Source of the DNA: Flavobacteriales bacterium
GTDB lineage: Bacteria > Bacteroidota > Bacteroidia > Flavobacteriales_C > GCA-002722245
Reading direction: 5' to 3'
DNA length: 64,000 bases
Assembly (NCBI GenBank): GCA_046074525.1
Contig: JBJTOK010000079.1
Location: 9,894-73,893 of the forward strand
Shown here: positions 1 through 64,000 of the stretch, one piece after another
Layout: the number at the start of each line of letters is the position of its first letter
Numbering within the stretch: the first letter of the stretch is position 1
The notes under the pieces: model-generated
Database searches by the model: none
Told to the model about the DNA's origin: nothing
The model's input: only the letters and a program-made list of their open reading frames with translations
Program-made: the position numbers and the translations under genes

Positions 1-1680
1 CACCAACGGTTCAATTTCGGAGATGATGCGTGGGCGGTTTTCGGCCAGTACAAGGATGATGGGTTTTCCTGTTTTGGCCAATTCTTTAACCAGATTCAAC
101 TGCGCTTTTTCCATGGTTAAATCTTCAATATCGCCTGGTTTTTCGGCCGATGGTTTTTCTCCGAGGCACACAATAATGAAATTAGCGTTTTGAGCTTCTT
201 TTACAGCTTTTCCGGTATTTACATCGCTGTCATAAGAAGTACCCTGTACGAAAATTACTTTGTCACTGCCGATTTCATTTTGAATGGCTTGTACTATTGT
301 TTTTTTATCGGTGGGATTGTATTTGTCGTCAACTCCCTGCCATGTATGTGTCCACGCACCATTCAGAGGATTTAATGAATTGGCAGCAACACCGCAAACC
401 AATGTTTTTTTATCTTTTGGTAATGGGAGAATGTTGTTTTTGTTTTTCAGCAGGGTGATGCTTTCTAGTGCTGCCTGGAAATTTTGTTGGGCAAATTCTG
501 CCGATCCGAATTTCGGATAGTTTTTCATTTCATAGTAAGGATGTTCGAAGAGTCCGAGCATGAATTTTACGCGCAAAATTCTTCTTACTGCATCATCAAT
601 CCGGCTCATGGGAACTTTTTCTTCTTTCACCAGTTCGATGAGCAATTTGCAGAAAGATACATCCTGCGGAGTCATACTCATATCGATACCGGCGTTGATG
701 GCCAGGGCGATGGCATCTTTATATGTAGGTGCTACTTTGTGCACGCTGTGAAGCATAATAATGTCTTCCCAATCGGTCACTGCAAAGCCCTGGAAGTTCA
801 ATTCCTGTTTTAAAATTTCTGTGAGGATGTGATAATCGGCATGCACCGGTGTTCCGTTAATTTCGGTGGAGTTGATCATCACAGTCATCGCTCCGTTTTT
901 AATGGCTTCGGCAAAGGGAACTAAATAATATTCACGCAATAATCTTTCGGGCATAAGTATAGGTGTTCTGTCTTTTCCGGAAGCAGGCTGACTGTAGCCT
1001 ACAAAATGTTTGAGACAGGCTGCTACTTTTTCGGGATCATTGAAATTATTGCCCTGATAACCTTTGATAGCGGCATTTCCCATTTGCGTGGCCAGATAAG
1101 GATCTTCACCATAAGTTTCAAAGAAACGCGACCAAAGAGGTTGTCGACCCAAGTCGAGTACAGGAGAAAAATTCCACGGAATAGCAGAAGCGCGCACTTC
1201 ATACGCACAAACAGAGGTTCCTTTTTCTACGAGAGAAGGATTCCAAGTTGCAGCCATTCCCAATTCCTGAGGGAAGAGTGTGGATCCTTGTGTAAAGGTA
1301 GCTCCGTGTATCGCATCAATTCCGTAAAGAACAGGAATTTTCATTCGTGTTTTTTCGGCAGCTGTTTTCTGAATACTGCTGATGATGGTATACCAGTTTT
1401 CCCTGCTTAAGGTATGAGATCCTGTATTCAGTATGGAACCTACATGGTAGCGCAATAAAACCGAATCGAGTTTTACGGAATCGATTTCCATGGTTTTAGC
1501 ATCTTCGGCACTTTTTTTACAAACCATATCGAGGGTGAGCTGCGTCATTTGTCCCACTTTTTCTTCGAGGGACATTTCCGATAATAAGCGGGTGATTTTC
1601 TCTTCGGTGTCGTTTTGCTGAGCCTGTAATACAGAGAGTGATAAGCAAAGCAGCGACAGGGATATGGTTTTGAGATTCAT
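1..1680 (-). CDS. Glycoside hydrolase family 3 (beta-glucosidase-like), N-terminal roughly 560 aa. The gene starts at 1680 and runs off the window start. It is absent from the ORF track because no stop lies inside the window.
   Basis: The reverse-strand translation from the ATG at 1680 gives a signal peptide (MNLKTISLSLLCLSLSVLQA). It then gives a GH3 N-domain pattern (EEKVGQMTQLTLDMV) and GH3 C-domain-like sequence towards position 1. A 6-bp gap to the upstream gene supports an operon. Confidence 0.75.
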   Translation of the reverse strand, partial: MNLKTISLSLLCLSLSVLQAQQNDTEEKITRLLSEMSLEEKVGQMTQLTLDMVCKKSAEDAKTMEIDSVKLDSVLLRYHVGSILNTGSHTLSRENWYTIISSIQKTAAEKTRMKIPVLYGIDAIHGATFTQGSTLFPQELGMAATWNPSLVEKGTSVCAYEVRASAIPWNFSPVLDLGRQPLWSRFFETYGEDPYLATQMGNAAIKGYQGNNFNDPEKVAACLKHFVGYSQPASGKDRTPILMPERLLREYYLVPFAEAIKNGAMTVMINSTEINGTPVHADYHILTEILKQELNFQGFAVTDWEDIIMLHSVHKVAPTYKDAIALAINAGIDMSMTPQDVSFCKLLIELVKEEKVPMSRIDDAVRRILRVKFMLGLFEHPYYEMKNYPKFGSAEFAQQNFQAALESITLLKNKNNILPLPKDKKTLVCGVAANSLNPLNGAWTHTWQGVDDKYNPTDKKTIVQAIQNEIGSDKVIFVQGTSYDSDVNTGKAVKEAQNANFIIVCLGEKPSAEKPGDIEDLTMEKAQLNLVKELAKTGKPIILVLAENRPRIISEIEPLV

Positions 1681-1686
1681 GACAAA

Positions 1687-2661
1687 TTATGGTTGATAAG
1701 GTTTGTTGAAAGTAAATACAGGATGATCAAAAGCAACTGACACAGGATTGGTGTAAGGCGCAGTTTGATCGGAAAGCAATACAAAAGATACACTGGTCAG
1801 CTTATTTGGTTTAGCATCTCCGGTAACGTTGGCATCGGGAATCAAATCGTTGTAATTGTAGCTGAGTAATTTCCATCCATACCAATCGGGACGAATGCTG
1901 ATACCTCTTGCGTTTACACCATTTTCTGAGAAGTTTATCTGCAACCAGGTATCAGAAGGACCTTTGCCATACACCATGATATTGAAGTAAACGCGGTTCG
2001 CATCAGGGTATAAAGGGAAGTAAGTGCCATAATCCTCATCGGCATATTTAGCACTGATGGTCATGTAATTCACATATGGATTGTTTTGCCATGGTGTTCC
2101 CGACATATAGAAAAATTTTCCGCCGTCGGCCAGGATATTGTCTGTGTAAACATTGTTGGTAATGCTTACAGGAGGCCAGTCGCGTGGCCATTCGGTATTG
2201 CTTTTCAGTGTAGCGAAATCAGTCACCAGTACACTTCCCGCATCATGATTCACCATACCGGTAGTGAAAAGCGTAGTGGTAAAAGTATCGGTAGTGTGTT
2301 TGAAAGTGAGTTGTGCAGTCACTGTTTCTTTCTGGAAAGAAGGAGCGTCATCGGCATAGCCTGTCCATCGTGAATTCGACGCATCAATCGTTTTTGAAAT
2401 ACCTTTGATGGTTTTCACAGCAGTGCTTGTATTTCCTTTAAGAGTAATCTGCCATTCGGTTTCATTTTCAAATTCGGCAGTGAAATACTGTTCTTCGTTT
2501 TTTGAAAAATCTACTGATGCTGCTTTTTTATCGAAGCCTGAAAGCACAGTCACCGGACCGGAGATGGTTGACAAATCGGGTCCTAAGTTTTCCTTTGAGC
2601 AGCTCCATCCGAATAAGAGAACGGAGCTAATGCCCAATGATATTAAAATTGATTTTTTCAT
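1687..2661 (-). CDS. Surface lipoprotein of unknown function, a candidate glycan-binding protein (SusE/F-like position in the operon).
   Basis: The N-terminus is a lipoprotein signal (MKKSILISLGISSVLLFGWSCSK). The protein is Trp/Tyr/Asn rich, and the gene is tightly coupled (11 bp and 6 bp gaps) between an OMP gene and the GH3 gene. Confidence 0.55.
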   Translation of the reverse strand: MKKSILISLGISSVLLFGWSCSKENLGPDLSTISGPVTVLSGFDKKAASVDFSKNEEQYFTAEFENETEWQITLKGNTSTAVKTIKGISKTIDASNSRWTGYADDAPSFQKETVTAQLTFKHTTDTFTTTLFTTGMVNHDAGSVLVTDFATLKSNTEWPRDWPPVSITNNVYTDNILADGGKFFYMSGTPWQNNPYVNYMTISAKYADEDYGTYFPLYPDANRVYFNIMVYGKGPSDTWLQINFSENGVNARGISIRPDWYGWKLLSYNYNDLIPDANVTGDAKPNKLTSVSFVLLSDQTAPYTNPVSVAFDHPVFTFNKPYQP

Positions 2662-2672
2662 AGTATATAATT

Positions 2673-4409
2673 TTAATAAGTCATGCTGAACATTACTACC
2701 ACCTGATTGATAGAGTAAGTATTGGCCGCAGTTTTATTATCTGTGTAGTTGAAGATATGGTCCTGTAAAGTGAGGTAAGTTTTTTCGCTGAAGCGGTATT
2801 TTAATCCCACTGCAATTAAGCTTTGTTTCAAATCAACATTGATAGGGTTGAAGGTGGTAATGTCATTGAATTTGTTTCTTACCGCCATTGATTCGTTACC
2901 TTGTGCGAGTAGCATTTTGTAGCCGGCGAGCAAGCTCAGTTTCTTGAAAGTTTCCACTTCCAGTCCGAGATCCACCATGTTGTTCATCAGACTCACATAA
3001 GTTGTAGTATCGCCGCCTCTGTTGGTAGATTCAAATTTGTAACCAGTATTCACAATCAATCTTTTTTTCCATCCGAGGAATTTATTGATGTGGAAATCAA
3101 CACCACCTTTTACCACGATGAAAGAGCGAAGTTGTGCGGAACCTTCACCTACTACTTCCGAAAGGAAAGCAGCATCAACATCGGCTATGATGCGTTGCAG
3201 TGAGTCGCTGCATTGCAGGTTGATGTTAGCGCCGGTACGGTTAGGTGTAGCTTTTCCGTAAGGTTGTGCATTGCCGTAAATTGGATTGTAAGCCATGAGT
3301 GTAGTTACAATTCCGGCATTGTATAAAGCAGGATCTCTCACCAGGTCGAAGATGGAAATGCCACGGGAGATAAGGTTTGTTACATCATTTCCATAGTTGG
3401 AAAAAGTAGTAGGTGTATTTGTGTAATTCACTCGTTTGCTTTGTGCTGCCGAGCTGAAGAAATTAGGATCAACATAAGAATAGTTGGCACTGATAATGGT
3501 GTTGGCATTCTTCAGTTTCAGTTGCAATCCGGCATCGAAGAAAGCCCCCATTTTGGTGTCTACATTATATCCTTTGAAGCTGTATTGCGAGAAACCACCT
3601 TCGGCCATTAATTTCAGTTTCATTTTATTGTTGGCAAACAGTGCCGCTTCCACTTCAGCAGAACCTACAGGATTGCTTGTAGTCAAACTGTCGATGATAG
3701 TATTGGTTCCTACTTCATAAAGATCGAGGTAGTTGAAAGCCAGTTTTAATTTGCTGCTTTGCGTTACCGTAATCTTACCTCCTGCGTGGAAGGCCGAAGG
3801 AAACTGGGCATAGCTGGCTCTGTTTCTGAGGAAGAAACCATCAATGCGAATGGTATCAAATAAAGATTTGTCGAACGCAAAAGAAAAATTAGTGTGCGCT
3901 CCCTGCTGCCACCATGCATTGCCGCGGTTGCTGAAGTTTTCATAATTTGTGTAATCGTTGCGCAAATCGCGGAATATGCTTCCTTCGTTCACAGAACCTT
4001 CTGCGTTGTTGTTGAAGAAAGTATAAGGAGTGAGCTGCATATATAAATCTCCTACCTGATAATTAAAAGCTCTTCCAACAATGCCTTTTACATAAAGTTG
4101 TCGCAATGTTGCCTGGGCACCGGCAGTATAGAAGCCATTGAAATTATTGTTGAAACGCACGATGGCCTGTATCTCAGTTCTTTTGTCGGGATTAACATTG
4201 ATACCCAAATCGAGTAACACATTTCCTTTATTGGTATGGTCGGGATTAACGGTATCGGCTGCTCCCAGCGTATTGGTTTGTTGCAATGCCCTTGAATAGG
4301 CATTGAATTTTATTTTGTCATCCTGTGCGTTCATCAATTGAACGCCGATGAGCATTAAGCCGGCTAAGAGCGCTTTCTTATTCATTTTATGTAGATATGA
4401 AGTTTGCAT
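2673..4409 (-). CDS. Uncharacterised outer-membrane beta-barrel candidate (putative porin-like). The true start is probably the internal ATG at 4385 (MNKKALLAGLMLIGVQLMNAQ).
   Basis: It has a cleavable signal peptide without a lipobox Cys. Amphipathic alternating beta-strand patterns occur throughout (LKLAFNYLDLYEV, KLKLMAEGGF). The C-terminus is aromatic (..VVVMFSMTY). No TonB box or plug motifs are present. Confidence 0.5.
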   Translation of the reverse strand: MQTSYLHKMNKKALLAGLMLIGVQLMNAQDDKIKFNAYSRALQQTNTLGAADTVNPDHTNKGNVLLDLGINVNPDKRTEIQAIVRFNNNFNGFYTAGAQATLRQLYVKGIVGRAFNYQVGDLYMQLTPYTFFNNNAEGSVNEGSIFRDLRNDYTNYENFSNRGNAWWQQGAHTNFSFAFDKSLFDTIRIDGFFLRNRASYAQFPSAFHAGGKITVTQSSKLKLAFNYLDLYEVGTNTIIDSLTTSNPVGSAEVEAALFANNKMKLKLMAEGGFSQYSFKGYNVDTKMGAFFDAGLQLKLKNANTIISANYSYVDPNFFSSAAQSKRVNYTNTPTTFSNYGNDVTNLISRGISIFDLVRDPALYNAGIVTTLMAYNPIYGNAQPYGKATPNRTGANINLQCSDSLQRIIADVDAAFLSEVVGEGSAQLRSFIVVKGGVDFHINKFLGWKKRLIVNTGYKFESTNRGGDTTTYVSLMNNMVDLGLEVETFKKLSLLAGYKMLLAQGNESMAVRNKFNDITTFNPINVDLKQSLIAVGLKYRFSEKTYLTLQDHIFNYTDNKTAANTYSINQVVVMFSMTY

Positions 4410-4420
4410 ATAGAAGAAGT

Positions 4421-6373
4421 TTAGAACATTATTTTTAATTCAACAGTACCTTCTGTTCCCGAGAATTTTTCTGCGGCGAAGTTGTGATCGATGAAAGAGA
4501 AATATCTTTCTCTGAAGTAAAGTGTGGCCTGGTTGGAGAGTGTCAAATCGAAACCAGCTCCGATGGCCTGTCCTACCTGATCTCTTGGTAAACCTGATGT
4601 AATATCCAAATCAGTGTCTCCGTTGCATTTGATCACTTCTAGTCCGCCATAAAGCGTCAGAACGAAATTTTTATGCAGTTGGTAGTACACATCTATTTCA
4701 TGGTAATAGCCTCTGATGTAGGCACTGTAATCAAATTTTGTAAAGGCCGAAAAATCTTTCTGTACCGAGTTGAGTGAAGTAAGATAGTTGATGTACAAAT
4801 CTTTCCTGAACAGCGAACTTTTGAATTTTACCTGGAAATCGAAAGAGTTGAAATAACGGGTATAAATCAAAGAAGAATCGGCATTGATATCGGTAAGATT
4901 TACTTTTTCGTAAGCTCCGCGATAGAAAGTGTGCACTCTTTTGTTTGGTCCGAAACCACCGGCGAGAGGGAATACCCCTGGCAATCTCGACCAAAGAAGG
5001 CCGTTGATTCTGTGACTGTAGTTCAGTGTAGTAGCATTGGCAATGTTTTCCATTTCAGCAGAAATCTGTGTCCCGGTGGACACCATAAATTTCCATACTT
5101 TGAAATTGGTGTTGATGGCAGCACCTCTGCGGTTGTTGGCTAAATCGCCTACATTGTCCATTCCCGGACCGAAAGGGGTGAGTACTCCTTGCGCTCCTGC
5201 TTGTGAATAAGGACCGCTGTTGACCTGACTAACAGTGGTATTGTTAAAACTGGCTACGTTGCTGGTAAAACTTTTTCCGATTTGGAAATAACGCAAATCA
5301 ATAGGAATGAAAGTGTATTTTTTTGGAATGTTTACATCCAGTAAAATTCCTTCGCTCCAGTTTTCAGGGCTAGTCGGACTCATATATCTTCCCATACCTA
5401 CTTCACCGCTCAGAGCAATATCTTTGATTTTAAGTGCAAATTCCGAAGTGAAAATATTCCACTGCATGTTGTAAGAAGAGTTGACACTGTCGGTGCGCGC
5501 AAATGAATTAAATGTATTTAAGCTCACATAGTTTTCCTTTTTCAGGTTTCTCTTAAGTCGCACACCGAGATTTTGTGCCGGACGCACTTCGATTTCCCGG
5601 CTGATGCCACCGTTGATAGCAGTGTGTCCGTAAAAAATATCAAAGTTGGTTTTCAGTTTCTTGATGAAGCCATTCATCATAAATCCTTTAAAGGCTTGAG
5701 ATCCGAAACGGGCATCCTGGTTGATGCTTCCTTTATAATAATAAGAAGCATAACGCGATTTGATATTTCCTGATGGATCCCATGGGCGGCGTTCATAAAT
5801 GCTATAGCGGTTGTAACCTACGTTGGAACCAAAGGTGAACGGAGTAAGGCGCATCCATTCAATACCACCGGCTACAATATTGAAATTTCCATGTTTATTG
5901 GTGGTGCCGCCGCGCAAAACAGCAGAGAAAAAAGGACCAACATTTCCGTTGCTGCCCATAGCCGGACCGCGGTAAAGGGTAAACGGACTTCCCAGTATAA
6001 CTTCGGTACCAAAGCTGGTACCCGGTGCAGGAGATCCGCCCACATAAAGAAATAACACAGGATCATAATAGCCGTCACCCACACTGTTTACATGTTTTGC
6101 GTCAGTAGGCTGATACAGTTGTTGCATTTCCCTGTTGTAGAAAAAACCTCTGTAGTAACCACCTGTGTTGAGACCGCTCAGAAAGTTGTTCAATAAACTT
6201 TTGGATACCGGCGCAGTGATTTCGTCGGAAGTATTTTCTCTCACGAGAGAATTTCTCTGAATATCCCAGGATGCAGAATCCCTGTCTGTTTGTGCATGTA
6301 CAGTGCCGAGGCAACATGCAAAAAGCAGGGGAAGAAAGTGTTTTTTATGAAGAGTAAGATTCATTATTTCCAA
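4421..6373 (-). CDS. Uncharacterised outer-membrane beta-barrel candidate (putative porin family, about 650 aa).
   Basis: A signal peptide is present. The protein is Gly/Asn/Tyr/Phe-rich with alternating hydrophobic strands, and the C-terminus ..GTVELKIMF ends in Phe as classical OMP barrels do. It is too short for a SusC TonB-dependent transporter and has no TonB box. It sits 13 bp downstream of the GH16 gene. Confidence 0.5.
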   Translation of the reverse strand: MEIMNLTLHKKHFLPLLFACCLGTVHAQTDRDSASWDIQRNSLVRENTSDEITAPVSKSLLNNFLSGLNTGGYYRGFFYNREMQQLYQPTDAKHVNSVGDGYYDPVLFLYVGGSPAPGTSFGTEVILGSPFTLYRGPAMGSNGNVGPFFSAVLRGGTTNKHGNFNIVAGGIEWMRLTPFTFGSNVGYNRYSIYERRPWDPSGNIKSRYASYYYKGSINQDARFGSQAFKGFMMNGFIKKLKTNFDIFYGHTAINGGISREIEVRPAQNLGVRLKRNLKKENYVSLNTFNSFARTDSVNSSYNMQWNIFTSEFALKIKDIALSGEVGMGRYMSPTSPENWSEGILLDVNIPKKYTFIPIDLRYFQIGKSFTSNVASFNNTTVSQVNSGPYSQAGAQGVLTPFGPGMDNVGDLANNRRGAAINTNFKVWKFMVSTGTQISAEMENIANATTLNYSHRINGLLWSRLPGVFPLAGGFGPNKRVHTFYRGAYEKVNLTDINADSSLIYTRYFNSFDFQVKFKSSLFRKDLYINYLTSLNSVQKDFSAFTKFDYSAYIRGYYHEIDVYYQLHKNFVLTLYGGLEVIKCNGDTDLDITSGLPRDQVGQAIGAGFDLTLSNQATLYFRERYFSFIDHNFAAEKFSGTEGTVELKIMF

Positions 6374-6386
6374 TGTTTATTAAGGT

Positions 6387-7289
6387 TTATAATTTTTTAA
6401 ACACGCGTACATAGTCCACATACATGTACTTCGGGAAAAGAGTGTTTTCATCAGGAGGCCCAGGCCAGTCGCCACCCACAGCGAGGTTTAGTATCATGTG
6501 AAAATTCTGGTCGAAAGGCCAATGCTTTCCATCGAGGTCTCCCGGTTTTTTAGTAGAGTAGAGGACATCGTCCACGTACCATCTTATTTCATTCGGTTCC
6601 CATTCTACAGAGAAAACATGGAAGGCAGTAGACAAATCTCCTTGCGAGAGTTCGGTGGTGTCGCCTACGTGTTTGTTTTTAGGCCAGGGCTCACCAAAGT
6701 GAATGGTACCGTATACCGTTTTAGGCTGGTGGCCGATGGATTCCATGATGTCAATTTCACCACTCTGCGGCCATGAACCGTACACATAATCGGTAGGCAG
6801 CATCCATATGGCAGGCCATGTTCCTCTTTGCACAGGCACTTTAGCCCGGATGTCGAAACGCCCGTAAGTCCAGTCGGCTTTGTTCTTCGTACGCATTCTC
6901 GCCGAAGTGTAAAACTTGCCTTTGTAGTTTTGTTTAATGGCCTTGATGACCAGATATTTATTGTTGTTGATGTAAGAGTTGTTGCGTGAATCGGTATAGT
7001 ACTGCTGCTCATTATTTCCACCTCCGTCGCCGTTTACTTCATGACTCCATTTACTGGTGTCGATTTTAGGAGCGCTGAATTCATCGCTCCAGATGAGTTT
7101 CCAGCCAGTTCTTGATTCCGGCGATTTGTAACCGTTGTCGGTGGTGGTGGTATTGTCGACAATCACCACTTCCGATGCAGGTTGGTAGAGGTCGGGTAAA
7201 TCGACCAGACTTACCTGCGAGCACTTGCTGAAAAGCAGTGCTGATGAGGCAAGGATAGTGAATAAGTAAATGTTCTTTTTGATATACAT
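6387..7289 (-). CDS. Glycoside hydrolase family 16 endo-beta-1,3(4)-glucanase (laminarinase/lichenase type).
   Basis: The GH16 catalytic motif E-I-D-I-M-E appears in WPQSGEIDIMESIG. There is an N-terminal signal peptide (possible lipoprotein, ..LLFSKCSQ), and the length of 300 aa is typical. Confidence 0.85.
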   Translation of the reverse strand: MYIKKNIYLFTILASSALLFSKCSQVSLVDLPDLYQPASEVVIVDNTTTTDNGYKSPESRTGWKLIWSDEFSAPKIDTSKWSHEVNGDGGGNNEQQYYTDSRNNSYINNNKYLVIKAIKQNYKGKFYTSARMRTKNKADWTYGRFDIRAKVPVQRGTWPAIWMLPTDYVYGSWPQSGEIDIMESIGHQPKTVYGTIHFGEPWPKNKHVGDTTELSQGDLSTAFHVFSVEWEPNEIRWYVDDVLYSTKKPGDLDGKHWPFDQNFHMILNLAVGGDWPGPPDENTLFPKYMYVDYVRVFKKL

Positions 7290-7312
7290 GTTAGTTGGAT
7301 TATGGTGGTTGT

Positions 7313-7891
7313 TTATTTTTTGATGAAGCGGATTTCATCGAAGTAAATCGTACCTACAGGAAGTACCATATACAACATGGTGTTTACTCTTTTGAAATCG
7401 TGGCCTTTTAAGCTGATGCTGAATTTTTTCCATTCGGTATCCACCTCCAGGTAGCTGTCGCTCACTTTGTCTTCAGGCGAACCTCCACCACCTACACCAA
7501 TGTCTTGCAGCAGGTAGGGGCCATCACCAGTTTCTTCAGCACGCGCGTAAAATTCCAGTGTGTTGTAGGCAGAAAGATCAGGTAGTTTAGCATCGTCCTT
7601 CAATGCTACATTCCATGAACCGGTGTATTGAATATGCAAACCTCTCCAGCTTTCTTTGTTGGTGGTAACGATTTTTACACAGTTTTCACCTTTGTAAGGC
7701 TTGTCTTTGCAGACACTTTCAATTTTCATGCTTTCACCATTTTTTTCTCCCATGAATCCTGTGGGAATACCGTGAATCCAGTTGTCGGAGAAAACATAAT
7801 AAGGTTCAACTTCCCCTTCGATGAAGGATATGGAAAGAACGGCGAGTGCCAAGACTGCTGCTGTTTTTAAAATTGTTCGGATGTGCATCAT
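7313..7891 (-). CDS. Small secreted protein of unknown function and first gene of the beta-glucan operon. It is a paralog of 8419..9042 and a possible carbohydrate-binding-module-like protein.
   Basis: It has a signal peptide. It shares motifs with 8419..9042 (GFMGxxNGxSMxIxxxC...ESW..., TEW+K, TIYxD+IR+). The gap to the GH16 gene is 23 bp. Confidence 0.5.
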   Translation of the reverse strand: MMHIRTILKTAAVLALAVLSISFIEGEVEPYYVFSDNWIHGIPTGFMGEKNGESMKIESVCKDKPYKGENCVKIVTTNKESWRGLHIQYTGSWNVALKDDAKLPDLSAYNTLEFYARAEETGDGPYLLQDIGVGGGGSPEDKVSDSYLEVDTEWKKFSISLKGHDFKRVNTMLYMVLPVGTIYFDEIRFIKK

Positions 7892-7916
7892 ATACCTTTT
7901 TTATTTTTTTTTATGG

Positions 7917-7924
7917 GCTATTGA
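7917..7924 (-). promoter_or_regulatory. Candidate Bacteroidota sigma-A -7 element (TAccTTTG) for the beta-glucan operon.
   Basis: The reverse strand reads TACCTTTG, matching TAnnTTTG, 26-33 nt upstream of the ATG at 7891. No clear -33 TTG was found. Confidence 0.25.
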
Positions 7925-8207
7925 ATCAAAGGTAGGCGGGGTGTCTTCTTTGAATGTGTGACAATCGTTCGGAAAGAGTACAAAATCATCCGTAGGATTT
8001 GTTCGCTGATCTTTTAGTGAAATTGAAGAAGGGAAATGTTTTTTTTTGATTCGTACGATAATGAACTCTTTGTGAATGATTTTGTTCCCTTGTATTGCTC
8101 TCTGTGATTTACTTTTGTGAAGAGTAGTAAATTTCATAGTGCTGTAATAAAAACATCTGTTGCGTACAGGTGTAGAGGTTAACCAGAACGCTAGTTTAAG
8201 TTGATTC

Positions 8208-8245
8208 TGTCCCGTGCTTTAGAGGGAAAGCACGGGATTTTTTTG
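8208..8245 (+). terminator. Orphan intrinsic-terminator-like hairpin (10-bp stem cccgtgcttt/aaagcacggg followed by T7) on the plus strand, with no upstream plus-strand gene.
   Basis: The stem-loop plus U-tract is read directly from the sequence. It lies 170 nt upstream of the 8419 start codon in a 528-bp divergent spacer. Confidence 0.35.
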
Positions 8246-8418
8246 TTTTATAATTTTCTTAGTGAATTTTTTTTCTCGCGCATGTCATCCTTCGGGAGTA
8301 CCCTCGGGATGACATACGCGGGGAGAGACAGGGAAAATGTTAGCTAGTACAAACGAAGACTTTTTCTGTACAAATCAATCCCTATCTGCGCGCAGAGCGG
8401 TCCTACCTTAGCTCTATA

Positions 8419-9042
8419 ATGCCAAACCCAACAACTATGAATAAGATTATAAAACTGACAACACTGGCGCTGATTACAGCTGTGTTTTCATCCTGTACAA
8501 AGGATCCGATTTTAGCTGCCGATCAAAATAAAAAAACCGAGACCACTACCACTTCAACTGCAAGCGATGGTGAGCTTTATCTTGAAGAGCAACTGTATCC
8601 GCTCAATGGATTTATGGGGTCGAATAATGGTCAGAGCATGACCATTGATCACCTTTGCACAGAAAACCCTCATTCAGGAAAACATTGTTTGTCGATTACT
8701 TTCGACGGTAGTGAATCGTGGAGCGGGAATGTAATGTTTGCTTCTACACCATGGAAGTCGAATATTGGAAAAGATCTCTCCGGATATAAAAGACTCACCT
8801 TCTGGACACGCTGTAATCAAAAGGGTTTGGGTAACGGACAAATCCACATGGGGATGAAAACCAACGGCAATGATTTTTACGGACAGTTTTTCAATTACAC
8901 CAGTACCGAGTGGAGAAAAATTACCATCACACTTCCTGGAACAGTGAACAGTACACTCATCAATTATCTTTTTGAATATTCACAGAATGCACCCGTAGCA
9001 GGATCAACTATTTACCTGGATGATATCCGTTACGAGAAATAG
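8419..9042 (+). CDS. Small lipoprotein and paralog of 7313..7891 (unknown function, CBM-like). The start is possibly the ATG at 8437 (MNKIIKLTTLALITAVFSSC).
   Basis: There is a lipoprotein signal with Cys, and it shares the conserved blocks of 7313..7891. A terminator lies downstream. Confidence 0.5.
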   Translation: MPNPTTMNKIIKLTTLALITAVFSSCTKDPILAADQNKKTETTTTSTASDGELYLEEQLYPLNGFMGSNNGQSMTIDHLCTENPHSGKHCLSITFDGSESWSGNVMFASTPWKSNIGKDLSGYKRLTFWTRCNQKGLGNGQIHMGMKTNGNDFYGQFFNYTSTEWRKITITLPGTVNSTLINYLFEYSQNAPVAGSTIYLDDIRYEK

Positions 9043-9065
9043 TTTTCTTTCCTAACCCGTGTCCC

Positions 9066-9104
9066 GAGGGATTCGTCCGAAAGGAGAATCCCTCTTCTTT
9101 TTAG
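9066..9104 (+). terminator. Intrinsic terminator (gagggattc ... gaatccctc, then ttctttttag).
   Basis: A 9-bp perfect stem plus a T-rich tract sits 24 nt after the stop of 8419..9042. Confidence 0.5.
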
Positions 9105-9127
9105 ATGAAAATTAAAACACAATCAAT

Positions 9128-10099
9128 ATGAAGTATAGAAATTTAGGAAAAACAAACAGAAGCGTAAGTGCCATGGGCTATGGCATGTGGGGTTTGGCCG
9201 GCTGGACCGGCAGTGATGAAAAAGAAGTGAACAAAGCTTTGGATAAAGCAGTGGAAATGGGCTGTAATTTTTTTGATACCGCGTGGGATTACGGCGCAGG
9301 AAAAAGTGAGCAGATGCTGGCCGAACTCATCAAAAGAAATCGCGGAAGTCAATTGATTGCCGCTACAAAAATTCCACCGATGAATAAAAAGTGGCCGCCT
9401 GTCAAAGGATCTTCTATTGAAGAAGTTTTTCCTGTTCATCACATCATGGAATATACAGAGAAGAGTTTAAAAAATTTGCAGACCGACGCTATTGACCTTC
9501 TGCATTTTCATGTGTGGGAAGATGAATGGTCGAAGCGTGATGAATGGAAAATGGCTGTGTTAAAATTAAAGCAGGAAGGAAAAGTAAAATCTTTTGGGAT
9601 CAGTGTTAACCGCTGGGAGCCATCGAATTGTTTGCAGGCTCTGGAAAGCAGATTGATTGATGTGGTACAGGTGATTTATAATATTTTCGATCAGTCTCCC
9701 GAAGATGAACTTTTCCCTTATTGTCTTGAAAATAATATCGGCGTAATTGCCCGTGTTCCTTTTGATGAAGGTTCGCTGACAGGAGGTCTGACAAAAACTA
9801 CCGTGTGGCCCGAAGGCGACTGGCGCAATATTTATTTCTGTAAGGAAAATTTAGTGCCGACTGTAGATAGGGTAGAGGCACTCAAAAAAGTTGTTCATGA
9901 GGGAATGACATTGCCCGAGTTGAATTTGAAATTCATTTTGAATCATCCTGCGGTGTCCACCATTATTCCGGGAATGAGGAAGGTGCAGCATGTAGAAGAG
10001 AACATGAATGCTGTAAAGGGAAAGTTGTTGTCGTTAGAAATGATGCAGCATCTAAAACAATACCGCTGGGATAGACAACCGACGGTGTGGTCGTGTTAA
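9128..10099 (+). CDS. Aldo/keto reductase family oxidoreductase.
   Basis: The N-terminal pattern is LGKTNRSVSAMGYGMWGL, the length is 323 aa, and it is an AKR-fold family member. Confidence 0.8.
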   Translation: MKYRNLGKTNRSVSAMGYGMWGLAGWTGSDEKEVNKALDKAVEMGCNFFDTAWDYGAGKSEQMLAELIKRNRGSQLIAATKIPPMNKKWPPVKGSSIEEVFPVHHIMEYTEKSLKNLQTDAIDLLHFHVWEDEWSKRDEWKMAVLKLKQEGKVKSFGISVNRWEPSNCLQALESRLIDVVQVIYNIFDQSPEDELFPYCLENNIGVIARVPFDEGSLTGGLTKTTVWPEGDWRNIYFCKENLVPTVDRVEALKKVVHEGMTLPELNLKFILNHPAVSTIIPGMRKVQHVEENMNAVKGKLLSLEMMQHLKQYRWDRQPTVWSC

Positions 10100-10105
10100 C
10101 TTTTA

Positions 10106-10213
10106 AACCATAAAGGGCACAGAGATCACAGAGTTATCGTGCGCAAAGAAAACAGCTTAAAGCTGCAAGCTCTGTGTTCAAATCGGTCTCTGCGATCTCT
10201 GTGCCTTGTGGTT
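10106..10213. repeat. Intergenic nested-hairpin repeat element (copy A of a 2-copy family, REP/MITE-like). It fills the convergent spacer between the AKR gene and the secreted GH16 gene.
   Basis: The terminal imperfect 27-bp IR is aaccataaagggcacagagatcacagag / ctctgcgatctctgtgccttgtggtt. The internal palindrome is cagcttaaagctg. It shares end motifs and a gcgcaaagaaaacagct core with the 14489..14638 copy, in inverse orientation. Confidence 0.5.
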
Positions 10214-10223
10214 AAGTAAGAAG

Positions 10224-12356
10224 TTAATCCATCTTCACTATTCTCAATGTCTTCACCTGATCGGCATATTGCGCCTGCACAATATAAGTGCCCTGTGCCA
10301 AATCTTCACCTATGTTAATCGTTTCATTGGTTTTTACATTGTGTTGCTGTGCCACTGACCCGTTGAGGTTGAAAATCGTTAACTGCACAGATGAGTTCAA
10401 TGAATGCTCGAAGGTCAATGAAATTCTTTCACTAAACGGATTAGGGAAAGCATTGATTTGCGCATTGCTTATTTCATTAATACCAACATTGCAATTTTGT
10501 TTTGCAACAGTGATGGCTTTGCTTACTGTGTTACCAACGCAGAGGAGAGAACTTGTTTCTACTACCGACACATTCCCGCTGATGGTGTCAAAATCCACTG
10601 TAATGTTTTTGGTGCCTTGTCCGGAAGCAATTGTTGCCCCTGATGGCACTGTCCAGTTGAAGGTTGATCCGCTCATTCCAGTTACCGAATAAGCCACGCC
10701 TTTTTTATTGTAGCACACAGTAGTGTTGCCGGTGATAGCTGAAGTAGCAGGTGTTCCTTCTATCTTCAGGTTATCGAAATAATAAGTGTGATTGGTGAAA
10801 GAATTGGAGTTGAACAGTATTTGTATTTTATCCACGTCGCTTCCTTTCAAGGCACCATCAGGTGAAGACACCCATTTGAAGGTCAGTTTTGTCCAGGTGT
10901 TGGGAGCGCCCGTTGTAGCAGTATATTGGCTGTGTCGACCGTAAGGCCATCCTTTGGAAAGATCGGCTACTTTGTCAAATTCGATGGTGATCGTGGTTCC
11001 CTGCGGTGCCGAAGTTTTAACGTCCATGGTAAACTGACGGATTCCTTTTCGGAAATCATCGGGATCGGCTACCAGGAATTTTGTAAATCCGAGAATATCG
11101 TATTGCGATCCGCTATTGCGGGTGTATGATGCGCAGTAATCGGAAGAGTTACTTCCACCTTTTGCTGAGTTGGTAATTGGGGCATTTAAAGAGCCATCTG
11201 ATGAAGCACCGCTGAGGTAACGGTTATTTTCGAAATCGTCCATGATGATGGAGCAACTTTTGTCGATTGCTGTAACGCTCAGTTTTGCAGTTGTCATGCT
11301 ACAGCCGGATGGCGTGATATCGCAGGAAATATCTCCTTTGAGTGCCGAATTGTATTTTACACTGATGGATTTTGTTCCTTGTCCGCTCTCAATTGAAGCA
11401 CCGCTTGGGACAGTCCAGTTGTAAGTAGCATTCGCACCAGCATCGCTGGCAGTATAGGTTTGCGTGTCGTTGGTGAAGTTGAGTTCTTTACCTCCTACAT
11501 ATAAATAGCTGCCCGAAGTGTATACGCGAACATAATCTACGTACATTGAAACCGGATAATCGGAACTAACAGGAGTAGCGTTGCCGGTGTAAGTTCCACC
11601 AACGGCAAGATTGAGAATGATATAAAACGGACTGTCATCAAAAGTCCAGTCGGAAGCAGTAGCACCTTTGCCTGCAATGGTAGCAGGTGTAATAGTTTTT
11701 GTTACTACCCCGTCAACAGAAAATTTTATTTCCTGAGGCGCCCAGTCGATGGCATAAATATGATAATCGGCCGACCAGTCGGTACCGGTATTGTAATCAT
11801 TGTACACATATTGGTGATTGCCACAAGGTGTACAATAGAAGTGAACTGTTTGTGATGCTTTTTTTGGATTCTTGTTTTGTGTTTCCAGAATATCAATTTC
11901 TCCACTTTGAGGCCAGTTGTTGTTGTCGGAAAGCATCCAGAATGCCGGCCATACTGCCGATGCAGAAGGTACTTTTATACGGGCTTCATAATGTCCGTAT
12001 TTCCACGAATGCTTCTGGTAGGTATATATTTTCCCTGAAGTATAGTCGCTGCCTGAGCTTTGGTAATTTTTTTGATATCTGGCTGTAAGCACCAGATTTC
12101 CTCCGGTGACATTTACATTGTTGATACTTGATGTGTAGAACTGTTTTTCATTATTACCGAATCCGCAGCCGGAAGATCCGCCGCAGCCATTGCCGGTAAC
12201 GACAGTCCAGTTATTGGTGTTAATGGCGGTGCTGTCAAATTCATCTGACCACACAAGTGTACTGCATTGTGCGGATGCTGAATTGCAAATAGCTGTTAGG
12301 GGTATAGCCAGCGTTAATAGTTTTTTTAGGGATGTAAGGGGTAGTTTTAATGCCAT
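10224..12356 (-). CDS. Secreted multidomain GH16 beta-glucanase (GH16 catalytic domain, Ig/PKD-like domain, CBM-like domain, Ig-like domain, T9SS type-A C-terminal sorting domain).
   Basis: It has a signal peptide, and the GH16 motif is WPQSGEIDILETQ. The C-terminal Por-secretion tail is (INAFPNPFSERISLTF....GTYIVQAQYADQVKTLRIVKMD). Confidence 0.85.
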   Translation of the reverse strand: MALKLPLTSLKKLLTLAIPLTAICNSASAQCSTLVWSDEFDSTAINTNNWTVVTGNGCGGSSGCGFGNNEKQFYTSSINNVNVTGGNLVLTARYQKNYQSSGSDYTSGKIYTYQKHSWKYGHYEARIKVPSASAVWPAFWMLSDNNNWPQSGEIDILETQNKNPKKASQTVHFYCTPCGNHQYVYNDYNTGTDWSADYHIYAIDWAPQEIKFSVDGVVTKTITPATIAGKGATASDWTFDDSPFYIILNLAVGGTYTGNATPVSSDYPVSMYVDYVRVYTSGSYLYVGGKELNFTNDTQTYTASDAGANATYNWTVPSGASIESGQGTKSISVKYNSALKGDISCDITPSGCSMTTAKLSVTAIDKSCSIIMDDFENNRYLSGASSDGSLNAPITNSAKGGSNSSDYCASYTRNSGSQYDILGFTKFLVADPDDFRKGIRQFTMDVKTSAPQGTTITIEFDKVADLSKGWPYGRHSQYTATTGAPNTWTKLTFKWVSSPDGALKGSDVDKIQILFNSNSFTNHTYYFDNLKIEGTPATSAITGNTTVCYNKKGVAYSVTGMSGSTFNWTVPSGATIASGQGTKNITVDFDTISGNVSVVETSSLLCVGNTVSKAITVAKQNCNVGINEISNAQINAFPNPFSERISLTFEHSLNSSVQLTIFNLNGSVAQQHNVKTNETINIGEDLAQGTYIVQAQYADQVKTLRIVKMD

Positions 12357-12677
12357 GATTTGTTTACTGTATTTGGTTTACAAAAGTTATTAAATTTTGC
12401 CTTAGCGCTTCTACAAGATAGAAATTATTACGTTGGGTTGCCGGGTTCGGTTTTTTGCGATTCAGGTGCTAAAATCGTTCGTAGTTTTTTTGTCTGGCTT
12501 TATTGTCGAGGCCTGTATGACGAATAGTAAAATTCGCTGAGTACTATTTTGCGCCTTTATTTGTACAATTTTAGCCCTCTTTTTCTTCGATAAACGAATA
12601 TTATTGTGTGTGCGGTAACGCTTTTGAGTCTTTTTCCTGTTGGAAGAGGAGAGGTAGTTTTATTTAATATAATATTT

Positions 12678-14477
12678 ATGAGGATTTTAAAAATCACTTT
12701 TGTTTTGTTGTGGCTTTCCACAACTTTGTTTTCACAGAGCACCAATCTGATTACCAACATCGATAACCGTCAGGTGCAAAACCTTAACGGGAAATGGAAA
12801 ATCATTATCGATCCTTATGAAAATGGATTTTACAATTACAGGTATGAGGAAAGTCCGACCGGTTATTTTAAAAATGAAAAACCGAAAACTCCTTCGGATT
12901 TAATAGAATACAATTTCGATGCGTCGGATGAATTGTATGTACCGAGCGACTGGAACTCGCAAATGCAGGAGTTGAAATGGTATGAAGGAACAATATGGTA
13001 CAAGCGCTCTTTTGATTATAAGAAAACCCCGGGAAAAAGAGTATTTGTTTACCTCGGTGCAGTAAATTATAAAGCGCATGTTTACCTCAATGGAAAAAAG
13101 CTGGGTGAACACACAGGAGGATTTACACCTTTTAATTTTGAAGTAACCGATCTGATCAAAGAGAAAGACAATTTCCTGGTGATCAAAGCCGACAACAAAA
13201 GAGCCAAAGATGCGGTGCCTACCTTGAATACTGATTGGTGGAACTATGGTGGCGTAACGCGTGATGTGAAGATTGTAGAGGTAAATACCACTTTTATTCA
13301 GGACACTTATATACAACTGGCTAAAGGCAGTTTGAACCAGATTTCAGGATGGGTAAAACTGAATGGCGACAACAAAGCAAAAAAAATCCGCGTGAGCATT
13401 CCTGAAGCAAAGTGGAGTGCAGATGTTACTACTAACGATGAAGGTGTGGCTGTGATCAGCGGTGATGCAAAACTCAGTTTGTGGTCACCCGAAAACCCGA
13501 AATTGTATCAGGTGCTGGTGATTGCCGGTCAGGATACTTTAACAGATCAGATTGGTTTCCGTTGTGTTGAAACAAAGGATCACGATATTTTACTGAATAA
13601 AAAGTCAGTTTTACTGAAAGGAGTTTGCATTCATGAAGAAGTACCCACACGTGGCGGAAGGGCTTACAGTATGGAAGATGCGCAATTGCTTTTGGGCTGG
13701 GCAAAATCTTTGGGTTGCAATTATGTTCGACTGGCGCATTATCCGCACAATGAAAATATGACGCGCCTGGCTGATAAAATGGGATTGATGGTTTGGTCGG
13801 AAATTCCGGTGTACTGGACTATTGAGTGGAGCAATCCCTTGGTGCTGGAAAATGCGGAAAAGCAATTGACGGAAATGGTGCTGCGCGATAAGAATAAAGC
13901 GTCGGTAGTAATCTGGTCGATGGCTAATGAAACACCATTAAGCGCAGCACGCCTGACTTTCCTGAAAAATTTAATTGAAACCACGCGTCAGTTGGATAAT
14001 ACACGCTTGATTTCAGCAGCACTTGAAGTACACAATTCAAATAAAAATACGATGATGATTGATGATCCGCTGGGCGAATATCTGGATGTATTGGGATGTA
14101 ACGAATACATAGGATGGTACGGCGACAGAAAACCTGAAGAGTGCGATTCCATTTCATGGACCACCAAGTACAACAAGCCTCTGGTGATCAGTGAAACCGG
14201 GGCCGATGCAGCTTATGGTTTTCATGGCGCAACCGATCAGCGTTTTACCGAAGAATACCAGGCCAATTATTTTCAGCATCAATTGCTGATGTTGGGCAGG
14301 ATAGATTTCCTAAGAGGAATTTCTCCGTGGGTATTGGCCGATTTCCGTTCGCCGCGTCGTCCTTTGTCGAATGTTCAGGATTTCTGGAACAGGAAGGGAT
14401 TGATTTCGGAGCATGGTGAAAAGAAGAAAGCATTTTTTGTGGTGAAGAACTTTTATGAGAATTGGAAGTTGAAGTAG
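12678..14477 (+). CDS. Glycoside hydrolase family 2 enzyme (beta-galactosidase/beta-glucuronidase/beta-mannosidase-like). The ORF-track start at 12606 is probably upstream of the real ATG at 12678 (MRILKITFVLLWLSTTLFSQ signal peptide).
   Basis: The GH2 sugar-binding domain pattern is (VFVYLGAVNYKAHVYLNGKKLGEHTGGFTPFNFEVTDL). The TIM-barrel acid/base region is WSMANE. Confidence 0.8.
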   Translation: MRILKITFVLLWLSTTLFSQSTNLITNIDNRQVQNLNGKWKIIIDPYENGFYNYRYEESPTGYFKNEKPKTPSDLIEYNFDASDELYVPSDWNSQMQELKWYEGTIWYKRSFDYKKTPGKRVFVYLGAVNYKAHVYLNGKKLGEHTGGFTPFNFEVTDLIKEKDNFLVIKADNKRAKDAVPTLNTDWWNYGGVTRDVKIVEVNTTFIQDTYIQLAKGSLNQISGWVKLNGDNKAKKIRVSIPEAKWSADVTTNDEGVAVISGDAKLSLWSPENPKLYQVLVIAGQDTLTDQIGFRCVETKDHDILLNKKSVLLKGVCIHEEVPTRGGRAYSMEDAQLLLGWAKSLGCNYVRLAHYPHNENMTRLADKMGLMVWSEIPVYWTIEWSNPLVLENAEKQLTEMVLRDKNKASVVIWSMANETPLSAARLTFLKNLIETTRQLDNTRLISAALEVHNSNKNTMMIDDPLGEYLDVLGCNEYIGWYGDRKPEECDSISWTTKYNKPLVISETGADAAYGFHGATDQRFTEEYQANYFQHQLLMLGRIDFLRGISPWVLADFRSPRRPLSNVQDFWNRKGLISEHGEKKKAFFVVKNFYENWKLK

Positions 14478-14488
14478 AAGTGTTTTTT

Positions 14489-14638
14489 AACCACAGAGAC
14501 ACCGAGATCACAGAGTTCATACTGTCACAGAGTTTACAGCTTAACGCTGGAGATCACAGAGTCCCACACTCTGTGATCTCCAGCGTTAAGCTGTTTTCTT
14601 TGCGCGCGATACCTCTGTGACCTCTGTGCCCTGTGGTT
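14489..14638. repeat. Intergenic nested-hairpin repeat element (copy B), inverse orientation relative to copy A.
   Basis: The terminal IR is aaccacagagacaccgagatcacagag / ctctgtgacctctgtgccctgtggtt. The inner perfect 25-bp IR is cagcttaacgctggagatcacagag / ctctgtgatctccagcgttaagctg, with a 7-nt loop. It begins 12 nt after the GH2 stop. Confidence 0.5.
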
Positions 14639-14807
14639 GAAAATTGAACTTCCCGTACAAATTTATCCCTCCCTTTTTCTTTCGTACATTTTTTCCTTTC
14701 CAACCAGAACAATTCCACCCTTATTTCCGGATAATTATCCCCCTGGTGAGGAATAATTTTATGCCTTTTCCGGATGATTCAATCCCCTTTCGCGAATGAT
14801 GTGAAAG

Positions 14808-14815
14808 TAATTTTG
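14808..14815 (+). promoter_or_regulatory. Candidate -7 promoter element TAatTTTG upstream of giant gene 1.
   Basis: It matches the Bacteroidota TAnnTTTG consensus, 58 nt upstream of the ATG at 14873. Confidence 0.25.
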
Positions 14816-14872
14816 AAGTAAGCCCCGCTATGTTGCAGGGTAGGTTTATAAATCTAATTCAAACTAAATCAC

Positions 14873-17800
14873 ATGAAAAACAAATCATCAGCGAAAAGAA
14901 AGTATGGAGGAGTACTGCAAGTATGCTCCATGCGCAGTCTTTTCCTTGCAGCATTATTGACGCTGCTGGGAGGAGTGTCGGCAAATTTGTTGGCGCAATT
15001 GCCAACAGGTTTTGTGGCTAGAAAATTAACCACTAACAACATTAAAGAATGTGTGAAGATTGAACATGCACCTGATGGCCGGATTTTTATGGCCGAGAGA
15101 AGTGGTGCACTCAAAGTGTTGAAAGATGGAGTAGTGACAACCATCACTACAGTGAATACAACAACTGCTGATGAGCAGGGCTTTTTAGGAATGGCTCTTC
15201 ATTCAAGTTTTGCTCAAAATGGTAAGTTGTATGTGTATTATACTTCTGCTGATAAAACCAAACATTATTTAGATGTTATTGTTTTAGATGCAGCAAGCCA
15301 GATAGTTTCAAATACACGTTTAATGGAATTCGATCCGATTTTGGCTGGATACCACAACGGTGGAGCTATGGTGTTTAAAAACGGATATTTGTATTTGTGT
15401 ATTGGCGAAAGTAATACACAACAACAAGCTCAGTTGTTAGATACTTATCGTGGTAAAGTATTGCGTTTGCTGGATGACGGACAACCAGCGCCGGGTAACC
15501 CATATTACAACGTTGCAGGAGCTAGCCGACAGAAACAAAGTATCTGGGCCATTGGTATGCGTAATCCATGGTCGATGAGTATGGATCCTGTTTCAGGAAA
15601 ATTATTTGTTGGTAACGTTGGTGGAGGTTACGAAGAAATTAATGATGTAACTACTCCTGATCCGGCAAAAAATTACGATTATGGTTGGGGTACTGCTGGT
15701 CAATCCGGACCAGGGCAATCATCTGGTACAATCTTGCCAGCTTTTTGCTACAACAAAACCAACTGGTATACACCAACTGCTAATGGTGCTTGGAATGCCC
15801 CAAGCTCGTGTGCCATAACAACAGCATTGTTTTTTAATCCCGCCAACACCAATTATCCGAATGAATACAAAAACAAATTTTATTTCGGCGACTGGTGTCA
15901 TGATTGGCTGCGAAGCATTGATCCAAATAATCCATCGGCAGGTTTTCAGGAACCATTTTTATCAAGTGCTTTACACAGGATCTTAGGATTAAGTGTGGGT
16001 ATTGATGGCAACATCTATTACAGTGAGTACGCCGGGACAGGAAACATCTGGAGGCTCGAATATACTTTATCTAATACACCGATTGTTGTCAACCAGCCAA
16101 CCAGTCAAACGATTTATGCTCAGGATGCGGTATCCTTTAGTGTTTCAGCATCAGGAACCGGACCGTTGAGCTACAAATGGCAAAAAAATGGAGTGGATAT
16201 TCCAGGAGCAACTTCAAGTACATATACTATAGGTTCAGCTGCTGTTTCTGATGGAGGAAATTACAAAGCAATTGTATACAATGCATATGGTGAAGCAATA
16301 AGCAGCGAAGCTGTTTTAACGGTTAAGCCTTACAATGCAATTCCTGTTGCGGATATCATCACACCATTATCAAGTAACACAGCAAGTGTATTGGATGTGA
16401 TCAACTATTCAGGAGATGCTACTGATGCAGAAGATGGAACTTTACCGGCATCAGCTTTTGAATGGGAAGTACGTGTTTTCCATAAAGATTGCGGAGCATG
16501 TGAGCACTGGCATCCTGGTCCTGCAGCAACGGACGGCGTGAAATCAGGATCTTTCATCGCAGATAACGGAGGTGAGACTTCTGCCAACGTTTGGTTCCGT
16601 TTGATTTTAAGAGTGACCGATTCAGAAGGAAGGGTAGGGATTGATTCAGTAGATCTGCAACCAAACAAAGTGGTGTTAACTGTGAACAGCAACCGACCTG
16701 GTTTACAGGTGGCCATTGGATCTTCTTCAAACACGCCATATACAAAAACACAAGTAGTGAATAATGCTACCAACATGACAGCCATTTCTCCGCAAACTTT
16801 TGGTGATACAGTATATACTTTTAGTTCATGGGATCACGGTGGGCCAGCTTCACAAAACTTCCGTGTACCAAATGTAAACACAACTTACAAAGCTAATTTT
16901 ATTGGAACTTATGTTCCAAATACCAACATCGCGCTCAATAAAAAGGCGTATTCCACTTCCAACCAGAATGCAGGAAACAACGCTTCCAAAGCAGTGGATG
17001 GTGTTGCCAACAGCCGTTGGGAAAGTCAGTTCGCCGATCCGCAGGCCCTTGTGGTAAATTTAGGCGCGGTGTACAACATCACCCGCGTGAAAATTACTTG
17101 GGAAAATGCGAAAGCGAAAAACTACGAGTTGCAGACTTCTAACGACTCTATCAACTGGACACCCATCAAGTCGGTGAGCGATAACGCAACAGACATCAAT
17201 GAATGGAGTAACCTGGCTGGCACAGGTAAATTCATTCGTATGTATGGAACTCAAAGAACCACTGCTTATGGCTATTCTATTTATGAGTTTGAAGTGTTTG
17301 GTGCTTTGGCTCCGGGAGGCAACCTTGATCCTGCAGTAAGCATCACTGCTCCGGCGAACAACGCTTCTTTTGCTGCTCCAGCAGCCATCAACATCACAGC
17401 CAATGCATCCGATGCAGATGGTACTGTGAGCAAAGTTGATTTCTACAATGGAACTACATTGCTGGGTACCGACAACACTGCTCCTTATGCTTTTCCATGG
17501 AACAATGTTGCTGCGGGTACTTATACTATTTCTGCCAAGGCAACCGATAACGGAGGTGCGGTAGCTACTTCTTCTATTGCTGTTACAGTAACAGGAGCAA
17601 GCAGCAACAGCAACATCGCACTCGGCAAATACACATCGGCTTCCACAGTGTTGAACGGCAGTGGGAATACTGCTCTCAAAGCAACCGATGGCATCGCTGA
17701 TTCCCGCTGGGAAAGTGAGTTCGCTGATCCGCAGTGGATCATGGTGAACCTTGGCGCCAAGTATGACATCAGCCAGGTGAAAATCAAATGGGAAAATGCA

Positions 17801-19975
17801 ATGGCGAAAACTTACATGCTGCAAACTTCCAATGATTCTATCAACTGGACAGATGTTAAACAAGTGAACGACAATGCTGCTGAATTGAATGACCACACAG
17901 GTTTAACGGCTTCCGGTAAGTATGTTCGCATTTATGGAACAGAAAGAACAACAGGTTACGGTTACTCTATCTTCGAGCTGGAAGTATACGGAACTCCTTC
18001 TGCTGTGACCAATGCGAATCCAACAGTAAGCTTGACAGCACCTGTGAACAATGCTTCGTTTACTGCTCCGGCCAGCATTTCTATCTCGGCTAATGCTGTC
18101 GATGCTGATGGCACTGTAAGCAAAGTTGATTTTTACAATGGTGCTACTTTGCTGGGCACCGATAATACTGCGCCTTACACTTATACCTGGAGCAATGTGG
18201 CTGCCGGAACTTATGCGATCACAGCAAAAGCCACCGACAATCAAAATGCAACTACCACTTCAGCTGCAGTGAATGTAACAGTGAATGCCGTCAGTGGAAC
18301 CAACCTTGCACTGAGCAAAATCATCTGGTCTTCTTCCAATGAAAATGGAGGCACACCTGCAACAGGCGCTAACGACGGCGTAGCGAATACAAGATGGTCA
18401 TCCAAATTCGCCGATCCGCAGTGGATCACTGTTGACCTCGGTGCTTCATACGACATCAACCGCGTAAAAATTACCTGGGAAAATGCGAAAGCAAAAGATT
18501 ACCAAATTCGTATGTCGAATGACACGATCAACTGGACTACTGTTAAACCAGTTTCTGGTAATACGGCTACAGTGAATGATCACACCGGATTGACAGGCTC
18601 TGGTCGCTACTTGAGAATTTACGGTACAGCAAGAACAACTGCTTACGGTTATTCCATCTTTGAACTGGAAGCGTACGGTACATTGGCAGGTGTGAGCAAT
18701 ACTGCTCCAACAGTGAGCCTGACTTCACCAGCCAACAACGCCACGTTTACTTCACCAGCCAGCATCTCTATCGCGGCTACTGCTGCCGATGCTGATGGAA
18801 CAGTAAGTAAAGTTGATTTCTATAATGGTGCTACTTTGCTGGGAACAGCAACTGTTGCTCCTTATACTTTCAGCTGGAACAATGTTGCTGCAGGAACTTA
18901 TACCATCACCGCACAAGCTACCGATAACCAAAACGCAGTAACAACATCTGCTGCAGTTAATATTACGGTGAATACGCCTGCGAATGTTGCTCCGACTGTG
19001 AGTTTGACTTCACCTTCGAACAACGCTGTGTTTACTTCGCCGGCTGCTATCTCCATTGCAGCCAACGCTGCCGATGCTGACGGAACTGTAAGTAAAGTGG
19101 ATTTCTACAATGGCGCTACTTTACTGGGTACCGATAACACTGCTCCTTATACTTTCACCTGGAGTAATGTAGGGACCGGAACTTATGCTATCACCGCAAA
19201 GGCGACCGATAATTCCAATGCAGAAACAACATCTGCTGCTGTAAATGTAACAGTGAATGCTGCTACCAATGTAAATTTGGCTTTGAGTAAACTCACCTGG
19301 GCTTCTTCTATTGAGAATGGTGGTACACAAGCTTACAAAGCAACAGATGGTGTAGCCAATTCAAGATGGTCGTCAAAATTTGCGGATCCACAATGGATCA
19401 CTGTTGACCTTGGTGCTGTTTACGATATCAACCGTGTGAAAATTACCTGGGAAAATGCGAAAGGTAAAAATTACCAGGTGTTGGTTTCCAACGACACTGT
19501 AAACTGGACGTCTGCAAAAACAGTAACTGGTAACACAGCGTTGGTGAATGATCACACTGGTTTAACTTCTACCGGTCGCTATGTTAGAATTTACGGTACT
19601 GCCAGAACAACAGGTTACGGTTATTCTATTTTCGAACTGGAAGTTTATGGAACCTTGTCTCCTGCTCCTGCGCCAATGGCTGCTGAAGAAACAACAACTA
19701 CTGTTGTGGATTTGATTTCAGTAAAAGAAGGAGTAGTGACTTATCCGAATCCTTTCAGCAATGAACTTACAGTGATTGCGCTTTTCCAAACTCCTTCCAT
19801 GGTTAATCTGCTCATCGTAGATGTGAAAGGTTCCGTGGTAGTCGATAGGGATTATGAAAACACCAGCGGTCACTTTGAAAATAAAATCAACGTGGAGAAT
19901 TTACCAGCCGGACAATATGTGCTGAAATTATTTTCGGGTAACGAAGTGTTTACTCAAAAATTAGTGAAGTACTAA
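14873..19975 (+). CDS. Giant (1700 aa) T9SS-secreted surface protein. It has an N-terminal PQQ-type glucose/sorbosone-dehydrogenase-like beta-propeller, an Ig (I-set-like) domain, four [discoidin F5/8 type C + bacterial Ig] modules and a T9SS type-A CTD.
   Basis: The GSDH-like motifs are (GFLGMALH, HNGGAMVFKNGYLYLCIGE, GKVLRLLDDGQPAPGNPY, IWAIGMRNPWSMSMDP, NYDYGWG). The repeated discoidin blocks are (NSRWESQFADPQ...VKITWENAKAKNY...YGYSIYEFEV). The C-terminal Por tail is (YPNPFSNEL...GQYVLKLFSGNEVFTQKLVKY). Confidence 0.8.
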   Translation: MKNKSSAKRKYGGVLQVCSMRSLFLAALLTLLGGVSANLLAQLPTGFVARKLTTNNIKECVKIEHAPDGRIFMAERSGALKVLKDGVVTTITTVNTTTADEQGFLGMALHSSFAQNGKLYVYYTSADKTKHYLDVIVLDAASQIVSNTRLMEFDPILAGYHNGGAMVFKNGYLYLCIGESNTQQQAQLLDTYRGKVLRLLDDGQPAPGNPYYNVAGASRQKQSIWAIGMRNPWSMSMDPVSGKLFVGNVGGGYEEINDVTTPDPAKNYDYGWGTAGQSGPGQSSGTILPAFCYNKTNWYTPTANGAWNAPSSCAITTALFFNPANTNYPNEYKNKFYFGDWCHDWLRSIDPNNPSAGFQEPFLSSALHRILGLSVGIDGNIYYSEYAGTGNIWRLEYTLSNTPIVVNQPTSQTIYAQDAVSFSVSASGTGPLSYKWQKNGVDIPGATSSTYTIGSAAVSDGGNYKAIVYNAYGEAISSEAVLTVKPYNAIPVADIITPLSSNTASVLDVINYSGDATDAEDGTLPASAFEWEVRVFHKDCGACEHWHPGPAATDGVKSGSFIADNGGETSANVWFRLILRVTDSEGRVGIDSVDLQPNKVVLTVNSNRPGLQVAIGSSSNTPYTKTQVVNNATNMTAISPQTFGDTVYTFSSWDHGGPASQNFRVPNVNTTYKANFIGTYVPNTNIALNKKAYSTSNQNAGNNASKAVDGVANSRWESQFADPQALVVNLGAVYNITRVKITWENAKAKNYELQTSNDSINWTPIKSVSDNATDINEWSNLAGTGKFIRMYGTQRTTAYGYSIYEFEVFGALAPGGNLDPAVSITAPANNASFAAPAAINITANASDADGTVSKVDFYNGTTLLGTDNTAPYAFPWNNVAAGTYTISAKATDNGGAVATSSIAVTVTGASSNSNIALGKYTSASTVLNGSGNTALKATDGIADSRWESEFADPQWIMVNLGAKYDISQVKIKWENAMAKTYMLQTSNDSINWTDVKQVNDNAAELNDHTGLTASGKYVRIYGTERTTGYGYSIFELEVYGTPSAVTNANPTVSLTAPVNNASFTAPASISISANAVDADGTVSKVDFYNGATLLGTDNTAPYTYTWSNVAAGTYAITAKATDNQNATTTSAAVNVTVNAVSGTNLALSKIIWSSSNENGGTPATGANDGVANTRWSSKFADPQWITVDLGASYDINRVKITWENAKAKDYQIRMSNDTINWTTVKPVSGNTATVNDHTGLTGSGRYLRIYGTARTTAYGYSIFELEAYGTLAGVSNTAPTVSLTSPANNATFTSPASISIAATAADADGTVSKVDFYNGATLLGTATVAPYTFSWNNVAAGTYTITAQATDNQNAVTTSAAVNITVNTPANVAPTVSLTSPSNNAVFTSPAAISIAANAADADGTVSKVDFYNGATLLGTDNTAPYTFTWSNVGTGTYAITAKATDNSNAETTSAAVNVTVNAATNVNLALSKLTWASSIENGGTQAYKATDGVANSRWSSKFADPQWITVDLGAVYDINRVKITWENAKGKNYQVLVSNDTVNWTSAKTVTGNTALVNDHTGLTSTGRYVRIYGTARTTGYGYSIFELEVYGTLSPAPAPMAAEETTTTVVDLISVKEGVVTYPNPFSNELTVIALFQTPSMVNLLIVDVKGSVVVDRDYENTSGHFENKINVENLPAGQYVLKLFSGNEVFTQKLVKY

Positions 19976-20017
19976 GAGGTTCAGTAATGTGAATTTTTAG
20001 AAACGTTTTATCATAAG

Positions 20018-20052
20018 ATAGCCCCTCTTTGCAGAGGGGCTATTTTTTTTTA
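20018..20052 (+). terminator. Intrinsic terminator after giant gene 1 (atagcccctct ttgc agaggggctat + T9).
   Basis: An 11-bp perfect stem, a 4-nt loop and a U-tract lie 43 nt after the stop. Confidence 0.6.
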
Positions 20053-20301
20053 TCCCTCTTGCGAGGCTTTATTTTACAGGTATTTCAGGATTGTGTGAAT
20101 GATATTGTACTGTTTGTGAATAATTGAATGCCACTTTTTTTGACCCCATGAGAACGATTGTGCTCCTGTTTGCGAATGATTTGTTCCAGTTGTACGACAT
20201 CTGCGAACGTAGCTTTGTGGGGAAGATTCTCGTGAGTCATTGTTTTCCGCATAAACACGACCCAAGAGAATGGGTATAGTAAATAACTAAAAACTAAAAG
20301 A

Positions 20302-23300
20302 ATGAAAAACAAATCATCCACAAAAAGAAAGTATGGAGGAACACTGCAAGTGTGCTCTATGCGTAGTCTTTTCCTTGTGTCGCTATTGATGCTGCTGGGA
20401 GGAGTATCCCAAAGTTTGTTTGCACAATTGCCGGAAGGCTTTGTGAAAAACAAATTAACCAACAACAACATCGCCGATGCAGTAAAAATGGAACACGCTG
20501 CTGACGGCAGAATTTTTATTGCCGAACTGGGAGGTAAAATTAAAGTGCTGCAAAACGGTGTGGTATCACTTGTGCATAGTGTTGCCACCAATACCAATGA
20601 TGAGCAGGGTTTGTTAGGTATTGCTCTTCATACCAATTTTGCCACCAATGGTAAATTGTATTTGTATTACACCGCTCCCGACAAATCAAAACATTTTTTG
20701 GATGTGATTGTTGTGGATGGCGATAACCAGGTAGTGTCATCCACCCGTGTTATGGAATTTGATCCTATATTATTCGGCTACCATAACGGTGGTGCAATGC
20801 TGTTTAAAAACGGTTATTTGTATTTGTGTATCGGCGAAAGTAATGCTCCGCAGTACGCTAATGATCTTACTACTTACCGTGGTAAAATTTTGCGTTTGCT
20901 GGATGACGGTCAGCCTGCGCCTGGCAACCCTTACTACGATACTCCGGGCGCCAACCGCCAGCAAAAAAGCATCTGGGCAACAGGAATGCGTAATCCATGG
21001 TCGATGAGTATGGATCCTACCACCCAAAAAATATATGTGGGTAACGTAGGTGGAACTTACGAAGAGATCAACGATGTAACAGCTCCCGATGCTGCGAGAA
21101 ATTACAATTACGGTTGGGCGGCTTCCGGTAAATCCGGATCGGAACAGGATGCCAATACTATCCTTCCTGTGTTTTGTTATAGCGGCGCAGAGGCGATTCA
21201 AAAATGGCAGTCGCCCACTACACAAGGCGACTGGATACAAGGCTCCTGTGCAATCACTACGGGAACATTTTTCAATCCTGCCATCACCAATTATCCGGCG
21301 GAATACAGAAACAGATTTTATTTTTCCGACTGGTGTCAGCTATGGATCAGAAGCATCAATCCTGCGAATACCACCACGGGTTTTCAAACCAATTTTGCTG
21401 ATCAGGGTTTCAACAGAATTTTGGGGTTGAGCACAGGTATCGACGGAAACCTCTATTACATTGAGCATGCAGGCGGAGGAAATATTTACCGACTGGAATA
21501 CACCTTGTCTAATCAGCCTGTCATCGTAAACAATCCATCTTCTCAAACGGTGTATGCCCAGGATGCAGTTTCTTTTTCGGTAGCTTCATCAGGTGCCAAT
21601 CCTAAGTCTTATCAATGGCAAAAAAACGGTACTAATATTTCAGGTGCAACAGCGAGCACTTATGCTATCTCTTCTGCAGCAGAAGCCAATGCAGGAAATT
21701 ACAGAGTAATTGTGAGCAACAGCTATGGTGCTGATACCAGTGATGCAGCGGTGTTGACCGTATTGCCTTACAATGCTATTCCGGTAGCGCACATCACATC
21801 ACCTGCTTCTACAGTAACGGCAAGTGTTTTGGATGTGGTGAACTATTCAGGAACAGGATCAGATGCCGAAGATGGAATATTGCCGGCTTCTGCATTCAAT
21901 TGGGAAGTGCGTGTTTTCCACAAAGATTGCGGAACCTGTGAGCACTGGCATCCTGGTCCGAATGCACCCGACGGTGTGACTTCAGGATCTTTCACAGCCG
22001 ACAACGGAGGAGAATCTTCTTCCAACGTTTGGTTTCGTTTGATTTTAAGAGTAACGGATTCAGAGGGAAGAGTGGGGACGGATTCAGTAGATCTTCAACC
22101 CAACAAAGTGGTATTGACTGTGAACAGCAGCAAACCAGGTTTGCAGGTGGTGATCGGATCTTCTTCCATTACGCCCTACAACAAAACACAGGTAGTGAAC
22201 AATGCCATTAATATTACTGCTATCACACCGCAAACTATTGGTGATACAGTGTATACCTTCAGTTCATGGGATCATGGTGGAGTGGCTTCACAAAGCATCC
22301 GAGTGCCTAATGTGAACACTACTTACAAAGCTAATTTTACTGCTGCTTACGTAAGCAACACCAATCATGCTTTGAATAAAATTGCCGGTTCATCATCTAA
22401 TCAGGGTGGCAATACTGCTAATAAAGCGGTAGATGGAGATTTCAATTCCCGCTGGGAAAGTCAGTCTTCCGATCCGCAATTCCTGGTGGTGAATTTAGGT
22501 GCAGTTTACGACATCAATCGCGTGAAAATTTACTGGGAAAATGCAAAAGCGAAAAATTATCTGGTGGAAACTTCTATGGACTCTGTGGTGTGGGATAAGA
22601 TGAAAGAGGTGACCGATAATGCAACGGATATCAATGAGTGGAGCAACTTATCTGGTACAGGAAAGTACGTTAGAATTTTCGGAACGGAAAGAACAACCAA
22701 CTACGGCTATTCAATTTTTGAATTGCAGGTATTTGGTGCTTTGCATCAGGGAGGTTCTAATACTTTGCCTACAGTGAGCATCACTGCGCCATCCAACAAT
22801 GCCAATTTTTCAACACCAGCCGAAATCAATATTACAGCCAATGCTGCCGATGCAGACGGTACTGTAAGCAAGGTTGATTTTTACAATGGTGCTACTTTGC
22901 TTGGAACCGATAACACTGCTCCTTATGCGTATACCTGGAGCAATGTTGCTGCGGGAACTTATACCATCACAGCAAAAGCAACCGATAATCAGAATGCAGT
23001 AAAGACTTCTTCTGCTGTGACTGTAGTAGTAGGTGCGGTAGCGACTAACGTAGCGCTGAACAAAACTACTTATGTGTCTTCTTCTTTGGGAGGAAATTCC
23101 AAAGCGAATGCAGTAGATGGTAACTTGAATTCCCGCTGGGAAAGTGCTTTCTCTGATCCGCAATACATCACTGTGGATCTCGGTGCTGTTTACGACATCA
23201 GTCGCGTACACATCGTGTGGGAAAATGCGAAAGCGAAGAACTACCGTGTTCTGGCTTCTAACGATACATTGAGCTGGCCGGATACTTTGAAAACAGTGGT

Positions 23301-25314
23301 GAACAACACGCAGGACGACAACAACTGGACTGGTTTGTCATCCAGCCGCCGCTTTGTTAGAATTTACGGAACAGAAAGAACGACGAACTATGGCTATTCT
23401 ATTTTTGAACTGGAAGTTTATGGCGTGCCTGCATCCGGCGGAAATGCGAATCCGACAGTAAGCTTGACCGCTCCGGCAAACAACGCTTCGTTCAATGCTC
23501 CGGCTACTATCAATATCACCGCCAACGCAGCTGATTCGGATGGTACAATAAGCAAAGTGGATTTCTACAATGGTACTACCTTATTGGGAACCGACAACGC
23601 TGCACCTTATGCTTACACCTGGACTGGCGTTGCTGCCGGGACTTATGCGATCACGGCAAAAGCTACCGACAACCAGAATGCAGTAACTACTTCTTCTGCG
23701 GTGAATGTTACCGTGAGCTCACCAAACACTGTGAACCTGGCGTTGAACAAACCAACTTACTCTTCTTCGGATGAAAATGCCGGCACCCCTGCAAGCAACG
23801 CAACCGATGGGAATGGCAACTCCCGCTGGTCGAGTGAGTTTTCTGATCCACAACACCTCATTGTGAATTTAGGCGCTGTGTATGACATCAGCCGAATTAA
23901 AATCAATTGGGAAAATGCAAAAGCGAAGAAGTACAATTTGCTGGTATCGGTAGATAGCTTGGTTTGGGACACTGTGAAAACAGTAAATAACAATGAACAA
24001 AATGAGAATGACTGGACAGTGAGCGGCACTGGTCAATACGTGAAAATGTATGGCACCGAAAGAACCACTCCTTACGGTTATTCTATTTTTGAATTAGAAG
24101 TGTATGGCGCTGCTGCCAATGCGCAGCCAACTGTGAGTATCACATCCCCTGCTAACAACGCCGGTTTCCTTTCTCCTGCAACGATCAGCATTACAGCTAA
24201 TGCAGGGGATGCCGACGGAAGTGTGAGTCAGGTTGATTTCTACAACGGCGCTACTTTGCTGGGCAGCGACAATACTGCTCCATATTCTTATACCTGGACC
24301 AACGTTGCTGTTGGATCATATGCCATCACAGCTAAGGCTACCGATAACAACGGTGCAGTGACAACGTCATCTGCCGTAAATTTTACGGTAAGTGTACCTG
24401 TTAACCTTGCGCTGAACAAGCCAACGTATTCTTCCACTGATGAGAATGGCGGAACCCCTGCAGCTAGCGCTACCGACGGTAATGCGAACTCAAGATGGTC
24501 GAGTGAGTTTTCTGATCCGCAATACCTCATCGTGAATTTAGGCACTGTGTACGATATCAGCCGCATTAAAATCAACTGGGAAAATGCAAAAGCGAAGAAA
24601 TACGATTTGCTGGTGTCTGTTGACAGCTTGAGCTGGGATACCTTGAAAACAGTACTCAACAACACCCAGAACAACAATGACTGGACGGTGAGTGGTACAG
24701 GAAAATACGTGAAAATGTATGGTGCTGAAAGAACTACGCCTTATGGTTATTCCATCTTCGAATTCGAAGTGTACGGAACCGAACATCAGGAGGTAGGAGG
24801 TTCTAACACAAATCCAACAGTGAGCATTACATCTCCTTCTAATGGTGCAATCTTCACTGCTCCGGCAAGCATCACTATCACAGCGAATGCTGCCGATAGC
24901 GATGGAAGCGTAAGCAAAGTAGATTTCTACAACGGTACTACTTTATTGGGTACCGATAATACTGCACCTTATTCTTACACCTGGAACAACGTGGCTGTAG
25001 GTAACTACGCTATTGTTGCCAAGGCTACAGATGACCAGAATGCAGTGAATGCTTCTTCAATTGTGAATGTAGTGGTGAATTCTCCTAATACTGTTAACCT
25101 TGCGCTGAACAAGCCAACCTATTCTTCTACGGATGAGAATGGCGGAAACCTGGCAGTAAATGCTACCGATGGTAACAACAACTCCCGCTGGTCGAGTCAG
25201 TTTGCTGATCCGCAACACCTAACGGACATAACTATGGCTTCAATTTCAGCAATTGTAAATACGGTTTGTACTTTGATGGAAGCAATGGAGTGGGAATTAT
25301 GTTCACCGACATGA
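20302..25314 (+). CDS. Second giant T9SS-type surface protein paralog (GSDH-like propeller, Ig domain, five discoidin/Ig modules). It is truncated: the fifth discoidin domain breaks at about 25220, the frame then runs 31 aberrant codons to a stop, and there is no CTD.
   Basis: The first 60 nt are almost identical to gene 1 (MKNKSSxKRKYGGxLQVCSMRSLFL). The same domain order is seen. The last repeat reads ..NSRWSSQFADPQHL and then departs from the repeat consensus (expected IVNLGAVYDI..). Confidence 0.7.
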   Translation: MKNKSSTKRKYGGTLQVCSMRSLFLVSLLMLLGGVSQSLFAQLPEGFVKNKLTNNNIADAVKMEHAADGRIFIAELGGKIKVLQNGVVSLVHSVATNTNDEQGLLGIALHTNFATNGKLYLYYTAPDKSKHFLDVIVVDGDNQVVSSTRVMEFDPILFGYHNGGAMLFKNGYLYLCIGESNAPQYANDLTTYRGKILRLLDDGQPAPGNPYYDTPGANRQQKSIWATGMRNPWSMSMDPTTQKIYVGNVGGTYEEINDVTAPDAARNYNYGWAASGKSGSEQDANTILPVFCYSGAEAIQKWQSPTTQGDWIQGSCAITTGTFFNPAITNYPAEYRNRFYFSDWCQLWIRSINPANTTTGFQTNFADQGFNRILGLSTGIDGNLYYIEHAGGGNIYRLEYTLSNQPVIVNNPSSQTVYAQDAVSFSVASSGANPKSYQWQKNGTNISGATASTYAISSAAEANAGNYRVIVSNSYGADTSDAAVLTVLPYNAIPVAHITSPASTVTASVLDVVNYSGTGSDAEDGILPASAFNWEVRVFHKDCGTCEHWHPGPNAPDGVTSGSFTADNGGESSSNVWFRLILRVTDSEGRVGTDSVDLQPNKVVLTVNSSKPGLQVVIGSSSITPYNKTQVVNNAINITAITPQTIGDTVYTFSSWDHGGVASQSIRVPNVNTTYKANFTAAYVSNTNHALNKIAGSSSNQGGNTANKAVDGDFNSRWESQSSDPQFLVVNLGAVYDINRVKIYWENAKAKNYLVETSMDSVVWDKMKEVTDNATDINEWSNLSGTGKYVRIFGTERTTNYGYSIFELQVFGALHQGGSNTLPTVSITAPSNNANFSTPAEINITANAADADGTVSKVDFYNGATLLGTDNTAPYAYTWSNVAAGTYTITAKATDNQNAVKTSSAVTVVVGAVATNVALNKTTYVSSSLGGNSKANAVDGNLNSRWESAFSDPQYITVDLGAVYDISRVHIVWENAKAKNYRVLASNDTLSWPDTLKTVVNNTQDDNNWTGLSSSRRFVRIYGTERTTNYGYSIFELEVYGVPASGGNANPTVSLTAPANNASFNAPATINITANAADSDGTISKVDFYNGTTLLGTDNAAPYAYTWTGVAAGTYAITAKATDNQNAVTTSSAVNVTVSSPNTVNLALNKPTYSSSDENAGTPASNATDGNGNSRWSSEFSDPQHLIVNLGAVYDISRIKINWENAKAKKYNLLVSVDSLVWDTVKTVNNNEQNENDWTVSGTGQYVKMYGTERTTPYGYSIFELEVYGAAANAQPTVSITSPANNAGFLSPATISITANAGDADGSVSQVDFYNGATLLGSDNTAPYSYTWTNVAVGSYAITAKATDNNGAVTTSSAVNFTVSVPVNLALNKPTYSSTDENGGTPAASATDGNANSRWSSEFSDPQYLIVNLGTVYDISRIKINWENAKAKKYDLLVSVDSLSWDTLKTVLNNTQNNNDWTVSGTGKYVKMYGAERTTPYGYSIFEFEVYGTEHQEVGGSNTNPTVSITSPSNGAIFTAPASITITANAADSDGSVSKVDFYNGTTLLGTDNTAPYSYTWNNVAVGNYAIVAKATDDQNAVNASSIVNVVVNSPNTVNLALNKPTYSSTDENGGNLAVNATDGNNNSRWSSQFADPQHLTDITMASISAIVNTVCTLMEAMEWELCSPT

Positions 25315-28300
25315 AGATCACCGGCTGTGAATACGGTGTGTATGCAGCAGCAAATACAGGCGGTGTTCTGCAGTTGTATAAATGGAATATTTCGGCCACC
25401 GATGCTGCTATTTTTTCCGATAAAACTTCAGGCACTAAAATACTTTTGCAGGAATCCGCCATCGCTTCAGGAAAAGTGCAATTGCAAGGTGGAACCTTGC
25501 TTGCTACTGATAACGATTTCAATAACACGGCGCCGCAAATCCAGTTTGAATACAACTCCCGAGGTAACCTCACCGGCAATCGTTTTAAAAATGCAGTAAA
25601 CATTTCCGAAAAATCTGTTTTCCTCAACCAGATTGATCACACTCCGGTAAGCTCTATTAAACTTCCTGCGTATTATGAATTTATACCGCAATCGAAAAAA
25701 CCTTCACGTAATGTAATGTACAATGTGTTGAATTATGGTGTTACTGCGGGAACCCGCGATGCTATTCCTGCAGGAGATGCAACAACAGGAATTCAAAATG
25801 CACTCAATCAGGCGAAGAATGATGGTGGTGGAATTGTTTATCTTCCGCCGGGGCATTACAGAATCAATGGTTCTCTCACGATTCCCACAGGTGTGGAATT
25901 AAAAGGTTCGGTGGATATAGGGGAGTTCCCTTTGGGGCCTGGATCCATCCTTGAAATTTATGGAAACAAAGGAAATGAAAATGGAGCTTCTCCTGTGATT
26001 TTACAGCAGGGTAGCGGTTTACGTGGTGTGGTGTTCAATTATCCCGACCAGGTTTTTTGTACTGTACTTCCCAATGCGGTGTTGAAATTTCCTTATTCGG
26101 TTCAGGTGCAAGGCAGTGATGCCTATATCGTAAATGTTGGATTCCGTGCAGCTTACAAAGCAGTAGATTTATTTTCCTACAAAAGTGATCGCTTCTATCT
26201 CGATTTCCTTACGGGACATGTATTCAATGAAGGTGCTAAAGTGGGCGCCGCCTCTGCTGATGGTATAATCGCAAATATGCAGTTCAATACCATCGCTTAC
26301 AACTGCGGTGATGAATCGAAATTTGGCGGATGGCCTAATTCGCTTCGCTCGCCATGTTCGGGTGATGCTACTAAAAATCCTTACGACTACAACGCTAAAT
26401 ATCTCGACTTCCTTATCGTGGGCAATGCGCCGGATATCATGCTGTACAACGATTTTAATTATGATGCGAATCATGGCTTGATTTTGCAGGATGGTGCTTC
26501 GGGAACTGCCATCGGTTTAGGTTTGGATGGCGATCGTACCGGAATTTTAGTGGATGGAAATGCCAATTTCTCTTTCATCAATACACAGGATGTATCTCTT
26601 AATTATGATGCCTTGGGAGGTGAACAATCCAGCTATCTGAAAACGACTTCCAACTTCAATGCTGGTTCCATTAATCTCTTCAGTTGCGATTATTGGGGAC
26701 AAGCTACCAGCAGTGGTATTGTGATGGATGGCGCAGGAACAGTGAATCTGCAATCATCAAATTTTGAGAGTCCCGGCAGCCAGTCTTTTGCCCAAGTCAA
26801 TAACGGAACGTTGAATATCAACAACTCGGTAGTGAACCCAAAAGATCCTCTGGTGAACGGTACGCATCTGTCGGGTGTTAATATCGTGGGTTCCGATGTA
26901 ACTCCTTATACCATCAATACGAACTTGCTTGGCAATTACGATAACAATATAGGCACCGCAAAACCTTCGCCAACCAGTTCTCTCAGCAGGACAGGTTGGA
27001 TTGCTACATCGTCAAGGAATGTTAATTCGGGACGTGTTGCTCAAAATGGAATTGATGGAGATGCTAATACCAGCTGGAGCAGTGGCTGGCAAAACGATGG
27101 CGCAGCCATCTGGTACCAGGTAGATATGCTTGTGCCGCAGACTTTCAATGAAGTGATTCTGGATTACAGCGGAAGTCCGAACGACGGTCCTGCATCTTAT
27201 ACTTTCTCAGTATCCAATGATGGCGTTAACTGGACGCAGGTAGCCTCCGGCACAGGAAATAATATGATGACCATTATTTCCTTTCCTGAAACTACAGCAC
27301 GTTATATCCGCATGGATAAGCCTGCCAATGCAAGTAAAGCCAATTTCCTGGCGATTCATGAATTGTATGTATTCAATGTAAAAGCTGCCGCAGGCAATCT
27401 GGTGGCGGTGCCGATGAAAAATCCCTTGTACCACCAGTTCACATCGCCATTGTATGGTTCTGCGGGAACAGGAAATATGTACACTGCCGATCCTTCTGCA
27501 CACGTATGGGCCGATGGTCGTTTGTATGTTTATGCATCACACGATATGGAGCCAGCACAAGGGTGCGATAGAATGGATCGCTATCATGTTTTCTCTACCG
27601 ATGATATGACCAACTGGGTAGATCATGGTGAAATTCTCAGCGCGAGTCAGGTTTCCTGGGGGCGCGCTGAAGGTGGTTTCATGTGGGCACCTGATTGCGC
27701 ATACAATCCGGCCAATCAGACTTACTATTTTTATTATCCTCATCCAAGCGGTACCGATTGGGGTGCTACCTGGAAAATAGGCGTGGCTACTTCTAAGGAA
27801 CCTGCAGCTAATTTTACCGATCAGGGCTATATCACAGGAATGTCATCTCTCATTGATCCTTGCGTTTTTGTCGACGATGACGGTCAGCCTTATATTTATC
27901 AGGGTGGCGGTGGAACCTGTATGGGGGGTAAACTCGATAAAAATGACTGGACCAAATTGGATGGCGCCATGCAGCCTATGACGGGTTTGGTCGATTTTCA
28001 CGAAGCTACATGGGTACACAAATACAATGGAAAATATTATTTGTCGCACGCCGATAACCACGGCGTTGATGGCAATCAGCTGAAATATGCTGTGAGCAAC
28101 AGTCCGCTCGGACCATGGACCGACATGGGTGTGCTGATGTACGCCACGGGTTGCGATACGCATCATGGTTCAATTGTGGAATACAAAGGTCAGTGGTGGT
28201 CTTTCTATCACACCAGCAATTTCTCAGGCGAATACAACCTGCGTTCGGTATGTGCAGATAAGCTTTACTACAATAATGATGGTAGCATTCAACCAGTAAA

Positions 28301-29519
28301 CAACTGGGGTACTGCTTTCAAGAGCAATGTGGTGGCGGTTACCAACAACACTACAGATGTTGCTCTCACTGTGGAAGCCGAGGATTTCAATAATGGTGGT
28401 TCACATTATGGTTACTGGGATAAAACCGATGCCAATTCAGGAGGCAATAATTCCCGTTCAGGAGAAGGAGTGGATATTGAAACCCGTGGTAATGTGGTGG
28501 ATATAGGATGGATTGAGAATGGCGAATGGTTGAGGTATACGGTGAATGTTACCAAGGCAGGCTTGTACGATATCGATTTCACTGTGGCTGCAGGCAATAC
28601 GGGAGGAAAATTCCATTTGAGCGTGAATGGCACTAATTTATCGGGCGACCTAACTGTTCCTAATACAGGAGATTGGGGGAATTGGACTACTGTTACGGCT
28701 CTCAATATTCCTTTGCAGGCGGGCGAGCAGTACATTGATTTGCGTTTCAATGGCGGATTCAATCTGGATAAGTTTCAGTTCCGCAAATCAGCACCATACC
28801 AGGGCACGGCGTATAATGGTCCGCACAACGTTCCCGGAACTTTTGAAGCCGAAGATTATGACAATGGTGGAACAGGAGTGGCTTATTATGACAGCGATGT
28901 CGCCAACAACAGCGGTGCTTACAGAACAACAGAAGGCGTAGATCTGGAAACCTCCAACGGTAGTACGCACATCAGCTGGTCGAATAGTGGTGAGTGGACC
29001 AAGTACACTATTGTTGTGGCTACTGATGGCACTTATGAAGTGCAGATTCCTGTGTCTACGGGCAATGGCGCAGCAGGGACCTTGTCGCTCACTTTCGATG
29101 ATGTGTATACTGTACCTGTCGCCAGCATCAATACCGGCAACTGGAACACCTATCAATCACTTACGATCAAAGACATTCAGCTTACGGCCGGAACGCACGT
29201 AATGAAGCTGAATATTGGCGGAAACATCAATGTAGATCAATTCACTTTTACGAAAAGCATTACCACAGCAATGCCGGAAGCGACTGCGCAGCATCACATC
29301 AGCATTTATCCTAACCCTTCGGCCGATGGTATTTTTAATATCAAAGCCACGCAGCAGGGGCAGCTGATCATCAGTGATGTGGCAGGCAAAATGGTGCTGA
29401 GCGAAATAGTGGCTGAGCCGGGAAACATTGATTTGTCGGGCCGTGCGTCGGGTATTTATATTGCTACGTTTATTACCGGAGAGCAGACTTACAGGTTTAA
29501 GCTGATGGTGAATAAATAA
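25266..29519 (+). CDS. 5'-truncated composite glycoside hydrolase, possibly a pseudogene or gene fusion. It has a Pectate_lyase_3-type right-handed beta-helix (GH55-like exo-beta-1,3-glucanase architecture), a discoidin/CBM32-like domain, a GH43-like five-bladed propeller, two CBM6-like domains and a T9SS type-A CTD. The coding frame is open from 25209 (after a TGA) with no signal peptide. The ORF-track start is a TTG.
   Basis: The beta-helix start motif is YNVLNYGVTAGTRDA..DATTGIQNALNQAKNDGGGIVYLPPGHYRING. The discoidin block is NTSWSS...YIRMD. GH43 motifs are (ADPSAHVWADGRLYVYASHD, WAPDCAY, DPCVFVDDDG). Two modules of TVEAEDFNNGG...LDKFQF / TFEAEDYDNGG...VDQFTF are present. The Por tail is (ISIYPNPSADGIF...YRFKLMVNK). 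Confidence 0.6.
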   Translation: MYFDGSNGVGIMFTDMKITGCEYGVYAAANTGGVLQLYKWNISATDAAIFSDKTSGTKILLQESAIASGKVQLQGGTLLATDNDFNNTAPQIQFEYNSRGNLTGNRFKNAVNISEKSVFLNQIDHTPVSSIKLPAYYEFIPQSKKPSRNVMYNVLNYGVTAGTRDAIPAGDATTGIQNALNQAKNDGGGIVYLPPGHYRINGSLTIPTGVELKGSVDIGEFPLGPGSILEIYGNKGNENGASPVILQQGSGLRGVVFNYPDQVFCTVLPNAVLKFPYSVQVQGSDAYIVNVGFRAAYKAVDLFSYKSDRFYLDFLTGHVFNEGAKVGAASADGIIANMQFNTIAYNCGDESKFGGWPNSLRSPCSGDATKNPYDYNAKYLDFLIVGNAPDIMLYNDFNYDANHGLILQDGASGTAIGLGLDGDRTGILVDGNANFSFINTQDVSLNYDALGGEQSSYLKTTSNFNAGSINLFSCDYWGQATSSGIVMDGAGTVNLQSSNFESPGSQSFAQVNNGTLNINNSVVNPKDPLVNGTHLSGVNIVGSDVTPYTINTNLLGNYDNNIGTAKPSPTSSLSRTGWIATSSRNVNSGRVAQNGIDGDANTSWSSGWQNDGAAIWYQVDMLVPQTFNEVILDYSGSPNDGPASYTFSVSNDGVNWTQVASGTGNNMMTIISFPETTARYIRMDKPANASKANFLAIHELYVFNVKAAAGNLVAVPMKNPLYHQFTSPLYGSAGTGNMYTADPSAHVWADGRLYVYASHDMEPAQGCDRMDRYHVFSTDDMTNWVDHGEILSASQVSWGRAEGGFMWAPDCAYNPANQTYYFYYPHPSGTDWGATWKIGVATSKEPAANFTDQGYITGMSSLIDPCVFVDDDGQPYIYQGGGGTCMGGKLDKNDWTKLDGAMQPMTGLVDFHEATWVHKYNGKYYLSHADNHGVDGNQLKYAVSNSPLGPWTDMGVLMYATGCDTHHGSIVEYKGQWWSFYHTSNFSGEYNLRSVCADKLYYNNDGSIQPVNNWGTAFKSNVVAVTNNTTDVALTVEAEDFNNGGSHYGYWDKTDANSGGNNSRSGEGVDIETRGNVVDIGWIENGEWLRYTVNVTKAGLYDIDFTVAAGNTGGKFHLSVNGTNLSGDLTVPNTGDWGNWTTVTALNIPLQAGEQYIDLRFNGGFNLDKFQFRKSAPYQGTAYNGPHNVPGTFEAEDYDNGGTGVAYYDSDVANNSGAYRTTEGVDLETSNGSTHISWSNSGEWTKYTIVVATDGTYEVQIPVSTGNGAAGTLSLTFDDVYTVPVASINTGNWNTYQSLTIKDIQLTAGTHVMKLNIGGNINVDQFTFTKSITTAMPEATAQHHISIYPNPSADGIFNIKATQQGQLIISDVAGKMVLSEIVAEPGNIDLSGRASGIYIATFITGEQTYRFKLMVNK

Positions 29520-29532
29520 TCTATTGTTATTG

Positions 29533-29578
29533 AGAGTGTGAGGGCTTGTTCCTCACACATTCTCAGGTTTTTTTCCTA
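29533..29578 (+). terminator. Terminator-like hairpin (gagagtgtgagg..cctcacacattctc) followed by a T7 tract.
   Basis: It is read directly from the sequence, 14 nt after the stop at 29519. Confidence 0.45.
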
Positions 29579-29693
29579 ATTTGGTAATCAGTCTGTTTGG
29601 TGTTTTGTTGAACCTTTTTTATTGAGGATCGTTACACTCAGCAGCTACGAAATGGCGTAAAAGCGCCATTGGATTAAATTCAAAATCTGATTT

Positions 29694-31301
29694 GTGAAAT
29701 ATAAGTTTTTATTGATTTGTTGTTTCGCCTTTACTTTCGTGGCCTTTGCCAGTGAAGACGAAGATACCATGTATGTCCAGCTGGACAGTCTTTTGGAACA
29801 AAAACCACAACTTGTAAAAGATAAGCAACAGCGTATTCAATCGCTGGCCCGTATGTTGTTCGATAGCGAGCGCCGAAAAGACGTGCAGAGCCAATTTCAA
29901 TTTTGCGCCAAGCTTTTTGAAGAATACAAATCCTTCCAGTACGATTCGGCTTTTAAGTACACCGACCGTATGCTTAAGCTTGCCTACGTCCTCAATGATC
30001 CCGCGAAAATCAACAACGCAAAAGTCAATTTTAGTTTTATTTTCCTTTCATCTGGGATGTTTAAGGAAGCCCTGGATACTTTGTCTACAGTTGATGCGAT
30101 GGCGCTGCCTGTAGCGGAAAGAATCAATTTCTATAAAGTTTTTGCCCGCACTTATTTTGATCTTTCGGATTTCTCGCAAAGTCAGCAATACAGTCAGTCT
30201 TATAATAATAAAGGCGATGAGTATGTCACCCGTGCTCTCGATCTTTCGGAGAAAGCGTCGGCAGAGTACCTTTTCCTTAAGGCTTGGAAATACATGCGTA
30301 TCCGCAACATTGAAATGGCCATTAAAACCTACCAGAAGCTTCTCTTGTATTATAATCTCACCCAACACGAATATGCTATTGTAACTTCCAGTTTGAGCTT
30401 CATGTACATGCTCGATAACAACCAGGAGAAGCACAAGGAATTCCTGATTAAAGCTGCCATTGCGGATATCCGGGGATGTGTGTTTGAAACAGTGGCATTG
30501 CGCAATCTTGCGGAAATTGTATACAAGGAAGGGAATTATGAGCGTGCTTACCGCTACATCAAAATTGCCAATGATGATGCTTATGCCTATGGCGCAAAAT
30601 TCCGCCAGGTGCAGGTGGCTTATCTCCTGCCGATGATAGAAGCTGCCCAAATGAATGAAGTGGAAAGCAAAAGAAGAAATCTCATCGTTTTCGCGCTCTT
30701 TGCGAGTTTAGTGAGCGTATTGATCTTTATTTTGTACTTCATAGTTTACCGCAACAACATTAAACTTAAACTGGCTAAACAAAGTTTGGTGGAGTCACAT
30801 GTGCATTTACAGGTACTCAATAATACCCTTCAGGATGCCAATAAAATCAAGGAGGAATATATCGGTCACTTCTTCACAGCGATTTCAGACTACATAGATA
30901 AATTGGATAAACTCAAGAATTCCATCGACAGGAAAATTACGCAAAACAGGACTGATCAGATACGTGATGTGGTGAAGCAAATTAATCTTAAGGCGGAAAG
31001 GGAGGAACTATATGGTAATTTCGATAGGATTTTCCTCAAAATATTTCCTGATTTCATCCCTAAATTCAATAGCTTCCTCAATGAAGATGCAAAATATGTA
31101 ATTGAGGAGAATGCCCCGTTGCCGCCTGAATTGAGAATTTTTGCTCTGATTCGTTTAGGGATCAATGACAATGAGAAAATTGCGCAGTTTTTAGGATATT
31201 CCATCAATACGATTTATACCTATAAAACGAGATTGAAGAACAAAACCATTGTCCCTAATGAAAAGCTGGAAGTGCGGGTGATGGAAATCAAAGCGAATTG
31301 A
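29694..31301 (+). CDS. Membrane-anchored one-component regulator candidate. It has a signal peptide, an extracytoplasmic TPR-like region, a single TM helix and a cytoplasmic coiled-coil plus C-terminal helix-turn-helix (DUF6377-like architecture).
   Basis: The signal is MKYKFLLICCFAFTFVAFA and the TM segment is LIVFALFASLVSVLIFILYFIVY. The C-terminal LuxR/HTH-like segment is ELRIFALIRLGINDNEKIAQFLGYSINTIYTYKTRLKNK. Confidence 0.5.
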   Translation: MKYKFLLICCFAFTFVAFASEDEDTMYVQLDSLLEQKPQLVKDKQQRIQSLARMLFDSERRKDVQSQFQFCAKLFEEYKSFQYDSAFKYTDRMLKLAYVLNDPAKINNAKVNFSFIFLSSGMFKEALDTLSTVDAMALPVAERINFYKVFARTYFDLSDFSQSQQYSQSYNNKGDEYVTRALDLSEKASAEYLFLKAWKYMRIRNIEMAIKTYQKLLLYYNLTQHEYAIVTSSLSFMYMLDNNQEKHKEFLIKAAIADIRGCVFETVALRNLAEIVYKEGNYERAYRYIKIANDDAYAYGAKFRQVQVAYLLPMIEAAQMNEVESKRRNLIVFALFASLVSVLIFILYFIVYRNNIKLKLAKQSLVESHVHLQVLNNTLQDANKIKEEYIGHFFTAISDYIDKLDKLKNSIDRKITQNRTDQIRDVVKQINLKAEREELYGNFDRIFLKIFPDFIPKFNSFLNEDAKYVIEENAPLPPELRIFALIRLGINDNEKIAQFLGYSINTIYTYKTRLKNKTIVPNEKLEVRVMEIKAN

Positions 31302-31312
31302 ATCTGTTTGAA

Positions 31313-31386
31313 CTTGATTCACTTGATTTAAGGATTAAAAGACGGATTAGTAAATATCCTTTCGTCCTTAAATCAAGTGAATCAAG
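31313..31386. terminator. Perfect 22-bp inverted repeat (cttgattcacttgatttaagga / tccttaaatcaagtgaatcaag) with a 30-nt loop between the convergent regulator gene and rpe. It is a putative bidirectional terminator or structural element.
   Basis: The arms are perfectly complementary as read from the sequence. No strong U-tract is present. Confidence 0.4.
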
Positions 31387-31399
31387 GTTCAGACAAATA

Positions 31400-32050
31400 C
31401 TATACCCTCTTCAAATCAGCGATCGTTTGCACGGGATTTTTTGCGGCAAAAACAGCATTACCTGCCACCAGCACATCGGCACCACATTCCACCAATTGTT
31501 TGTAGTTGTTGAGTCCAACTCCTCCATCTATTTCAATAAGGGCTTTGCTTCCTGATATTGAGATAAGTTGCTTGAGTTTTTTGATTTTCTGGTAAGTGTG
31601 CTCAATGAATTTCTGTCCGCCAAAACCAGGGTTTACCGACATCAGCAAAACAACATCAATATCAGTGATCACATTTTCCAGAAGCTCTACATTCGTATGT
31701 GGATTGAGTGCCACGCCTGCTTTCATGCCTTCTGCTTTAATAGCCTGAATGCTGCGGTGTAAGTGCGGACAGGCTTCATAATGTACAGTAAGGATATCAG
31801 CGCCTGCTTTTTTGAAGGTGCTGATATATCTGTCGGGATTGATGATCATTAAATGCACATCCAAAGTTTTCTTTGCATGTTTTTTTATGGCTTCCAAAAC
31901 AGGAAAACCGAAAGAGATATTGGGTACAAATTCTCCATCCATCACATCGATATGAAACCAGTCGCCGGCGCTGTTGTTTACCATTTCAACGTCTCTTTGA
32001 AGGTTAGCGAAATCTGCCGCTAGGATGGAAGGAGCTATAAGATGAGCCAT
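31400..32050 (-). CDS. rpe: Ribulose-phosphate 3-epimerase.
   Basis: The N-terminus is MAHLIAPSILAADFANLQRDVEMV..., with FHIDVMDGEFVPNISFG and GADILTVHYEA motifs. The length is 216 aa. Confidence 0.9.
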   Translation of the reverse strand: MAHLIAPSILAADFANLQRDVEMVNNSAGDWFHIDVMDGEFVPNISFGFPVLEAIKKHAKKTLDVHLMIINPDRYISTFKKAGADILTVHYEACPHLHRSIQAIKAEGMKAGVALNPHTNVELLENVITDIDVVLLMSVNPGFGGQKFIEHTYQKIKKLKQLISISGSKALIEIDGGVGLNNYKQLVECGADVLVAGNAVFAAKNPVQTIADLKRV

Positions 32051-32116
32051 GAGTTTTTTTTCAAAGTTAAAAAGAAGTTCAATGTTCGATAATCGATGTT
32101 CAAACTTTTTGATAAA

Positions 32117-32148
32117 TAAAAAAGCCGCGGTTGATCCGCGGCTTTTTT
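32117..32148 (-). terminator. Bidirectional intrinsic terminator (A6 aagccgcgg ttgat ccgcggctt T7) downstream of rpoD.
   Basis: There is a 9-bp GC-rich stem flanked by A and T tracts. It lies 21 nt after the rpoD stop. Confidence 0.65.
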
Positions 32149-32168
32149 TAGAAAAGTAGGGGCTTTTG

Positions 32169-33038
32169 TTACCCTAAATATTTAACAAGTATGTTGCTTC
32201 TAGAAGTATGCTTGAGTCGGCGCAGGGCTTTCTCTTTGATTTGTCGCACTCTCTCCCTGGTCAAATCGAATTTTTCGCCGATTTCTTCCAGTGTTAGCGA
32301 CTGGTTATCAGTTCCCAAGCCGAAGTACAGTACAATCACATCTGCTTCGCGTGGAGTAAGTGTATCCAGGGTTCTCTTGATTTCTTCCTTGAGTGAAGCA
32401 TCAATAAGGTCGCTGTCGGGACGCTTGCTGTCTTCGCTGGTCATTAAATCATACATATTACCGGCATCTTCACCCTCCTGCAAAGGGGCGTCCATTGAGA
32501 CGTGGCGGGAATTGCTTTTCAGTGATTCTCTCACTTCGTCCACCGGGAGATCCAGTGCAATCGCTATTTCATCAGCTGATGGCTCTCTTTCAAATTCCTG
32601 CTCCAACTGGGAGAAGGTTTTGTTGATCTTATTGATAGCGCCAATTTTATTCAGCGGTAATCGCACGATACGAGCCTGTTCGGCTAAAGCCTGCAGTATA
32701 GACTGACGGATCCACCATACGGCGTAAGAAATGAATTTAAAGCCTCTCGTTTCGTCGAAACGCTGAGCTGCTTTAATCAATCCTAAATTGCCTTCGTTGA
32801 TCAAATCCGGAAGAGTTAATCCCTGGTTTTGGTATTGTTTGGAAACCGATACCACAAATCGGAGATTGGCACGTGTTAATTTTTCCAAAGCTGCGGCGTC
32901 GCCGGCTTTAATTTTTTTAGCGAGTTCAACTTCCTGCTCGGCGGTGATAAGTCCCTCCTTGCTGATTTCATGGAGATACTTGTCGAGAGAAATGGTTTCT
33001 CTGTTGGTAACCTGTTTGCTTATCTTAAGTTGTCTCAT
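32169..33038 (-). CDS. rpoD: RNA polymerase primary sigma factor (short Bacteroidota-type sigma-A, 289 aa).
   Basis: Sigma-70 regions 2-4 are present ([40 protein letters not shown] and [28 protein letters not shown]). Confidence 0.9.
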
Positions 33039-33164
33039 GTATATTTGGTGTTAAAATATTTGTAATTCGTGGAGCAAAACTGTCTGTTTATCGAAACGCA
33101 AAGAAAGGTATTAGAGTTTCGGTAAAATGAAATTTATTTCCTTAGTTTTAAACAAAAGTCTTTC

Positions 33165-34499
33165 ATGAAGCATATCGTTTTATTAGGAGCCGGTCGGAGT
33201 AGCTCGGTTTTACTGGAATATCTCAAGGAGCATGCCATCGGCATGTTGTTGAAAATTAGTGTTGCAGATATCTCATTAAACCATGCAAAGGACATAGTAA
33301 AAAATCATTCCTCATTCAGTTTCCATGATTTGCAAAAAACACCTGCTGTAAAGGAAGAACTCATCAGCCAGGCAGATATTGTGCTTTCCATGCTACCTGC
33401 AAGTCTGCATATTGAAGTAGCCAAGCTGTGTTTACAGTATAAAAAACACCTTGTAACGGCTTCTTATGTTTCGCCTGAAATGAAGGCGATGGAAGAAGAA
33501 GTAAAAAATGCCGGATTGATCTTTATGAATGAAGCCGGATTGGATCCAGGATTAGACCACATGTCGGCAATGAAAATTATCGATCATCTTCGTGATGAAG
33601 GAGCGCTGTTGCACGGATTTGAATCTTTTTGCGGCGGACTCATCGCACCCGAAAGCGATGATAATCCGTGGCGATATAAATTTACATGGAATCCACGAAA
33701 TGTAGTGGTGGCCGGACAAGGCGGTGCTGCCATGTTTTTACAGGAAGGAACTTACAAATACATTCCTTACCACAAATTATTCCGACGCACCGAAGTCATC
33801 AATATTGAAGGTTATGGGAAATTTGAAGGTTATGCGAATCGTGATTCATTGAAGTATATAGATATCTACGGCTTACAAGGTATAAAAACTATTTTCCGCG
33901 GAACGCTGCGCCGACTGGGCTTTTGCCGTGCCTGGGATCTTTTTGTTCAATTGGGCATGACCGACGATAGTTATCGTATTCCTGATTCCGATAAGATGAC
34001 GCACCGGCAGTTCATCAATTTATTTCTCGCCTATAACAAACACGATTCCGTGGAGCTTAAGCTGAAGCATTACCTGAAGCTGGAGCAGGATGATGTGGAT
34101 ATTTGGGAAAAGCTGGAGTATACGGGCATTTTCAGCAATGAGAAAATCGGATTGAAAAATGCAACGCCTGCACAAATTCTTCAGCATATTTTAGAAAAGA
34201 AGTGGAAGTTGAATCACAACGATAAGGACATGATCATCATGTTTCATCGTTTCAACTATAAACTCAACAACGAAATGAAGGAACTTCATTCTTACCTCGT
34301 TGTGGAAGGAGAAGATGAAAACAACACAGCCATGGCCAAAACAGTTGGCTTGCCAGTGGGTATCATCGCAAAAATGATTTTGAATGATGAAATCAAAAGC
34401 CGCGGAGTGCTCGTTGCTGTGCAAAAAGAAGTGTACGATCCTGTGCTGGAGGAACTGAAAAAATACAACATTAATTTTATTGAGAAGCAGGCTATCTGA
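33165..34499 (+). CDS. Saccharopine dehydrogenase family protein (NAD(P)-binding Rossmann domain plus C-terminal domain).
   Basis: The N-terminus is MKHIVLLGAGRSSSVLLEYL. The length of 444 aa is typical for this Bacteroidota family. Confidence 0.75.
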   Translation: MKHIVLLGAGRSSSVLLEYLKEHAIGMLLKISVADISLNHAKDIVKNHSSFSFHDLQKTPAVKEELISQADIVLSMLPASLHIEVAKLCLQYKKHLVTASYVSPEMKAMEEEVKNAGLIFMNEAGLDPGLDHMSAMKIIDHLRDEGALLHGFESFCGGLIAPESDDNPWRYKFTWNPRNVVVAGQGGAAMFLQEGTYKYIPYHKLFRRTEVINIEGYGKFEGYANRDSLKYIDIYGLQGIKTIFRGTLRRLGFCRAWDLFVQLGMTDDSYRIPDSDKMTHRQFINLFLAYNKHDSVELKLKHYLKLEQDDVDIWEKLEYTGIFSNEKIGLKNATPAQILQHILEKKWKLNHNDKDMIIMFHRFNYKLNNEMKELHSYLVVEGEDENNTAMAKTVGLPVGIIAKMILNDEIKSRGVLVAVQKEVYDPVLEELKKYNINFIEKQAI

Positions 34500-36000
34500 T
34501 CAGGTTCAGGTGTGTGAATTGCTGCACTTTTTGTTTCTTGTCGGTATTGGGAGACAAGCCTTCGTACTCGTAGTACACCACGTATACTCCTATCGGAGCA
34601 CCATTGCCATCCCAGCCTTTGGAAGGATCGGTAGTTTCAAACACCAGTTCTCCCCAGCGATTGAAAATGCTTAGTCGCATGATATAAATTGATTCTCCCT
34701 GTACCGCGAAAACATCGTTGATTCCATCTCCGTTGGGTGAGAAGGCATTCGGTAAATAAAAAAAGGTGGGATAACAATAATCCTTGATGTTTACACTGTC
34801 GCTAACACTGCAGTTTTTTCCATTGGATAATGTAAGGTTATAAGTTCCTTCACCGTGAATGGAAATCATATCGGTTTTTTCTCCTGTCGACCACGTGTAA
34901 TTCAATGCATTTCCGGCGTGCAAATCGTAAGAAGACACGAAAGCAAAACACAGTGTGGTATCGCTTTCCAGTGTAGATACAGGAATGCCCAAAGGGGAAA
35001 GTTTAATAGTGTCATTGTCGGTGCAGCCAAAACCATTGTCAACGTTTACGGTGTATGTCCCGGCATTGGTAACGTATGTGCTGGCAGTTGTAGCGCCATT
35101 CGACCAGCTGAATTGGTAATTCGATGGTAAATCGGTTTTTAATAAATTACTGTCGCCGGGACAAATATTTTTATCAGCACCCAAATCCACTGATATGGAA
35201 GGATGTACTACCACAACCACACTGTCTTCACTGAAACAAACTGATTTGAAGGAAATATCATCCATGGCAAAGTCGTTGCCCTGACCTTCGGTGTTCTGGT
35301 TCACCACACATATTTCTGCGGAGGTAGCGACGCCTGAGTTCCACAATTCATAAAACTGGTACCACTGGCAGGTGTTTTCCGAGGCACGGAATGGATCGCC
35401 CAATAACTGATTATTAATGGAGAATTGCAATAAGGCCGGATTTTCATCGAGGACGGAAGTGATCCAGGTGGTGAACTGATAATCGGTGTTGGGATTTACA
35501 GGAACCGTCTGGCACCACACCTTCACTCCGGCAACAGTTGCAGCATCCATGATCATCATGTTGCCCGATCCGCCGGTATGATCGGAACAGGCATCCCATC
35601 CAGGCCAGTATATATTGGTAACGTTATTCACGCAATAATTGCCTTGCTCCAAACTCCCCGGAGAGCAATCTACTCCATACTGACTGGTGAAGCCCATATC
35701 GCCCTGCTCAAAATTTCCATTGACGATGCTTTCAACAGGGTAGAGGTAGCGGTTCAATACATGGTATTCGGTAGTACTTGTGGGAGAGGCCACAGGACTC
35801 GCGGAGGTAGAGTCGCTCAGGTTGGTTTTCGGCGACCAGCTCATTGCATACTTGGTTCCGAGAGCTTGCAGAGTAACGGATTTTCCTGAGCAAATTTCCA
35901 AAGTGTCGGGAACAATGTTAACGGAGCAATTGATCTGTGCATACAGCATCAGTGAAGGAAAGAGGAGGAGAAGTAAAACTATATTTTTCAATTTGCCCAT
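34492..36000 (-). CDS. T9SS type-B C-terminal-domain protein (gliding-motility-associated CTD) with Ig-like repeats.
   Basis: It has a signal peptide. The C-terminal hallmark is PNAFSPNGDGINDVF....IFNRWGELVFE. Confidence 0.75.
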   Translation of the reverse strand: MGKLKNIVLLLLLFPSLMLYAQINCSVNIVPDTLEICSGKSVTLQALGTKYAMSWSPKTNLSDSTSASPVASPTSTTEYHVLNRYLYPVESIVNGNFEQGDMGFTSQYGVDCSPGSLEQGNYCVNNVTNIYWPGWDACSDHTGGSGNMMIMDAATVAGVKVWCQTVPVNPNTDYQFTTWITSVLDENPALLQFSINNQLLGDPFRASENTCQWYQFYELWNSGVATSAEICVVNQNTEGQGNDFAMDDISFKSVCFSEDSVVVVVHPSISVDLGADKNICPGDSNLLKTDLPSNYQFSWSNGATTASTYVTNAGTYTVNVDNGFGCTDNDTIKLSPLGIPVSTLESDTTLCFAFVSSYDLHAGNALNYTWSTGEKTDMISIHGEGTYNLTLSNGKNCSVSDSVNIKDYCYPTFFYLPNAFSPNGDGINDVFAVQGESIYIMRLSIFNRWGELVFETTDPSKGWDGNGAPIGVYVVYYEYEGLSPNTDKKQKVQQFTHLNLIR

Positions 36001-36001
36001 T

Positions 36002-36727
36002 TCAAAACTTCAGATAAAAATCCTTTGTAAGCTCCCTGTACGCGGGGGAAAATTCATTGTGATTCATTTCAATTACCAATTCATTTTCGAATCGTTGTGC
36101 CTGTGCCTGCCTGGTGATTTCTACCAGTATTCGTTTTGGGGGATTGCTAGCTTTAGGTTTAACTAATGTAAGTTTTTTTATTGATAAATGCATGCCGGAA
36201 GTGAGGGCTTCAATTTCTGCTAAACCTTCAAAGGGATAGATGAGGCAGAGCTTTCCGTCGGGTTGTAAAATATTACTCGCTTGTTCCACTAATTTTTCCA
36301 ATCCGAGAAAAATACTGTGTCTTGCCGTATTTCTTGAAGGATCAGTACTCAGCGATGAATTGGAAAAATAGGGTGGATTGCTGATGATGAGATCAAATTT
36401 TTCTTCGCTTATGAAATCAGAGAAGTCGATATGCTGCAAATGGAGTCTGTCCTTCCAAGGCGATAAATTGAAATTGATTTCAGTTTGCCTGAAAGCATTT
36501 TCATCGATATCTATGGCCTGAATTTTTGCAAAAGAATTTCTCTGCGCCATCATCAGTGCAATTACGCCGCTGCCTGTTCCCACATCTAAAATATTTTTGC
36601 AACCGGTAACATTAGCCCATGCGCCCAGCAACACACCATCCACGCCAATTTTCATGGAACATAAGTCGTGGTGCACTAAAAATTGTTTGAAGCGGAAGGG
36701 TTCGTATTTCGGCTTTGAGCTACTCAT
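36002..36727 (-). CDS. trmN6: tRNA (adenine37-N6)-methyltransferase (TrmN6/YfiC-like class I SAM methyltransferase).
   Basis: The SAM-binding motif is ILDVGTGSGVIALMMA and the NPPY motif is DLIISNPPYF. The length is 241 aa. Confidence 0.7.
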   Translation of the reverse strand: MSSSKPKYEPFRFKQFLVHHDLCSMKIGVDGVLLGAWANVTGCKNILDVGTGSGVIALMMAQRNSFAKIQAIDIDENAFRQTEINFNLSPWKDRLHLQHIDFSDFISEEKFDLIISNPPYFSNSSLSTDPSRNTARHSIFLGLEKLVEQASNILQPDGKLCLIYPFEGLAEIEALTSGMHLSIKKLTLVKPKASNPPKRILVEITRQAQAQRFENELVIEMNHNEFSPAYRELTKDFYLKF

Positions 36728-37286
36728 TCAAATCCAAAAGGGCTGATGGTACATCAATGTGCAATTCTTTTTTTTCTTCATCAATGCCTTCAATGAATTC
36801 TTCAACAAGGGGAATCAGGATTTCTTTTTTGTTGAGAGTCACTGTGATAAGGGTTTGTGCTGTTTGGTCGTTTACATCGGAAATATCACCGATGTAGCCT
36901 TTTTCCTTATCGAAAACCTTGTAGGATAAAATATCCTTCGGATTCCATTCTTCTTCCAGTTCAGGGAAATCGGCGGTGTTCAGGTACATTTTGAATTTCA
37001 AAAGTCCTGCAGCTTCTTTATCGGTATTGACGCCTTCAAATTTAATCACGCCTTTTTCTTCGTTCAGTGAAACCCGCTCCACTTTATATTCGGCCAGGTG
37101 TTTGCCTATCAGGAGCTGCACCGCTTTTATAGATTCGGTGTCTTCAATAAAGGTTTCTACCTTAAAATGGATTTCTCCCTTAAAGCCTTTGAGTTTGGTT
37201 AAAACCCCGAAATAAAATGTGTCGCCAGTCTGCATGTAATTGAATTTCCTCCGAAAATACAAAAAGGAACGCAGCTGAATTAACAT
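36720..37286 (-). CDS. rimM: Ribosome maturation factor RimM. The real start is probably the internal ATG at 37235 (MQTGDTFYFGVLTKLKGFKGE).
   Basis: The RimM N-terminal pattern is G.L.K..G.KGE..., with a PRC-barrel-like C-terminus. It overlaps the trmN6 start by 8 nt. Confidence 0.75.
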   Translation of the reverse strand: MLIQLRSFLYFRRKFNYMQTGDTFYFGVLTKLKGFKGEIHFKVETFIEDTESIKAVQLLIGKHLAEYKVERVSLNEEKGVIKFEGVNTDKEAAGLLKFKMYLNTADFPELEEEWNPKDILSYKVFDKEKGYIGDISDVNDQTAQTLITVTLNKKEILIPLVEEFIEGIDEEKKELHIDVPSALLDLNE

Positions 37287-37364
37287 TGATTGTTTGATTT
37301 TTATTTGATCCTCCGGATTTTCGGGGAAGCATTAATACTTACCTTGATCGTGTAAAATTATCTT

Positions 37365-38852
37365 ATGAACGAATCCCTGATCCTTGTCATTATTGTTGCC
37401 TACTTTGCCGTGTTGATACTGATGTCGTACCTCACCAGTCGAGGCGCCGATACCAATAGTTTTTTTGTTGGTAATAAAGAATCGAAATGGTATATAGTGG
37501 CTTTTGGAATGATAGGAGCATCACTATCAGGAGTGACTTTCATTTCTGTTCCGGGTGGAGTAGAAGCCAATCAATTTGCCTACATGCAAATTGTATTCGG
37601 ATATCTCGTTGGTTATCTTGTGGTGGCTTATGTGTTGTTGCCGATTTACTACCGGATGAACCTGATTTCTATTTATGGATATCTGGAAAACAGGTTTGGG
37701 TTCTGGACTTATAAAACCGGTGCATCGCTTTTTTTAGTATCGCGTATTTTTGGCGCTTCTATTCGTCTATTGCTGGCGGCAACGGTGTTTCATGCTTTTA
37801 TTTTTGAAAAGTGGGGCATTCCTTTTTCGGTGACGGTATTTTTATCCATTGCCTTTATTTGGGTGTGTACTTTTAAGGGAGGAATTAAAACTATTGTTTG
37901 GACCGACACCTTGCAAACGGCGTTCATGCTGTTGTCGTTGGGTATTACAATTTACCTGATTTCTGATGCTTTGGATTTTGGGCAGCAGGGGGGATTGGCA
38001 TCAGTTATTTCAGAAAGTAAGTATTCCAGAATTTTCTTTTTTGATGATTGGACTGCCGGCAATTACTTCTGGAAGCAGTTTATTACGGGAATGTTCATTA
38101 CCATAGGCATGACTGGTCTGGATCAGGATCTGATGCAAAAGAACCTGAGTTGTAAAAACATTAAAGACGCACAAAAAAACATGGTGTCGTTTGCTTTTAT
38201 TGTCACCTTTGTCAATCTGATATTTCTAGTGCTGGGCGCTGCTTTGTTTATGTATGCTGCTAAAAACGGAATTGATGTCCCGGTGACTGATGGCAAAGCA
38301 AGAACCGATTTGCTTTTCCCGACCATGGCCCTTAGCGGAACTTTTCCAGCGGTAGTGGGTGTGTTTTTTATTTTGGGTTTGTTTGCGGCCACTTATGCCA
38401 GTGCTGACTCGGCATTGGCAAGTTTAACCACTTCCTTCTGCGTGGATTTTTTAGGCATTCGAAAGATGGAGGAGGCACAGCAAAAGAAGTGGAAGGACAG
38501 GGTTCATGTTGCCATGTCGGGAATATTACTGATGGTAATTCTTATTCTTGATGCTTTTGTAGACAGCAGCGCCATTCAGCAAATTCTCACTTTTGCCGGT
38601 TTTACTTACGGTCCGCTGATTGGCATTTTTGCCTTTGGCATTTTCACAAAGAGAGTGTTGAAGGTTGAATACTATTCTTTGGTTATTGCTATTGCCGCCT
38701 TTAGTATTTCGCTCACGATTCACTTGCTCTCAAATTCGGATAACTTTTTTGGTATTAAGGTTGGAAGTGAGTTGATTGTGTATAATTCACTGATCACCAT
38801 TTTGCTGATGTGGGTGGTGTCGGAGAAGAGGAATGAGGTTGTGGTTCAATAA
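37365..38852 (+). CDS. Sodium:solute symporter (SSS) family transporter.
   Basis: The protein is 495 aa with multiple TM helices. The N-terminus is (MNESLILVIIVAYFAVLILMSYLTSRGADTNSFFVGNKE...), typical of the SSS family. Confidence 0.8.
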   Translation: MNESLILVIIVAYFAVLILMSYLTSRGADTNSFFVGNKESKWYIVAFGMIGASLSGVTFISVPGGVEANQFAYMQIVFGYLVGYLVVAYVLLPIYYRMNLISIYGYLENRFGFWTYKTGASLFLVSRIFGASIRLLLAATVFHAFIFEKWGIPFSVTVFLSIAFIWVCTFKGGIKTIVWTDTLQTAFMLLSLGITIYLISDALDFGQQGGLASVISESKYSRIFFFDDWTAGNYFWKQFITGMFITIGMTGLDQDLMQKNLSCKNIKDAQKNMVSFAFIVTFVNLIFLVLGAALFMYAAKNGIDVPVTDGKARTDLLFPTMALSGTFPAVVGVFFILGLFAATYASADSALASLTTSFCVDFLGIRKMEEAQQKKWKDRVHVAMSGILLMVILILDAFVDSSAIQQILTFAGFTYGPLIGIFAFGIFTKRVLKVEYYSLVIAIAAFSISLTIHLLSNSDNFFGIKVGSELIVYNSLITILLMWVVSEKRNEVVVQ

Positions 38853-38943
38853 GCTTTCTTCTTTTTAAAAGAAGAAGGAATTAACGATCAAAAAATCGCA
38901 ATGATATAAGGAGGAAATTTTCTAAATGATTGTTCAGCAAGAA

Positions 38944-40545
38944 TTACTGCACCCATTTCTGTCCTGAAATCATCAATGCTTCCTGCACTGTGATTCTGGT
39001 GCCTTTGTTGTACGCGGTTACAAACGGACCAACAACTTTATTTTCAGTCTTCACCACTTCGCGGTGGTCACGGGCATCTTTGTAAACCGTAAATTCGCCT
39101 ACCACATACTTATGCCATCCTTCGTGCATCATGGTGTACACTTTTTCATTGATGTTGTTGTTCTGTTTGAAATACGCAACATCCACCTGTCTCTTGGTAG
39201 CGCAAATCTGAACACTGTAGTAGAGTCCCTGATTAGGATTGCTCGATCCAAAATCTCCTGAGCCAGCGCTGCCTGAAGAAGGAGATTTTTTAGTGTTGTC
39301 GGCTGTGTTGTTGTCCTTAATCACTTTTACAGAAGGAGTTTTATCATCTTTCTTAGGCTCTTTCTTTGGCGTTTGAGCTATAGGATCTTTCTTAGGTTCG
39401 TCTTTTTTGGGCTCATCCTTCTTTGGCTCATCCTTTTTGGGTTCGTCTTTCTTTGGTTCGTCTTTTTTAGTATCCACAATAGCAACAGGCTCTTCTGTGA
39501 TTTGATCCACCACAGTGATTTCGCTGTTGTTGAAAGCTATTTTTTTATTGGTGCCATCGCTTTCTTTCAAATAAGAGAAGAAACCTTCCACAGGGAATTT
39601 TCCTTTGGCATCACCAACATAAGTTATTTTGTATTTCACCCTGATTTCTTTTGAGGCAGGCATGGTCATCCAAAGGATTTTAACTTTGCCCTCCTGAAAA
39701 GAAAACACACCACCGAAAGCATCAACTTCTTCAGCAGTGAAGCCAGGAGGAAGGGTTTCCATGATTTTTGCAAAACCGGTAGTACTGCCTTTGTTGATCA
39801 CAAGATCAACCATGATAGAGCTGCCTTTCTTGATTTGTGTTCCCGATAAAATTCTTTTCACTTCAATACCATCAGCAGAAGCTACTGCATCATTTTGGTT
39901 GGTGGCAGTGTTAGAAGTTGCATTGTTTGTTGCAGTATTGGTTTGTGTTGAAGCATTGTTGTTGGTTGCTGTGTTTTGAGTTGTGCCTGTTGTGTTTTGG
40001 GTGTTGTTTTTTGCAGCACCGGTACCGGCGCTGTTGGTTGCAGTGCCTGTATTTGCAGCAGTACCTGTATTGTTTGCGGTATTTCCCGTGTTGGTTGGCG
40101 TCATGGCCACATCAGAAGGCGTACCAACAGTAATAATTTTTACTGGAGTGCTCGCTTCGTATTTTGTGCCTTGCAACACATAATGGAATTTTCCGGTGAG
40201 ATTGTAAGTGCCGTTCGTGCTAGGAAAACTTTTTACCTTGAATTTGATCTGGAATTGCGCTTCTGTAGGCAATGCCATCCAGATGATTTTCACCTGTTGC
40301 TGGGCAAAAGTGAAAGAACCTGATTTGCTGTCGATATTTTCTGCGGTGAATCCTACAGGTAGCTGCATCTGGAATTTAGCAAACTCCGTGATGCTCCCTT
40401 TTTTTATGTTTACCACAACTTCAAATGTTTCTCCCGGCTTGGCGGTTGCAGGCATCTGAGCATCTACGGTAACGGCATCTTCTGCAAAGTATCCCAGCAG
40501 GGATAAGAAGATAATGTTAATGTATACGAGTAGTCCTTTTATCAT
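38944..40545 (-). CDS. SPOR-domain (peptidoglycan-binding) protein with two N-terminal duplicated domains of about 130 aa each, an Asn/Thr-rich low-complexity linker and a (KKDEP)5 tandem repeat.
   Basis: The C-terminal SPOR pattern is YYSVQICATKRQVDVAYF...KYVVGEFTVYKDARDHREV. The two internal duplicated blocks are (..EFAKFQMQLPVGFTAENID.. / ..GFAKIMETLPPGFTAEEVD..). Confidence 0.7.
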   Translation of the reverse strand: MIKGLLVYINIIFLSLLGYFAEDAVTVDAQMPATAKPGETFEVVVNIKKGSITEFAKFQMQLPVGFTAENIDSKSGSFTFAQQQVKIIWMALPTEAQFQIKFKVKSFPSTNGTYNLTGKFHYVLQGTKYEASTPVKIITVGTPSDVAMTPTNTGNTANNTGTAANTGTATNSAGTGAAKNNTQNTTGTTQNTATNNNASTQTNTATNNATSNTATNQNDAVASADGIEVKRILSGTQIKKGSSIMVDLVINKGSTTGFAKIMETLPPGFTAEEVDAFGGVFSFQEGKVKILWMTMPASKEIRVKYKITYVGDAKGKFPVEGFFSYLKESDGTNKKIAFNNSEITVVDQITEEPVAIVDTKKDEPKKDEPKKDEPKKDEPKKDEPKKDPIAQTPKKEPKKDDKTPSVKVIKDNNTADNTKKSPSSGSAGSGDFGSSNPNQGLYYSVQICATKRQVDVAYFKQNNNINEKVYTMMHEGWHKYVVGEFTVYKDARDHREVVKTENKVVGPFVTAYNKGTRITVQEALMISGQKWVQ

Positions 40546-40725
40546 AAAAAGTATTCATCAATTGACACAAATCTATTTTAAATAGAAAGCGTCGGGGGAT
40601 GGGGCTACTCATTATTGCAAACACAGGCTTGTTAATAAGGGCTTGAAAATGTTGAAAAGATTCAGGGGGATTTCTTGCCTTGAATTAATTTGAAAAAAGA
40701 GAAAAGCTGGTGTGATTTTTCAGCG

Positions 40726-42039
40726 TTAATGCTCAAAGAAATAGTCAATGATTTTATGGACATCATTGAGTTTGATCTCGGTGGATCCGTCAAAAACCCT
40801 GTCGATTACCTTATAGATTTCATCAGAGCTAATAGAGCCATCGTTGTTAACATCGGCATAGGAATATGGCGTCTTCAATTTTGAATTGCTGTTTTTACTG
40901 TCGCTTTCTTCTACCTTGCTTCCTTGTTTGCACAGACTAGGATATACTGCGCAAATTATATCGTGATCCATTACAATGGAGTCGTTGTAAGCTGCCTGGA
41001 AAGTACTGTCGGTAATGGCCACACCGCTGTCGGTTACTACAGCATTTTTTGCCGATTCTTTTTCAGCATCCAGATAATCAGGAACACCGTCGCCATCTTT
41101 ATCAAGCGGACAGCCTTTATCGTCTACTTTGGTGCCTGCAGGAGTTCCAGCGCAAAGGTCGGCTTTATCCAAAACGCCATCAGCATCTTTGTCTGATTTT
41201 AGGAGAAGCGTCTCCATGTCAACATCATCGTATATTTGTTTGCTCTTGTCTTCCGGTGCTTTCTTCTGGAAGTTGAACTGGAGTCCGCCGGTAGCTGTCC
41301 AGAAAGCATCGCTGTTTGCTCCCGCGCTGAAATTATCAAGGAAATCGGTTTGGGTAATATAATACGTCCCATTCACAAAGAAATCCACATTTCTATGGAG
41401 TTGGAATTTTGATCCAATACCCACAGGAAAAATAAGAGCGCCTTTGCTGTAGTTGTTGTTAGGATCAGTCAGTTGGGTTTCGTAATTGAAATCTCTTTTC
41501 AGTATTTTGGAGAGAGGAATATTGGCTTGTGTTTCAGCAATATCACGTGTGCTTCCATCGCTCCAGTAGTAGTATTGCTGGTCATTTTCATCTTTAAGAT
41601 CCCCCATCGGGTTGAACATAAAATAACCAACACCACCAAAAATGTAGGGGCCGAATTTCCCGCTTTTAATCATGTATTTATTGTCAAGGTGAAATGCTAA
41701 TGTCAGATTGCCGCCCATTATCTGGGATTCGAAGTTGAGGTTACGAGTACCGCTTCTTTCGCTTTTGGAAACCTGACCGTAAAAACCGTTGAGGTTGGCG
41801 CTGAACATGGTTAAAAAGCGTTGGCTCGCAGAGAAAGTATAACCTAAGCGAAGATCATCTACTGTTCCTATTTTAGAGAAAACACCAACGTCGCCATCAA
41901 AATTGAAGGCGCCGGCACCGATGCCTATTTTAAAGAGATTGAAATTTACGGGAGCTTCTTCAACTACTGCAGAATCCTGGGCGCGTGAAATTAACGCGCC
42001 AAGAAAAAATAAAACTGTAATAGTCAATCGAATTTTCAT
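40726..42039 (-). CDS. Outer-membrane protein with an N-terminal beta-barrel-like region, thrombospondin type-3 (Ca-binding) repeats and a C-terminal EF-hand/dockerin-like motif.
   Basis: It has a signal peptide. The TSP3 repeats are DKDADGVLDKADLCAGTPAGTKVDDKGCPLDKDGDGVPDYLD. The EF-hand-like segment is DVNNDGSISSDEIYKVI. Confidence 0.55.
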   Translation of the reverse strand: MKIRLTITVLFFLGALISRAQDSAVVEEAPVNFNLFKIGIGAGAFNFDGDVGVFSKIGTVDDLRLGYTFSASQRFLTMFSANLNGFYGQVSKSERSGTRNLNFESQIMGGNLTLAFHLDNKYMIKSGKFGPYIFGGVGYFMFNPMGDLKDENDQQYYYWSDGSTRDIAETQANIPLSKILKRDFNYETQLTDPNNNYSKGALIFPVGIGSKFQLHRNVDFFVNGTYYITQTDFLDNFSAGANSDAFWTATGGLQFNFQKKAPEDKSKQIYDDVDMETLLLKSDKDADGVLDKADLCAGTPAGTKVDDKGCPLDKDGDGVPDYLDAEKESAKNAVVTDSGVAITDSTFQAAYNDSIVMDHDIICAVYPSLCKQGSKVEESDSKNSNSKLKTPYSYADVNNDGSISSDEIYKVIDRVFDGSTEIKLNDVHKIIDYFFEH

Positions 42040-42126
42040 AGAAAAAATTTGTCCCTTGAGCGAGCCTAATTTATAATTAATTTTTTACAAAAAACAGCTT
42101 TCAATTTGATATGCATCAACTTAAAA

Positions 42127-42891
42127 TTAGAAATTCGGTTTCAACAGATACTTGCCATAGAATTTATTGATTTCCGAAACGGCTTCTTCGGCTGTATCCA
42201 CAACGATGTATAAATCGAGGTCTTCCGCGCTAATGTTCTTTTCCGTGAGGAGAGTACTCTTAAACCATTCAATCAATCCACCCCAAAAACTTTTGCCTAC
42301 AAGGATGATCGGAAAGTGTCCGATTTTTTGTGTCTGAATTAAGGTGATCGCTTCAAAAAGTTCATCCAATGTTCCGAATCCTCCTGGAAGTACGATAAAA
42401 CCCTGAGCGTATTTTACGAACATTACTTTACGTACAAAGAAGTATTCGAAGTCGATGTTTTTGTCTTTATCTATAAAAGCATTAGAAGATTGTTCAAAAG
42501 GAAGGTCGATATTTAATCCGACTGAAATTCCACCTCCTTTATTTGCACCTTTATTTGCAGCTTCCATGATACCCGGACCACCACCGGTGATAACGCCGTA
42601 TCCATTTTGTGTAAGCTTAAAAGCGATTTCCTCCGCAAGCTGATAGTATTTGTTGTCGTTTGGAGTTCTCGCCGAACCGAATATAGAAACACAAGGGCCG
42701 ATTCGTGCGAGCTTATCGAATGCTTCAACAAATTCCGCCATGATCTTGAAAATAGCCCAGGAATCGTTTGTTTTAATTTCGTTCCACTTCTTTTTCTTGA
42801 AGGCTTCCCTTACTTTTTTTGCGTCGTTTTCTTTCATTATTTGATATATGTGGAATAAAGATAGTTGCTGTAAATTGCTTTTGAAGCTCAA
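42127..42891 (-). CDS. LOG family protein (TIGR00730 Rossmann-fold nucleotide-binding / cytokinin riboside 5'-monophosphate phosphoribohydrolase-like). The start is likely an internal Met (MKEND...).
   Basis: The motifs are GGGPGIMEAANKGA and PGGFGTLDELFE. Confidence 0.8.
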   Translation of the reverse strand: MSFKSNLQQLSLFHIYQIMKENDAKKVREAFKKKKWNEIKTNDSWAIFKIMAEFVEAFDKLARIGPCVSIFGSARTPNDNKYYQLAEEIAFKLTQNGYGVITGGGPGIMEAANKGANKGGGISVGLNIDLPFEQSSNAFIDKDKNIDFEYFFVRKVMFVKYAQGFIVLPGGFGTLDELFEAITLIQTQKIGHFPIILVGKSFWGGLIEWFKSTLLTEKNISAEDLDLYIVVDTAEEAVSEINKFYGKYLLKPNF

Positions 42892-42939
42892 CTATTTACG
42901 AAGTATTAAGAGTGCTTTGTTAATTGCGGGGGAATTATT

Positions 42940-45741
42940 TTACAATTCCTGCTTTAAAAAGGCGCCGGTAACGCTTTTCTTGTTTTTTGCCACTTGTTCG
43001 GGAGTGCCTTCGGCAACAATATTTCCTCCATTTTTTCCGCCTTCTGGTCCCATGTCGAAAATATAATCGGCAAGTTTTATTACATCGAGGTTGTGCTCAA
43101 TCACAAGAACAGTATTGCCCTTGTCGGCGAGTCGGTGCAAAATATCCGTAAGTATGCGAATGTCCTCAAAATGCAATCCTGTTGTAGGTTCATCAAGAAT
43201 ATAGAGGGTTTTCCCGGTGTCTTTTTTTGATAGCTCCGAAGCCAGCTTGATGCGCTGTGCCTCACCACCGGAGAGAGTAGTGGAGGGCTGGCCTAGATTA
43301 ATATAACCCAGTCCGACATCCTGAAGCGTTTTTAATTTGTGGTAAATTTTAGGATGGTTTTCGAAAAAATGAGTAGACTCATTTATAGAGAGATTCAAAA
43401 CATCGTTGATGTTTTTCCCTTTGTATTTCACGCGCAAGGTTTCGGCATTGAATCTTTTGCCCGAACAGGTTTCACATTGCACCAATACATCAGGAAGAAA
43501 ATTCATCTCCACTTTTTTTACACCTGCACCTTTGCATTCTTCACATCGTCCGCCTGAAATATTGAAGGAAAAACGGTTGGCTTTAAAGCCTTTGATTTTC
43601 GATTCGGGAAGCATTGCGTAAAGATTACGGATGTCGGTATAAACATCGGTATAGGTGGCAGGATTAGAGCGTGGTGTGCGGCCAATCGGTGACTGATCAA
43701 TTTGTATCACCTTGTCGATGTTCTCCAGTCCATCGATGGATTTGTAGGGCAATGCAATATTGCTACCCTTATTCACATACTGATTTACAGCAGGGTAAAG
43801 TGTTTCATTGATGAGCGTTGATTTCCCGCTGCCACTGAGTCCGGTGATACACACTAATTTCCCCAGCGGAAGATCGAGTGTTACATTTTTCAAGTTGTTG
43901 CCCGACGCACCTTTGATCGATAAAAATTTACCATTCCCTTTTCTTCTCGTTTTAGGAACCTCAATTTTTTTGATGCCCCTGAGATATTGAAAAGTAGTGG
44001 ATTCGGGATTGCTGAGTTTGGAGGGTATTGCGGCATCTATGATTTGTCCGCCGTGGATACCTGCTCCCGGCCCCACATCAATCACATAATCCGCTGCTTC
44101 AATCATCTCCTTATCGTGCTCCACCACTAAAATAGAGTTGCCTCCGTCGCGCAGTTTTTTCAAGGCAGAAATTAACTTGATGTTGTCTTTCTGATGGAGT
44201 CCGATACTCGGTTCATCTAAGATGTAAAGCACACCAACCAAATCGGAACCGATTTGTGAGGCGAGGCGTATGCGCTGACTCTCACCTCCCGACAGGCCTT
44301 TGGAGCCGCGGTTGAGGGTGAGGTAGTGCAAACCTATATCGACTAAAAATTCAGTTTTCCTTTTTATTTCCTTGATGATTTCACTGGCTATCCTAAGCTG
44401 GCTGTCGGATAATTTTTTGTTCAGCTGCGCTATCCACTGGTAAAAATCATCAATATCGAGATTCACCAGATCCTGCATCCCGCTGCCACCTACTTTAAAA
44501 TGTAGTGCGATTTTGTTGAGTCGTGCTCCGTTGCATACTTTACAAGTAATGTAATTAGAAAAAGTGCCCAGCCATTTCTCGGCGCCTTCCTGGTCGTCGG
44601 AAAGCTGTTCAAGCAAATTCAATATGCCCTGGAAGCCTTCCGGTTCACCATACAATATTTCATTCATCAGTTCTTCCGATAATTCTTTTACCGGAGTGAA
44701 GATGGTTGCATTGTGTTTCTGACAAAGATTTTCCAATTGCGTGAAAATCCAGTTATCACGGTGCTTGCCCAAAGGCAATAAAGCACCGCTTTTGATGGAC
44801 AGATTTTTATTGGGAATGATCTTGCTTTCATCGAGTTCGGGAATATTGCCCAAACCTTTGCAGTGCGGACAAGCTCCGTAAGGCGAGTTGAAGGAAAATA
44901 AATTCGGTTCAGGATCAGGATAGGAGAGTCCGGAAGTAGGACACATCAAATTCCTGCTGTAGTATTTTAGGTCGTCTGATTCGTGGATGCCGACCATCAA
45001 AATACCATTCCCCATTTTGAGGGCCGATTCAACGGAGCTTTTCAATCTGTCGCCAGGGTTGCTTGATAAATCCAGTCGGTCAATCACCACTTCAATATCA
45101 TGGATCTTATATCTGTCTACCTGAAAACCTTTAGTGAGCTCCACAATTTTTCCATCCACCCGCACTTTTAAATAGCCTTGTTTCAACAACTTTTCAAAGA
45201 GTTCGCGGTAGTGCCCCTTGCGGCCTTTGATGAGTGGGGCGTACAAAACAATTTTCTTGTTTTTGTAGGAGCTGCTTATTTTTTCAATGATCTGGCTGGT
45301 GGTGAAGCGAATCATTTCGTCACCGGTTTCATAGGAGTAAGCTGTGCCGGCACGTGCGAAAAGCAAACGCAGTAAGTCGTAAATTTCAGTGATGGTGCCG
45401 ACAGTGGATCGCGGACTTTTACTCGTTGTTTTTTGTTCAATGGAAACCACCGGACTCAATCCTTCGATACTATCTACATCCGGTTTCTCAAGATCACCGA
45501 GGTACTGTCGTGCATACACCGAAAAACTTTCAATGTATCTGCGCTGACCCTCGGCATAAATGGTGTCGAAAGCCAATGATGATTTCCCGCTGCCGCTCAA
45601 ACCTGTAATCACTACAAGTTCATCGCGCGGAATCTCAACGTTGATGTTTTTAAGATTATGTTCGCGTGCCCCAAAAACCTTAATATATTCTTTGGAAGTG
45701 CTCACTTTATTCTTTGCCTGAATTCGGAGCTGTGATATCAA
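42940..45741 (-). CDS. uvrA: Excinuclease ABC subunit A. The true start is probably near 45705 (GTG), which would remove the 35-nt overlap with the upstream gene.
   Basis: The N-terminus is [50 protein letters not shown]. There are two ABC modules and zinc-finger CxxC pairs. The length is 933 aa. Confidence 0.95.
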
Positions 45742-46708
45742 TTACTGTTGAGTCGCTCACTAAAGGTACTGCTGCCGTGTCAGCAGCAGGAGCAAATAAC
45801 TCTTCATACTGGTAAATACCGCTTTTTGGTAGTTTAATAGTATAGCTTGTTCCCGGACGCACGGTGAGTCGTTTTTCACGCAGCCACGGGTTGAGCGTTT
45901 TCAGAATTTTGTAATTGGAATTTTTTGAAAGCGCGTATCTCATAAGATCGGGAATGGTGGAATCCACTTTCACTGAATATACATCGTAAGGAGGATAACC
46001 GTCGATGTTTTCAGGATCATAGCCATAGTATTTAGGGTTATTGAAAATCTCCTTGTAGGAAAGGATTCGAAAAACATACCTGGATGTTTCGGTATTGAGT
46101 AACAAGTCGTAGTAGCTGTTTACCCCCTGTTCTTCCATCTTGCTTGCCAGTCCGCCCATCCCCATGTTGTATGAAGCGGCGGCAGCAGTATAAGATTTGA
46201 ATTTTCGGTAAGCCGATCGGAAATATTTGCAGGCGGCGTGTGTAGATTTTTCTACATCGTAGCGGTCGTCCACTTCTTCACGGATTTCCATTCCGTACTC
46301 TTTTCCGGTACGTTCCATGATTTGCCAGAACCCCGTTGCACCGGCCGGACTCACTACATTCACCAGTCCGCTTTCAATAATGGCTACATATTTCAAATCA
46401 TCAGGCAAACCGTATTGTTTCAGGATGGGTTCAATCACAGGGAACCATCTTTTGGCTCTTTTGAAATACATAATGGTTTCCGATTGCCAGTAGGCGTTTT
46501 TCAGTATCTCCCTGTCGAAACGTTCACGGATATCATCACTCTGGAAAGGTACAGGCTCTCCACAAAAATTGATATCGGGAGAGATTTTAAAGTCTTTGAA
46601 AATAATCGTGAAAGGATATTTTTCAGCCTCTCTGGAAAAGGTGAAAAGCTCAATAACAACAAAGAGAACAGCAACAGTGCTAAATGCTATGAGTCCCTTT
46701 TTTTTCAT
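45707..46708 (-). CDS. Lytic transglycosylase (SLT domain) protein.
   Basis: It has a signal/TM N-terminus. The SLT motif is [24 protein letters not shown], followed by ..AASYNMG. Confidence 0.8.
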
Positions 46709-47799
46709 TTGTTTTCCTTTGCTTTAGGTGGTCTTTTTACTCGTGTAAGGTAATAAAGAATGGTGAATATTATTACACAATACGTACCAAAAAGGATGGT
46801 GGTGGTGGTGTTCCACTCTTTCACAAAATGGATGATATACACCGACAGGAACATGGAAACCAATGATATAGCGCAGAATACCAGAGCCACTTCGCGATCA
46901 CTGAGCCCGGCATAGGACAAGTGATGTGTGGTGTGGTCCTTACCGCCAACGAACGGACTTTGTTTCTTCAGCAAGCGATTGATAGTTACCGTGGTGGTAT
47001 CAACAATAGGGAGGATAAATACAGTTACTGCTGCCAGTATTTTTCTTGAAAACTCAAGGGGTTCTCCATCTCGGCCCTGGGCATTCCAGAAGAAGAGAAT
47101 ACCAATTGCAGCCAGCAGCACACCAAGGAACTGACTCCCTGTATCACCCATATACATGCGTGACGGATTCCAGTTGAAATAAAGGAAGCCGAGCAATGCA
47201 GCTACCTGTCCCAGACAAATAATAAAGAAAATATTCCCGAAGTCGCCGCTTACTACAAAAAGTACCAGGGTAGTAAGACAAACGAAGATGGATACTGAGG
47301 TAGTGATTGCATCCATGTTATCGAGCATGTTAATAGAGTTCATCATGCCTATCACCCAAAAAATAGTGAGGGCGATGTTGACGATATCATTATCGAATAG
47401 AGTGATTTTTGTATTGGTGATCACCAGGATCACTGCACAAAGTACCTGTCCCAAAAACTTCAGAAGTGGCTTGGTGTTGTAAGCATCATCGGCCAGTCCT
47501 ATCATAAAGCCCAATGAAACGGCGATAAGAATTCCCAGTACTTGTGTGTCAATAAGATTGTGTTTGAATGCAGCCAGGATAAAGGAAAAGAGGAAGAGGA
47601 TATAAAAGGAAATACCTCCAAATGCCGGTTTCGATGTGCTGCCCCAGCGAATAATGGTTTCATCATTGTTACTGTTACTGCTGTTTCTAATTCCCAGCGT
47701 TTTGGCAAACTTTAAGAAAAGTCCGTTGATCAGTGCAGAAAAGCCTATCAAGACAATGAAGAAACAGATGTAAAAAAGCAGTTCGTTGATTTTAAGCAT
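46705..47799 (-). CDS. Glycosyltransferase family 4 polyprenol-phosphate sugar-1-phosphate transferase (WecA/MraY-like initiating transferase of the polysaccharide locus).
   Basis: It is a multi-TM protein. Motifs ..GLADD.. and NSINMLDNMDAIT (NxxNxxDGxDG-like) are present. Confidence 0.75.
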   Translation of the reverse strand: MLKINELLFYICFFIVLIGFSALINGLFLKFAKTLGIRNSSNSNNDETIIRWGSTSKPAFGGISFYILFLFSFILAAFKHNLIDTQVLGILIAVSLGFMIGLADDAYNTKPLLKFLGQVLCAVILVITNTKITLFDNDIVNIALTIFWVIGMMNSINMLDNMDAITTSVSIFVCLTTLVLFVVSGDFGNIFFIICLGQVAALLGFLYFNWNPSRMYMGDTGSQFLGVLLAAIGILFFWNAQGRDGEPLEFSRKILAAVTVFILPIVDTTTVTINRLLKKQSPFVGGKDHTTHHLSYAGLSDREVALVFCAISLVSMFLSVYIIHFVKEWNTTTTILFGTYCVIIFTILYYLTRVKRPPKAKENK

Positions 47800-47844
47800 T
47801 ATCTACTGTTGGATTCTGAAATGCAAAAGTAAGATTTTACAATG

Positions 47845-48387
47845 TTAAAACAAACCATAAAAATGCTTGAGTGGTTTCCCGTTGAGGTCTTTCTCGGAAA
47901 GAATAGGATTGCTGATCCCCCAATCAATACCTAATGCAGGGTCGTTCCACAAAATAGAACAGTCGGCTTCCTTATTGTAAAAATTGGTGCATTTGTAATG
48001 GAAAATGGTATTGTCTTCAAGGGTGAGGAAGCCATGGGCAAAACCTTCGGGAACCCAGAGCATGCGCTGATTTTCCTCCGAGAGAAGCACTTTTACATGT
48101 TTGCCATAGGTAGGGGAATCTTTGCGGAGATCTACAGATATATCCAGCACAGAACCCTGAATGGCTTTCACCAGTTTCCCTTGAGTATAGGGCGGTTTCT
48201 GGAAATGGAGTCCGCGCAAAATGCCTTTGGAGGATTTGGAAAGGTTATCCTGTACAAATTTAGCGGTGATGTTGTGCTCGTGAAATTTTTTCTCGTTGTA
48301 GCTTTCGTAAAAATATCCCCTCGGATCGTAAAAGACTGCCGGTTCAACGATCAGTAAATCCGGGATTTCTGTTGGTATGACTTTCAT
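47845..48387 (-). CDS. rfbC: dTDP-4-dehydrorhamnose 3,5-epimerase.
   Basis: The cupin epimerase motifs are (YDPRGYFYESY..., RGLHFQ, MLWVPEGFAHGF). The length is 180 aa. Confidence 0.9.
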   Translation of the reverse strand: MKVIPTEIPDLLIVEPAVFYDPRGYFYESYNEKKFHEHNITAKFVQDNLSKSSKGILRGLHFQKPPYTQGKLVKAIQGSVLDISVDLRKDSPTYGKHVKVLLSEENQRMLWVPEGFAHGFLTLEDNTIFHYKCTNFYNKEADCSILWNDPALGIDWGISNPILSEKDLNGKPLKHFYGLF

Positions 48388-48404
48388 TGTATAAGTCCTA
48401 TGGC

Positions 48405-50846
48405 CTAGCCAAATAATTTTGAAAAAAAGTTTGACTTCTTCTTTTTCTTGGTTCTGGTTGACTCTTCATAGTAGCCATAGCCGTAGCCATAACCATAACC
48501 ATAACCGTAGCCATAACCGTAGCCATAACCATAACCGTAACCATAACCACCTTTGCTGGCCCTGTTTCCGGCACCATTAAGGATGACAGAGAGGTTGGTG
48601 ATTTTATTCTCCTCTTTCAGGTGGTTGATGTTTTGCAGGAAGATTTTCTTCGATACATTGGCACGCAGGATATATATCGGATAATCGGCCTTCTGGATGA
48701 TAGGGAAGGCATCAGTTACGATACCTACCGGCGGATTATCAATTACGATTACATCGTATGTTTTTTTAAGCTCGGCCAGGATAATGTCCATCTCCTTGCT
48801 GATAATAAGCTCTGAAGGGTTTGGAGGAATAGGTCCGGCAGTAATAAAGTGCAGGTTTTCCAAGCTGCTTCGCTGAATAGATTCTTCAAGGTTCGATTTC
48901 TTGATCAGCAAGGTGCTCATGCCAATTCTGTTTTCAGCGTTAAAACCAATGTGGGTTTTAGGTTTACGCATATCCAAATCGAGAATGATTACCTTCTTTC
49001 CTGAAAAAGCAATGATACCACCAAGGTTAATGGCGACGAAGGTTTTACCTTCACCGCTGACTGTTGAGGTTACGGCTATGACTTTTGAATCGTCGCTCTT
49101 TCTAAGGAACTGAAGGTTTGAACGGATAGAGCGGAAGGCCTCCGTCATCAATGATTTCGGATTTTTGTCTACCAGCAACTGAGAAATCGGAATAGACTCT
49201 TTGTATTCGGGAATCATCCCCAGGATAACCACCTGGTTGGTATATTTAACTATGTCGACAATAGCCGAAACGGTATTGTGCATAAGGTAGCGTACCACTA
49301 TAATACCAATGCTTATGGCAGCCCCTATGGAAATGAAAAGAATGTAGATGAGCCTTGTCTGCGGTTCAATTGGTGTTTCGTTGCTGTAAGCATATTCAAG
49401 AATGTCGTTGTTAGAAACAAAGCCGGCCTTTACCATCTCAAACTCCGATTTTTTCTGGAGGAGTTTGGTATAGTAATCCTGACTGATTTCATACATTCTT
49501 TCTATCTGATTGATTTCAGAGTCTTTTATTTTCTTGTTTATCACATCGGTTACGACGATCTGATTGTTTTTCTTGGAAATTTTGAGCTCCAGTTTATCAA
49601 GCTCCTGCTGCATTTCACTTATAGCAATATCAATACTTTCCAGCAATTCTTTCCTGTTGAGCTGTATCTTATAATCGAGCTCCCTTATCGGACCGCTATT
49701 TTCGGTGTACATGTAACGCAACTCCTTGCGCTGGGTAATCATGAGTTGGTTTTGCTGTATAATTGGCAGTAAGGCATGGGCTACAGGAGAGGTGAGCAAT
49801 GGCGCATAGATGTAATCGCTGGCCTGAAGTTTCCCCAGTTTTTGCTTGTAATCTTTAAGTGCCTGCAACTCGAAAGTCATTAACTGGAACTTATCCTCAT
49901 CAATATTCTGGTTATTGGCAGGTGGATTGAAAAGCAGGGGATTGAATTTGCTTGCACCTGATTCATCCTTGTCAGCATATGGTTCAAGGATCTTAGCGTA
50001 GTCATTGATTTTTTCATTGATGAGCAGTAACTGATCATTAGTGAAGTTGATCATCTGATTGGCGCTTTCCGCCTTCTTTTCAACATTGTATTTGAGGAAT
50101 TCCCTGGATATGGCATTGGCAATATCGGCACATTTGAGAGGGTTGTTGGAAATGAATTCCACTTCCAGTGTTTTTGCCTGTTCGTTGATTACATTGATCA
50201 TCAGCTGCGACAAACATTCATTAACGATATGATCCTCTTCGTGCAGGATAAAGTACCTTGGCGACGCTTCTCCTTCTCCCTGTAATTTAACGTACTGGGC
50301 CTGTGAAATGGTGATTTTAAGCTCCATTTCAGGGAAGGTTGTCCAGGTATTGATAGAAATGACATGTTCGTGTGCGACCTCACCGAGATAATAGCTTACC
50401 TGTACTTTTTCATCTGGGAGGAATTTTACATAAATAGGAACCTCATAGATAGACTGGTTTTTTATCTGATAGCTTACTTTATAAGGAGAAGTTTTGTATT
50501 CCTCAAAATTCAGAAATGCTCCTTCCGAAAAATAGGAAATATCCAGAGGTAGATTTTTCAATGCTCTTGTAATGAGAGACTTCGACCTCATGAGTTCCAC
50601 TTCCCCTGCGATAGCCATCTCGTAGATGTTCTCAAACTGCATGATTTTATTCATGTTGTTGTTCTCACCGATTTTCAAAATGGTTTTCGCCTGGAATACA
50701 GGCTGGGTATAACGATTGTAAATAAAGGCAAAGGTATAGCCCAGAGACAGTAAAACGATGACCCACACGATAGAACCCTTTGTTATTTTCAGCGCGAGGG
50801 CTAAATCAAAGTCGTCATTCAGCAGGGCTATCTTTTTTCTTTCCAT
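48405..50846 (-). CDS. Polysaccharide co-polymerase / BY-family tyrosine autokinase (Wzc/EpsB-like) with an unusually long C-terminal (GY)12-Y tail.
   Basis: It has a TM N-terminus, a Wzz-like periplasmic coiled-coil region and a Walker A VTSTVSGEGKTFVAINLG. A Walker B-like VIVIDNPP and the C-terminal tyrosine cluster GGYGYGYGYGYGYGYGYGYGYGYGYYEE are also present. Confidence 0.85.
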   Translation of the reverse strand: MERKKIALLNDDFDLALALKITKGSIVWVIVLLSLGYTFAFIYNRYTQPVFQAKTILKIGENNNMNKIMQFENIYEMAIAGEVELMRSKSLITRALKNLPLDISYFSEGAFLNFEEYKTSPYKVSYQIKNQSIYEVPIYVKFLPDEKVQVSYYLGEVAHEHVISINTWTTFPEMELKITISQAQYVKLQGEGEASPRYFILHEEDHIVNECLSQLMINVINEQAKTLEVEFISNNPLKCADIANAISREFLKYNVEKKAESANQMINFTNDQLLLINEKINDYAKILEPYADKDESGASKFNPLLFNPPANNQNIDEDKFQLMTFELQALKDYKQKLGKLQASDYIYAPLLTSPVAHALLPIIQQNQLMITQRKELRYMYTENSGPIRELDYKIQLNRKELLESIDIAISEMQQELDKLELKISKKNNQIVVTDVINKKIKDSEINQIERMYEISQDYYTKLLQKKSEFEMVKAGFVSNNDILEYAYSNETPIEPQTRLIYILFISIGAAISIGIIVVRYLMHNTVSAIVDIVKYTNQVVILGMIPEYKESIPISQLLVDKNPKSLMTEAFRSIRSNLQFLRKSDDSKVIAVTSTVSGEGKTFVAINLGGIIAFSGKKVIILDLDMRKPKTHIGFNAENRIGMSTLLIKKSNLEESIQRSSLENLHFITAGPIPPNPSELIISKEMDIILAELKKTYDVIVIDNPPVGIVTDAFPIIQKADYPIYILRANVSKKIFLQNINHLKEENKITNLSVILNGAGNRASKGGYGYGYGYGYGYGYGYGYGYGYGYGYYEESTRTKKKKKSNFFSKLFG
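48468..48549 (-). repeat. Coding hexanucleotide microsatellite (ggttatggctac-type units) encoding (GY)12Y at the BY-kinase C-terminus.
   Basis: A near-perfect 6-nt periodic repeat of about 80 nt is read directly from the sequence. Confidence 0.8.
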
Positions 50847-50849
50847 CTG

Positions 50850-51677
50850 TTAAGGCTTGGTAAGGACTGAATACAACACGGCAATACTCAGGATTGAAGT
50901 AATCAAACCGGTAAATGAGGTAATATCCGAGGTAATAGTGTATGGGTAGTTGATTACCGGCTCAATGTACACAATATCATTGGCCTGCATAACAATGTCG
51001 GCGTCCTTGAGTCCGTCAATTTTTGATAAATCAACCAGGTAGATATCTGGTTTTTTGAGGTCGCCTCTGATAATCTTTATTTTATTGGCGTAGTTCATTG
51101 CACCGCCACCGCCATTGCTGGATGCGGCATTGGAACTTCCTGTTCCTCCGGCAACACCTCCGGCTTTGGCAAGTACTTCAAAGAGAGTGGTGTTTTCATT
51201 TTCAAGGGTGACAATATTGGCTGAAACACCTCCCCGGAAGAGATAAATTCTCTTGTTTGTGATTTCCAGTATTACAAAGGGATTGACGAAATATTGCTTA
51301 AATTTTTCTTCCAGTAATTCCTCGGCCTGTTTCACGGTGAGGCCAAGAACGTCAAGTTCACCCAATACGGGCATCTTGATTTTTCCATTGGAGCGTACTT
51401 TAAAGGTGGTGGCTCCTGCTGCCCCCGCTCCACCGGCTGAACCTTCTGCATAGCCTGAAATAGTGGCCATCTTGAAACCATCATTGGTGTATAAACTAAA
51501 GCTGATAATGTCGTTGACGGCTATTTTATACGGTTCAACCTTTACCGAATCCGGGAACTTTGCATAAGGGTAATCCGCAGGGATTTTGAGCATCCTGCTG
51601 GGATTTAAGGTGGCGCATGATGAAAGAGCCACCACAGCCATTACGATAAGTATATAAGGTTTTAATAAGTATTTCAT
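50850..51677 (-). CDS. Polysaccharide export outer-membrane protein (Wza-like, Poly_export/SLBB).
   Basis: It has a lipoprotein-type signal (..VALSSCAT). A Gly/Ala-rich linker is present. Its position is 3 nt upstream of the BY-kinase gene. Confidence 0.75.
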   Translation of the reverse strand: MKYLLKPYILIVMAVVALSSCATLNPSRMLKIPADYPYAKFPDSVKVEPYKIAVNDIISFSLYTNDGFKMATISGYAEGSAGGAGAAGATTFKVRSNGKIKMPVLGELDVLGLTVKQAEELLEEKFKQYFVNPFVILEITNKRIYLFRGGVSANIVTLENENTTLFEVLAKAGGVAGGTGSSNAASSNGGGGAMNYANKIKIIRGDLKKPDIYLVDLSKIDGLKDADIVMQANDIVYIEPVINYPYTITSDITSFTGLITSILSIAVLYSVLTKP

Positions 51678-51678
51678 T

Positions 51679-52866
51679 TCAGCTATTCAGTAAAGTGCTA
51701 TACAGTTTATCCATATCATTCACCAGGCGGGTATAATGGAATTTTTCCCTCACATTTTCCCAGCCTTCTTTTTGCATCTGACCGCGAAGGACTTCATCTT
51801 CAATGAGTTTCAGTAAGTTGGCGGCATAGGCCTTGATATCACCTACTTCAGATAATAAACCTGTTTTGTTGTGGATCACCACATTTTCAATTCCGCCTAC
51901 CTTCGTGCTTACCACCGGATTGTTGCCGGCCTGCGCTTCAATCAAACTTACAGGTGTGCCTTCATTTAAAGAACTCAATGCAATGATATCTACTCCTGCA
52001 TTAACGACGTCAACGTCTTTAATCCATGATGTAAACGTAAGACTACATTTGGAATTTTCAAAATTTTCGGTACAAATAGAAATGTTCAGCTCCTTCGCCA
52101 AAGCTTCTGTTTTTAAGCGGTCTTCACCATCCCCCACAATGAAGCCTCGTATCTTTTTGCTGGTCTTGTCACTCACCTCTTTCCAGGCACGAATAAAAAG
52201 TTCATGGTTCTTCACCGGAACGATGCGTCCTACAATACCAACGGCAATCTCATCGTCAGCAATGTTGTATTGCTTGCGGAAGGCAATTCTCTTGCCTTCT
52301 ATATTTTCCTGGAAACGACTGAGGTCGAAACCCAGTGGAATTACTTCCAGTTTTTCCGGACGGCAAATGCGGTGTATTGTTCCAAGTTCGTACTTCTGCT
52401 TTTCGCTGATGGCAATGATCCTCGTGCTTTTTCCGGCCAGGTTGCGTTCAATTCTTTTGAAGAGCGAGGTTTTGGTTTTGTTGAAATAGGAGTGGAATAC
52501 GTGGCCGTGGAAGGTGTGTACAATTACGGGAACTCCTGAATTGTAAGCAGCCAGTCGCCCAATGGTTCCTGCCTTTGCAGCATGGGTATGAACGATGTCC
52601 GGCTTGAAATCCTTAATAATCGCTTTGATTTTTTTATACGTATTGTAGTCGTTCATCGGATTGATGGAACGTTTCATTTCGGGGATGATAATAGGATTAA
52701 GTCCAAGATCGTGAAGGATATGCATGCTGCTTTCCTCATGATCTTCTTTTTCACCACCAATGAGCATGGTTTCATATTCGGGCGGCATGTACTTGCTTAG
52801 ATAGGCTGCGTTGTACGTAGGTCCCCCAAGGTTAAATCTGTTTATAATCCGTAAAATTCGTGGCAT
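51679..52866 (-). CDS. GT4 (group 1) glycosyltransferase.
   Basis: It is 395 aa with a GT-B fold pattern. It has the N-terminal IINRFNLGGPT motif and the C-terminal E..G....EA motif region. Confidence 0.75.
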   Translation of the reverse strand: MPRILRIINRFNLGGPTYNAAYLSKYMPPEYETMLIGGEKEDHEESSMHILHDLGLNPIIIPEMKRSINPMNDYNTYKKIKAIIKDFKPDIVHTHAAKAGTIGRLAAYNSGVPVIVHTFHGHVFHSYFNKTKTSLFKRIERNLAGKSTRIIAISEKQKYELGTIHRICRPEKLEVIPLGFDLSRFQENIEGKRIAFRKQYNIADDEIAVGIVGRIVPVKNHELFIRAWKEVSDKTSKKIRGFIVGDGEDRLKTEALAKELNISICTENFENSKCSLTFTSWIKDVDVVNAGVDIIALSSLNEGTPVSLIEAQAGNNPVVSTKVGGIENVVIHNKTGLLSEVGDIKAYAANLLKLIEDEVLRGQMQKEGWENVREKFHYTRLVNDMDKLYSTLLNS

Positions 52867-52896
52867 TAGTGCGCTTCAAGTATTCGGCAAAAGTAA

Positions 52897-54783
52897 TCAA
52901 TTTATCCACTTTTTCCACCAGTATTGAAAAACGATGAGGGCCCAGATGTTTCCTGTGGCGTCCTGAGGGTTGGAGCTGTTGAGTTTTGCTTTGAGCTGTT
53001 CAATCTTTTCAGGGTTGAAAATACCTTGCTTCTCGATGAAGTCTTTTGAAAGCAGATCGTTGTGTATCATCCACTTGAGGTCGGTGCGGAACCACGACAA
53101 GAGTGGTACTTCAAAGCCGTGCTTCGGCCGCTTGTATAATCTCTCGGGGAGGATGTCTTTAAATGTGTCCTGCAAAATGCGCTTGCGGTGAGTCGGACAT
53201 ATTTTATAGTCTTCGGGCAGGGAGAAAACAAAGTTGACTACCTCATGATCGAGGAAAGGGACGCGTACCTCCAGACTGTTGGCCATGGACATCCTGTCGA
53301 CTTTCGTGAGCATGTCGCCTTCCAGCACCATATTCATGTCGGTAAGCAGTACTTCGTTGAAATCTCCATCCGGAGTAAAGGCTTTTAATAATTCAGATTT
53401 CGCATTTTTATATTCAGAACCATCTATGCTCTGCTTCAACATTTCCTTTGCAGCGTGTTCATTCATGAGCCCTGCCCAGCTCCAATACCTTTCCGATGCG
53501 GTCAACTTTGAAGCCGAAGCGAATTTATCCAGCTGTCGCATCTTGTTGCCAATGGAACTGTTGCGCGATTGCGGCATCATTTTCCACAGCCAGCCCATAT
53601 TATTGATCACCGCATTTTTGGCCGAAGGATGGCGCATGAGGTATTCGGCCTTGTGCTTGTTGTAACCCGAAAACAATTCATCGGCACCATCGCCGGAGAG
53701 GGCAACTGTTACTTTCTTCCGTGTTTCGCGACTCAATATATATACCGCCAGGGCTGAAGAATCGGCGAAAGGTTCGTCGGTGTAATCCAGCACTTCGTAA
53801 AGCACATCAAACAAATCTTTGTTGGTAAGCTTGAAAACAGTGTGATGGGTATTGAATTTTTTGGCGACTTCCTGGGCGTAAGCTGTTTCGTCAAATAAAG
53901 GTTCGTCCTGGTACCCAATAGAAAAAGTGTTCAGGTTTTTGGTTTGCTTACTTGCCAGCGCTGTAATAATAGAGGAGTCGGTACCGCCACTTAAAAAAGC
54001 TCCTAGCGGCACATCAGCGATCATTCTTCTTTCTACCGATTTTTCCAGCAACTCCACTAGTTTTTTCTGGGCATCGGCGTAGGATAAAGATGTTTTGTAT
54101 TCGCGGTTGTAGGGAATGGTATAATAGGCTTTCGACTCGATTTTGTTATCAGAGATTACAGCGAAATGTCCTGGCTTCAGTTTATATGCATTCTTGAAAA
54201 TGCACTGGTTGCCGGGAATATAATTGAATTGCAGATATTGGTAAACAACAGTGAAGTTGATCTCCTTTTTAATATCAAAGGCCATAATGGATTTCAACTC
54301 GCTGGCAAAAAGGATCTTCTGATCATCCTGATAGATATAAAGTGGCTTGATGCCAAAGCGATCGCGGGCAATGAAAACAGAATTATCGCGCTTATCCAAA
54401 ATAGCAAAGGCAAAAAATCCAACAAACTTTTCAATGCATCTTTCTTTTTCCCTGCGGTACATTTCCAGTAAAACCTCGGTATCGGAATGCGTACGGAATT
54501 TTACACCTTCTTTTTCCAGCGGAGCGCGCAGCTCTTTGAAGTTGTAGATTTCACCGTTGAAGACGAGTATATGATGGCCATCTTCATGAATGAAAGGTTG
54601 ACTTGCGGCGGAGCTGGTGTCCATAATAGACAAACGGGCGTGGCCCACGCCGATGTTCTGGTGAACAAAGGTGCCGTTACTGTCGGGACCTCTTTTAGTC
54701 AGACAAGATACCGACGCTTTCAATTGCGTGATCTCGTTTTGACTGAGATCTGTTTTGCTGATTATTCCGCTAATGCCGCACAT
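52897..54783 (-). CDS. asnB: Asparagine synthase (glutamine-hydrolysing).
   Basis: It has the N-terminal MCGISGII Ntn-amidotransferase nucleophile and the SGGTDSS PP-loop. The length is 628 aa. Confidence 0.9.
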   Translation of the reverse strand: MCGISGIISKTDLSQNEITQLKASVSCLTKRGPDSNGTFVHQNIGVGHARLSIMDTSSAASQPFIHEDGHHILVFNGEIYNFKELRAPLEKEGVKFRTHSDTEVLLEMYRREKERCIEKFVGFFAFAILDKRDNSVFIARDRFGIKPLYIYQDDQKILFASELKSIMAFDIKKEINFTVVYQYLQFNYIPGNQCIFKNAYKLKPGHFAVISDNKIESKAYYTIPYNREYKTSLSYADAQKKLVELLEKSVERRMIADVPLGAFLSGGTDSSIITALASKQTKNLNTFSIGYQDEPLFDETAYAQEVAKKFNTHHTVFKLTNKDLFDVLYEVLDYTDEPFADSSALAVYILSRETRKKVTVALSGDGADELFSGYNKHKAEYLMRHPSAKNAVINNMGWLWKMMPQSRNSSIGNKMRQLDKFASASKLTASERYWSWAGLMNEHAAKEMLKQSIDGSEYKNAKSELLKAFTPDGDFNEVLLTDMNMVLEGDMLTKVDRMSMANSLEVRVPFLDHEVVNFVFSLPEDYKICPTHRKRILQDTFKDILPERLYKRPKHGFEVPLLSWFRTDLKWMIHNDLLSKDFIEKQGIFNPEKIEQLKAKLNSSNPQDATGNIWALIVFQYWWKKWIN

Positions 54784-54801
54784 GGGGCAAATATACTTTT
54801 T

Positions 54802-54905
54802 TGATTGTAGATTTTAGATTGATTGAAGATTTCAGATTTACGATTGTAGATTGAATTCTTTAAGCAATCTAAAATCGTAAATCTAAAATCGTAAATCTAA
54901 AATCC
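54802..54905. repeat. Array of short direct and inverted repeats (aatctaaaatcgta x3 on the right; cgattgtagatt(t) x2 on the left, mutually complementary). It lies in the fabF-asnB spacer and overlaps the last three fabF codons.
   Basis: It is read directly. There is a 19-bp imperfect stem (agatttacgattgtagatt / aatctaaaatcgtaaatct) plus 14-bp period direct repeats. Confidence 0.5.
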
Positions 54906-56153
54906 TTCATACTTCTTAAACAGCGAAGCGGCGATATGGCCGCCAAAACCAAACGTATTGCTCATCGCATAGGTCACGGTTTTGTGCTCGGCCTTGCCTA
55001 AAGTGAGGTTGAATTTATCGGCATACAACGGTTCCGGCTCATCGGTGTTGATGGTTGGGGGGATAATATTTTCCCTTGTTGCCATGATACATGCAATGCC
55101 TTCTATTGCCCCGGCAGCGCCCAGCAGGTGGCCCGTCATGGATTTGGTAGCGCTGACAGAGAATTTTTTCGAAGTACCGAACAATCTTTCCACTGCACGC
55201 AATTCGCTTACATCGCCTTGTGGTGTGGAAGTGGCGTGCAGATTGATGTAATCGATTTGATCAGCAGTAATACCTGCTTCATTCATTGCTTCCAGCATGC
55301 CGAGGTAAGCGCCTTCACCTTCGGGGTGCGTACCGGTGAGATGGTAAGCATCGGCAGTCATACCACCGCCAACAATTTCAGCCAATATCGGAGCACCGCG
55401 CTTGATGGCGTGGTCATAGCTTTCCAAAATCACAGCGCCGGCACCTTCACCCATTACAAATCCGTCTCGTTTTATATCAAATGGTCGACAAGCCTTTTGT
55501 GGATTTTCGTTGAATTGAGACAACGCTTTTGCAGCACTAAAGCCACCAACGGCACTTTCGCAAATTGGCGCTTCCGATCCGCCGGTAATAATCATATCGG
55601 CTTTTCCCCAGCGGATGTGGTTGAAAGAGTCTATGATAGCAGTGTTGGATGTAGCACAAGCCGATACAGCGGTGAAATTTACACCTCGCAAACCATATTT
55701 AATAGAGATAATGCCTGATGCGATATCTACAATCATTTTAGGAATGAGGAAAGGGGAGAAGCGCGGAGTGCCATCGCCTTTGGCATATTCTTTCACTTGT
55801 TCTTCAAAGAAGCCAATACCGCCGTTACCACTTCCCCAAATCACACCAATGCGGTTTTTGTTGAGTTTTTCAAAATCGATTTGTGCATGTTTGATAGCTT
55901 CTTCGGTGGCAATCAAAGCATATTGCGTGAATAGGTCGTAGCGACTCGCTTCTTTTTTATCGATGAAATCAAGCGGATTGAAATTTTTCAATTCGCAGGC
56001 AAAACGTGTTTTGAACTTGGATGCATCAAACTTGGTGATCGGACCGGCGCCGCTTACTCCGTTTTTCAGGTTGGTCCAGAAATCATTCACGTTGTTTCCA
56101 ATTGGCGTCAATGCGCCAACTCCCGTAACTACTACTCTTTTTAAATGACTCAT
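54897..56153 (-). CDS. fabF: 3-oxoacyl-[acyl-carrier-protein] synthase II.
   Basis: The N-terminus is RVVVTGVGALTPIGN, and the active-site Cys region is VSACATS. The HxxxGH and GH motifs are present. The length is 418 aa. Confidence 0.9.
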   Translation of the reverse strand: MSHLKRVVVTGVGALTPIGNNVNDFWTNLKNGVSGAGPITKFDASKFKTRFACELKNFNPLDFIDKKEASRYDLFTQYALIATEEAIKHAQIDFEKLNKNRIGVIWGSGNGGIGFFEEQVKEYAKGDGTPRFSPFLIPKMIVDIASGIISIKYGLRGVNFTAVSACATSNTAIIDSFNHIRWGKADMIITGGSEAPICESAVGGFSAAKALSQFNENPQKACRPFDIKRDGFVMGEGAGAVILESYDHAIKRGAPILAEIVGGGMTADAYHLTGTHPEGEGAYLGMLEAMNEAGITADQIDYINLHATSTPQGDVSELRAVERLFGTSKKFSVSATKSMTGHLLGAAGAIEGIACIMATRENIIPPTINTDEPEPLYADKFNLTLGKAEHKTVTYAMSNTFGFGGHIAASLFKKYEGF

Positions 56154-56584
56154 TATTTAGCGATTTCAGTTTTTAATAAATTCGATTGCCCGCGGGCTAC
56201 TATTCTTGTTTGATCGGCATTCCATATTTCGCACTGGGCATGAATCAGCTGTTTTCCTTTTTTAAGAACCTCTCCTTTTGCGATGATCGTTTCGCCATTT
56301 TTCACTGCCGAAAGATAATCAACAGATAAATTAATTGTGGCAAAAAAGTGAGGTTCGCCGAGTGAAAAAACGGCAGCACCTAAAATGTCATCTACAATGC
56401 CGGAAGTGACACCGCCATGCAGGTTGCCCATGGCATTGGTCATTTCATGACGTACAACATATTGCAGGGTAATATTTCCTCTTTCTGCTTTAAGAATGGT
56501 AGGCTTTAACCAATTCATGAATTGTGACGGACTGCCCTGCACTACATTCCCGACATTACTTTGCAGCATTTTTAATACATCCAT
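56153..56584 (-). CDS. Hotdog-fold (PaaI/YbgC-type) acyl-CoA thioesterase.
   Basis: The length is 143 aa, with a ..NAMGNLHGGVTSGIVDDILGAAV.. hotdog thioesterase pattern. Confidence 0.75.
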   Translation of the reverse strand: MDVLKMLQSNVGNVVQGSPSQFMNWLKPTILKAERGNITLQYVVRHEMTNAMGNLHGGVTSGIVDDILGAAVFSLGEPHFFATINLSVDYLSAVKNGETIIAKGEVLKKGKQLIHAQCEIWNADQTRIVARGQSNLLKTEIAK

Positions 56585-56586
56585 AT

Positions 56587-57138
56587 TTATTTTTTTAAAT
56601 CATTAATGACACTTTGTTTGATGAGCGTAAAATCTTTGTCGTTGGTGAGTCTTGATATTTGCAGCGCAGCCAGCATTGCGCTAATGATGAGCAATGCTTT
56701 TGTGCGTGCTGGCAAATCAAAATAAAACACTTTTTTTTTCTTGCCTTCTTCTAGTATTTCCGTCACCCAAATCAGTATTTCTGCAGCAAGAATTTTTAAT
56801 TCCTTTGCAATTTTTTTATCTACGGAATTCAGGTCTGTTGCTAGAGATCCAACGATGCAAACTTTTCCTTCTTGCTTACTTTTGGAGTAAATAGATAGAA
56901 AAGCTTCCAGTTTTCTTTCGGGAGATTTCGTGCTGGTTTTTTCTTTCAGCTCTTTTACTTTCTCGGTGTGCAGCTTCAGTAAAGCCACGCCCAAATCGCA
57001 TTTGCTTGGAAAATGATAGTGAATAGAAGCGGTTTTGATACCAATGGTTTTAGAGATATCATAAAAGCTGAAGGCGTTGAAACCTTTGTCGCGAATGAGG
57101 TGATCCGTCAGCTTTAATATTTTTGCTCGTGTATCCAC
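56587..57138 (-). CDS. TetR/AcrR family transcriptional regulator (GTG start).
   Basis: The N-terminal HTH is AKILKLTDHLIRDKGFNAFSFYDISKTIGIKTASIHYHFPSK. Confidence 0.85.
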   Translation of the reverse strand: MDTRAKILKLTDHLIRDKGFNAFSFYDISKTIGIKTASIHYHFPSKCDLGVALLKLHTEKVKELKEKTSTKSPERKLEAFLSIYSKSKQEGKVCIVGSLATDLNSVDKKIAKELKILAAEILIWVTEILEEGKKKKVFYFDLPARTKALLIISAMLAALQISRLTNDKDFTLIKQSVINDLKK

Positions 57139-57218
57139 GAAGCAAATATAACTACCTACTAGTTGATAGGCAAATCTATTATTGATTTTTTTAGCAGTGG
57201 TTGCGTGCGCTCCATTAA

Positions 57219-57416
57219 GTTTAGCGAAGCGTAACTTGACGGAATTTTTTCCTGAAGCTTTCAGCTTCGTTATTGTTTTTGGATGGGAAGCTGAAAGCTT
57301 CGGTAAAAGATTCCGCTAAGTTGAAAACTTAGCAGAGGGGCGGGGTAGGGATTTTCAATCCCTGGCGATTGCAAATCGCCGCTATGTAGATTTCAGATTA
57401 CGCTTCGCTAAATCTA
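57219..57416. repeat. IR-bounded highly structured intergenic element. The outer 15-bp IR is tttagcgaagcgtaa / ttacgcttcgctaaa. It encloses an inner IR (gaagctttcagcttc / gaagctgaaagcttc) and three further hairpins.
   Basis: It is read directly, and all arms were verified as reverse complements. Confidence 0.5.
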
Positions 57417-57605
57417 AATTACGGTTTCTTACTTTTCTAATTTGAGTTTAAATATTTTGTTGATTATCCATATAGGTACCCAAACAGGCCAGTATGCAAC
57501 GCCTATTCCAATAGGTCCTTGATGTCTAAGGCTAAGTAAGAATTTAAGTGCTTGTCTGTTTTTTTTCATTGCACGGTATTATAAAAAAAAGGCGAATATT
57601 ACTTC

Positions 57606-57797
57606 AGTCATGGTCGGAAGATCTTTTTAATTGACTATTTTATCTTGATGCCACAATGGTAAACCTGATTTACCTTACCGTTTTTGAGGTAGCCGCAATG
57701 CTTGCGGCTGAAGTGTAGTCTTGAAATCCATTTCATGGCCGCAAGCATTGCGGCTCAACCTCAAAAAAAATGGTCGGAATTTCTTCCGACCATGACT
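57606..57797. mobile_element. MITE-like non-autonomous element (192 bp). It has perfect 15-18-bp terminal inverted repeats (agtcatggtcggaag ... cttccgaccatgact) flanked by a direct duplication (gaatattacttc, 57594-57605 and 57798-57809). It is inserted in the loop of the lpdA terminator.
   Basis: The TIRs and flanking duplication are read directly. Removing the element plus one duplication copy restores A8-ggcgaa-tattac-ttcgcc-T4, a canonical terminator hairpin. The element carries an internal 22-bp-stem hairpin (gaggtagccgcaatgcttgcggc / gccgcaagcattgcggctcaacctc). Confidence 0.6.
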
Positions 57798-57837
57798 GAA
57801 TATTACTTCGCCCTTTTAAGTTATTTGAGAAGTTGTC

Positions 57838-59226
57838 TTACAAATGTATCACTTCCCCATACGCAGCAGCTGTAGCTTCCATAATAGCTTCGCTCATGGT
57901 TGGGTGAGGGTGAACTGCTTTGAGGATTTCGTGACCTGTAGTTTCGAGTTTCTTCGCTACTACAATTTCAGCGATCATTTCGGTAACGTTGAGGCCTATC
58001 ATGTGGGCACCCAGCAGTTCGCCGTACTTAGCATCGTAAATCACTTTGATGAACCCGTCTTTCGCACCGGCTGCAGAAGCTTTACCAGAAGCGCTGAAAG
58101 GGAATTTACCTACTTTAATTTCATGTCCTGCTTCCTTCGCTTTTTTCTCTGTCATACCTACAGAAGCAATTTCCGGTGAGCAGTAAGTACAACCTGGGAT
58201 GTTTGAGTAATCCAATGGTTCAGGGTGGTGACCAGCGATTTTTTCTACGCAGATGATTCCTTCTGCAGAAGCAACGTGTGCCAGGGCGGCAGTTGGGATT
58301 ACATCGCCTATAGCGTAGTAACCTGGGATGTTGGTTTGGTAGTAGTCGTCAACTTTGATTCTTCCTTTGTCGGTTACGATACCTACATCTTCTAATCCAA
58401 TATTTTGGATGTTAGCCTCAATACCTACAGCAGAAAGAACGATTTCAGCGTCGAGCGCTTTCTCGCCGTCTTTCGCTTTGATAGTTACTTTACAGTCTTT
58501 TCCGGTAGTGTCCACCTTCTCAACAGAAGCGTTGGTCAGTACTTCAATCCCTTGTTTCTTGAATGATTTTTCGAGTGCCTGGGAAACATCAGTATCTTCA
58601 ACAGGAACGATGTTCGGCAAATATTCCACTACAGTTACCTTAGTCCCCATAGCGTTGTAAAAATAGGCAAATTCAACACCGATAGCTCCTGATCCTACGA
58701 TCACCATTGATTTTGGTGCTTTAGGCAAAACGAGGGCTTCACGGTAGCCAATGATTTTTTTGCCATCCTGCGGCAGGTTTGGCAGCTGACGGGAGCGGGC
58801 TCCTGTAGCGATGATAATACTTTTAGCGCTTACCTCAGATTTCTTTCCGTCGGCAGCGGTTACTTCAACTACTTTTCCTGCTTTTACCTTAGCAGTTCCG
58901 GCAATGACCTCAATCTTGTTTTTCTTCATCAGGAACTGGATGCCTTTGCTCATGCCATCGGCAACATCGCGACTTCTTTTTACAACCTTGCTGAAATCAG
59001 CTTCGGCACTTTTTACAGTAATACCATAATCAGCAGCGTGGTTAATATATTCAAAAACGTTGGCGCTCTTTAATAAAGCTTTGGTTGGAATACAACCCCA
59101 GTTGAGGCAGATTCCGCCCAGCTCAGAACGTTCAACGATAGCAGTTTTTAAACCCAGTTGGGAAGCGCGGATAGCAGCAACATATCCACCAGGGCCGCTT
59201 CCTATTACGATAAGATCAAAATTCAT
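57838..59226 (-). CDS. lpdA: Dihydrolipoyl dehydrogenase (E3 component).
   Basis: The FAD motif is VIGSGPGGYVAAIRA, the redox disulfide motif is GGICLNWGCIPTK, and the C-terminal HPTMSE interface motif is present. The length is 462 aa. Confidence 0.9.
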   Translation of the reverse strand: MNFDLIVIGSGPGGYVAAIRASQLGLKTAIVERSELGGICLNWGCIPTKALLKSANVFEYINHAADYGITVKSAEADFSKVVKRSRDVADGMSKGIQFLMKKNKIEVIAGTAKVKAGKVVEVTAADGKKSEVSAKSIIIATGARSRQLPNLPQDGKKIIGYREALVLPKAPKSMVIVGSGAIGVEFAYFYNAMGTKVTVVEYLPNIVPVEDTDVSQALEKSFKKQGIEVLTNASVEKVDTTGKDCKVTIKAKDGEKALDAEIVLSAVGIEANIQNIGLEDVGIVTDKGRIKVDDYYQTNIPGYYAIGDVIPTAALAHVASAEGIICVEKIAGHHPEPLDYSNIPGCTYCSPEIASVGMTEKKAKEAGHEIKVGKFPFSASGKASAAGAKDGFIKVIYDAKYGELLGAHMIGLNVTEMIAEIVVAKKLETTGHEILKAVHPHPTMSEAIMEATAAAYGEVIHL

Positions 59227-59265
59227 TGAGGTATAATTTGAATGTTATGCGGCGAAGATAAGAAA

Positions 59266-61038
59266 TTAGTGGGGAATGACGGCATAGGGTCCTTTGAAAA
59301 AATCCAGATGCGTGTACTTGTCATAGTAGACACATTCCTGCTTCTGGCAAATGTCGCTCCATTTGTACTTTTTCTTGAAAAAGCGCACTTCATAATTAAT
59401 GCCTTTAGCCAGGTCAGAAGCGGGGAAAAGCGTATTGACCTGGACGTAAATCACGTTGGCATATTCATACTGCTTATTGATGCAGAATTCTACAAAGGTT
59501 TCATACCATTGCTCAAAATCATTCGGATGCCTTCTTAGATAATCAAAGCAAATAGCGGTGTCCATTTTGTTTCCATCCTGCATGTACCAGAAAAGTGTTT
59601 TGAAATATTCAGTGTTGGCAGTGTCTTCTATGTAAGCTGATTTGATGTAATGTAAGGCGCTGTCGGATAGTAGTTTATTCTCGTAAATAACCGAGTGCCA
59701 GTCGCCGTACAAATTTCCTATTGCATATAAGGTTTTGGCGTGATCGTATTGTGGGTTATTGAGATGAGATTTAAAATGCTCTACGCCGGCAGCGGCAATG
59801 GGGCCAATTTTCTTAAAAGGGATATCGCTGTCCCGACAACCGGATATGTAAGAATGCCAATATTTGGAATCATTGGAATCCAGTCTGAGCGCTTCTTTCA
59901 GATAAGTAGTTCTTTCCGCTCTCCTGCTACTGTATTCAATAACTTCTGCTTTCCATAAGTGATATTTAGGATTTCCTGGCTTTAGTAAGGAGGCCTTATT
60001 CACACAGTCGAAAGCTTTGTTGAACAGCATTTCTTTTTCTTCTTTGCCTTTGCCATTATCCCATTCGACTTTGTTTCCTTTATAGTAGTAACATAAACCC
60101 ATCCAGTAATAGGACCAGTCACTTTTAGGATTGCCTTTTATCGCCACCTGATAATACTTTATCGCAGTGTCGTAGTCGTCGATATCATAATAACAATTTG
60201 CCACTTCTTCGTTTAAGCGGCCATTATCATAATCTGTTTTCATCAGATTCAAAAACACTTTAATGGCCTGGTCGTACTGTTTTAAATATTTGTAGCACAA
60301 ACCAATATTGAAAAACGCAGCTTTGTCTTTGCCCACTGCATACGATTTGCGATAATATTCCATGGCTTTATCATATTTTTCCTGATCGAAATAAACACCT
60401 GCAATCCCAAAATTTCCGCTGGCTTCATCCACTTTCAAGAAATCGGCGTAAACCACCATAGCCTTGTTGAATTCATTGTTGTCGCGATAGTAAGTCCCTA
60501 CTGTCCTGTAGCATTTTTCAAAAAAAGGATTTTCTTTTTTCACCAGGTCGAAGTAGTGTTGAATGTTTTTTTCATTCTTCTCTTCCACGGCGATGATGAG
60601 CATGAACTGCAGGGCATCGGTGAAATGAGGGTCGTTTTTTAAAACCAAATCGAGGTATTGATGCGCCTTTTCAAATTCTTTGCTTTCATGAGCCTTATAA
60701 GCTTTTGAATAATAGTAAATAGTAGAATCGTACAGTGTTTTGTTCAGGGCTAAAAATTTATTCGCTTTTTTAAGATGTTTTTTATCGCAGGGTTGATTTA
60801 CAATGCGGATGAACAAACGGCTACTCTCGCATAACTTATTGTTTTTATCATAGAGAATAGCTGCATAATAATTTTCTTCACCTGTAGCATTCTCAAACAA
60901 GTTGTTTTTCTGGCAATAACGTAAGCCTTCAATATAATTTTTCTTTTTAATGAAAAATTTCAGGGTGTCGCTGTGATTTTGCGCCAATCCTGCAAAATAC
61001 AGCATGCTCAGTAATAATAGAAGCAGATAATTTTTCAA
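59266..61038 (-). CDS. Tetratricopeptide-repeat protein with a signal peptide (unknown function).
   Basis: It has multiple TPR-like 34-aa repeats (..AIKYYQVAIKGNPKSDWSYYWMGLCYY..) and the N-terminal signal MKNYLLLLLLSMLYFAGLAQ. Confidence 0.65.
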   Translation of the reverse strand: MKNYLLLLLLSMLYFAGLAQNHSDTLKFFIKKKNYIEGLRYCQKNNLFENATGEENYYAAILYDKNNKLCESSRLFIRIVNQPCDKKHLKKANKFLALNKTLYDSTIYYYSKAYKAHESKEFEKAHQYLDLVLKNDPHFTDALQFMLIIAVEEKNEKNIQHYFDLVKKENPFFEKCYRTVGTYYRDNNEFNKAMVVYADFLKVDEASGNFGIAGVYFDQEKYDKAMEYYRKSYAVGKDKAAFFNIGLCYKYLKQYDQAIKVFLNLMKTDYDNGRLNEEVANCYYDIDDYDTAIKYYQVAIKGNPKSDWSYYWMGLCYYYKGNKVEWDNGKGKEEKEMLFNKAFDCVNKASLLKPGNPKYHLWKAEVIEYSSRRAERTTYLKEALRLDSNDSKYWHSYISGCRDSDIPFKKIGPIAAAGVEHFKSHLNNPQYDHAKTLYAIGNLYGDWHSVIYENKLLSDSALHYIKSAYIEDTANTEYFKTLFWYMQDGNKMDTAICFDYLRRHPNDFEQWYETFVEFCINKQYEYANVIYVQVNTLFPASDLAKGINYEVRFFKKKYKWSDICQKQECVYYDKYTHLDFFKGPYAVIPH

Positions 61039-61090
61039 GAGTGTTCTTTTATTTAGTTGCTCCGAAGATAAAAAGATTTACTTTGGTGAT

Positions 61091-62821
61091 ATGAAAAATC
61101 AGGAAAACAAAGTTTTTTATACGATAGGTGCAGCCAATCCGGGTTCGCATTTTGTTGAAGTGGAAATGAAAGTAAAAAACATGGAAGGAAGATCTACCAT
61201 GCAATTTTACCTTCCGGTATGGCGTCCGGGCCGCTATGAGTTGGCCGATTATGCCAAAAACATCCAGAAAATAAAGTTCTTTACCGCTAAGGGTGCCGAA
61301 CTGAAATTTGAAAAAAGCAGCAAAAGCTGCTGGGAGGTGGAAGCCAGCGGTGCCGAAGAAATAGTGGTGAAGTACACGTATTACGCCAATCAGTTGGATG
61401 CAGGTGCTTCTTTCAGTAATGAAGATCAGTTGTATGTCAATCCTTCCAACTGCTTTTTATATACGCAGGAACATTTTTACAATGCTATAGAATTAACACT
61501 CGATATTCCTGTTGCTTATACCGTTGCAACAGGTTTGCAAAAGCTGAAGAAAAATGTTTTTGCAGCGAAGAATTTTGATGAGCTGGCTGACAGTCCTTTC
61601 ATAGCTTCCAAAAATCTGCAAAGCAAAAATTATACAGTCAAAGACACCAATTATATCATTTGGTTCAATGGCGAATGCAAACCCGATTGGGACAAGGTGC
61701 TGAGCGATTTCAAGGCTTTCACCGCCGAGCAGGTAAAAGTTTTTGGCAACTGTCCGGTAGAAGAGTATCATTTCCTTTTCCAGATTTTGCCAGTCGGATT
61801 TTACCATGGAGTGGAGCATTGCAATTCCACTGTGATCGCTCTCGGTCCCGGCTGTAATCTGATGAAAGGAAAATCTTACGAAAACTTTTTAGGTATTTCT
61901 TCTCATGAACTTTTTCATACCTGGAACATCAAATCCATTCGTCCGGAGGAGATGTTTCCTTATGACTTCGGTAAAGAAAATTATTCGCGATTGGGTTATG
62001 TTGCCGAAGGGGTGACTACTTATTACGGCGACCTCATGCTGGCGCGTTCGGGCGTAATTTCGGAGCAGCAGTATTTCGGTTTGCTCAATGAAACTTTCGA
62101 TAAGCATTTTTACAATTACGGCCGCGAAAACCAATCGGTGGCAGAGGCTTCTTTTGATACCTGGCTGGATGGATACAGTAAAGGAATTCCAAATCGTAAA
62201 ACATCCATTTATACCGAAGGATCGCTCAATGCGATGATTTTCGATTTGCATATTCGTAAACTATCGGGAGGCAAAAAGAGTTTGGATTCAGTGATGAAAA
62301 AACTCTATCTCGATTTTGCTTTGGAGCACCAGGGCTATAGTGAAGAGGATTATAAAAAACTCGTGAATGAAGCGGCCGGAAAGGATTTGTCGGCTTTGTT
62401 CGATAAATATGTTTATGGCACCGAAGATTATTTTTCTAAAATTAATGAATCGCTGAAATATGTGGGTTGCCAGCTGAAGCACACTGAAAACACACAATAT
62501 GCGGCTTCTTATTTTGGGATGCGCTTGGAAGGTGATGGCAAAGTTGCTGATGTTGCGCCTGCTTCTCCTGCCGATTTAGCGGGCATTTGCAGAGGTGATG
62601 AAGTGGTGGGGGTGAATGGTTTGGGGATTGAAAAAAACAAGGCTGCTGATTGGATTGAATATTTCCAGGATGAAATAAAAGTGACTTTCAAAAAGGATCA
62701 CCGTTTGGTGGATGTCTTGCTGAAAACCACAAACGACAGGTATTTTAGTACAGCACGTATCGAGAAATTGAAAACACTTTCAAAGGAGCAAGAGGAATTT
62801 TTCAAAAACTGGTTGGGATAA
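61091..62821 (+). CDS. M61 family (glycyl aminopeptidase-like) metallopeptidase with a C-terminal PDZ domain.
   Basis: The HExxH motif is HELFHTW, and the PDZ-like motif is GDEVVGVNG. The length is 576 aa. Confidence 0.75.
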   Translation: MKNQENKVFYTIGAANPGSHFVEVEMKVKNMEGRSTMQFYLPVWRPGRYELADYAKNIQKIKFFTAKGAELKFEKSSKSCWEVEASGAEEIVVKYTYYANQLDAGASFSNEDQLYVNPSNCFLYTQEHFYNAIELTLDIPVAYTVATGLQKLKKNVFAAKNFDELADSPFIASKNLQSKNYTVKDTNYIIWFNGECKPDWDKVLSDFKAFTAEQVKVFGNCPVEEYHFLFQILPVGFYHGVEHCNSTVIALGPGCNLMKGKSYENFLGISSHELFHTWNIKSIRPEEMFPYDFGKENYSRLGYVAEGVTTYYGDLMLARSGVISEQQYFGLLNETFDKHFYNYGRENQSVAEASFDTWLDGYSKGIPNRKTSIYTEGSLNAMIFDLHIRKLSGGKKSLDSVMKKLYLDFALEHQGYSEEDYKKLVNEAAGKDLSALFDKYVYGTEDYFSKINESLKYVGCQLKHTENTQYAASYFGMRLEGDGKVADVAPASPADLAGICRGDEVVGVNGLGIEKNKAADWIEYFQDEIKVTFKKDHRLVDVLLKTTNDRYFSTARIEKLKTLSKEQEEFFKNWLG

Positions 62822-62833
62822 TCATTGGAGGTG

Positions 62834-62920
62834 ATAGGTCCTTCCTTCGCCGGGATGACATTCCCAATTCATTTGTTAATGTTTTCCCGCGGATGTCATC
62901 CCGGCGAAGGAAGGGCCTAT
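62834..62920. repeat. Long hairpin (28-bp stem with 1 mismatch: ataggtccttccttcgccgggatgacat / atgtcatcccggcgaaggaagggcctat, loop about 31 nt) between the convergent M61 peptidase and acyltransferase genes. It is a bidirectional terminator or a REP-like element.
   Basis: It is read directly and overlaps the acyltransferase stop codon. Confidence 0.5.
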
Positions 62921-63984
62921 CGCCATTGACGTAACAATAATTTCCTGCACTTTTTTTCAATAAAAATATAGCTCGCCGCTGAGCATATAAGTAATACAGC
63001 GAGATAAAGAAAAAATAAATTTCCATTTACATTTTCAGTTTGAAGTATTTCGCAAAACCATAAATACACGGGGAATTGCAGCAGATACATACTGTAGCTT
63101 ATTTCCCCCAAAAACACCAATTCCTTTCTTCCCAGAATTTTTGCGATGAAGGATTTGTCCACAGCCAATGCAAAAGCAACAATAAAAAATAGTGGAGCGA
63201 AAAGTCCGTTGTGTCCTTTCGAATGAATTGGATTATCTCCGGAAAGAATGAAAATCAACAAAGCTGAAGCAGCAATAAAAACCAAGACAGGAACAATTTC
63301 CGATGAAACTTTGTCTTTGTATTTTTTGATCGTCCATCCGCACAGCATCCCCAGAACAAAAGTGTTCAGGTGCCATAAGGGAAAGTACAAAAGGAAGTCG
63401 CCTGCTTCGTTGGTGTTGTTATCTCTCAGTAAATCCGCCAGAAAGAAATCGTTGATCGTACTCGCGATCCACAGCGTAATAGCGCAAAAAGCAAAATATT
63501 TAAAGTGCAATTTCCTCGCTGCCAAAAACAAAAAGGGGAAGAGTAAATAGAAAAATATTTCCACGGAGAGCGACCACGAAGGATAATTGATTTCCAAACA
63601 AATTCCCGGTACCCATGCGTGCAAACCAAACATTTGTAATAGTATGCTACTCGCTTTAGGTACAGCATTTTTAAGTAGCATGGCCGATATCAATGTGAGT
63701 ACAAACGCAAAAAAGTACAGCGGATAAATTCTTGCGAAACGGCGCAGAAAAAAATTCTGCGCTGAAAATTTTTCTATCGAAGGATTACTGTAATACAGCA
63801 CCAATCCTGAGAGGAAGAAAAAGCAACTTACGGCAATGGCGCCTTCTGAAATCAGGGGGCTGAGCCATTCGGTGTTGAAAGGAAAAGTGTGTTGTCCGCA
63901 ATGAAAAATCACTATCAGCAGCGCCAGGAAAAAGCGCAGAGTAGTGAGTTGAGGAAGATATATGTCAGTCTTCAATCCATTCAT
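62917..63984 (-). CDS. Acyltransferase family 3 (OafA/YrhL-like) integral membrane O-acyltransferase.
   Basis: The N-terminus is LPQLTTLRFFLALLIVIFH, with about 10 TM helices. The length is 355 aa. Confidence 0.7.
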   Translation of the reverse strand: MNGLKTDIYLPQLTTLRFFLALLIVIFHCGQHTFPFNTEWLSPLISEGAIAVSCFFFLSGLVLYYSNPSIEKFSAQNFFLRRFARIYPLYFFAFVLTLISAMLLKNAVPKASSILLQMFGLHAWVPGICLEINYPSWSLSVEIFFYLLFPFLFLAARKLHFKYFAFCAITLWIASTINDFFLADLLRDNNTNEAGDFLLYFPLWHLNTFVLGMLCGWTIKKYKDKVSSEIVPVLVFIAASALLIFILSGDNPIHSKGHNGLFAPLFFIVAFALAVDKSFIAKILGRKELVFLGEISYSMYLLQFPVYLWFCEILQTENVNGNLFFLYLAVLLICSAASYIFIEKKCRKLLLRQWR

Positions 63985-64000
63985 TTGACCGTACGATTTC

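Follow-up and report, generated by a model that had tools for sequence, protein, structure and literature searches.

An out-of-frame junction between a truncated discoidin-repeat gene and a truncated beta-helix/GH43 gene in a Flavobacteriales bacterium, probably left by a deletion between short direct repeats

Within the 64-kb stretch of Flavobacteriales DNA analysed here (the window), a long discoidin-repeat gene, gene 2, breaks off inside its fifth discoidin and runs out of frame into a beta-helix/GH43 gene that has lost its beginning, and the two meet at a stretch of 8-9 nt, GCAACACC(T), which is common to both (Table 1). We consider that a recent deletion between short direct repeats, in two neighbouring genes of the same strand, is probably responsible, and that the two truncated genes, with reading frames that remain open throughout, have most likely become pseudogenes recently. 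The first-pass annotation had put a breakpoint at about 25220, between a truncated discoidin and an N-terminally truncated enzyme gene, and had read it as a deletion or recombination junction leaving two truncated genes. On the breakpoint the paralog alignment and an intact ortholog now agree, and the reading of the junction is strengthened by that ortholog (in locus L002), by the gene 1 paralog and by the microhomology of 8-9 nt.

Table 1. Coordinates of the features around the junction, in positions of the window.
Feature	Position	Strand	Basis or remark
Gene 1, 1700 aa, intact tandem paralog of gene 2	14873..19975	+	translation, Pfam
Gene 2, whole frame, 1670 aa	20302..25314	+	translation, Pfam
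Gene 2, homologous part	20302..25220	+	Pfam, repeat search, DNA alignment, tblastn
Truncated fifth discoidin repeat, ends ..SRWSSQFADPQH(L)	25091..25220	+	repeat family D5, DNA alignment, tblastn
Junction microhomology GCAACACC(T)	25212..25220	+	common to discoidin repeats and beta-helix gene
Out-of-frame gene 2 tail	25221..25314	+	L codon completed, 30 unrelated codons, TGA 25312-25314
5'-truncated beta-helix/GH43 gene, 1436 open codons	25209..29519	+	ORF, Pfam, ortholog comparison
ATGA overlap: gene 2 stop TGA 25312-25314 / in-frame ATG 25311-25313 of truncated gene	25311..25314	+	
DUF6377 gene, 535 aa, conserved downstream neighbour	29694..31301	+	synteny anchor with L002

Gene 1, taken as the reference for the parts that gene 2 has lost, is composed of a signal peptide, a GSDH beta-propeller, an Ig domain, alternating F5/8C and Big_7 domains and a T9SS C-terminal sorting domain (Por_Secre_tail, PF18962, at residues 1624-1698 with E=3.2e-12 in Pfam), and a strong terminator-like hairpin follows it at 20015-20046. 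Gene 2, with a nucleotide identity to gene 1 of 73-82% over long stretches, has a signal peptide (the leader is typical by inspection), GSDH, Ig, four complete F5/8C (discoidin) domains alternating with Big_7, and a partial fifth discoidin. Unlike gene 1, it gave no Pfam match to the PF18962 sorting domain, and a tblastn search of the 64-kb window placed a C-terminal domain of the gene 1 type in gene 1 only. The fifth repeat is 84% identical to the fourth, at 24398-24527, and, aligned as DNA with four paralogous repeats, it matches them well and without gaps through ..GATCCGCAACACCT (25207-25220) and is unrelated beyond; the check by paralog alignment, in which similarity ends at 25220, bears out the earlier view that this discoidin is incomplete. 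A tblastn match of the gene 1 tail to the same repeat covers residues 2-39 of about 125 and ends at 25224, and the first 40 residues or so are retained. After the break the gene 2 frame reads TDITMASISAIVNTVCTLMEAMEWELCSPT, which is beta-helix gene sequence in the wrong frame. The stop at its end is where it had been placed, and of the 31 unrelated codons counted before it 30 remain, 31 being reached only if the completed L codon is included.

The frame of the downstream gene begins directly after a TGA at 25206-25208, and the earlier description of a -1 frame of more than 1400 residues, open from that point, fits the 1436 codons measured. Its domains are, in order, the last third of beta-helix domain 1, beta-helix domain 2, F5/8C, GH43 (PF04616, residues 759-1026, E=2.5e-34, 119 bits vs a cutoff of 32), two CBM6 and a T9SS C-terminal domain (Por_Secre_tail, E=4.9e-9 in Pfam), and the beta-helix part matches PF12708. 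In this frame the earliest candidate starts are TTG 25266, GTG 25290, ATG 25299 and ATG 25311, and by inspection no hydrophobic leader follows any of the four, in accord with the initial remark that the frame has no signal peptide or plausible start.

The upstream part of this gene, which it had been proposed to seek in related genomes, was found by a scan of genome contigs in an intact ortholog from a Flavobacteriales MAG (L002:9896-15097, 1733 aa), and amounts to 298 N-terminal codons including the signal peptide. The ortholog is of the T9SS type, with the leader MNYKFTHPTFLVLFSLFTFHLSSAQ, a typical signal peptide by inspection, two PF12708 stretches and a C-terminal sorting domain. The truncated frame is collinear with its residues 299/300-1733 at 83% identity; the homology begins at window position 25209/25212, which is L002:10790/10793 (exactly 25209 and 10790 in tblastx), and continues through the DUF6377 neighbour, whose counterpart (L002:15274-16881) has likewise 535 aa and is about 83% identical. 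What is missing from the window gene is the start codon, the signal peptide and 298 codons, with two thirds of the first beta-helix gone. Four of four full-length relatives (P0012, P0034, P0001 and P0005) possess an N-terminal leader and a complete domain 1. By tblastn no orthologous copy of the 299 N-terminal residues of the ortholog, or of the DNA upstream of them, is present in the 64-kb window, the sole match to the missing residues being a paralogous one, at 35% identity, to beta-helix domain 2. The upstream surroundings of the ortholog differ from those in the window, giant discoidin genes being absent for 10 kb.

By identity L002 is the closest locus found (83%), followed by L001 (66%) and by metagenome contigs (43% or less). 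Scans of genome contigs, in which L002 was the one relative to appear, and of metagenome contigs yielded no sister strain with the ancestral allele, and an exact-protein look-up with gene 2 (two alternative starts) and one neighbouring gene found nothing on record. Compared with the L002 ortholog over 1433 codons, the truncated frame has a dN/dS of 0.06, a value that does not separate a recent pseudogene from a gene still under selection; dS, at about 1.9, is saturated, and the deletion is not datable from dN/dS.

At the nucleotide level the joined sequence as assembled reads GCAACACCT. In the DNA alignment of the discoidin repeats the shared stretch has the form GATCCrCAAyACCTC, with repeats 3 and 4 carrying aCAACACCT and GCAAtACCT, one mismatch each against GCAACACC(T). 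The beta-helix ortholog has the version ACTGCAACACCAAACGG; its homologous spot reads GCAACACCA, in which the 8-mer GCAACACC is present. The parental state of the 8-9-mer is the one suggested by paralogs and ortholog, which are not the true ancestor. Both flanks are gapless against their respective homologs up to the shared 8-9-mer, and the crossover point, as these alignments place it, is inside that stretch. Its codon phase is cc-G CAA CAC CT- in the discoidin frame and GCA ACA CCT in that of the beta-helix gene, and because the phases differ the join is necessarily out of frame, with a -1 offset. Two folded domains, the discoidin beta-sandwich and the beta-helix, are split by it in mid-domain. 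Since both flanks lie on the same strand, a simple inversion is excluded.

From these observations the following course of events may be proposed. At its 3' end ancestral gene 2 would have resembled gene 1, its last discoidin being complete and followed by a linker and the T9SS C-terminal sorting domain; after it would have come an intergenic spacer and then a complete gene of about 1733 aa, encoding a signal peptide, two tandem PF12708 beta-helices, F5/8C, GH43, two CBM6 and a T9SS C-terminal domain. With GCAACACC(T), 8-9 nt, present in both genes by chance, RecA-independent recombination between these direct repeats, through replication slippage or template switching, would have removed the intervening DNA. 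The downstream gene would thereby have lost 0.89 kb and gene 2 at least about 0.57 kb; with the spacer, the total would be some 1.5-2 kb or more. Gene 2 would have kept its promoter and signal peptide, acquired 30 nonsense codons and lost the sorting domain, and its product would be expected in the periplasm, with no T9SS secretion or anchoring. In the downstream gene neither the start nor the signal peptide would remain, and of the first beta-helix only a third. The sequence itself shows the truncations, the collinearity with intact homologs, the microhomology and the register of the frames. We infer that the event took place in the organism rather than in the library or the assembly, that the two genes were once adjacent, how large the deletion was and that function was lost.

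Deletions in lacI described by Albertini et al. 1982 are said to be the classical examples of loss between short direct repeats. Loss of DNA between short direct repeats that lie a few kb from each other, independently of RecA, is a well-documented class of deletion (PMC7145654). In members of this class one copy of the repeat is retained, the intervening DNA is lost and the flanks are collinear with homologs, and the same pattern is seen here; no mechanistic difference is visible, the only distinction being that in our case the size and the parental repeats are deduced. On this reading the junction reflects an ordinary gene-inactivating deletion of a known class, not a new kind of system.

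The junction could also owe its existence to a chimeric read or fragment or to an assembler error, both genes being intact in the organism. It does rest on a single consensus sequence, no independent assembly having been found, the region upstream of the join is rich in repeats, and chimeric library molecules tend to form at short microhomologies. We nevertheless judge such an origin unlikely, given that the 8-9 nt shared at the join are far below any assembler overlap or k-mer and that the discoidin repeats are only 62-84% identical. A search within the window revealed no exact repeat at the junction able to mislead an assembler: the longest exact word that the right flank shares with the rest of the window is 12 nt, and the nearest long exact repeat, of 28 nt, lies 130 nt upstream. 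With the right flank free of exact repeats above 12 nt, the repeat-mediated misassembly that had been named as the alternative is unlikely. Composition is continuous, with a GC content of 0.44 on either side and no compositional break at the join that would point to a cross-organism chimera, and the displaced pieces, which after a misjoin are normally nearby, are not seen, the missing 5' part being absent from the window. A larger rearrangement, whether a translocation or the tandem duplication of a segment exceeding 39 kb, with intact copies of one or both genes surviving elsewhere in the genome, appears to us very improbable, for neither the 25 kb upstream nor the 39 kb downstream contains a second copy of anything that flanks the junction, and deletion is the simplest event for this topology; in favour of a rearrangement one may note that a duplication junction likewise joins same-strand sequence at a microhomology, and that the gene order upstream is not shared with L002, so that the two genes may never have been adjacent.

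We give hardly any credence to the suggestion that a functional product is still made, whether as a fusion of 3075 aa (1639+1436, in correction of the about 3080 aa first estimated), through a 1-nt error or programmed -1 frameshifting, or as a leaderless protein of 1402 aa by reinitiation. Both frames are indeed open across 25209-25314, the stop of gene 2 overlaps an in-frame ATG, and the downstream frame is intact, with its 1436 codons and low dN/dS (0.06). Against this, the flanks are gapless in comparison with their homologs, and no base is missing or extra; these flanks, together with the register of the shared 8-9-mer, from which the offset arises, do not support a 1-nt error or an intended fusion, nor the single chimera imagined in the first-pass annotation. 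A slippery heptamer had not been obvious, and a check of 25198-25314 found neither an X XXY YYZ motif in phase nor any run of a single base as long as 4 nt. The join moreover cuts the discoidin beta-sandwich and the beta-helix in mid-domain, L002 and other relatives show what the intact architecture of the family looks like, and a reinitiated protein would bear a T9SS sorting domain with no Sec signal peptide and would not be secretable. The ATGA overlap, probably a coincidence, offers the sole conceivable way in which translation of the truncated gene could re-initiate. That ribosomes stopping at the TGA would reinitiate at the overlapping ATG and produce a leaderless cytoplasmic protein of 1402 aa is, in our opinion, scarcely to be expected. 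Were it so, a partial beta-helix/GH43/CBM6 protein would be translationally coupled to a periplasm-retained gene 2 product devoid of a sorting domain, and the deletion would have rewired the localisation of two secreted CAZymes instead of simply destroying them.

As is well established, T9SS cargo without a Sec signal peptide cannot be secreted. Gene 1 and the L002 ortholog have both signals of the T9SS cargo of Bacteroidota, the Sec signal peptide and Por_Secre_tail, and like such cargo they are multi-domain carbohydrate-binding or -degrading proteins, surface or secreted, whereas gene 2 has the signal peptide only and the truncated downstream gene the C-terminal domain only. With one signal each, neither truncated gene satisfies the two-signal requirement of T9SS. 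The junction matters mainly to annotators and in quality control: both ORFs ought to be recorded as truncated genes or pseudogenes, and not as a giant fusion or a TTG-initiated enzyme. If the deletion is real, it provides a clean natural example of loss between short direct repeats in a polysaccharide-degradation region of Bacteroidota; it raises no new biological question.

The enzyme gene had been called GH55-like; two tandem beta-helix domains are present in the family, and the resemblance is only that of a distant fold, with no sequence match in the PDB. GH55 beta-1,3-glucanases (PDB 3eqn, 5m5z) contain two tandem right-handed beta-helices, as does this PF12708-type family, and their structures lack the F5/8C, GH43, two CBM6 and C-terminal domains of the window family. 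An AF2 model of the relative P0005 (pLDDT 87, pTM 0.85) has two beta-strand-rich domains, at about 40-450 and 475-880, and the position that corresponds to the window break, about residue 308, falls within the beta-helix of domain 1. With this model the top Foldseek matches are GH55 structures (5m5z, 3eqn, 8jhh; E about 1e-9), at TM values of 0.30-0.37, 12-13% identity and an rmsd above 12 A; a phmmer search of the PDB with the beta-helix region gave 0 matches at E<=0.01. From the model, only the label "GH55-like architecture" would seem appropriate for the family. GH16 genes are found in the neighbourhood.

Homologs of 826 aa from Coprobacter, whose N-terminus lies about 30 residues before the window break, were considered as a natural short form of the enzyme. 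The natural shorter form was rejected, since in these homologs a full-length gene is interrupted by an in-frame TAA and the N-terminus is an internal Met beyond it. If the deletion in the window is real, it fits a pattern of repeated inactivation in this accessory beta-helix enzyme family, of which the nonsense codon in the Coprobacter gene and a break of the frame in L001 are the other instances.

We propose that a deletion between short direct repeats fused the second of two giant discoidin genes (gene 2) to a downstream beta-helix/GH43 gene, which would have truncated both. The first-pass annotation had read a deletion or recombination junction here, and its observations (discoidin divergence at 25220, stop at 25314, -1 frame open from 25209) were correct in every particular; the microhomology and the frame register at the join support that reading and sharpen it.

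Features of the window around the join and upstream of it
Feature	Positions	Strand	Description
GH16 gene	6387-7289	-	upstream of the giant genes
GH16 gene	10224-12356	-	with PKD and T9SS tail; upstream of the giant genes
GH2	12606-14477	+	upstream of the giant genes
Gene 1	14873-19975	+	1700 aa; tandem paralog of gene 2
Strong hairpin terminator	20015-20046		3' of gene 1
Gene 2	20302-25314	+	1670 aa; architecture as gene 1; four complete discoidin domains
Fifth discoidin unit of gene 2	25091-25220		84% identical to the fourth unit, 24398-24527 (repeat analysis)
-1 frame product	25209-29519	+	PF12708 beta-helix, F5/8C, GH43, two CBM6, Por_Secre_tail (Pfam)

Gene 1 encodes a signal-peptide-like leader, a glucose/sorbosone-dehydrogenase beta-propeller, an Ig domain and F5/8-type-C (discoidin) units alternating with Big_7 units, and it ends in a T9SS sorting domain (PF18962, Pfam E=3.2e-12), whereas in gene 2 Pfam gave no PF18962 match. 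Aligned as DNA, the fifth discoidin unit of gene 2 follows its four paralogous units gaplessly and with good conservation through ..GATCCGCAACACCT, ending at 25220, and is unrelated to them beyond; it is incomplete. With the gene 1 tail as tblastn query, residues 2-39 of a discoidin domain of ~125 are kept, ending at 25224. Past the join the gene 2 frame reads 30 unrelated codons and then TGA at 25312-25314. The two giant genes are old tandem duplicates, 73-82% identical in nucleotides. In gene 1 the last discoidin is preceded by two adjacent Big_7 units (18706-19290), while gene 2 alternates strictly and has a fifth discoidin; this difference in repeat order indicates gain or loss of repeat units after the duplication.

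In the -1 frame a TGA at 25206-25208 is followed by 1436 open codons, whose GH43 (E=2.5e-34), CBM6, F5/8C and Por_Secre_tail assignments all exceed Pfam thresholds. Full-length relatives of ~950 aa or more found by protein search (P0012, at 66% identity, P0034, P0001 and P0005) begin with a signal peptide, and their first beta-helix domain is complete. Scanning a set of genomes, one for each species, gave one close relative, a Flavobacteriales MAG (JAHEZL010000023.1, locus L002), and it is here that the intact upstream part was located: the ortholog is a single 1733-aa ORF (L002:9896-15097) with the N-terminus MNYKFTHPTFLVLFSLFTFHLSSAQ and the module order of the window frame down to the T9SS domain. 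The window frame is 83% identical to its residues 299/300-1733, and by tblastx the homology begins exactly at window 25209 = L002:10790 and extends across the following gene, which at both loci encodes a 535-aa DUF6377 protein. By this comparison, 298 codons are absent from the window copy, together with its start codon and its signal peptide; the 64 kb hold no orthologous copy of these codons elsewhere, their sole match being a paralogous one, at 35% identity, to the second beta-helix domain. The AlphaFold model of P0005 (pLDDT 87, pTM 0.85) has two beta-helix domains (~40-450 and 475-880), and the break corresponds to its residue ~308, within the first. Against L002 the dN/dS is 0.06 over the whole length (dS, about 1.9, is saturated), so purifying selection acted on the gene during nearly all its divergence; the value is compatible with a recent event and gives no date for it.

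Across the join the window reads ..GCT GAT CCG CAA CAC CTA ACG GAC AT.., the same site being GATCCaCAACACCTCAT and GATCCGCAAtACCTCAT in discoidin repeats 3 and 4 respectively, and GAAACTGCAACACCaAACGGACAC in the L002 ortholog. The discoidin and beta-helix homologies overlap in GCAACACC(T), 25212-25220, a stretch of 8-9 nt that is found in both parental gene types and of which the window keeps a single copy; this is the classical footprint of a deletion between short direct repeats. The stretch is phased cc-G CAA CAC CT in the discoidin gene and GCA ACA CCT in the beta-helix gene, so that a crossover anywhere in it yields the -1 offset, and since both flanks are gapless up to it, no base can have been dropped or added there. 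The change of frame is intrinsic to the event and not a 1-nt error, and the single chimeric protein that such an error could have hidden is disfavoured. Replication slippage or template switching gives rise to RecA-independent deletions between short direct repeats within a few kb, a class that is well documented (PMC7145654), and the present case is an ordinary mutational scar of known kind. Adding up ~191 codons of gene 2 (with gene 1 as model), an intergenic spacer (genes 1 and 2 are 326 nt apart, and the spacer before the L002 ortholog measures 493 nt) and the 298 downstream codons, the minimum loss is estimated at about 1.8-2 kb, provided that the two genes were adjacent.

Repeat-mediated misassembly, the other origin suggested earlier for the join, is also disfavoured: no exact match of more than 12 nt links the right flank (25215-25700) to any other part of the window, and for the junction the maximum is 11 nt, the longest exact repeat of the left flank (28 nt) lies 130 nt upstream of the join, the repeats are mutually only 62-84% identical, GC is 0.44 on either side, and 8-9 nt are too short for an assembler to join on. 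A chimeric library molecule is possible. A larger duplication or translocation keeps some probability, as synteny upstream of the L002 ortholog is not conserved with the window, but within the window none of the flanking sequence occurs a second time. With the two flanks on one and the same strand, a simple inversion is ruled out.

Against a programmed frameshift or fusion protein, the 25209-25314 overlap contains neither an in-phase X XXY YYZ heptamer, for which a search had been advised, nor a homopolymer of 4 nt or more, and the join cuts through the middle of two folded domains. The stop codon of the gene 2 frame overlaps an ATG that is in frame with the downstream gene (ATGA, 25311-25314), a classic translational-coupling arrangement which might allow reinitiation; the overlap is probably a coincidence, and a reinitiated product would carry the T9SS sorting domain but no Sec leader. 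T9SS cargo depends on a Sec signal peptide as well as on the C-terminal domain. After the proposed deletion, any protein made from gene 2 would be exported, yet not handled by T9SS, and the downstream gene is left with neither a leader nor a credible start. Both genes are most aptly regarded as recent pseudogenes. The scar is of use for annotation and of low general interest.

The label 'GH55-like' for the beta-helix gene is only partly justified. GH55 beta-1,3-glucanases (5m5z, 3eqn, 8jhh) are the top Foldseek matches to the P0005 model and share its predicted two-beta-helix architecture, but with TM-scores of 0.30-0.37 and 12-13% identity, and phmmer found no PDB relative by sequence. Two GH16 genes and one GH2 give the neighbourhood a beta-glucan theme; for three large ORFs at 1687-6373(-), Pfam gave no match at E<=1e-5.

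Breaks were also seen in homologs at other loci. In a Logan SRR29082287 contig (L001:10001-15678) the beta-helix/GH43 gene has a homolog, 66% identical, that is split by a frame change near L001:11686-11818 into called genes of 605 and 1287 aa; the change reflects an indel of the assembly or else a further independent inactivation in this family. In a Coprobacter fastidiosus contig (ENA ERZ18698215 NODE_2864) an in-frame TAA (L006:2436-2438; ..FYNCIY*TGTVIMLLKNDWSYT.. against ..WIYENGTGIVMRRNDWSYT... in relatives) breaks a homologous PF12708 tandem-beta-helix gene (L006:1665-4934) into 257-aa and 826-aa ORFs. Distinct 826-aa clusters (P0014, P0015, P0018, P0019) suggest that this interruption is common to diverged strains, and just downstream there is a 1101-aa paralog that looks intact.

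Follow-up and report, generated by a model that had tools for sequence, protein, structure and literature searches.

The question raised by this locus is whether the open reading frame (ORF) called mechanically at 25266..29519 (+ strand, TTG start, 1417 aa) encodes, as a preliminary description had it, a composite enzyme secreted by the T9SS, with a GH55-like beta-helix tied to laminarin. All coordinates refer to the window, i.e., the whole stretch of 64,000 nucleotides of Flavobacteriales DNA that was analysed. The truncation of the gene, the junction at which it is cut, its domain content and the existence of an intact orthologue are shown. It is probable that a deletion has left, at 25209..29519, the 3'-terminal 83% of a gene whose intact form encodes a multi-modular, T9SS-secreted protein of ~1730 aa.

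Domain content of the window copy and of its intact relatives

The modules listed in the preliminary description (beta-helix, discoidin/CBM32-like domain, GH43, two CBM6 and T9SS C-terminal domain, CTD) are all recovered by Pfam and TIGR04183 matches above cutoff (Table 1). The PF12708 (Pectate_lyase_3) signature does open the complete beta-helix domain (ORF residues 153-215; 29.7 bits, cutoff 27). The ~150 residues ahead of this motif are the tail of another beta-helix, i.e., the tandem arrangement is real. An AF2 model built for the fragment encoded in the window places the strands of this N-domain remnant at 6-143 and gives the C-terminal beta-helix a pLDDT of 88. The latter keeps the family-conserved E230, D236, D320, N356, N360 and D440 (numbering of the frame opened at 25209). 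The F5/8 type C domain (ORF residues 580-700) matches the discoidin family models and is putatively CBM32-like. PF03422 (CBM_6) reaches 118 bits over two stretches, with an identity of 37% between the copies. PF18962 (Por_Secre_tail) lies at the extreme C-terminus (ORF residues 1347-1414; 35.8 bits, cutoff 27), together with TIGR04183 of NCBIfam (43.3 bits, cutoff 23).

Table 1. Features of the locus and of its flanks, with window coordinates.
Feature	Position	Strand	Content or evidence
Intact paralogue of the upstream gene	14873..19975	+	keeps rest of discoidin domain, linker, T9SS CTD, strong terminator
Upstream gene, genuine part	20302..25221	+	signal peptide, GSDH-like propeller, Ig, four discoidin + Big_7 units, start of fifth discoidin (Pfam)
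N-terminal beta-helix remnant (last third) and interdomain linker	25209..25718	+	residues 299-~470 of intact orthologue (BLASTP: L001 orthologue, P0005, P0013)
Deletion junction	25212..25221	+	8-10 nt microhomology GCAACACC(TA); window DNA compared with earlier discoidin copies and L001 orthologue DNA
Out-of-frame tail of the upstream ORF	25222..25314	+	TDITMASISAIVNTVCTLMEAMEWELCSPT*
Complete C-terminal right-handed beta-helix domain	25719..26975	+	opens with PF12708 motif YNVLNYG...GGGIVYLPPGHYRING
F5/8 type C (discoidin, CBM32-like)	27003..27365	+	PF00754 74.8 bits, PF22633 52.4 bits
GH43 catalytic domain	27483..28286	+	PF04616
CBM6 module 1 (..EAEDFNNGG..)	28356..28790	+	PF03422
CBM6 module 2 (..EAEDYDNGG..)	28827..29258	+	PF03422, second stretch; PDB CBM6 matches
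Type A T9SS C-terminal sorting domain and stop codon	29304..29519	+	PF18962, TIGR04183
SusR-family glycan-utilisation regulator	29694..31301	+	NF058541 574 bits, cutoff 480

PF04616 (Glyco_hydro_43) covers ORF residues 740-1007 with 119.4 bits (cutoff 32.2; model positions 10-287 of 288), and the PDB matches 5glk, 5a8c and 3qed have E-values of 1e-39 to 1e-41. The alignment of catalytic residues called for earlier holds for GH43: the motifs YTADPS, LIDPC and FHEATW carry an Asp/Asp/Glu triad (codons at 27489, 27855 and 28002) which aligns with D41/D168/E215 of CjAbf43A and with 5glk, 5a8c and 4mlg, the predicted roles being general base, pKa modulator and general acid, respectively. As in the GH43 exo-pentosidases (CoXyl43, 5GLK, a GH43_1 beta-xylosidase; CjAbf43A, 3QED, a GH43_29 alpha-1,2-arabinofuranosidase; CtGH43, 5A8C), the triad is kept, and the whole catalytic domain aligns with theirs; unlike them, the window GH43 is embedded in a five-module T9SS protein and does not stand alone. 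Through this triad the module would act as an inverting exo-acting pentosidase (xylosidase/arabinofuranosidase-like). Since it is about equally similar to several subfamilies, no single subfamily or substrate is assigned.

An intact orthologue, referred to as the L001 orthologue, is present in a Flavobacteriales MAG (JAHEZL010000023.1; L001 9896..15097; 1733 aa, signal peptide MNYKFTHPTFLVLFSLFTFHLSSAQ). It is 82% identical to the window copy over 1436 residues, with the same domain order. In the intact form the signal peptide is followed by a tandem pair of right-handed beta-helix domains, then by discoidin, GH43, two CBM6 and T9SS CTD. The architecture had been called unusual; nevertheless the L001 orthologue shows the same succession of two beta-helices, discoidin, GH43 and CBM6 (+CTD), and so do two or more divergent relatives with GH43, among them P0171 (57% identity) and P0176 (47%). 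The core made of the tandem beta-helix and the discoidin domain is found in 351 clusters at 50% identity (E<=1e-30). Two complete beta-helix domains are seen in the AF2 model of P0005 (pLDDT 87) and in the L001 orthologue. The family has conserved residues of its own, i.e., a (W/N)YPEQ motif in both domains and D280, E532, D620, N656/N660 and D739 (P0005 numbering). Literature searches for a characterised member of the tandem beta-helix family found none.

T9SS cargo needs Sec export first. The intact enzyme would undergo Sec export, then T9SS secretion via its CTD; the discoidin and CBM6 modules would target the substrate; the tandem beta-helix module, as a remote GH55 homologue with different active-site residues, would bring a putative second hydrolase-like activity. 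The protein resembles the Bacteroidota T9SS multi-modular CAZymes by its catalytic modules, its CBM6 and discoidin domains, its Por_Secre_tail/TIGR04183 CTD and, as far as the intact orthologue is concerned, its signal peptide. It differs from them by two different catalytic-type modules on one chain and, in the case of the window copy, by the loss of the signal peptide.

The missing 5' end and the probable deletion junction

The downstream reading frame is open only from 25209, after a TGA at 25206-08, and no signal peptide or hydrophobic leader is found behind any candidate start (TTG 25266, ATG 25299, ATG 25311). In BLASTP, residues 1-2 of the window-copy protein align to residues 299-307 of P0013, P0005 and the L001 orthologue. 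Most of the best 150 library representatives have a match to window residues ~2-5 which begins at residue ~290 or later; among these 150, all the closest full-length representatives match only from residue ~290 or later. No full-length relative among the matches listed starts at the window-copy position. The first ~298-300 codons are gone, i.e., the export signal and ~two thirds of the N-terminal beta-helix domain. This missing part holds 15 of the most conserved polar/aromatic positions of the family (W159...Y292, including the invariant D280). The view of a complete secreted enzyme and functional T9SS cargo is not supported, the CTD itself being present. A split homologue in a Coprobacter MAG, with seemingly the same breakpoint, was rejected: the split is a scaffold gap of Ns.

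The upstream ORF (20302..25314, 1670 aa) overlaps the downstream one and is cut mid-domain at the same point, inside its last discoidin domain (...SSQFADPQHL). Homology to its paralogue, 68% identical, ends at residue 1641 (paralogue residue 1510); compared with the latter, ~190 aa including the T9SS CTD are lacking, and 29 junk residues follow the break. The microhomology GCAACACC(TA) is common to the discoidin reading (DPQHL) and to the beta-helix reading (ATPN). The terminator of the paralogue (20015-20046) is strong, with a 14-bp stem; none was found between the two remnants. Exact-protein look-ups of the upstream ORF, the paralogue and two housekeeping neighbours gave no match.

If ribosomes underwent a programmed -1 frameshift within the 25209-25314 overlap, one ~3070-aa protein with signal peptide and CTD would result. 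The two frames do differ by -1 with an overlap of about 100 nt, and the upstream ORF has a signal peptide without CTD, the downstream ORF the reverse. However, no canonical X XXY YYZ slippery heptamer was found in the overlap, the product would splice two half-domains, and, judging by the orthologue and the paralogue, the two exist elsewhere as complete genes in their own right. Frameshifting, which is extremely improbable, was rejected on the basis of the absent slippery site and of the half-domain join.

The preferred reading is that of one deletion, of roughly 1.8-2 kb (a size inferred from the paralogue and from an orthologue with a differing 5' flank), which would have been bounded by the microhomology and would have fused the two genes out of frame. 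It would have taken: (i) the 3' portion of the GSDH/discoidin-repeat gene lying upstream, i.e., the remainder of the discoidin domain, the T9SS domain and probably the terminator; (ii) the intergenic region with the promoter of the enzyme gene; (iii) the first ~298 codons of the enzyme gene. The missing segments were not found elsewhere within the 64 kb window. They could sit in another part of the genome that the window does not cover. When metagenomes were scanned with the N-terminus of the orthologue, the only relatives returned were at ~42-44%, mostly from gut metagenomes, of no help in reconstructing the deleted segment.

An assembly or sequencing artefact would mean that the real genome carries the two genes undamaged and that they were mis-joined in a repeat-rich region. 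The region does contain the two paralogues, which share 68% identity, besides about nine repeat units of the discoidin/Big_7 type. Logan contig SRR29270175_10286 spans the junction and matches window 20989..39519 with 100% identity; it breaks off within the upstream gene, at 20989. Only one sample shows the junction, possibly from the same read set as the assembly of the window, i.e., the evidence is at assembly level; its 26-mer is absent from JGI metagenome contigs, and in a related MAG the homologous gene does bear a real scaffolding artefact. Nevertheless the two assemblies are base-for-base identical over the junction, which has no N-run and links a discoidin domain to an unrelated beta-helix domain rather than repeat copies. 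Only 8-10 nt are shared at the join, a length below typical assembler k-mers. An artefact is considered unlikely.

The upstream stop TGA 25312-14 overlaps ATG 25311 of the downstream frame (ATGA), where the Logan gene caller also puts the start of the downstream gene (1402-aa product on record). As this overlap would permit translational coupling, some expression is possible: at best, the downstream remnant would be made via co-transcription and re-initiation at 25311. Its product would remain cytoplasmic, with a crippled beta-helix module; the upstream product could enter the periplasm, devoid of T9SS signal. Since the T9SS signal is lost upstream, and since export is lost and the beta-helix crippled downstream, the window copy is most likely dead as a secreted enzyme.

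It has been considered that the remnant, read from ATG 25311 or TTG 25266, is still a working enzyme whose GH43/CBM6 part (perhaps with the C-terminal beta-helix) is active in the cytoplasm or otherwise exported. Its frame is uninterrupted for 1436 codons, and in a relative-rate test the lineage-specific amino-acid changes amount to 62 in the remnant vs. 63 in the orthologue, i.e., there is no excess. Therefore either the deletion happened recently or selection still acts on the remnant, and this test of pseudogene decay pleads neither for nor against inactivation. The GH43 triad is intact and the ATGA overlap offers a start. On the contrary, the signal peptide is absent, the promoter region of the gene itself is deleted, CBMs and a T9SS CTD are senseless on a cytoplasmic protein, none of the full-length relatives listed begins there, and the N-domain is cut mid-helix, hence an incomplete fold. 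A working remnant thus appears improbable, and inactivation by deletion is retained as the more probable reading.

Relation of the tandem beta-helix module to GH55 and to laminarin

As judged from profile and fold comparisons, the beta-helix part is a distant relative of GH55, which appears to be the closest solved relative of the tandem module. The family profile matches in the PDB 3eqn (E 1.2e-14, two colinear stretches), 5m5z (6e-14) and 8jhh (8.5e-4), and SacteLam55A is not matched by this profile. The same three structures rank first in Foldseek with the full-length family model, with an identity of 11-12%, a TM-score of 0.31/0.38 and an rmsd of ~12-13 A over two domains. With GH55 C-domains rebuilt from PDB alignments, hhalign gives a probability of 97-98% for the family C-domain, of which only about 85 columns are confident. 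Fungal GH55 fragments were discarded as profile: the 3eqn fragment gave only exon-sized pieces, and hhalign on three of these was unstable beyond ~85 columns. A single-sequence search (phmmer, window fragment vs. PDB) found no GH55 at E<=1, and GH55 is not in the top 50 fold matches of the window's own fragment.

In GH55 the N and C beta-helix domains are joined by a linker and the active site lies at their interface (PMC10637969). The family appears to resemble GH55 (PcLam55A, 3EQN; CtLam55, 5M5Z; MnLam55A, 8JHH; SacteLam55A) by its tandem right-handed beta-helices with linker and by the PF12708 motif 'GAxGDGxTDDTxAIQ...G..(V/I)..P.G.Y' which opens each domain. It differs by the discoidin domain that follows the module, by the loss of two thirds of the N-domain in the window copy, and by the catalytic residues. 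The latter were defined in GH55 as a general-acid Glu with its adjacent Tyr (E502/Y505 in SacteLam55A; E614/Y617 in MnLam55A) and as the subsite -1/aromatic block of the C-domain (WxW, D, E-H). The motifs WxWxxDH and SEH are visible in 3eqn, 5m5z and 8jhh; none of the 27 family members aligned, window copy included, has these two or the general-acid motif Q-T/S-E-T-x-Y (E-x-x-Y). The position aligned to the GH55 general acid, in a low-confidence hhalign alignment, is E, Q, L or T in the family and Ile in the window. The N-domain proton-relay residues of GH55 (T149/E140, Q174, S198) and F152 correspond to the ~298 residues deleted in the window copy, and the family profile aligns reliably with the GH55 N-domain over the first 60 residues only.

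The best fold matches of the window fragment (TMt 0.55-0.65) are the single-domain beta-helix enzymes, i.e., GH91 (DFA-IIIase/inulin fructotransferase), the epimerases AlgE4/AlgE6, GH87 and GH28, which also share the N-terminal PF12708 motif. These differ by their single domain, an identity of about 10-15% and differing chemistries; the likeness is at superfamily level only.

The label given previously is thus kept in part: GH55 is the nearest solved relative (profile, Foldseek, hhalign), but, with the motifs absent and an identity of 11-12%, neither membership nor an exo-beta-1,3-glucanase activity is supported. The catalytic signature of GH55 is missing from this remote homologue, and any activity of the beta-helix module is putative.

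The supposed tie to upstream laminarin genes is not retained either. The GH16 genes of the window lie 13-19 kb away on the opposite strand, and relatives adjoin GH38/GH95, GH35/GH43 or GH87-like genes. The SusR-family regulator is the only neighbour syntenic with the orthologue (L001 15274..16881), thus a laminarin link is unsupported. A pair of beta-helices that would be a bona fide GH55 exo-beta-1,3-glucanase, working with the nearby GH16 genes on laminarin, would agree with the first rank of GH55 for both profile and full-length model, with the hhalign probability of the C-domain, with the two-domain tandem layout and with GH16 genes in the window. It is opposed by the single-sequence search, the low identity and TM-scores, the absence of GH55 among the top 50 fold matches, the catalytic and subsite -1 motifs missing in all 27 members (the aligned acid position not being conserved), the non-laminarin contexts of the relatives and the largely deleted N-domain of the window copy. 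Such a function is unlikely.

Significance of the locus and of the GH43 fusion

The locus would offer a clean natural example of a single microhomology-flanked deletion inactivating two T9SS cargo genes; secretion requires two signals, and each remnant retains just one. The window copy should not serve as a template for CAZyme discovery, a role to which the intact orthologue or P0171 is suited. Moreover, it is advisable not to carry the «GH55 / laminarin» label forward.

It is tentatively proposed that the tandem beta-helix and discoidin core defines a large glycoside-hydrolase-like family which shares ancestry with GH55 but has another active site and probably acts on another substrate, and which is fused to a GH43 pentosidase and CBM6 in three lineages or more (the window/L001 pair, P0171 and P0176). 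If so, the enzyme would combine two activities against a branched glycan that contains pentose and is not laminarin, and the recurrent GH43 fusion gives a concrete hypothesis for substrate hunting.

Modules and 5' end of the enzyme gene

The mechanical ORF at 25266..29519 (+ strand, TTG start, 1417 aa) contains each of the modules named in the preliminary description, all of them recovered by Pfam [Table]; a type A T9SS sorting domain is also recognised (NCBIfam TIGR04183). The two CBM6 copies share 37% identity. The nearest solved structures to the GH43 part are exo-pentosidases (5glk, 5a8c, 4mlg and 3qed, E 1e-39 to 1e-41), and the motifs YTADPS, LIDPC and FHEATW line up with the catalytic D41/D168/E215 of CjAbf43A.

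Coordinates of the features discussed (window positions unless stated otherwise)
Feature	Position	Strand	Evidence
PF12708 motif	ORF residues 153-215	+	Pfam
F5/8 type C (discoidin) domain	ORF residues 580-700	+	Pfam
GH43	ORF residues 740-1007	+	Pfam, 119 bits
GH43 catalytic codons	27489, 27855, 28002		alignment with CjAbf43A
CBM6 x2	ORF 25266..29519	+	Pfam
Por_Secre_tail	ORF residues 1347-1414	+	Pfam
Upstream gene	20302..25314	+	Pfam
Paralogue	14873..19975	+	68% identity to upstream gene
Terminator-like hairpin	20015..20046	+	14-bp stem + T-run
SusR-family glycan-utilisation regulator	29694..31301	+	NF058541, 574 bits
Same regulator, orthologue region	L001 15274..16881		NF058541
GH16 gene	6387..7289		
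Five ORFs adjoining it (192-650 aa)	1687..6373 (-), 7313..7891 (-), 8419..9042 (+)		
GH87-like alpha-1,3-glucanase + CBM6 + CTD	L001 20258..22444	-	
GH13 alpha-amylase + CTD	L001 4480..6345	+	

The domains thus stand as described; what had been missed is that this ORF is a remnant without its 5' part, joined in a different frame to a neighbour that has lost its 3' end. Secretion of the window copy as T9SS cargo is unsupported, no signal peptide being found after the candidate starts TTG 25266, ATG 25299 and ATG 25311. The enzyme frame is open from 25209 only, immediately 3' of a TGA, and its first translated residues (SATPNGHNYGF...) match the homologue P0013 from residue 299 (66% identity) and the 960-aa Cohnella protein P0005 from residue 307. 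An exhaustive search covered 1.84 billion representatives; most of the 150 best, and all the closest full-length ones among them, have the counterpart of residues ~2-5 of the window copy at position ~290 or beyond. With one genome scanned per species, the sole close relative comes from a Flavobacteriales MAG (JAHEZL010000023.1, region L001), where the ORF at 9896..15097 is intact and 1733 aa long. This protein starts with a typical signal peptide, its first beta-helix domain is complete, and its modules follow one another as in the window copy; its residues 299-1733 are 82% identical to the window frame. Of the polar or aromatic positions that the family conserves best, 15 fall in the missing N-terminal part, an invariant Asp among them.

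The junction with the upstream gene

The upstream gene encodes a signal peptide, a GSDH-like propeller, an Ig domain and discoidin + Big_7 repeats. Its homology to the intact adjoining paralogue breaks off inside a discoidin domain, at residue 1641 (...SSQFADPQHL); ~190 residues are missing past this point and 29 unrelated residues stand instead. The paralogue ends with a discoidin domain, a linker and the T9SS CTD, followed by a strong intrinsic-terminator-like hairpin. The truncated gene has no such hairpin behind it, as would be expected had a deletion taken it.

Both genes are broken at the same nucleotides. The junction DNA reads ..GATCCGCAACACCT.. on the discoidin side and, as in the L001 orthologue, ..GCAACACC(A)AACGGACA.. 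on the beta-helix side, so that GCAACACC(TA) (25212-25221, 8-10 nt) is common to both. The downstream frame is -1 with respect to the upstream one, therefore no fusion protein is made; in the Logan gene calls, the downstream gene begins with ATG 25311, which overlaps the upstream stop as ATGA. The simplest reading is a microhomology-flanked deletion, in which the upstream gene would have lost its 3' end and the enzyme gene its first ~894 nt, together with the intergenic region; its size would be about 1.8-2 kb, as judged from the paralogue and the orthologue. The missing segments of both genes were not found elsewhere in the 64-kb window.

The join might also have been made by the assembler. 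The Logan assembly of run SRR29270175 has a 33.9-kb contig 100% identical to window 20989..39519 across the junction; because the two assemblies may come from the same reads, a small probability is kept for an artefact. Against mis-assembly, the stretch shared at the join is very short and the sequences joined are unrelated domains, not repeat copies. A genuine deletion is preferred. The junction 26-mer is absent from JGI metagenome contigs. Lineage-specific amino-acid changes number 62 in the remnant vs. 63 in the orthologue (outgroup P0171); without excess in the remnant, either the deletion is recent or the rate test is uninformative.

The two upstream genes are tandem paralogues of about 1700 aa each (signal peptide, GSDH-like, i.e., PQQ sugar dehydrogenase-type, beta-propeller, Ig, 4-5x discoidin + Big_7, T9SS CTD). 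They are unusual giant putative T9SS cargo, of which the proposed deletion truncates the second copy.

A homologous gene in a Coprobacter fastidiosus MAG (DNWC01000148.1, 8685..12141) also seems split near the same position, into ORFs of 265 and 831 aa. This split was rejected as a genuine break: it is an assembly artefact caused by a run of N, a scaffold gap whose flanks are duplicated. Next to this gene lies an intact paralogue of 1101 aa.

Relation of the beta-helix pair to GH55

The best PDB matches of the profile of the 27-sequence tandem beta-helix family are GH55 enzymes (3eqn, 1.2e-14; 5m5z, 6e-14), in two colinear stretches. The AF2 model of full-length P0005 (pLDDT 87) has 3eqn, 5m5z and 8jhh as top Foldseek matches, and hhalign of the family C-domain with GH55 C-domains gives 97-98% probability. 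The sequence of the window copy alone matches no GH55 entry in the PDB; by fold, the AF2 model of its beta-helix fragment (pLDDT 88) matches generic enzymes with a single beta-helix (GH91, AlgE4/6, GH87, GH28), GH55 being absent from the top 50.

What defines GH55 functionally is a general-acid Glu and its adjacent Tyr, together with an E-H pair, an aromatic block (WxW) and relay residues in the N-domain (PMC10637969). WxWxxDH, SEH and Q(T/S)ETxY stand out in 3eqn, 5m5z and 8jhh, whereas none of the 27 family members has these motifs. The position aligned to the GH55 acid, where the alignment is of low confidence, is E, Q, L or T in the family and Ile in the window copy. The GH55-like layout proposed earlier is retained; GH55 membership is not supported, given the missing motifs and 11-12% identity (TM-scores 0.31/0.38). 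NCBI labels the members only «glycosyl hydrolase family 28-related» or «discoidin domain-containing». In our reading this family is distinct and uncharacterised, with ancestry and two-domain layout in common with GH55 but not the active site.

Genomic context and recurrence

The proposed link to laminarin finds no support: (i) 13-19 kb separate the enzyme gene from the upstream GH16 genes, which are on the opposite strand, and this interval holds an aldo-keto reductase, a GH2 gene and both giant GSDH genes; (ii) nor do the contexts of relatives suggest laminarin. At the Cohnella cellulosilytica locus (JBHMDN010000048.1, 6843..15259), a GH38 alpha-mannosidase, with a 4-nt overlap, and a GH95 enzyme flank the 960-aa homologue; ABC sugar-transporter components and DUF5696 are also present, which would fit a mannose/fucose-containing glycan better than laminarin. 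Coprobacter homologues are near GH35 and GH43 genes. The sole neighbour syntenic with the L001 orthologue is the SusR-family regulator, directly 3' of the enzyme gene in both; as the only conserved neighbour, it may control this gene.

The L001 orthologue also neighbours GH87-like and GH13 genes [Table] and several more CTD proteins without other Pfam domain. For the five ORFs adjoining the window GH16 gene, Pfam gives nothing even at E 0.1; they may encode accessory proteins or glycan-binding surface proteins of an uncharacterised kind.

The tandem beta-helix family is large, with 1542 representatives at E<=1e-3, of which 351 reach E<=1e-30. The six closest were scanned for modules. GH43 is missing in four of them, among which are P0170 (with CBM6), P0172 (with Big_2) and P0177 (with both). 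P0171 (1884 aa, 57% identity) has beta-helix x2 + discoidin + GH43 + 2x CBM6 + CTD, and P0176 (1883 aa, 47% identity) has GH43 with CBM6/CBM35. The fusion, first regarded as unusual, is therefore recurrent and not a one-off. The window object is of an ordinary kind, a multi-modular T9SS CAZyme, probably pseudogenised here; of moderate interest is that an uncharacterised GH55-related tandem beta-helix family recurrently travels with GH43.

Follow-up and report, generated by a model that had tools for sequence, protein, structure and literature searches.

The window (the whole stretch of DNA analysed, 64,000 nt) contains a gene with a long run of alternating glycine and tyrosine codons, and the question raised by this locus is whether the run is a hypermutable microsatellite that varies the number of phosphorylatable tyrosines between cells, as proposed in the initial annotation, or a repeat maintained at the protein level. 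The Gly-Tyr repeat was confirmed at the position first noted, on the minus strand and inside an open reading frame (ORF) at 48405..50846, and its assignment to the tyrosine cluster (Y-cluster) of a BY-kinase was borne out by Pfam, by the NCBIfam model TIGR01007 and by matches to Wzc structures.

This ORF encodes a fused, Wzc-type BY-kinase / polysaccharide co-polymerase of 813 aa, in which Pfam domains Wzz (12-99), GNVR (447-520) and AAA_31/CbiA (587-762) were found. The protein scored 166.8 bits against TIGR01007, "polysaccharide biosynthesis tyrosine autokinase" (cut-off 108), and fell far under the cut-offs of the Wzc and Etk equivalog models (205.8 vs 1068 and 163.8 vs 1248, respectively); it is therefore a member of the family rather than an orthologue of Wzc or Etk. 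The top matches among solved structures were E. coli Wzc 9r62 and 7nhr (E=3e-42), with good alignment limited to residues 442-778 and a low full-length identity. Motif scans and alignment to Wzc located, all on the minus strand, a Walker A motif or P-loop, STVSGEGKT (aa 594-602; 49041..49067), which aligns to Wzc GVSPSIG(K540M)T and is invariant from S594 to T602 in alignment A1; a Walker A' motif, IILDLDMR (aa 620-627; 48966..48989), which aligns to Wzc VLLIDCDMR and has invariant D623, D625 and R627; and a Walker B motif, IVIDNPP (aa 700-706; 48729..48749), which aligns to Wzc VLIDTPP and has invariant D703, P705 and P706. An oligomerisation motif ExxRxxR, EAFRSIR (aa 569-575; 49122..49142, minus strand), was found by motif scan, and its residues E569, R572 and R575, also invariant in A1, correspond to E508, R511 and R514 of Wzc, where the motif was defined on helix alpha2 (PMC9800525). 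Across 17 aligned homologues, the catalytic residues were unchanged. Two transmembrane helices were predicted by Kyte-Doolittle analysis, one at aa ~24-44 (50715..50777, minus strand; 19-residue window >1.8) and a second beyond the GNVR domain at aa ~497-522 (49281..49358, minus strand; peak 2.68), which aligns to the second transmembrane helix of Wzc. Inspection of aa 523-560 gave no obvious sign of the RK-rich patch that P-type kinases carry N-terminal to Walker A. Judged by its Walker A, A' and B motifs, ExxRxxR motif, Wzz and GNVR domains, two predicted transmembrane helices and tyrosine cluster, the protein that hosts the tract is a P-type, Wzc-like BY-kinase. In an AF2 model of aa 553-813, the P-loop core was confident, whereas the tail (aa 760-813) had a pLDDT <50 throughout and lacked secondary structure, so that it is predicted to be disordered.

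The neighbouring genes, all on the minus strand, point to polysaccharide assembly. Directly upstream in the same operon, and ending 4 nt from the kinase gene, is a gene for a Wza-like polysaccharide export protein (50850..51677; Pfam Poly_export, E=8e-14), and the same gene string includes a GT4/GT1-type glycosyltransferase (51679..52866; Pfam Glycos_transf_1 and Glyco_transf_4). Downstream by 17 nt is rfbC, encoding dTDP-4-dehydrorhamnose 3,5-epimerase (47845..48387; PF00908 on an identical contig), and an initiating glycosyl-phosphate transferase of family 4 (WecA/MraY-like) is encoded at 46705..47799 (Pfam Glycos_transf_4, E=1.4e-28). The gene order wza-BYK-rfbC is kept in relatives L089-L092. 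A motif search of the 64-kb window for the LMW-PTP motif CxGNxCRS gave no match, and a Pfam scan of 31 ORFs, a set that includes the kinase but excludes the three giant ORFs and the asnB-like and uvrA genes, likewise detected neither a PHP nor an LMW-PTP domain. Promoter and terminator counts between 48300 and 55000 were not above those in shuffled sequences.

For the tract itself, the codon table showed that it comprises G766, G767-Y792 as (GY)13, and Y793 (aa 766-793; 48468..48551, or to 48548 without G766, minus strand). The repeat had been described as (GY)12Y with 13 tyrosines at the C-terminus of the kinase; the Gly-Tyr repeat stands, while the count is corrected to 14 tyrosines, at aa 768-793, and 20 residues, EESTRTKKKKKSNFFSKLFG, come after the tract (48408-48467). 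The first tyrosine lies 7 residues past the sequence ...VILNGAG, and the start of the tract is in register with the Y-cluster of E. coli Wzc in the structure-based match. A Gly-Tyr run of such length cannot be obtained by chance.

The tract is very probably the Y-cluster of a Wzc-type BY-kinase in a small Bacteroidota polysaccharide assembly and export locus, in a long, clade-typical variant that evolves slowly under selection. By homology, this Y-cluster would be a flexible tail that is phosphorylated by the kinase itself. If the protein works as E. coli Wzc does, its cytoplasmic P-loop domains would assemble into a ring through ExxRxxR, the tail tyrosines of each subunit would enter the active site of the neighbouring subunit, the build-up of phosphate would break the ring and a phosphatase would reset it, and this cycle may gate polymerisation and export. 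Over evolution, the tract has probably expanded and contracted in steps of 6, 12 or 18 nt, with slippage or unequal recombination adding or removing the blocks.

Whether the tail is unusual was assessed in two samples, 75 related loci and 98 unbiased representatives at 50% identity (about 170 relatives in all). The 75 loci had a median of 11 tyrosines (range 6-19), with at least 14 in 10 of them, and the 98 representatives had a median of 8 (range 4-16), with at least 14 in four; the 14-tyrosine tail in the window is at about the 87th-96th percentile among relatives. An uninterrupted (GY)13 is rarer than 14 tyrosines as such, and only L004, with (GY)17, has a longer one among the relatives; interruptions in which Y is changed to H, F, S or N occur in relatives. 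The description of the tail as exceptionally long therefore holds against the model kinases, which have 6 tyrosines, and does not hold within the clade, where tails have 4-19. Alternating Gly-Tyr with many tyrosines is the normal layout of this Bacteroidota clade, and the copy in the window is a long variant of it.

The sequence beyond the tract bears on a different reading, that (GY)n is a flexible tether from the kinase core to a membrane-binding amphipathic helix, with its length under selection and many of its tyrosines not serving as regulatory phosphosites. The 20-aa extension (48408..48467, minus strand) is acidic, then Lys-rich and then amphipathic at its end, an architecture that is conserved in relatives. 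Past the tract, the layout in the clade is YYEE, then a Lys-rich segment and finally a short amphipathic terminus; the extension has a median of 20 aa and a net charge of -1.8 over its first 6 aa and +4.5 over the remainder. The conserved peptide (…KKKKKSNFFSKLFG) is like the MinD membrane-targeting sequence, which in E. coli is KGFLKRLFGG (PMC5471200). In 182 relatives, the final 14 aa had a higher helical hydrophobic moment than shuffled sequences (mean z 0.50, Wilcoxon p=1.5e-9), the end of the window protein has the same muH as KGFLKRLFGG (0.48), and the strict ΦΦxxΦΦ pattern was found in 34 of 74 relatives vs 15.5% of control ORFs. The MinD membrane-targeting sequence folds only on the membrane. 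In AF2, the MinD-like end had pLDDT <50 and no predicted helix, a modelling outcome that is uninformative about the amphipathic-helix hypothesis.

A tract that is internal, with a conserved basic amphipathic end resembling that of MinD beyond it in about 180 relatives, would suit a tether, as would the interruption of tyrosines by H, F, S or N and the predicted disorder of the entire tail. However, tyrosine occupies nearly every second position, where a pure spacer would drift to a mixture of Gly, Ser and Asn; in the alignment with Wzc, the tract opens at the Y-cluster; and some relatives stop directly past YYEE without an amphipathic end. A tract that serves mainly as a spacer is unlikely, and since the roles of tether and substrate are compatible, the assignment as a Y-cluster would not be displaced even by a tether function.

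The microsatellite reading holds that frequent slipped-strand mispairing generates subpopulations with varied tyrosine number, tuning polysaccharide chain length or export while the gene stays on. The 6-nt unit does preserve the reading frame, and four copies of a hexamer (TAAATT) suffice for recurrent 6-bp deletions in A. baumannii gtr76 under phage selection (PMC9247103). The cycle model also predicts an influence of Y-cluster capacity on timing and product size (PMC9800525).

The DNA of the tract speaks against this reading. TRF reported a period of 6 at 48475-48549 (12.5 copies, 81% matches), and also a period of 18 (82% matches). With a = GGTTAT, b = GGTTAC, c = GGCTAC and d = GGCTAT, the units run a b a a c a c a a a c d c, and perfect repetition extends over no more than 20 nt at period 6 (3.3 units) or 32 nt at period 12. 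Identical adjacent units number 3, vs 2.8 expected in shuffled synonymous codons (p=0.57), the lengths of the perfect tracts agree with the same shuffles (period 12, p=0.11), and the codon order is without homogenisation. A "near-perfect ggttatggctac repeat" was an overstatement. The periodicity of 81% is about what is expected by arithmetic from GGN-TAY with random codon choice at the observed codon frequencies (roughly 80-84%), and the repeated amino acids account for most of the DNA periodicity.

Traces of duplication are present nonetheless. The tract uses only GGT or GGC and TAT or TAC, with GGT tending to be followed by TAT and GGC by TAC (Fisher p=0.03), and across 35 independent groups, DNA units two apart were identical above chance (42 vs 28.7, P=0.002), which points to past duplication of 12-nt blocks; the pairing and the family-wide excess together indicate block duplications. 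Long tracts in relatives, such as the (GY)17 of L004, contain all four Gly codons in mixed order, which fits protein-level conservation better than recent slippage. Two further signals were considered and set aside. The lack of GGA and GGG in the tract, as a sign of recent expansion, had P ~0.001 against Gly codons of the whole gene and only ~0.05 against other Gly-Tyr dipeptides in the window, and is weak because GGA is already rare before Tyr. An apparent avoidance of identical neighbours, as would arise from selection against slippage, was seen in 71 runs (71 vs 86.6, P=0.006) and was lost in the 35 independent groups (31 vs 34, P=0.29).

Slippage was also expected to show as differences in repeat number between related isolates. 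Such differences exist among relatives (4-19 tyrosines), and the tail in the window has three GY units more than that of L081, the nearest relative (87% identity in the kinase domain); L081 and L086 were the closest relatives in the metagenome scan (74-77% identical). Among close relatives, the trio L082, L083 and L084 shares 99.6-99.7% DNA identity over 1700 nt, and L084 carries one GGCTAT unit more. Nearly all the remaining differences within this orthologous trio lie in the tract as well (Gly and Tyr codons, 5 of 22 inside vs 0 of 64 outside; p=0.0008), with clustered synonymous changes among them, and in purity L083 and L084 have tracts roughly comparable to that in the window (20-21 nt vs 20 nt for the longest perfect stretch at period 6). 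This trio shows that the tract can be a strain-level hot spot, and it leaves room for a modestly raised indel rate in the species represented by the window. Frequent switching, by contrast, was not seen in the relatives: tyrosine number and cluster length were unchanged in 14 of 17 pairs with at least 90% identical kinase domains, all three exceptions involved L084, no change in repeat number was seen inside any of seven 90%-identity clusters, and a second trio (L085, L089 and L090; 99.8-99.9% identical) had zero differences in the tract. L002 and L003 have mostly different codons at equal length. Since the sequences of the relatives come from metagenome assemblies, noise from consensus calling or assembly within repeats could mimic or mask variation in these comparisons. 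The proposed slippage is real on an evolutionary time scale; what is seen is slow repeat turnover with conserved length, not contingency-type hypermutation. Because length is conserved among close relatives, the tract behaves like a slowly evolving, selected protein repeat rather than a phase-variable microsatellite, and a hypermutable tract in the window is distinctly improbable.

That the length of the tract is an assembly or sequencing artefact, with the repeat collapsed or expanded, is barely credible: repeats are error-prone in assembly and the sole other contig with the gene may stem from the same data, but the 81-nt tract is imperfect and easily crossed by single reads, lookups of the exact kinase protein and of its rfbC neighbour both led to one and the same independently built Logan contig, 100% identical over 8442 nt, the frame is intact with the conserved C-terminal peptide in frame after the tract, and tracts of similar or greater length occur in relatives.

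With the tract taken as a selected Y-cluster, the main value of the analysis is a correction, in that DNA periodicity provides no evidence for phase variation here. Current BY-kinase models derive from enzymes with 3-6 tyrosines in their tails that dissociate at a threshold of about four phosphates. In a large, uncultured clade of Bacteroidota, tails with 8-19 tyrosines in a Gly-Tyr repeat, followed by a conserved MinD-like peptide, are routine. If tyrosine number sets the timing of assembly and disassembly, the natural length variants represent a series for relating Y-cluster capacity to polysaccharide chain length. More speculatively, and with rather low confidence, the tail could represent an architecture for which no description was found in the literature searched, in which (GY)n with up to 19 tyrosines lies between the kinase core and a MinD-like membrane-binding helix and the substrate tail is pinned at the membrane; phosphorylation might free or move the tether, or about 112 Gly-Tyr "stickers" per octamer might drive phosphorylation-reversible clustering of export machines. 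If the tether part of this proposal is true, occasional gain or loss of a unit would let lineages tune the length of the tether together with its capacity for phosphate. The possibility that Y-clusters enter a gel-like, phase-separated state has been raised in a review from the Ghose laboratory (PMC9800525).

Among known systems, the closest include MinD for the end of the kinase and E. coli Wzc for its body. Like MinD, a P-loop ATPase from the same superfamily, the kinase finishes in a basic amphipathic peptide, which is KSNFFSKLFG in the window and KGFFAKLFGG, RFLKRLFKG and GLLAKLFGRL in relatives. Unlike MinD, the kinase in the window is already anchored by two transmembrane helices, and a membrane-targeting sequence is therefore unneeded for localisation. 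Nothing specific on an amphipathic or membrane-targeting C-terminus of BY-kinases was found in the literature searched. The features shared with E. coli Wzc (K-12 and K30; P-type BY-kinase / PCP-2a; PDB 3LA6, 7NHR and 9R62) are a fused Wzz-type periplasmic domain with two transmembrane helices, a MinD-like P-loop kinase domain with Walker A, A' and B and ExxRxxR, a flexible Tyr-rich tail directly after an ...ILN motif, and an adjoining Wza-type exporter. Wzc has 6 tyrosines, and Wzc-type octamers trans-phosphorylate and dissociate at a threshold of about 4 pTyr (PMC9800525). While the K-12 tail has its 6 tyrosines in an irregular YxxYxYYxYxY and 5 residues from the last of them to the end, the tail in the window has 14 in strict GY alternation and an added 20-aa extension, with no wzb-like phosphatase nearby.

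The number and spacing of tail tyrosines also differ among other BY-kinases; indeed, the [quoted passage not shown] (PMC9800525). In the same phylum, Porphyromonas gingivalis Ptk1 has 6 tyrosines in its Y-cluster and Walker A, A' and B motifs, and it is required for EPS and capsule; an RK cluster is present and a PHP phosphatase gene lies directly downstream (PMC8863745). No other experimentally studied Bacteroidota BY-kinase was found in the literature searched. Set beside Ptk1 by description, the kinase in the window is likewise a single-chain BY-kinase with a Y-cluster, whereas it has 14 tyrosines, rfbC downstream and no PHP phosphatase among the scanned ORFs. Regular spacing has precedents in Streptococcus pneumoniae CpsD (Y215, Y218 and Y221) and in Acinetobacter baumannii Wzc, where Y712, 714, 716, 718, 720 and 722 occupy every second residue (PMC9800525), and a periodic tyrosine tail is therefore an already known design. 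These two have 3-6 tyrosines, unlike the kinase in the window, CpsD is a split (F-type) kinase, and no MinD-like C-terminal peptide has been reported for either.

For GY-repeat tails or slippage in BY-kinase genes, nothing specific was found in the literature searched, where matches from Akkermansia and A. baumannii concerned other genes. The contingency loci of Haemophilus, Neisseria and Campylobacter have long perfect tracts that vary in clonal populations, usually with a shift of the reading frame or of the spacing in the promoter. The locus in the window shares with them a short-unit tandem repeat in a surface-polysaccharide gene and a unit number that differs between lineages. In place of a long perfect tandem tract, it has perfect stretches of 20 nt or 32 nt within 81% matches, and in place of a change in expression or frame, it has a 6-nt unit that is always in frame, which leaves a graded change in the protein as the one conceivable effect of gaining or losing a unit. 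Imperfection, a preserved frame and a length that is mostly stable in close relatives set the tract apart from contingency loci.

The Gly-Tyr repeat is encoded within a gene for a bacterial tyrosine autokinase (BY-kinase). CCATAA/CCGTAG units are repeated on the plus strand at 48468-48551, inside a minus-strand ORF (48405..50846) with a product of 813 aa, and the codon table of the tract reads K765, G766, G767-Y792 as (GY)13, and Y793. While the initial annotation rightly placed a Gly-Tyr repeat in a BY-kinase here, its (GY)12Y with 13 tyrosines needs correction, as the codon table gives (GY)13 plus Y793 and 14 tyrosines. The tyrosine cluster (Y-cluster) also does not form the C-terminus as had been described; Y793 is followed by EESTRTKKKKKSNFFSKLFG and then the stop codon, so that the cluster ends 20 residues short of the C-terminal end. 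Tandem Repeats Finder reported the tract at period 6 (12.5 copies, 81% matches) and at period 18 (82% matches), and found no repeat with as many copies elsewhere in the 64-kb window.

By its sequence, the gene encodes a fused, Wzc-like BY-kinase, which represents a previously undescribed member of a known family. Pfam domains identified in the protein are Wzz (aa 12-99), GNVR (aa 447-520) and AAA_31/CbiA (aa 587-762), and hydrophobic segments at aa 24-44 and 497-522 fit a two-pass membrane topology. Walker A (STVSGEGKT, aa 594-602), Walker A' (IILDLDMR, aa 620-627), Walker B (IVIDNPP, aa 700-706) and the ExxRxxR oligomerisation motif (EAFRSIR, aa 569-575) are all in register in an alignment with E. 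coli Wzc, and the residues of these motifs are invariant among 17 homologues. The NCBIfam model TIGR01007, "polysaccharide biosynthesis tyrosine autokinase", was matched with 166.8 bits (cut-off 108). As the scores against the Wzc and Etk equivalog models were far under both cut-offs, the protein is a family member and not a Wzc or Etk orthologue. The top solved structures were those of E. coli Wzc (9r62 and 7nhr, E=3e-42), and the start of the tyrosine tail is in register with that of Wzc in the structure alignment. AlphaFold2 modelled the P-loop core confidently and the tail (aa 760-813) with pLDDT <50.

The neighbours of the kinase gene (48405-50846) are all on the same, minus, strand and, judging from their annotation, constitute a polysaccharide locus. 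This locus includes an asnB-like gene (52897-54783), a GT1/GT4 glycosyltransferase gene (51679-52866), a Wza-like Poly_export gene (50850-51677), rfbC (47845-48387) and a gene encoding a WecA-like initiating transferase (46705-47799); relatives (L089-L092) keep the order wza-kinase-rfbC. The 113-nt spacer (54784-54896) upstream of the minus-strand asnB-GT-wza-kinase string consists nearly entirely of short tandem repeats, including a perfect 14-mer, AATCTAAAATCGTA, in 2.8 copies, an 18-mer in 2.7 copies and cores of the type AATCTA(A/C)AATC. Directly ahead of the ATG, this spacer carries a TATATTTG motif, which matches the Bacteroidetes -7 promoter consensus TAnnTTTG, and the spacer may be the regulatory region of the polysaccharide operon. 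A scan of the window for the LMW-PTP motif CxGNxCRS and Pfam searches for LMW-PTP and PHP over 31 of its ORFs, the kinase among them, revealed no phosphatase. In P. gingivalis, php1 directly follows ptk1, whereas here these searches detected no PHP-type enzyme in the vicinity of the kinase gene; the cognate phosphatase must presumably be encoded elsewhere.

Elsewhere, the window encodes proteins with T9SS sorting domains, which, taken with the taxonomy of the relatives, assign the organism to Bacteroidota. Three very large consecutive ORFs are located at 14858-19975, 20287-25314 and 25209-29519; the first of these (1705 aa) contains a 285-nt unit repeated twice on the plus strand (18703-19258, 78% matches), which is probably a duplicated domain of ~95 aa. 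Another ORF (38944-40554, minus), for which no Pfam match was found, contains 5.4 copies of a 15/30-nt tandem repeat, ATCTTTCTTGGGCTC (39385-39468), whose translation would be a short repeated peptide with charged residues (roughly EPKKD). Three consecutive minus-strand ORFs at 1687-6376 (348, 588 and 651 aa) also had no Pfam match at E≤1e-5; these adjoin genes for GH16 glycoside hydrolases, one with a T9SS sorting domain.

The cluster had been called exceptionally long, which holds against the model enzymes but not within the clade. [quoted passage not shown] Among 75 relatives from genome and metagenome scans, the median was 11 tyrosines (range 6-19; at least 14 in 10 relatives), and the longest pure (GY)n run had a median of 6 and a maximum of 17 (L004). 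Among 98 full-length representatives at 50% identity, which were collected with the kinase core alone as query so that tail composition could not bias the matches, the median was 8 (IQR 7-10; range 4-16; at least 14 in four) and the longest pure run was (GY)5. The tyrosine number of the window tail therefore falls at about the 87th to 96th percentile of the two samples, and its run purity is close to the top. In the nearest subclade (kinase domains at least 80% identical to that of the window), tails have 10-14 tyrosines, the window having the most; the tract is three units longer than that of its nearest relative, L081 (kinase domain 87% identical). The length of this tail is unusual only against the model organisms.

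At the DNA level, the tract is not the near-perfect hexanucleotide repeat that had been reported. With a=GGTTAT, b=GGTTAC, c=GGCTAC and d=GGCTAT, the units are ordered a b a a c a c a a a c d c, and the longest perfect stretch is only 20 nt at period 6 (32 nt at period 12). When Gly and Tyr codons were shuffled within the tract, the longest perfect stretches were the same, and the number of identical neighbouring units (3) was as expected (2.8; p=0.57). Since GGN-TAY fixes four of six bases, 81% periodicity is about what the amino-acid repeat imposes, and the protein repeat largely accounts for the microsatellite appearance. Weak signs of common ancestry among units are that Gly is encoded by GGT and GGC alone, and that TAT tends to accompany GGT and TAC to accompany GGC (Fisher p=0.03). 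Family-wide, units two apart were identical more often than expected, both across all runs (99 vs 70.7) and after collapse to 35 independent groups (42 vs 28.7, P=0.002), with a lesser excess at three units (P=0.04, 35 groups). This excess points to earlier 12- and 18-nt block duplications, and suggests that the tracts (L001-L086) grow by such blocks and not by single hexamers. An apparent deficit of identical neighbouring units was lost on collapse to the 35 groups (P=0.29) and is not claimed.

The proposal of a slippage-variable repeat was borne out in part, as slippage-type changes are visible in evolution (L084, L081) but are slow. In 14 of 17 pairs with kinase domains at least 90% identical, tyrosine number and cluster length were the same, and the three exceptional pairs all include L084. 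Within seven 90%-identity clusters, only point substitutions were found and no change in repeat number. L002 and L003 (proteins 92% identical) differ in about half of their tract codons and have tracts of equal length. Three strains from three samples (L085, L089 and L090; 99.8-99.9% identical over 2427 nt) showed zero tract differences, whereas three from as many marine metagenomes (L082, L083 and L084; 99.6-99.7% identical over 1700 nt) did differ: L084 has one additional GGCTAT unit, and a perfect (GGTTAC)6 in L082 corresponds to mixed codons in the other two. Nearly all other differences in this trio also lie in the tract (Gly/Tyr codons differing: 5/22 inside vs 0/64 outside, p=0.0008), so a tract can turn over fast where its DNA is purer, and the contrast between the two trios suggests that slippage depends on tract purity. 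In A. baumannii, a run of four perfect TAAATT copies is enough to lose 6 bp repeatedly when phages select for it (PMC9247103). Tract purity in L083 and L084 is about that of the window, and the window's species may plausibly be polymorphic by +/- one unit; the only other contig found with this kinase gene was 100% identical. A high-frequency tuning switch is an improbable reading of this tract. We are fairly confident that it is a clade-typical, selected protein repeat altered by occasional gain or loss of blocks.

The sequence contains a complete BY-kinase, a tail predicted to be disordered and beginning where the Wzc Y-cluster begins, and a Wza partner gene. If this kinase behaves like Wzc (PMC9800525), its domains would form an octameric ring via ExxRxxR, in which the tail of each subunit would be phosphorylated by its neighbour until the build-up of charge (in Wzc, a threshold of ~4 pTyr) splits the ring; a phosphatase would then reset it, and the cycle would shape polymer length. 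Extra tyrosines would raise phosphate capacity and possibly alter timing, and to this extent the tuning proposed in the initial annotation fits the cycle model.

The value of follow-up lies in the GY-tail expansion across the clade and in the end of the protein. The C-terminal extension (…KKKKKSNFFSKLFG; 48408-48467, minus, aa 794-813) is in turn acidic, Lys-rich and amphipathic. Although absent from some relatives, the same plan is found in most of ~180: two or three acidic residues, then a spacer, a segment rich in Lys/Arg and a short hydrophobic-basic end (median 20 aa; net charge -1.8 over the first six residues and +4.5 over the remainder). Support for a helical, amphipathic end was mixed. 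Over the last 14 residues of 182 relatives, the helical hydrophobic moment was higher than in shuffles (mean z 0.50, Wilcoxon p=1.5e-9) and beta-type moments were lower; a strict ΦΦxxΦΦ pattern was found in 34/74 relatives vs 15.5% of control ORFs, these sequences being related to one another so that p-values overstate independence. AlphaFold2 was uninformative for this end (tail pLDDT <50), and no description of it as a BY-kinase feature was found in the literature searched. If it binds the membrane, the (GY)n tract would double as substrate and tether. The ends of relatives (KGFFAKLFGG, RFLKRLFKG, GLLAKLFGRL) and of the window kinase (SNFFSKLFG) resemble the membrane-targeting sequence of E. 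coli MinD, KGFLKRLFGG (PMC5471200), which is an amphipathic helix (PMC8155659). The hydrophobic moment is 0.48 both for the end of the window kinase and for the MinD peptide, and BY-kinase domains, like MinD, are members of the MinD/ParA-like P-loop group.

Follow-up and report, generated by a model that had tools for sequence, protein, structure and literature searches.

It is known that several kinds of mobile elements associate with transcription terminators or other palindromic DNA. IS1272/TnSha1, an insertion sequence (IS) of the IS1182 family in staphylococci, inserts in terminator hairpins that were confirmed by RNA-seq and that share no primary-sequence consensus; its blunt cut in the stem removes part of the hairpin and leaves no target duplication (PMC4923244). 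ISRm22 inserts at the symmetry axis of REP sequences, and its hybrid copies with mismatched repeats are explained by recombination between copies (PMC1525189). SPRITE of S. pneumoniae and the group IIC introns are associated with, or mimic, Rho-independent terminators (PMC10969869, PMC7923331). The IS4 family, which De Palmenaer et al. defined by the transposase signature Y(2)R(3)E(6)K, produces a duplication of about 10 bp (PMC2266710). MIC231 derivatives of IS231 consist of the ends only and are mobilised in trans (PMC6199540).

The locus described here is the lpdA terminator in a 64-kb stretch of DNA that was analysed as a whole (the window). A 194-bp segment in this terminator is very probably an IS4-derived MITE. 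Its parent resembles the IS4 family in having a single-ORF DDE transposase with the Y(2)R(3)E(6)K signature, an IS length of about 1.4 kb, 5′-CA termini and a duplication of about 10 bp, and the MITE resembles MIC231 in being a transposase-less derivative that keeps only the ends. IS231A itself, as Hallet and co-workers reportedly found in 1994, prefers symmetric GGG(N)5CCC sites with bent A/T-rich DNA on either side. Unlike other IS4 members, the Bacteroidota clade to which the parent belongs has its own end, CAGTCATGGTCGGAAG, and an inward hairpin with a T-run at both ends, and its targets have a common shape (A-tract, GC stem, loop, stem and T-tract) but no common stem sequence.

The likeness to IS1272/TnSha1 lies in the terminator-hairpin target. 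However, the window element sits at the dyad and deletes nothing, its family duplicates 9–10 bp and its transposase belongs to another family, so that it does not have the features of IS1182/IS1272-type hairpin targeting. The REP/BIME-targeting ISs (ISRm22, ISPsy8, IS1397 and ISPpu9/10) also insert at the symmetry axis of a palindrome, but their target is one repeated family per genome, whereas the present clade uses unrelated individual terminators. SPRITE is likewise a small terminator-like element, but neither an IS parent nor a logic of insertion in terminator loops is known for it. Group IIC introns differ in being retroelements that read a hairpin in single-stranded DNA and insert downstream of the stem-loop.

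Structure of the Element

The features of the locus are listed in Table 1. The MITE, written from its left (IRL) to its right (IRR) end on the plus strand, has TIRs that match at 16 of 16 positions (57605–57620 and 57783–57798). The repeat finder reported the inverted ends as AGTCATGGTCGGAAG at 57606–57620 and 57783–57797, perfect and stretching to 18 nt, with the extension running outwards through the palindromic flank. It also found a perfect 12-nt direct repeat, GAATATTACTTC, at 57594–57605 and 57798–57809. In the IRL remnant the TIR is intact, and the inward hairpin of the IS (GTCGGAAG, loop, CTTCCGAC, T6) has decayed.

Table 1. Features of the lpdA locus, in positions of the window.
Feature	Position	Strand	Basis or remark
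Small downstream ORF, 46 aa	57429..57569	-	Conserved in closest relatives
Split lpdA terminator, distal half	57583..57596	-	Matches 3′ arm and T-run of intact terminator GGGCGAAgtaataTTCGCCCtttttt in L035/L036
TSD, left copy, AATATTACTT	57595..57604		Direct repeat; single copy at the L035/L036 empty site
MITE, 194 bp	57605..57798	+	Both ends carry the perfect 16-nt TIR CAGTCATGGTCGGAAG and align to an intact IS4-family IS
Left-end (IRL) remnant	57605..57643	+	Alignment to IS left end; IRL comparison
Internal long hairpin	57681..57767		Repeat finder; arms 57681–57708 and 57738–57767
Right-end (IRR) module	57763..57798	-	Terminator scan; local fold; present at the IRR of every family member examined
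TSD, right copy, AATATTACTT	57799..57808		Direct repeat; single copy at the L035/L036 empty site
Split lpdA terminator, proximal half	57807..57817	-	Matches 5′ arm of intact terminator in L035/L036
lpdA, dihydrolipoyl dehydrogenase, 462 aa	57838..59226	-	Translation

Between the two ends lies a 118-bp, hairpin-rich passenger that is unrelated to the parent IS. Its long hairpin had been described as a 22-bp stem in a preliminary description of this DNA; it instead comprises 28 paired nucleotides (10 + 18) interrupted by a 2-nt bulge and closed by a 29-nt loop, and each arm contains its own GCCGCAA-nnn-TTGCGGC mini-hairpin. The ORF list shows no transposase ORF in the MITE, and a tblastn search of the 64-kb window with the IS transposase returned noise only; neither a full-length IS or transposase related to the MITE nor another copy of its end sequence was present in the window. 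A known RNA family was ruled out, as Rfam gave no match at gathering thresholds in the whole window and a permissive scan of 57400–57900 gave sub-threshold matches only, mostly to microRNA-precursor models of the kind that generic hairpins attract. An integration site of the tRNA/tmRNA type was also ruled out, there being no tRNA or tmRNA in the window.

Insertion Into the lpdA Terminator

The lpdA product is 100% identical to a protein named dihydrolipoyl dehydrogenase in a "Flavobacteriales bacterium" MAG. As lpdA and the 46-aa ORF lie on the same strand, the terminator separates two co-oriented genes. On the minus strand, its proximal half follows the lpdA stop codon at a distance of 20 nt and reads aaaa GGGCGAA, and its distal half reads TTCGCC followed by T8.

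To obtain the unoccupied locus, the contigs of relatives were fetched by means of the closest other LpdA proteins (94–95% identity). In two of them (L035 and L036, LpdA 95% identical), the site is empty and reads GGGCGAA-gtaata-TTCGCCC-T6 within AAAGGGCGAAGTAATATTCGCCCTTTTTT. After the lpdA stop, both continue with ctttaaaGGGCGAAgtaataTTCGCCCttttttatataaaa and then with the same small ORF that lies downstream of the element in the window. Their sequence equals that of the window minus the element and one copy of the repeat. When 57606–57809 was deleted in silico and the remainder was aligned to L035, the alignment was gapless across the junction, with AAAGGGCGAAGTAATATTCGCC identical. Relative to the empty site nothing has been deleted, and the duplication is present. 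In five further relatives (L037–L041, LpdA 94% identical), the site is also unoccupied and carries a variant terminator, GGGCGAAGgaaattTCTTCGCCC; the possibility that the orthologous terminator already bears the TIR sequence in all close relatives is thus excluded by L035–L041.

The target, lying about 20 nt past the lpdA stop, is therefore a hairpin with the shape of an intrinsic terminator, in which a stem of 6–7 bp encloses a 6-nt loop and a T-run follows. Since relatives whose LpdA is 95% identical have this site unoccupied, the element is a true and recent insertion at the dyad of the lpdA terminator hairpin. These results agree with the preliminary description in several respects. It had proposed a miniature element without transposase, with perfect TIRs and a true TSD, which is borne out by the repeats, the tblastn search and the empty site; it had placed the insertion in the loop of the lpdA terminator, as the relatives confirm; and the target that it had reconstructed by removing the element and one repeat exists in L035/L036. 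The empty site that it had suggested seeking in relatives was found, and none of the seven loci carries a TIR-bearing sequence there. At the lpdA locus little is at stake, as a predicted terminator is kept and no gene is disrupted.

The Parent Insertion Sequence

The 18-mer end of the element was searched in 185,579 representative genomes, one per species, and in JGI metagenomes. The genome scan gave 23 matches. An arithmetic estimate predicts about 17 by chance for an 18-mer in 596 Gb, and about half of the matches were chance ones, lying inside unrelated coding DNA of other phyla. Only Bacteroidota matches in a hairpin and T-run context were kept for analysis. This continuation is common to the matches in Kordia, Aquimarina, Kaistella, Pedobacter, Flexithrix, a Flammeovirgaceae MAG and an unclassified Bacteroidota MAG.

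The same end adjoins IS4-type transposase genes in Aquimarina, Algibacter, Cloacibacterium, Mucilaginibacter, Cellulophaga, gut Bacteroidales and metagenomes. In Aquimarina, an ORF begins about 130 nt inside the end, and its homologues adjoin a DDE_Tnp_1 (PF01609) ORF. One intact copy (L046) is 1398 bp long, with perfect ends and a single 413-aa ORF that scored 136.4 bits against NF033592, the "IS4 family transposase" model, above its cut-off of 115. The Y(2)R(3)E(6)K signature appears as YRRRWDIEVFFRFIK in the translations of L046 and L064. More than 3,170 homologues of the transposase were found at E < 1e-20, mostly of 405–406 aa, and many bear the name "IS4 family transposase", including some in Lutibacter, Maribacter and Cellulophaga. 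Contigs of about 1.39 kb carry many of the homologues, which is what collapsed multi-copy ISs would give.

The parent is thus an IS of about 1.39 kb with a transposase of 405–413 aa, widespread in Flavobacteriia, Sphingobacteriia, Cytophagia and Bacteroidia. The end consensus does not match the published IS4 subgroup patterns, and open-access full texts gave no description of this clade of Bacteroidota elements, of the way it selects its targets or of terminator-like modules at its ends. By sequence, the MITE ends are assigned to an IS4-family DDE insertion sequence.

When the MITE was compared with the parent, its positions 157–192 were identical to the right end of the intact IS of L068 at 35 of 36 positions, and positions 1–38 aligned to the IS left end over about 38 nt. 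The 118-bp interior showed no similarity to any part of four full-length ISs, and had no copy in the fetched loci (BLAST) or in viral contigs. The segment thus combines the marks of a MITE, namely small size, absence of a transposase, TIRs matching an autonomous IS, a TSD of the parent length and an empty site. One copy lies in the window; as a MITE, the element would be mobilised in trans and may be multi-copy.

Termini and Length of the Duplication

In the family, the three bases outside AGTCATGG vary between copies (TTC, GCT, AGC, GCC or TCC) and always match the local stem, which indicates that they belong to the target. At either end of all the full copies examined, the single base just outside AGTC was C or, in some cases, T, which makes 5′-CAGTCATGGTCGGAAG the terminus, an IS4-like "CA" end. 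Counted from AGTC, the repeats in L068, L069, L065 and the window measure 11–12 nt, or 9–10 bp if the terminal Y is part of the IS (Table 2). The apparent 12-nt repeat in the window is explained by the palindromic target.

Based on the Y-AGTC termini of family members and the 9–10 bp TSDs of L068, L069 and L065, the window TSD is most likely 10 bp, with the element termini at 57605 and 57798. This length lies within the 8–13 bp, about one helical turn, of the IS4 family. A duplication of 6–12 bp had been proposed earlier. The range stands as a formal ambiguity, with the left copy falling within 57594–57605, but its 6-bp end does not: the reading as a 6-bp TSD plus an 18-nt TIR was dropped because the outer three bases are copy-specific and the single outer base is always C/T.

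Target Sites of the Family

Retrieval of copies by their transposase is free of the bias that a DNA search pattern brings. About 10 independent full-length insertions retrieved in this way all lie at the dyad of a hairpin composed of A-tract, GC stem, loop, GC stem and T-tract (Table 2). The features common to the sites are the A-tract, a GC-rich inverted repeat, a spacer of 4–6 nt, the T-tract and a duplication that has the dyad at its centre; from one site to the next, the stems have no primary sequence in common. In L066, L080, L025, L026, L064, L078 and L079, the IS lies between A-tract plus stem and stem plus T-tract, and L064, L078 and L079 represent half-sites of the same kind. The terminator-hairpin targeting first proposed for the window element thus holds, on the reconstructed sites, for the whole parent family. 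A target consensus GAAC-N4-GTTC was rejected as an artefact of the search pattern, which starts with TTC, and it is absent from the protein-retrieved copies.

Table 2. Insertion sites of family members, with repeats in brackets at the junctions.
Locus	Junctions	Reconstructed empty site	TSD	TSD length
Window			AATATTACTT	10 bp
L068	aaaaaaaCCG[GGATTGATGTCC]-IS-[GGATTGATGTCC]CGGtttttttt	aaaaaaaCCGGGA-ttgatg-TCCCGGtttttttt	GATTGATGTC	10 bp
L069	aaaaaaaTGCC[GGCTCAATGCC]-IS-[GGCTCAATGCC]GGCAtttttt	aaaaaaaTGCCGGC-tcaat-GCCGGCAtttttt	GCTCAATGC	9 bp
L065, Cloacibacterium	aaaaaaaGCG[CTCTTTCGAG]-IS-[CTCTTTCGAG]CGCttc	aaaaaaaGCGCTC-tttc-GAGCGCttc	CTCTTTCGAG	10 bp
L080		aaaaaaTGCGTGTC-ctag-GACACGCAtttttt		
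L066		aaaaaaaCCGCC-cgaa-GGTGGttatttt		
L025, Algibacter		aaaaaGCAGCC-caaat-GGCTGCttttttt		
L026, gut Bacteroidales conjugative element		aaaGGCGGAT-tcgc-ATCCGCCttt		

It is conceivable that a full-length IS4-family copy inserted at lpdA and lost its interior there, never having been mobilised as a MITE. The family does leave short derivatives in place: the Pedobacter copy L022 is decayed and 610 bp long, and in L007, L023 and L056 end-to-end hairpins of 37 bp occur. No second copy of the exact MITE was found in the window, in the 185,579 genomes or the JGI metagenomes (both searched through the 18-mer end) or in viral contigs. However, a simple internal deletion fails to explain an interior unlike that of four full-length ISs, and with perfect TIRs (16/16), a perfect TSD (10–12/12) and an empty site in 95%-identical relatives there would have been little time for deletion and replacement, so an in-situ relic is improbable. 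Far less credible is the reading in which the flanking GC stems and A/T runs form part of the element as long composite TIRs, with no targeting of terminators. Although several loci of Kordia and of metagenomes share the junction GCGAACTTCGG-TTCAGTC, such recurring TTC junctions are an ascertainment effect of an 18-mer that starts with TTC; the flanks of L046 and L026 are inverted rather than direct repeats, but perfect direct repeats of 10–12 nt occur in L068, L069, L065 and the window. The stems differ wholly between copies (CCGGGA, TGCCGGC, GCGCTC, GCAGCC, GGCGAA and others), and for the window the reading is refuted by its stems forming an intact hairpin at the empty site of the relatives. 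The cognate transposase suggested in the preliminary description, of the IS200/IS605 or IS1595 type, has virtually no chance of being correct: subterminal hairpins and a TTAC tetranucleotide beside the left end would suit a palindrome-associated element or an IS1595-type MITE mobilised by a hairpin-recognising Y1 (HUH) or IS1595 enzyme, but IS200/IS605 elements (PATEs) have neither TIRs nor a target duplication, whereas the window element has both, and a DDE_Tnp_1/NF033592 transposase lies between these ends at more than 10 loci, with no Y1 or IS1595 domain seen. The identity of the transposase refutes this assignment, and the ends belong with the IS4-family DDE element.

Predicted Replacement of the Terminator

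The hairpin at the right end of the MITE, ATGGTCGGAA-tttc-TTCCGACCAT, occupies 57770–57793 and is followed directly by a T-run on the lpdA (minus) strand. A consensus terminator scan described it as 10 pairs (5 GC) with a 4-nt loop and T7–8. On the minus strand, the IRR module consists of the inner part of the TIR (TGGTCGGAA), the loop GAAA, TTCCGACCA and T8 facing into the element, and its local fold is −16.6 kcal/mol. The GC-containing stem, short loop and U-run are those of an intrinsic terminator, and the scan and the fold confirm the right-end hairpin with T8 that had been noticed earlier. On the lpdA strand, this hairpin comes directly behind the disrupted one.

Every IS end examined carries an inward-facing hairpin and T-run. 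The left-end module of the family reads CAGTCATG-GTCGGAAG-(5–7 A/T)-CTTCCGAC-TTTTTT, and the right-end module CAGTCA-TGGTCGGAA-GAAA-TTCCGACCA-TTTTTT. In both, the inner TIR forms the 5′ arm and an inverted copy beside it forms the 3′ arm, in a register that differs between the ends. Because one arm is the TIR itself, covariation in these hairpins is uninformative, and they might serve transposase binding instead of termination. The presence of a module at every family end examined makes the replacement terminator a family trait with a predicted function. The window element has an intact right-end module, which faces lpdA; its left-end module is decayed, and no gene reads into the left end.

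Judged by its sequence features, the donated IRR hairpin is probably the working terminator of lpdA, a reading that we favour somewhat over its competitors. It is possible but unlikely that, real as the insertion is, transcripts read through this hairpin or stop at a composite structure, in which a TIR–TIR stem is closed by the old GGCGAA/TTCGCC stem with T8 at its far end. A fold of the whole element (256 nt, −109 kcal/mol) does pair the TIRs and re-form the outer stem before the U8. However, the IRR hairpin would form first during transcription, it has all the features of a strong intrinsic terminator (a 9–10 bp stem, a GAAA loop and U8), and the same module is conserved at every IS end. According to the folding model, the re-formed old stem before the distal T8 could act as a backup terminator behind the IRR hairpin.

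Proposed Mechanism and Significance

The MITE is proposed to retain only the ends that the transposase recognises, that is, the 16-nt TIRs and about 20 nt of subterminal sequence at each, around the unrelated passenger, and the transposase would be supplied in trans by a full-length IS elsewhere. A two-fold symmetric transpososome may dock on the symmetric, bent or extrudable palindrome and carry out strand transfer at points 9–10 bp apart around its centre. At lpdA, a 10-bp staggered cut would have duplicated the 6-nt loop together with 2 bp of each stem arm. Recognition of the site would thus be by shape (bent or extrudable), and recognition of a primary sequence is not supported.

Inward terminators at IS ends are classically read as protecting the transposase gene from outside transcription. 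The end modules may similarly stop host transcripts that enter the element, so that the transposase gene is shielded, and they may also restore termination for genes whose terminator was split. The lpdA transcripts would now end at the IRR hairpin and U8, about 55 nt downstream of the stop codon.

The window element is in itself a clean and fairly ordinary mobile-element insertion, and the behaviour of the family is moderately interesting. We tentatively suggest, as a possibility that we hold short of an even chance, that a large Bacteroidota IS4 clade uses terminators as a structure-defined safe harbour, integrating at the dyad regardless of stem sequence and remaining "termination-neutral" by virtue of its inward end terminators. 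If so, the elements, their MITEs and the 37-bp footprints would be continually rebuilding the 3′ ends of host operons and perhaps diversifying them. If the family pattern holds in a survey and a transposition assay, the clade would provide a tractable DDE-transposase system for target choice based on shape or structure. The pattern would also offer a natural transposon that lowers the cost to its host by replacing the signal that it destroyed. For annotation, terminators and 3′ UTRs of Bacteroidota may often be IS or MITE ends.

Copies With Irregular Flanks

A direct TSD is absent from several copies: in L046 and L026 the loop is inverted, and in L073, L078 and L079 the flanks are mismatched. 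In L073, the left flank is that of L069 and the right flank that of L068, and L078 and L079 each join halves of different hairpins. These three resemble the hybrid copies of ISRm22. By analogy with that IS, copies without a TSD would need secondary events, such as recombination between copies; for the mismatched flanks on metagenome contigs, chimeric assembly is an alternative.

The copies retrieved with the DNA pattern behave like those retrieved by protein, as seen in Kordia (L007), Pedobacter (L022) and L051/L060. The last two loci look like the two junctions of one insertion.

Flanking Sequences and Hairpins at the Insertion Sites

The flanks of two full copies of the IS4-family parent of the MITE, L046 (IS at 137-1534) and the gut Bacteroidales locus L026 (IS at 2838-4246), were found to match over 12 nt on both sides, except for the central 4 nt, which were inverted (TTCG/CGAA and TCGC/GCGA, respectively). 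The pattern of L026 recurred at L027-L034. These 4 nt form a hairpin loop. The inversion possibly arose through recombination between copies residing in like hairpins; template switching that corrected a loop mismatch in the stem formed by TIR plus flank is also possible. At another locus, L073, the same IS lay between the left flank of the insertion at L069 and the right flank of the insertion at L068, so that L073 is either a recombinant of two IS copies or a chimeric assembly. As in L073, the two sides of the IS at L078 and L079 were halves of different terminators.

An inverted repeat was present at 57233-57322 of the window, with arms of 36 nt (86% complementary) and a spacer of 18 nt. 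Each arm contained one hairpin of the form GAAGCT-loop-AGCTTC, and the loop was flipped from arm to arm; L035, a relative with an empty site, had a single hairpin of this type versus the two in the window. The same pattern of a duplicated hairpin with a flipped loop was observed in the MITE interior (57691-57708 and 57738-57755).

L001, a Logan contig with an identical lpdA, terminated 32 nt inside the element, just past the right-end hairpin (L001 6418-6458). The break of the de Bruijn graph at this terminus suggests that sample SRR29270175 contains the right IS end in at least two different contexts.

Gene Content Around lpdA

A small ORF past the lpdA terminator (57429-57569, minus strand) encoded 46 aa in the window versus 68 aa in L035 and L036, and was not present in the relatives L037-L041. 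The window lineage lacks approximately 60 nt for the hydrophobic N-terminus, a loss independent of the MITE. A TPR-repeat gene was absent in all of these relatives (L035-L041; 94-95% identical LpdA), where lpdA directly followed the peptidase gene, but was present in the window and L001.

Split Transposases and Solo Palindromes

The transposase was broken into two or three ORFs (e.g., 159 + 239 aa) in many IS copies. The gut-metagenome copy, with 171 blocks in the contig index, showed an identical split in all nine places shown; the split probably marks a fixed pseudogene, with programmed frameshifting the less likely reading. With Toprim/topoisomerase, DUF3945, and type I restriction genes nearby, this copy appears to sit within a conjugative element.

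Solo palindromes consisting of a left-end core, 7 A/T nucleotides, and a right-end core were also observed, and those of L007 (Kordia) and L023 were located within split terminators with repeats on the flanks. A deletion within a full IS could account for them: the left-end hairpin and the right TIR share the 8-mer CTTCCGAC, and recombining these two occurrences with loss of the sequence between them would leave a very long hairpin ahead of the old T-run.

Table. Coordinates of split transposases, solo palindromes, and the TPR-repeat gene
Feature	Locus	Position	Strand	Remark
Split transposase ORFs of IS copy	L026-L034	3001-4213
Split transposase ORFs of IS copy	L025 (Algibacter)	3001-4210
Split transposase ORFs of IS copy	L064
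Split transposase ORFs of IS copy	L065 (Cloacibacterium)
Split transposase ORFs of IS copy	L066
37-bp solo palindrome	L007	891-927
37-bp solo palindrome	L023	1084-1120
37-bp solo palindrome	L056	712-748
TPR-repeat gene, 590 aa	window	59266-61038	-	between lpdA and M61 peptidase gene
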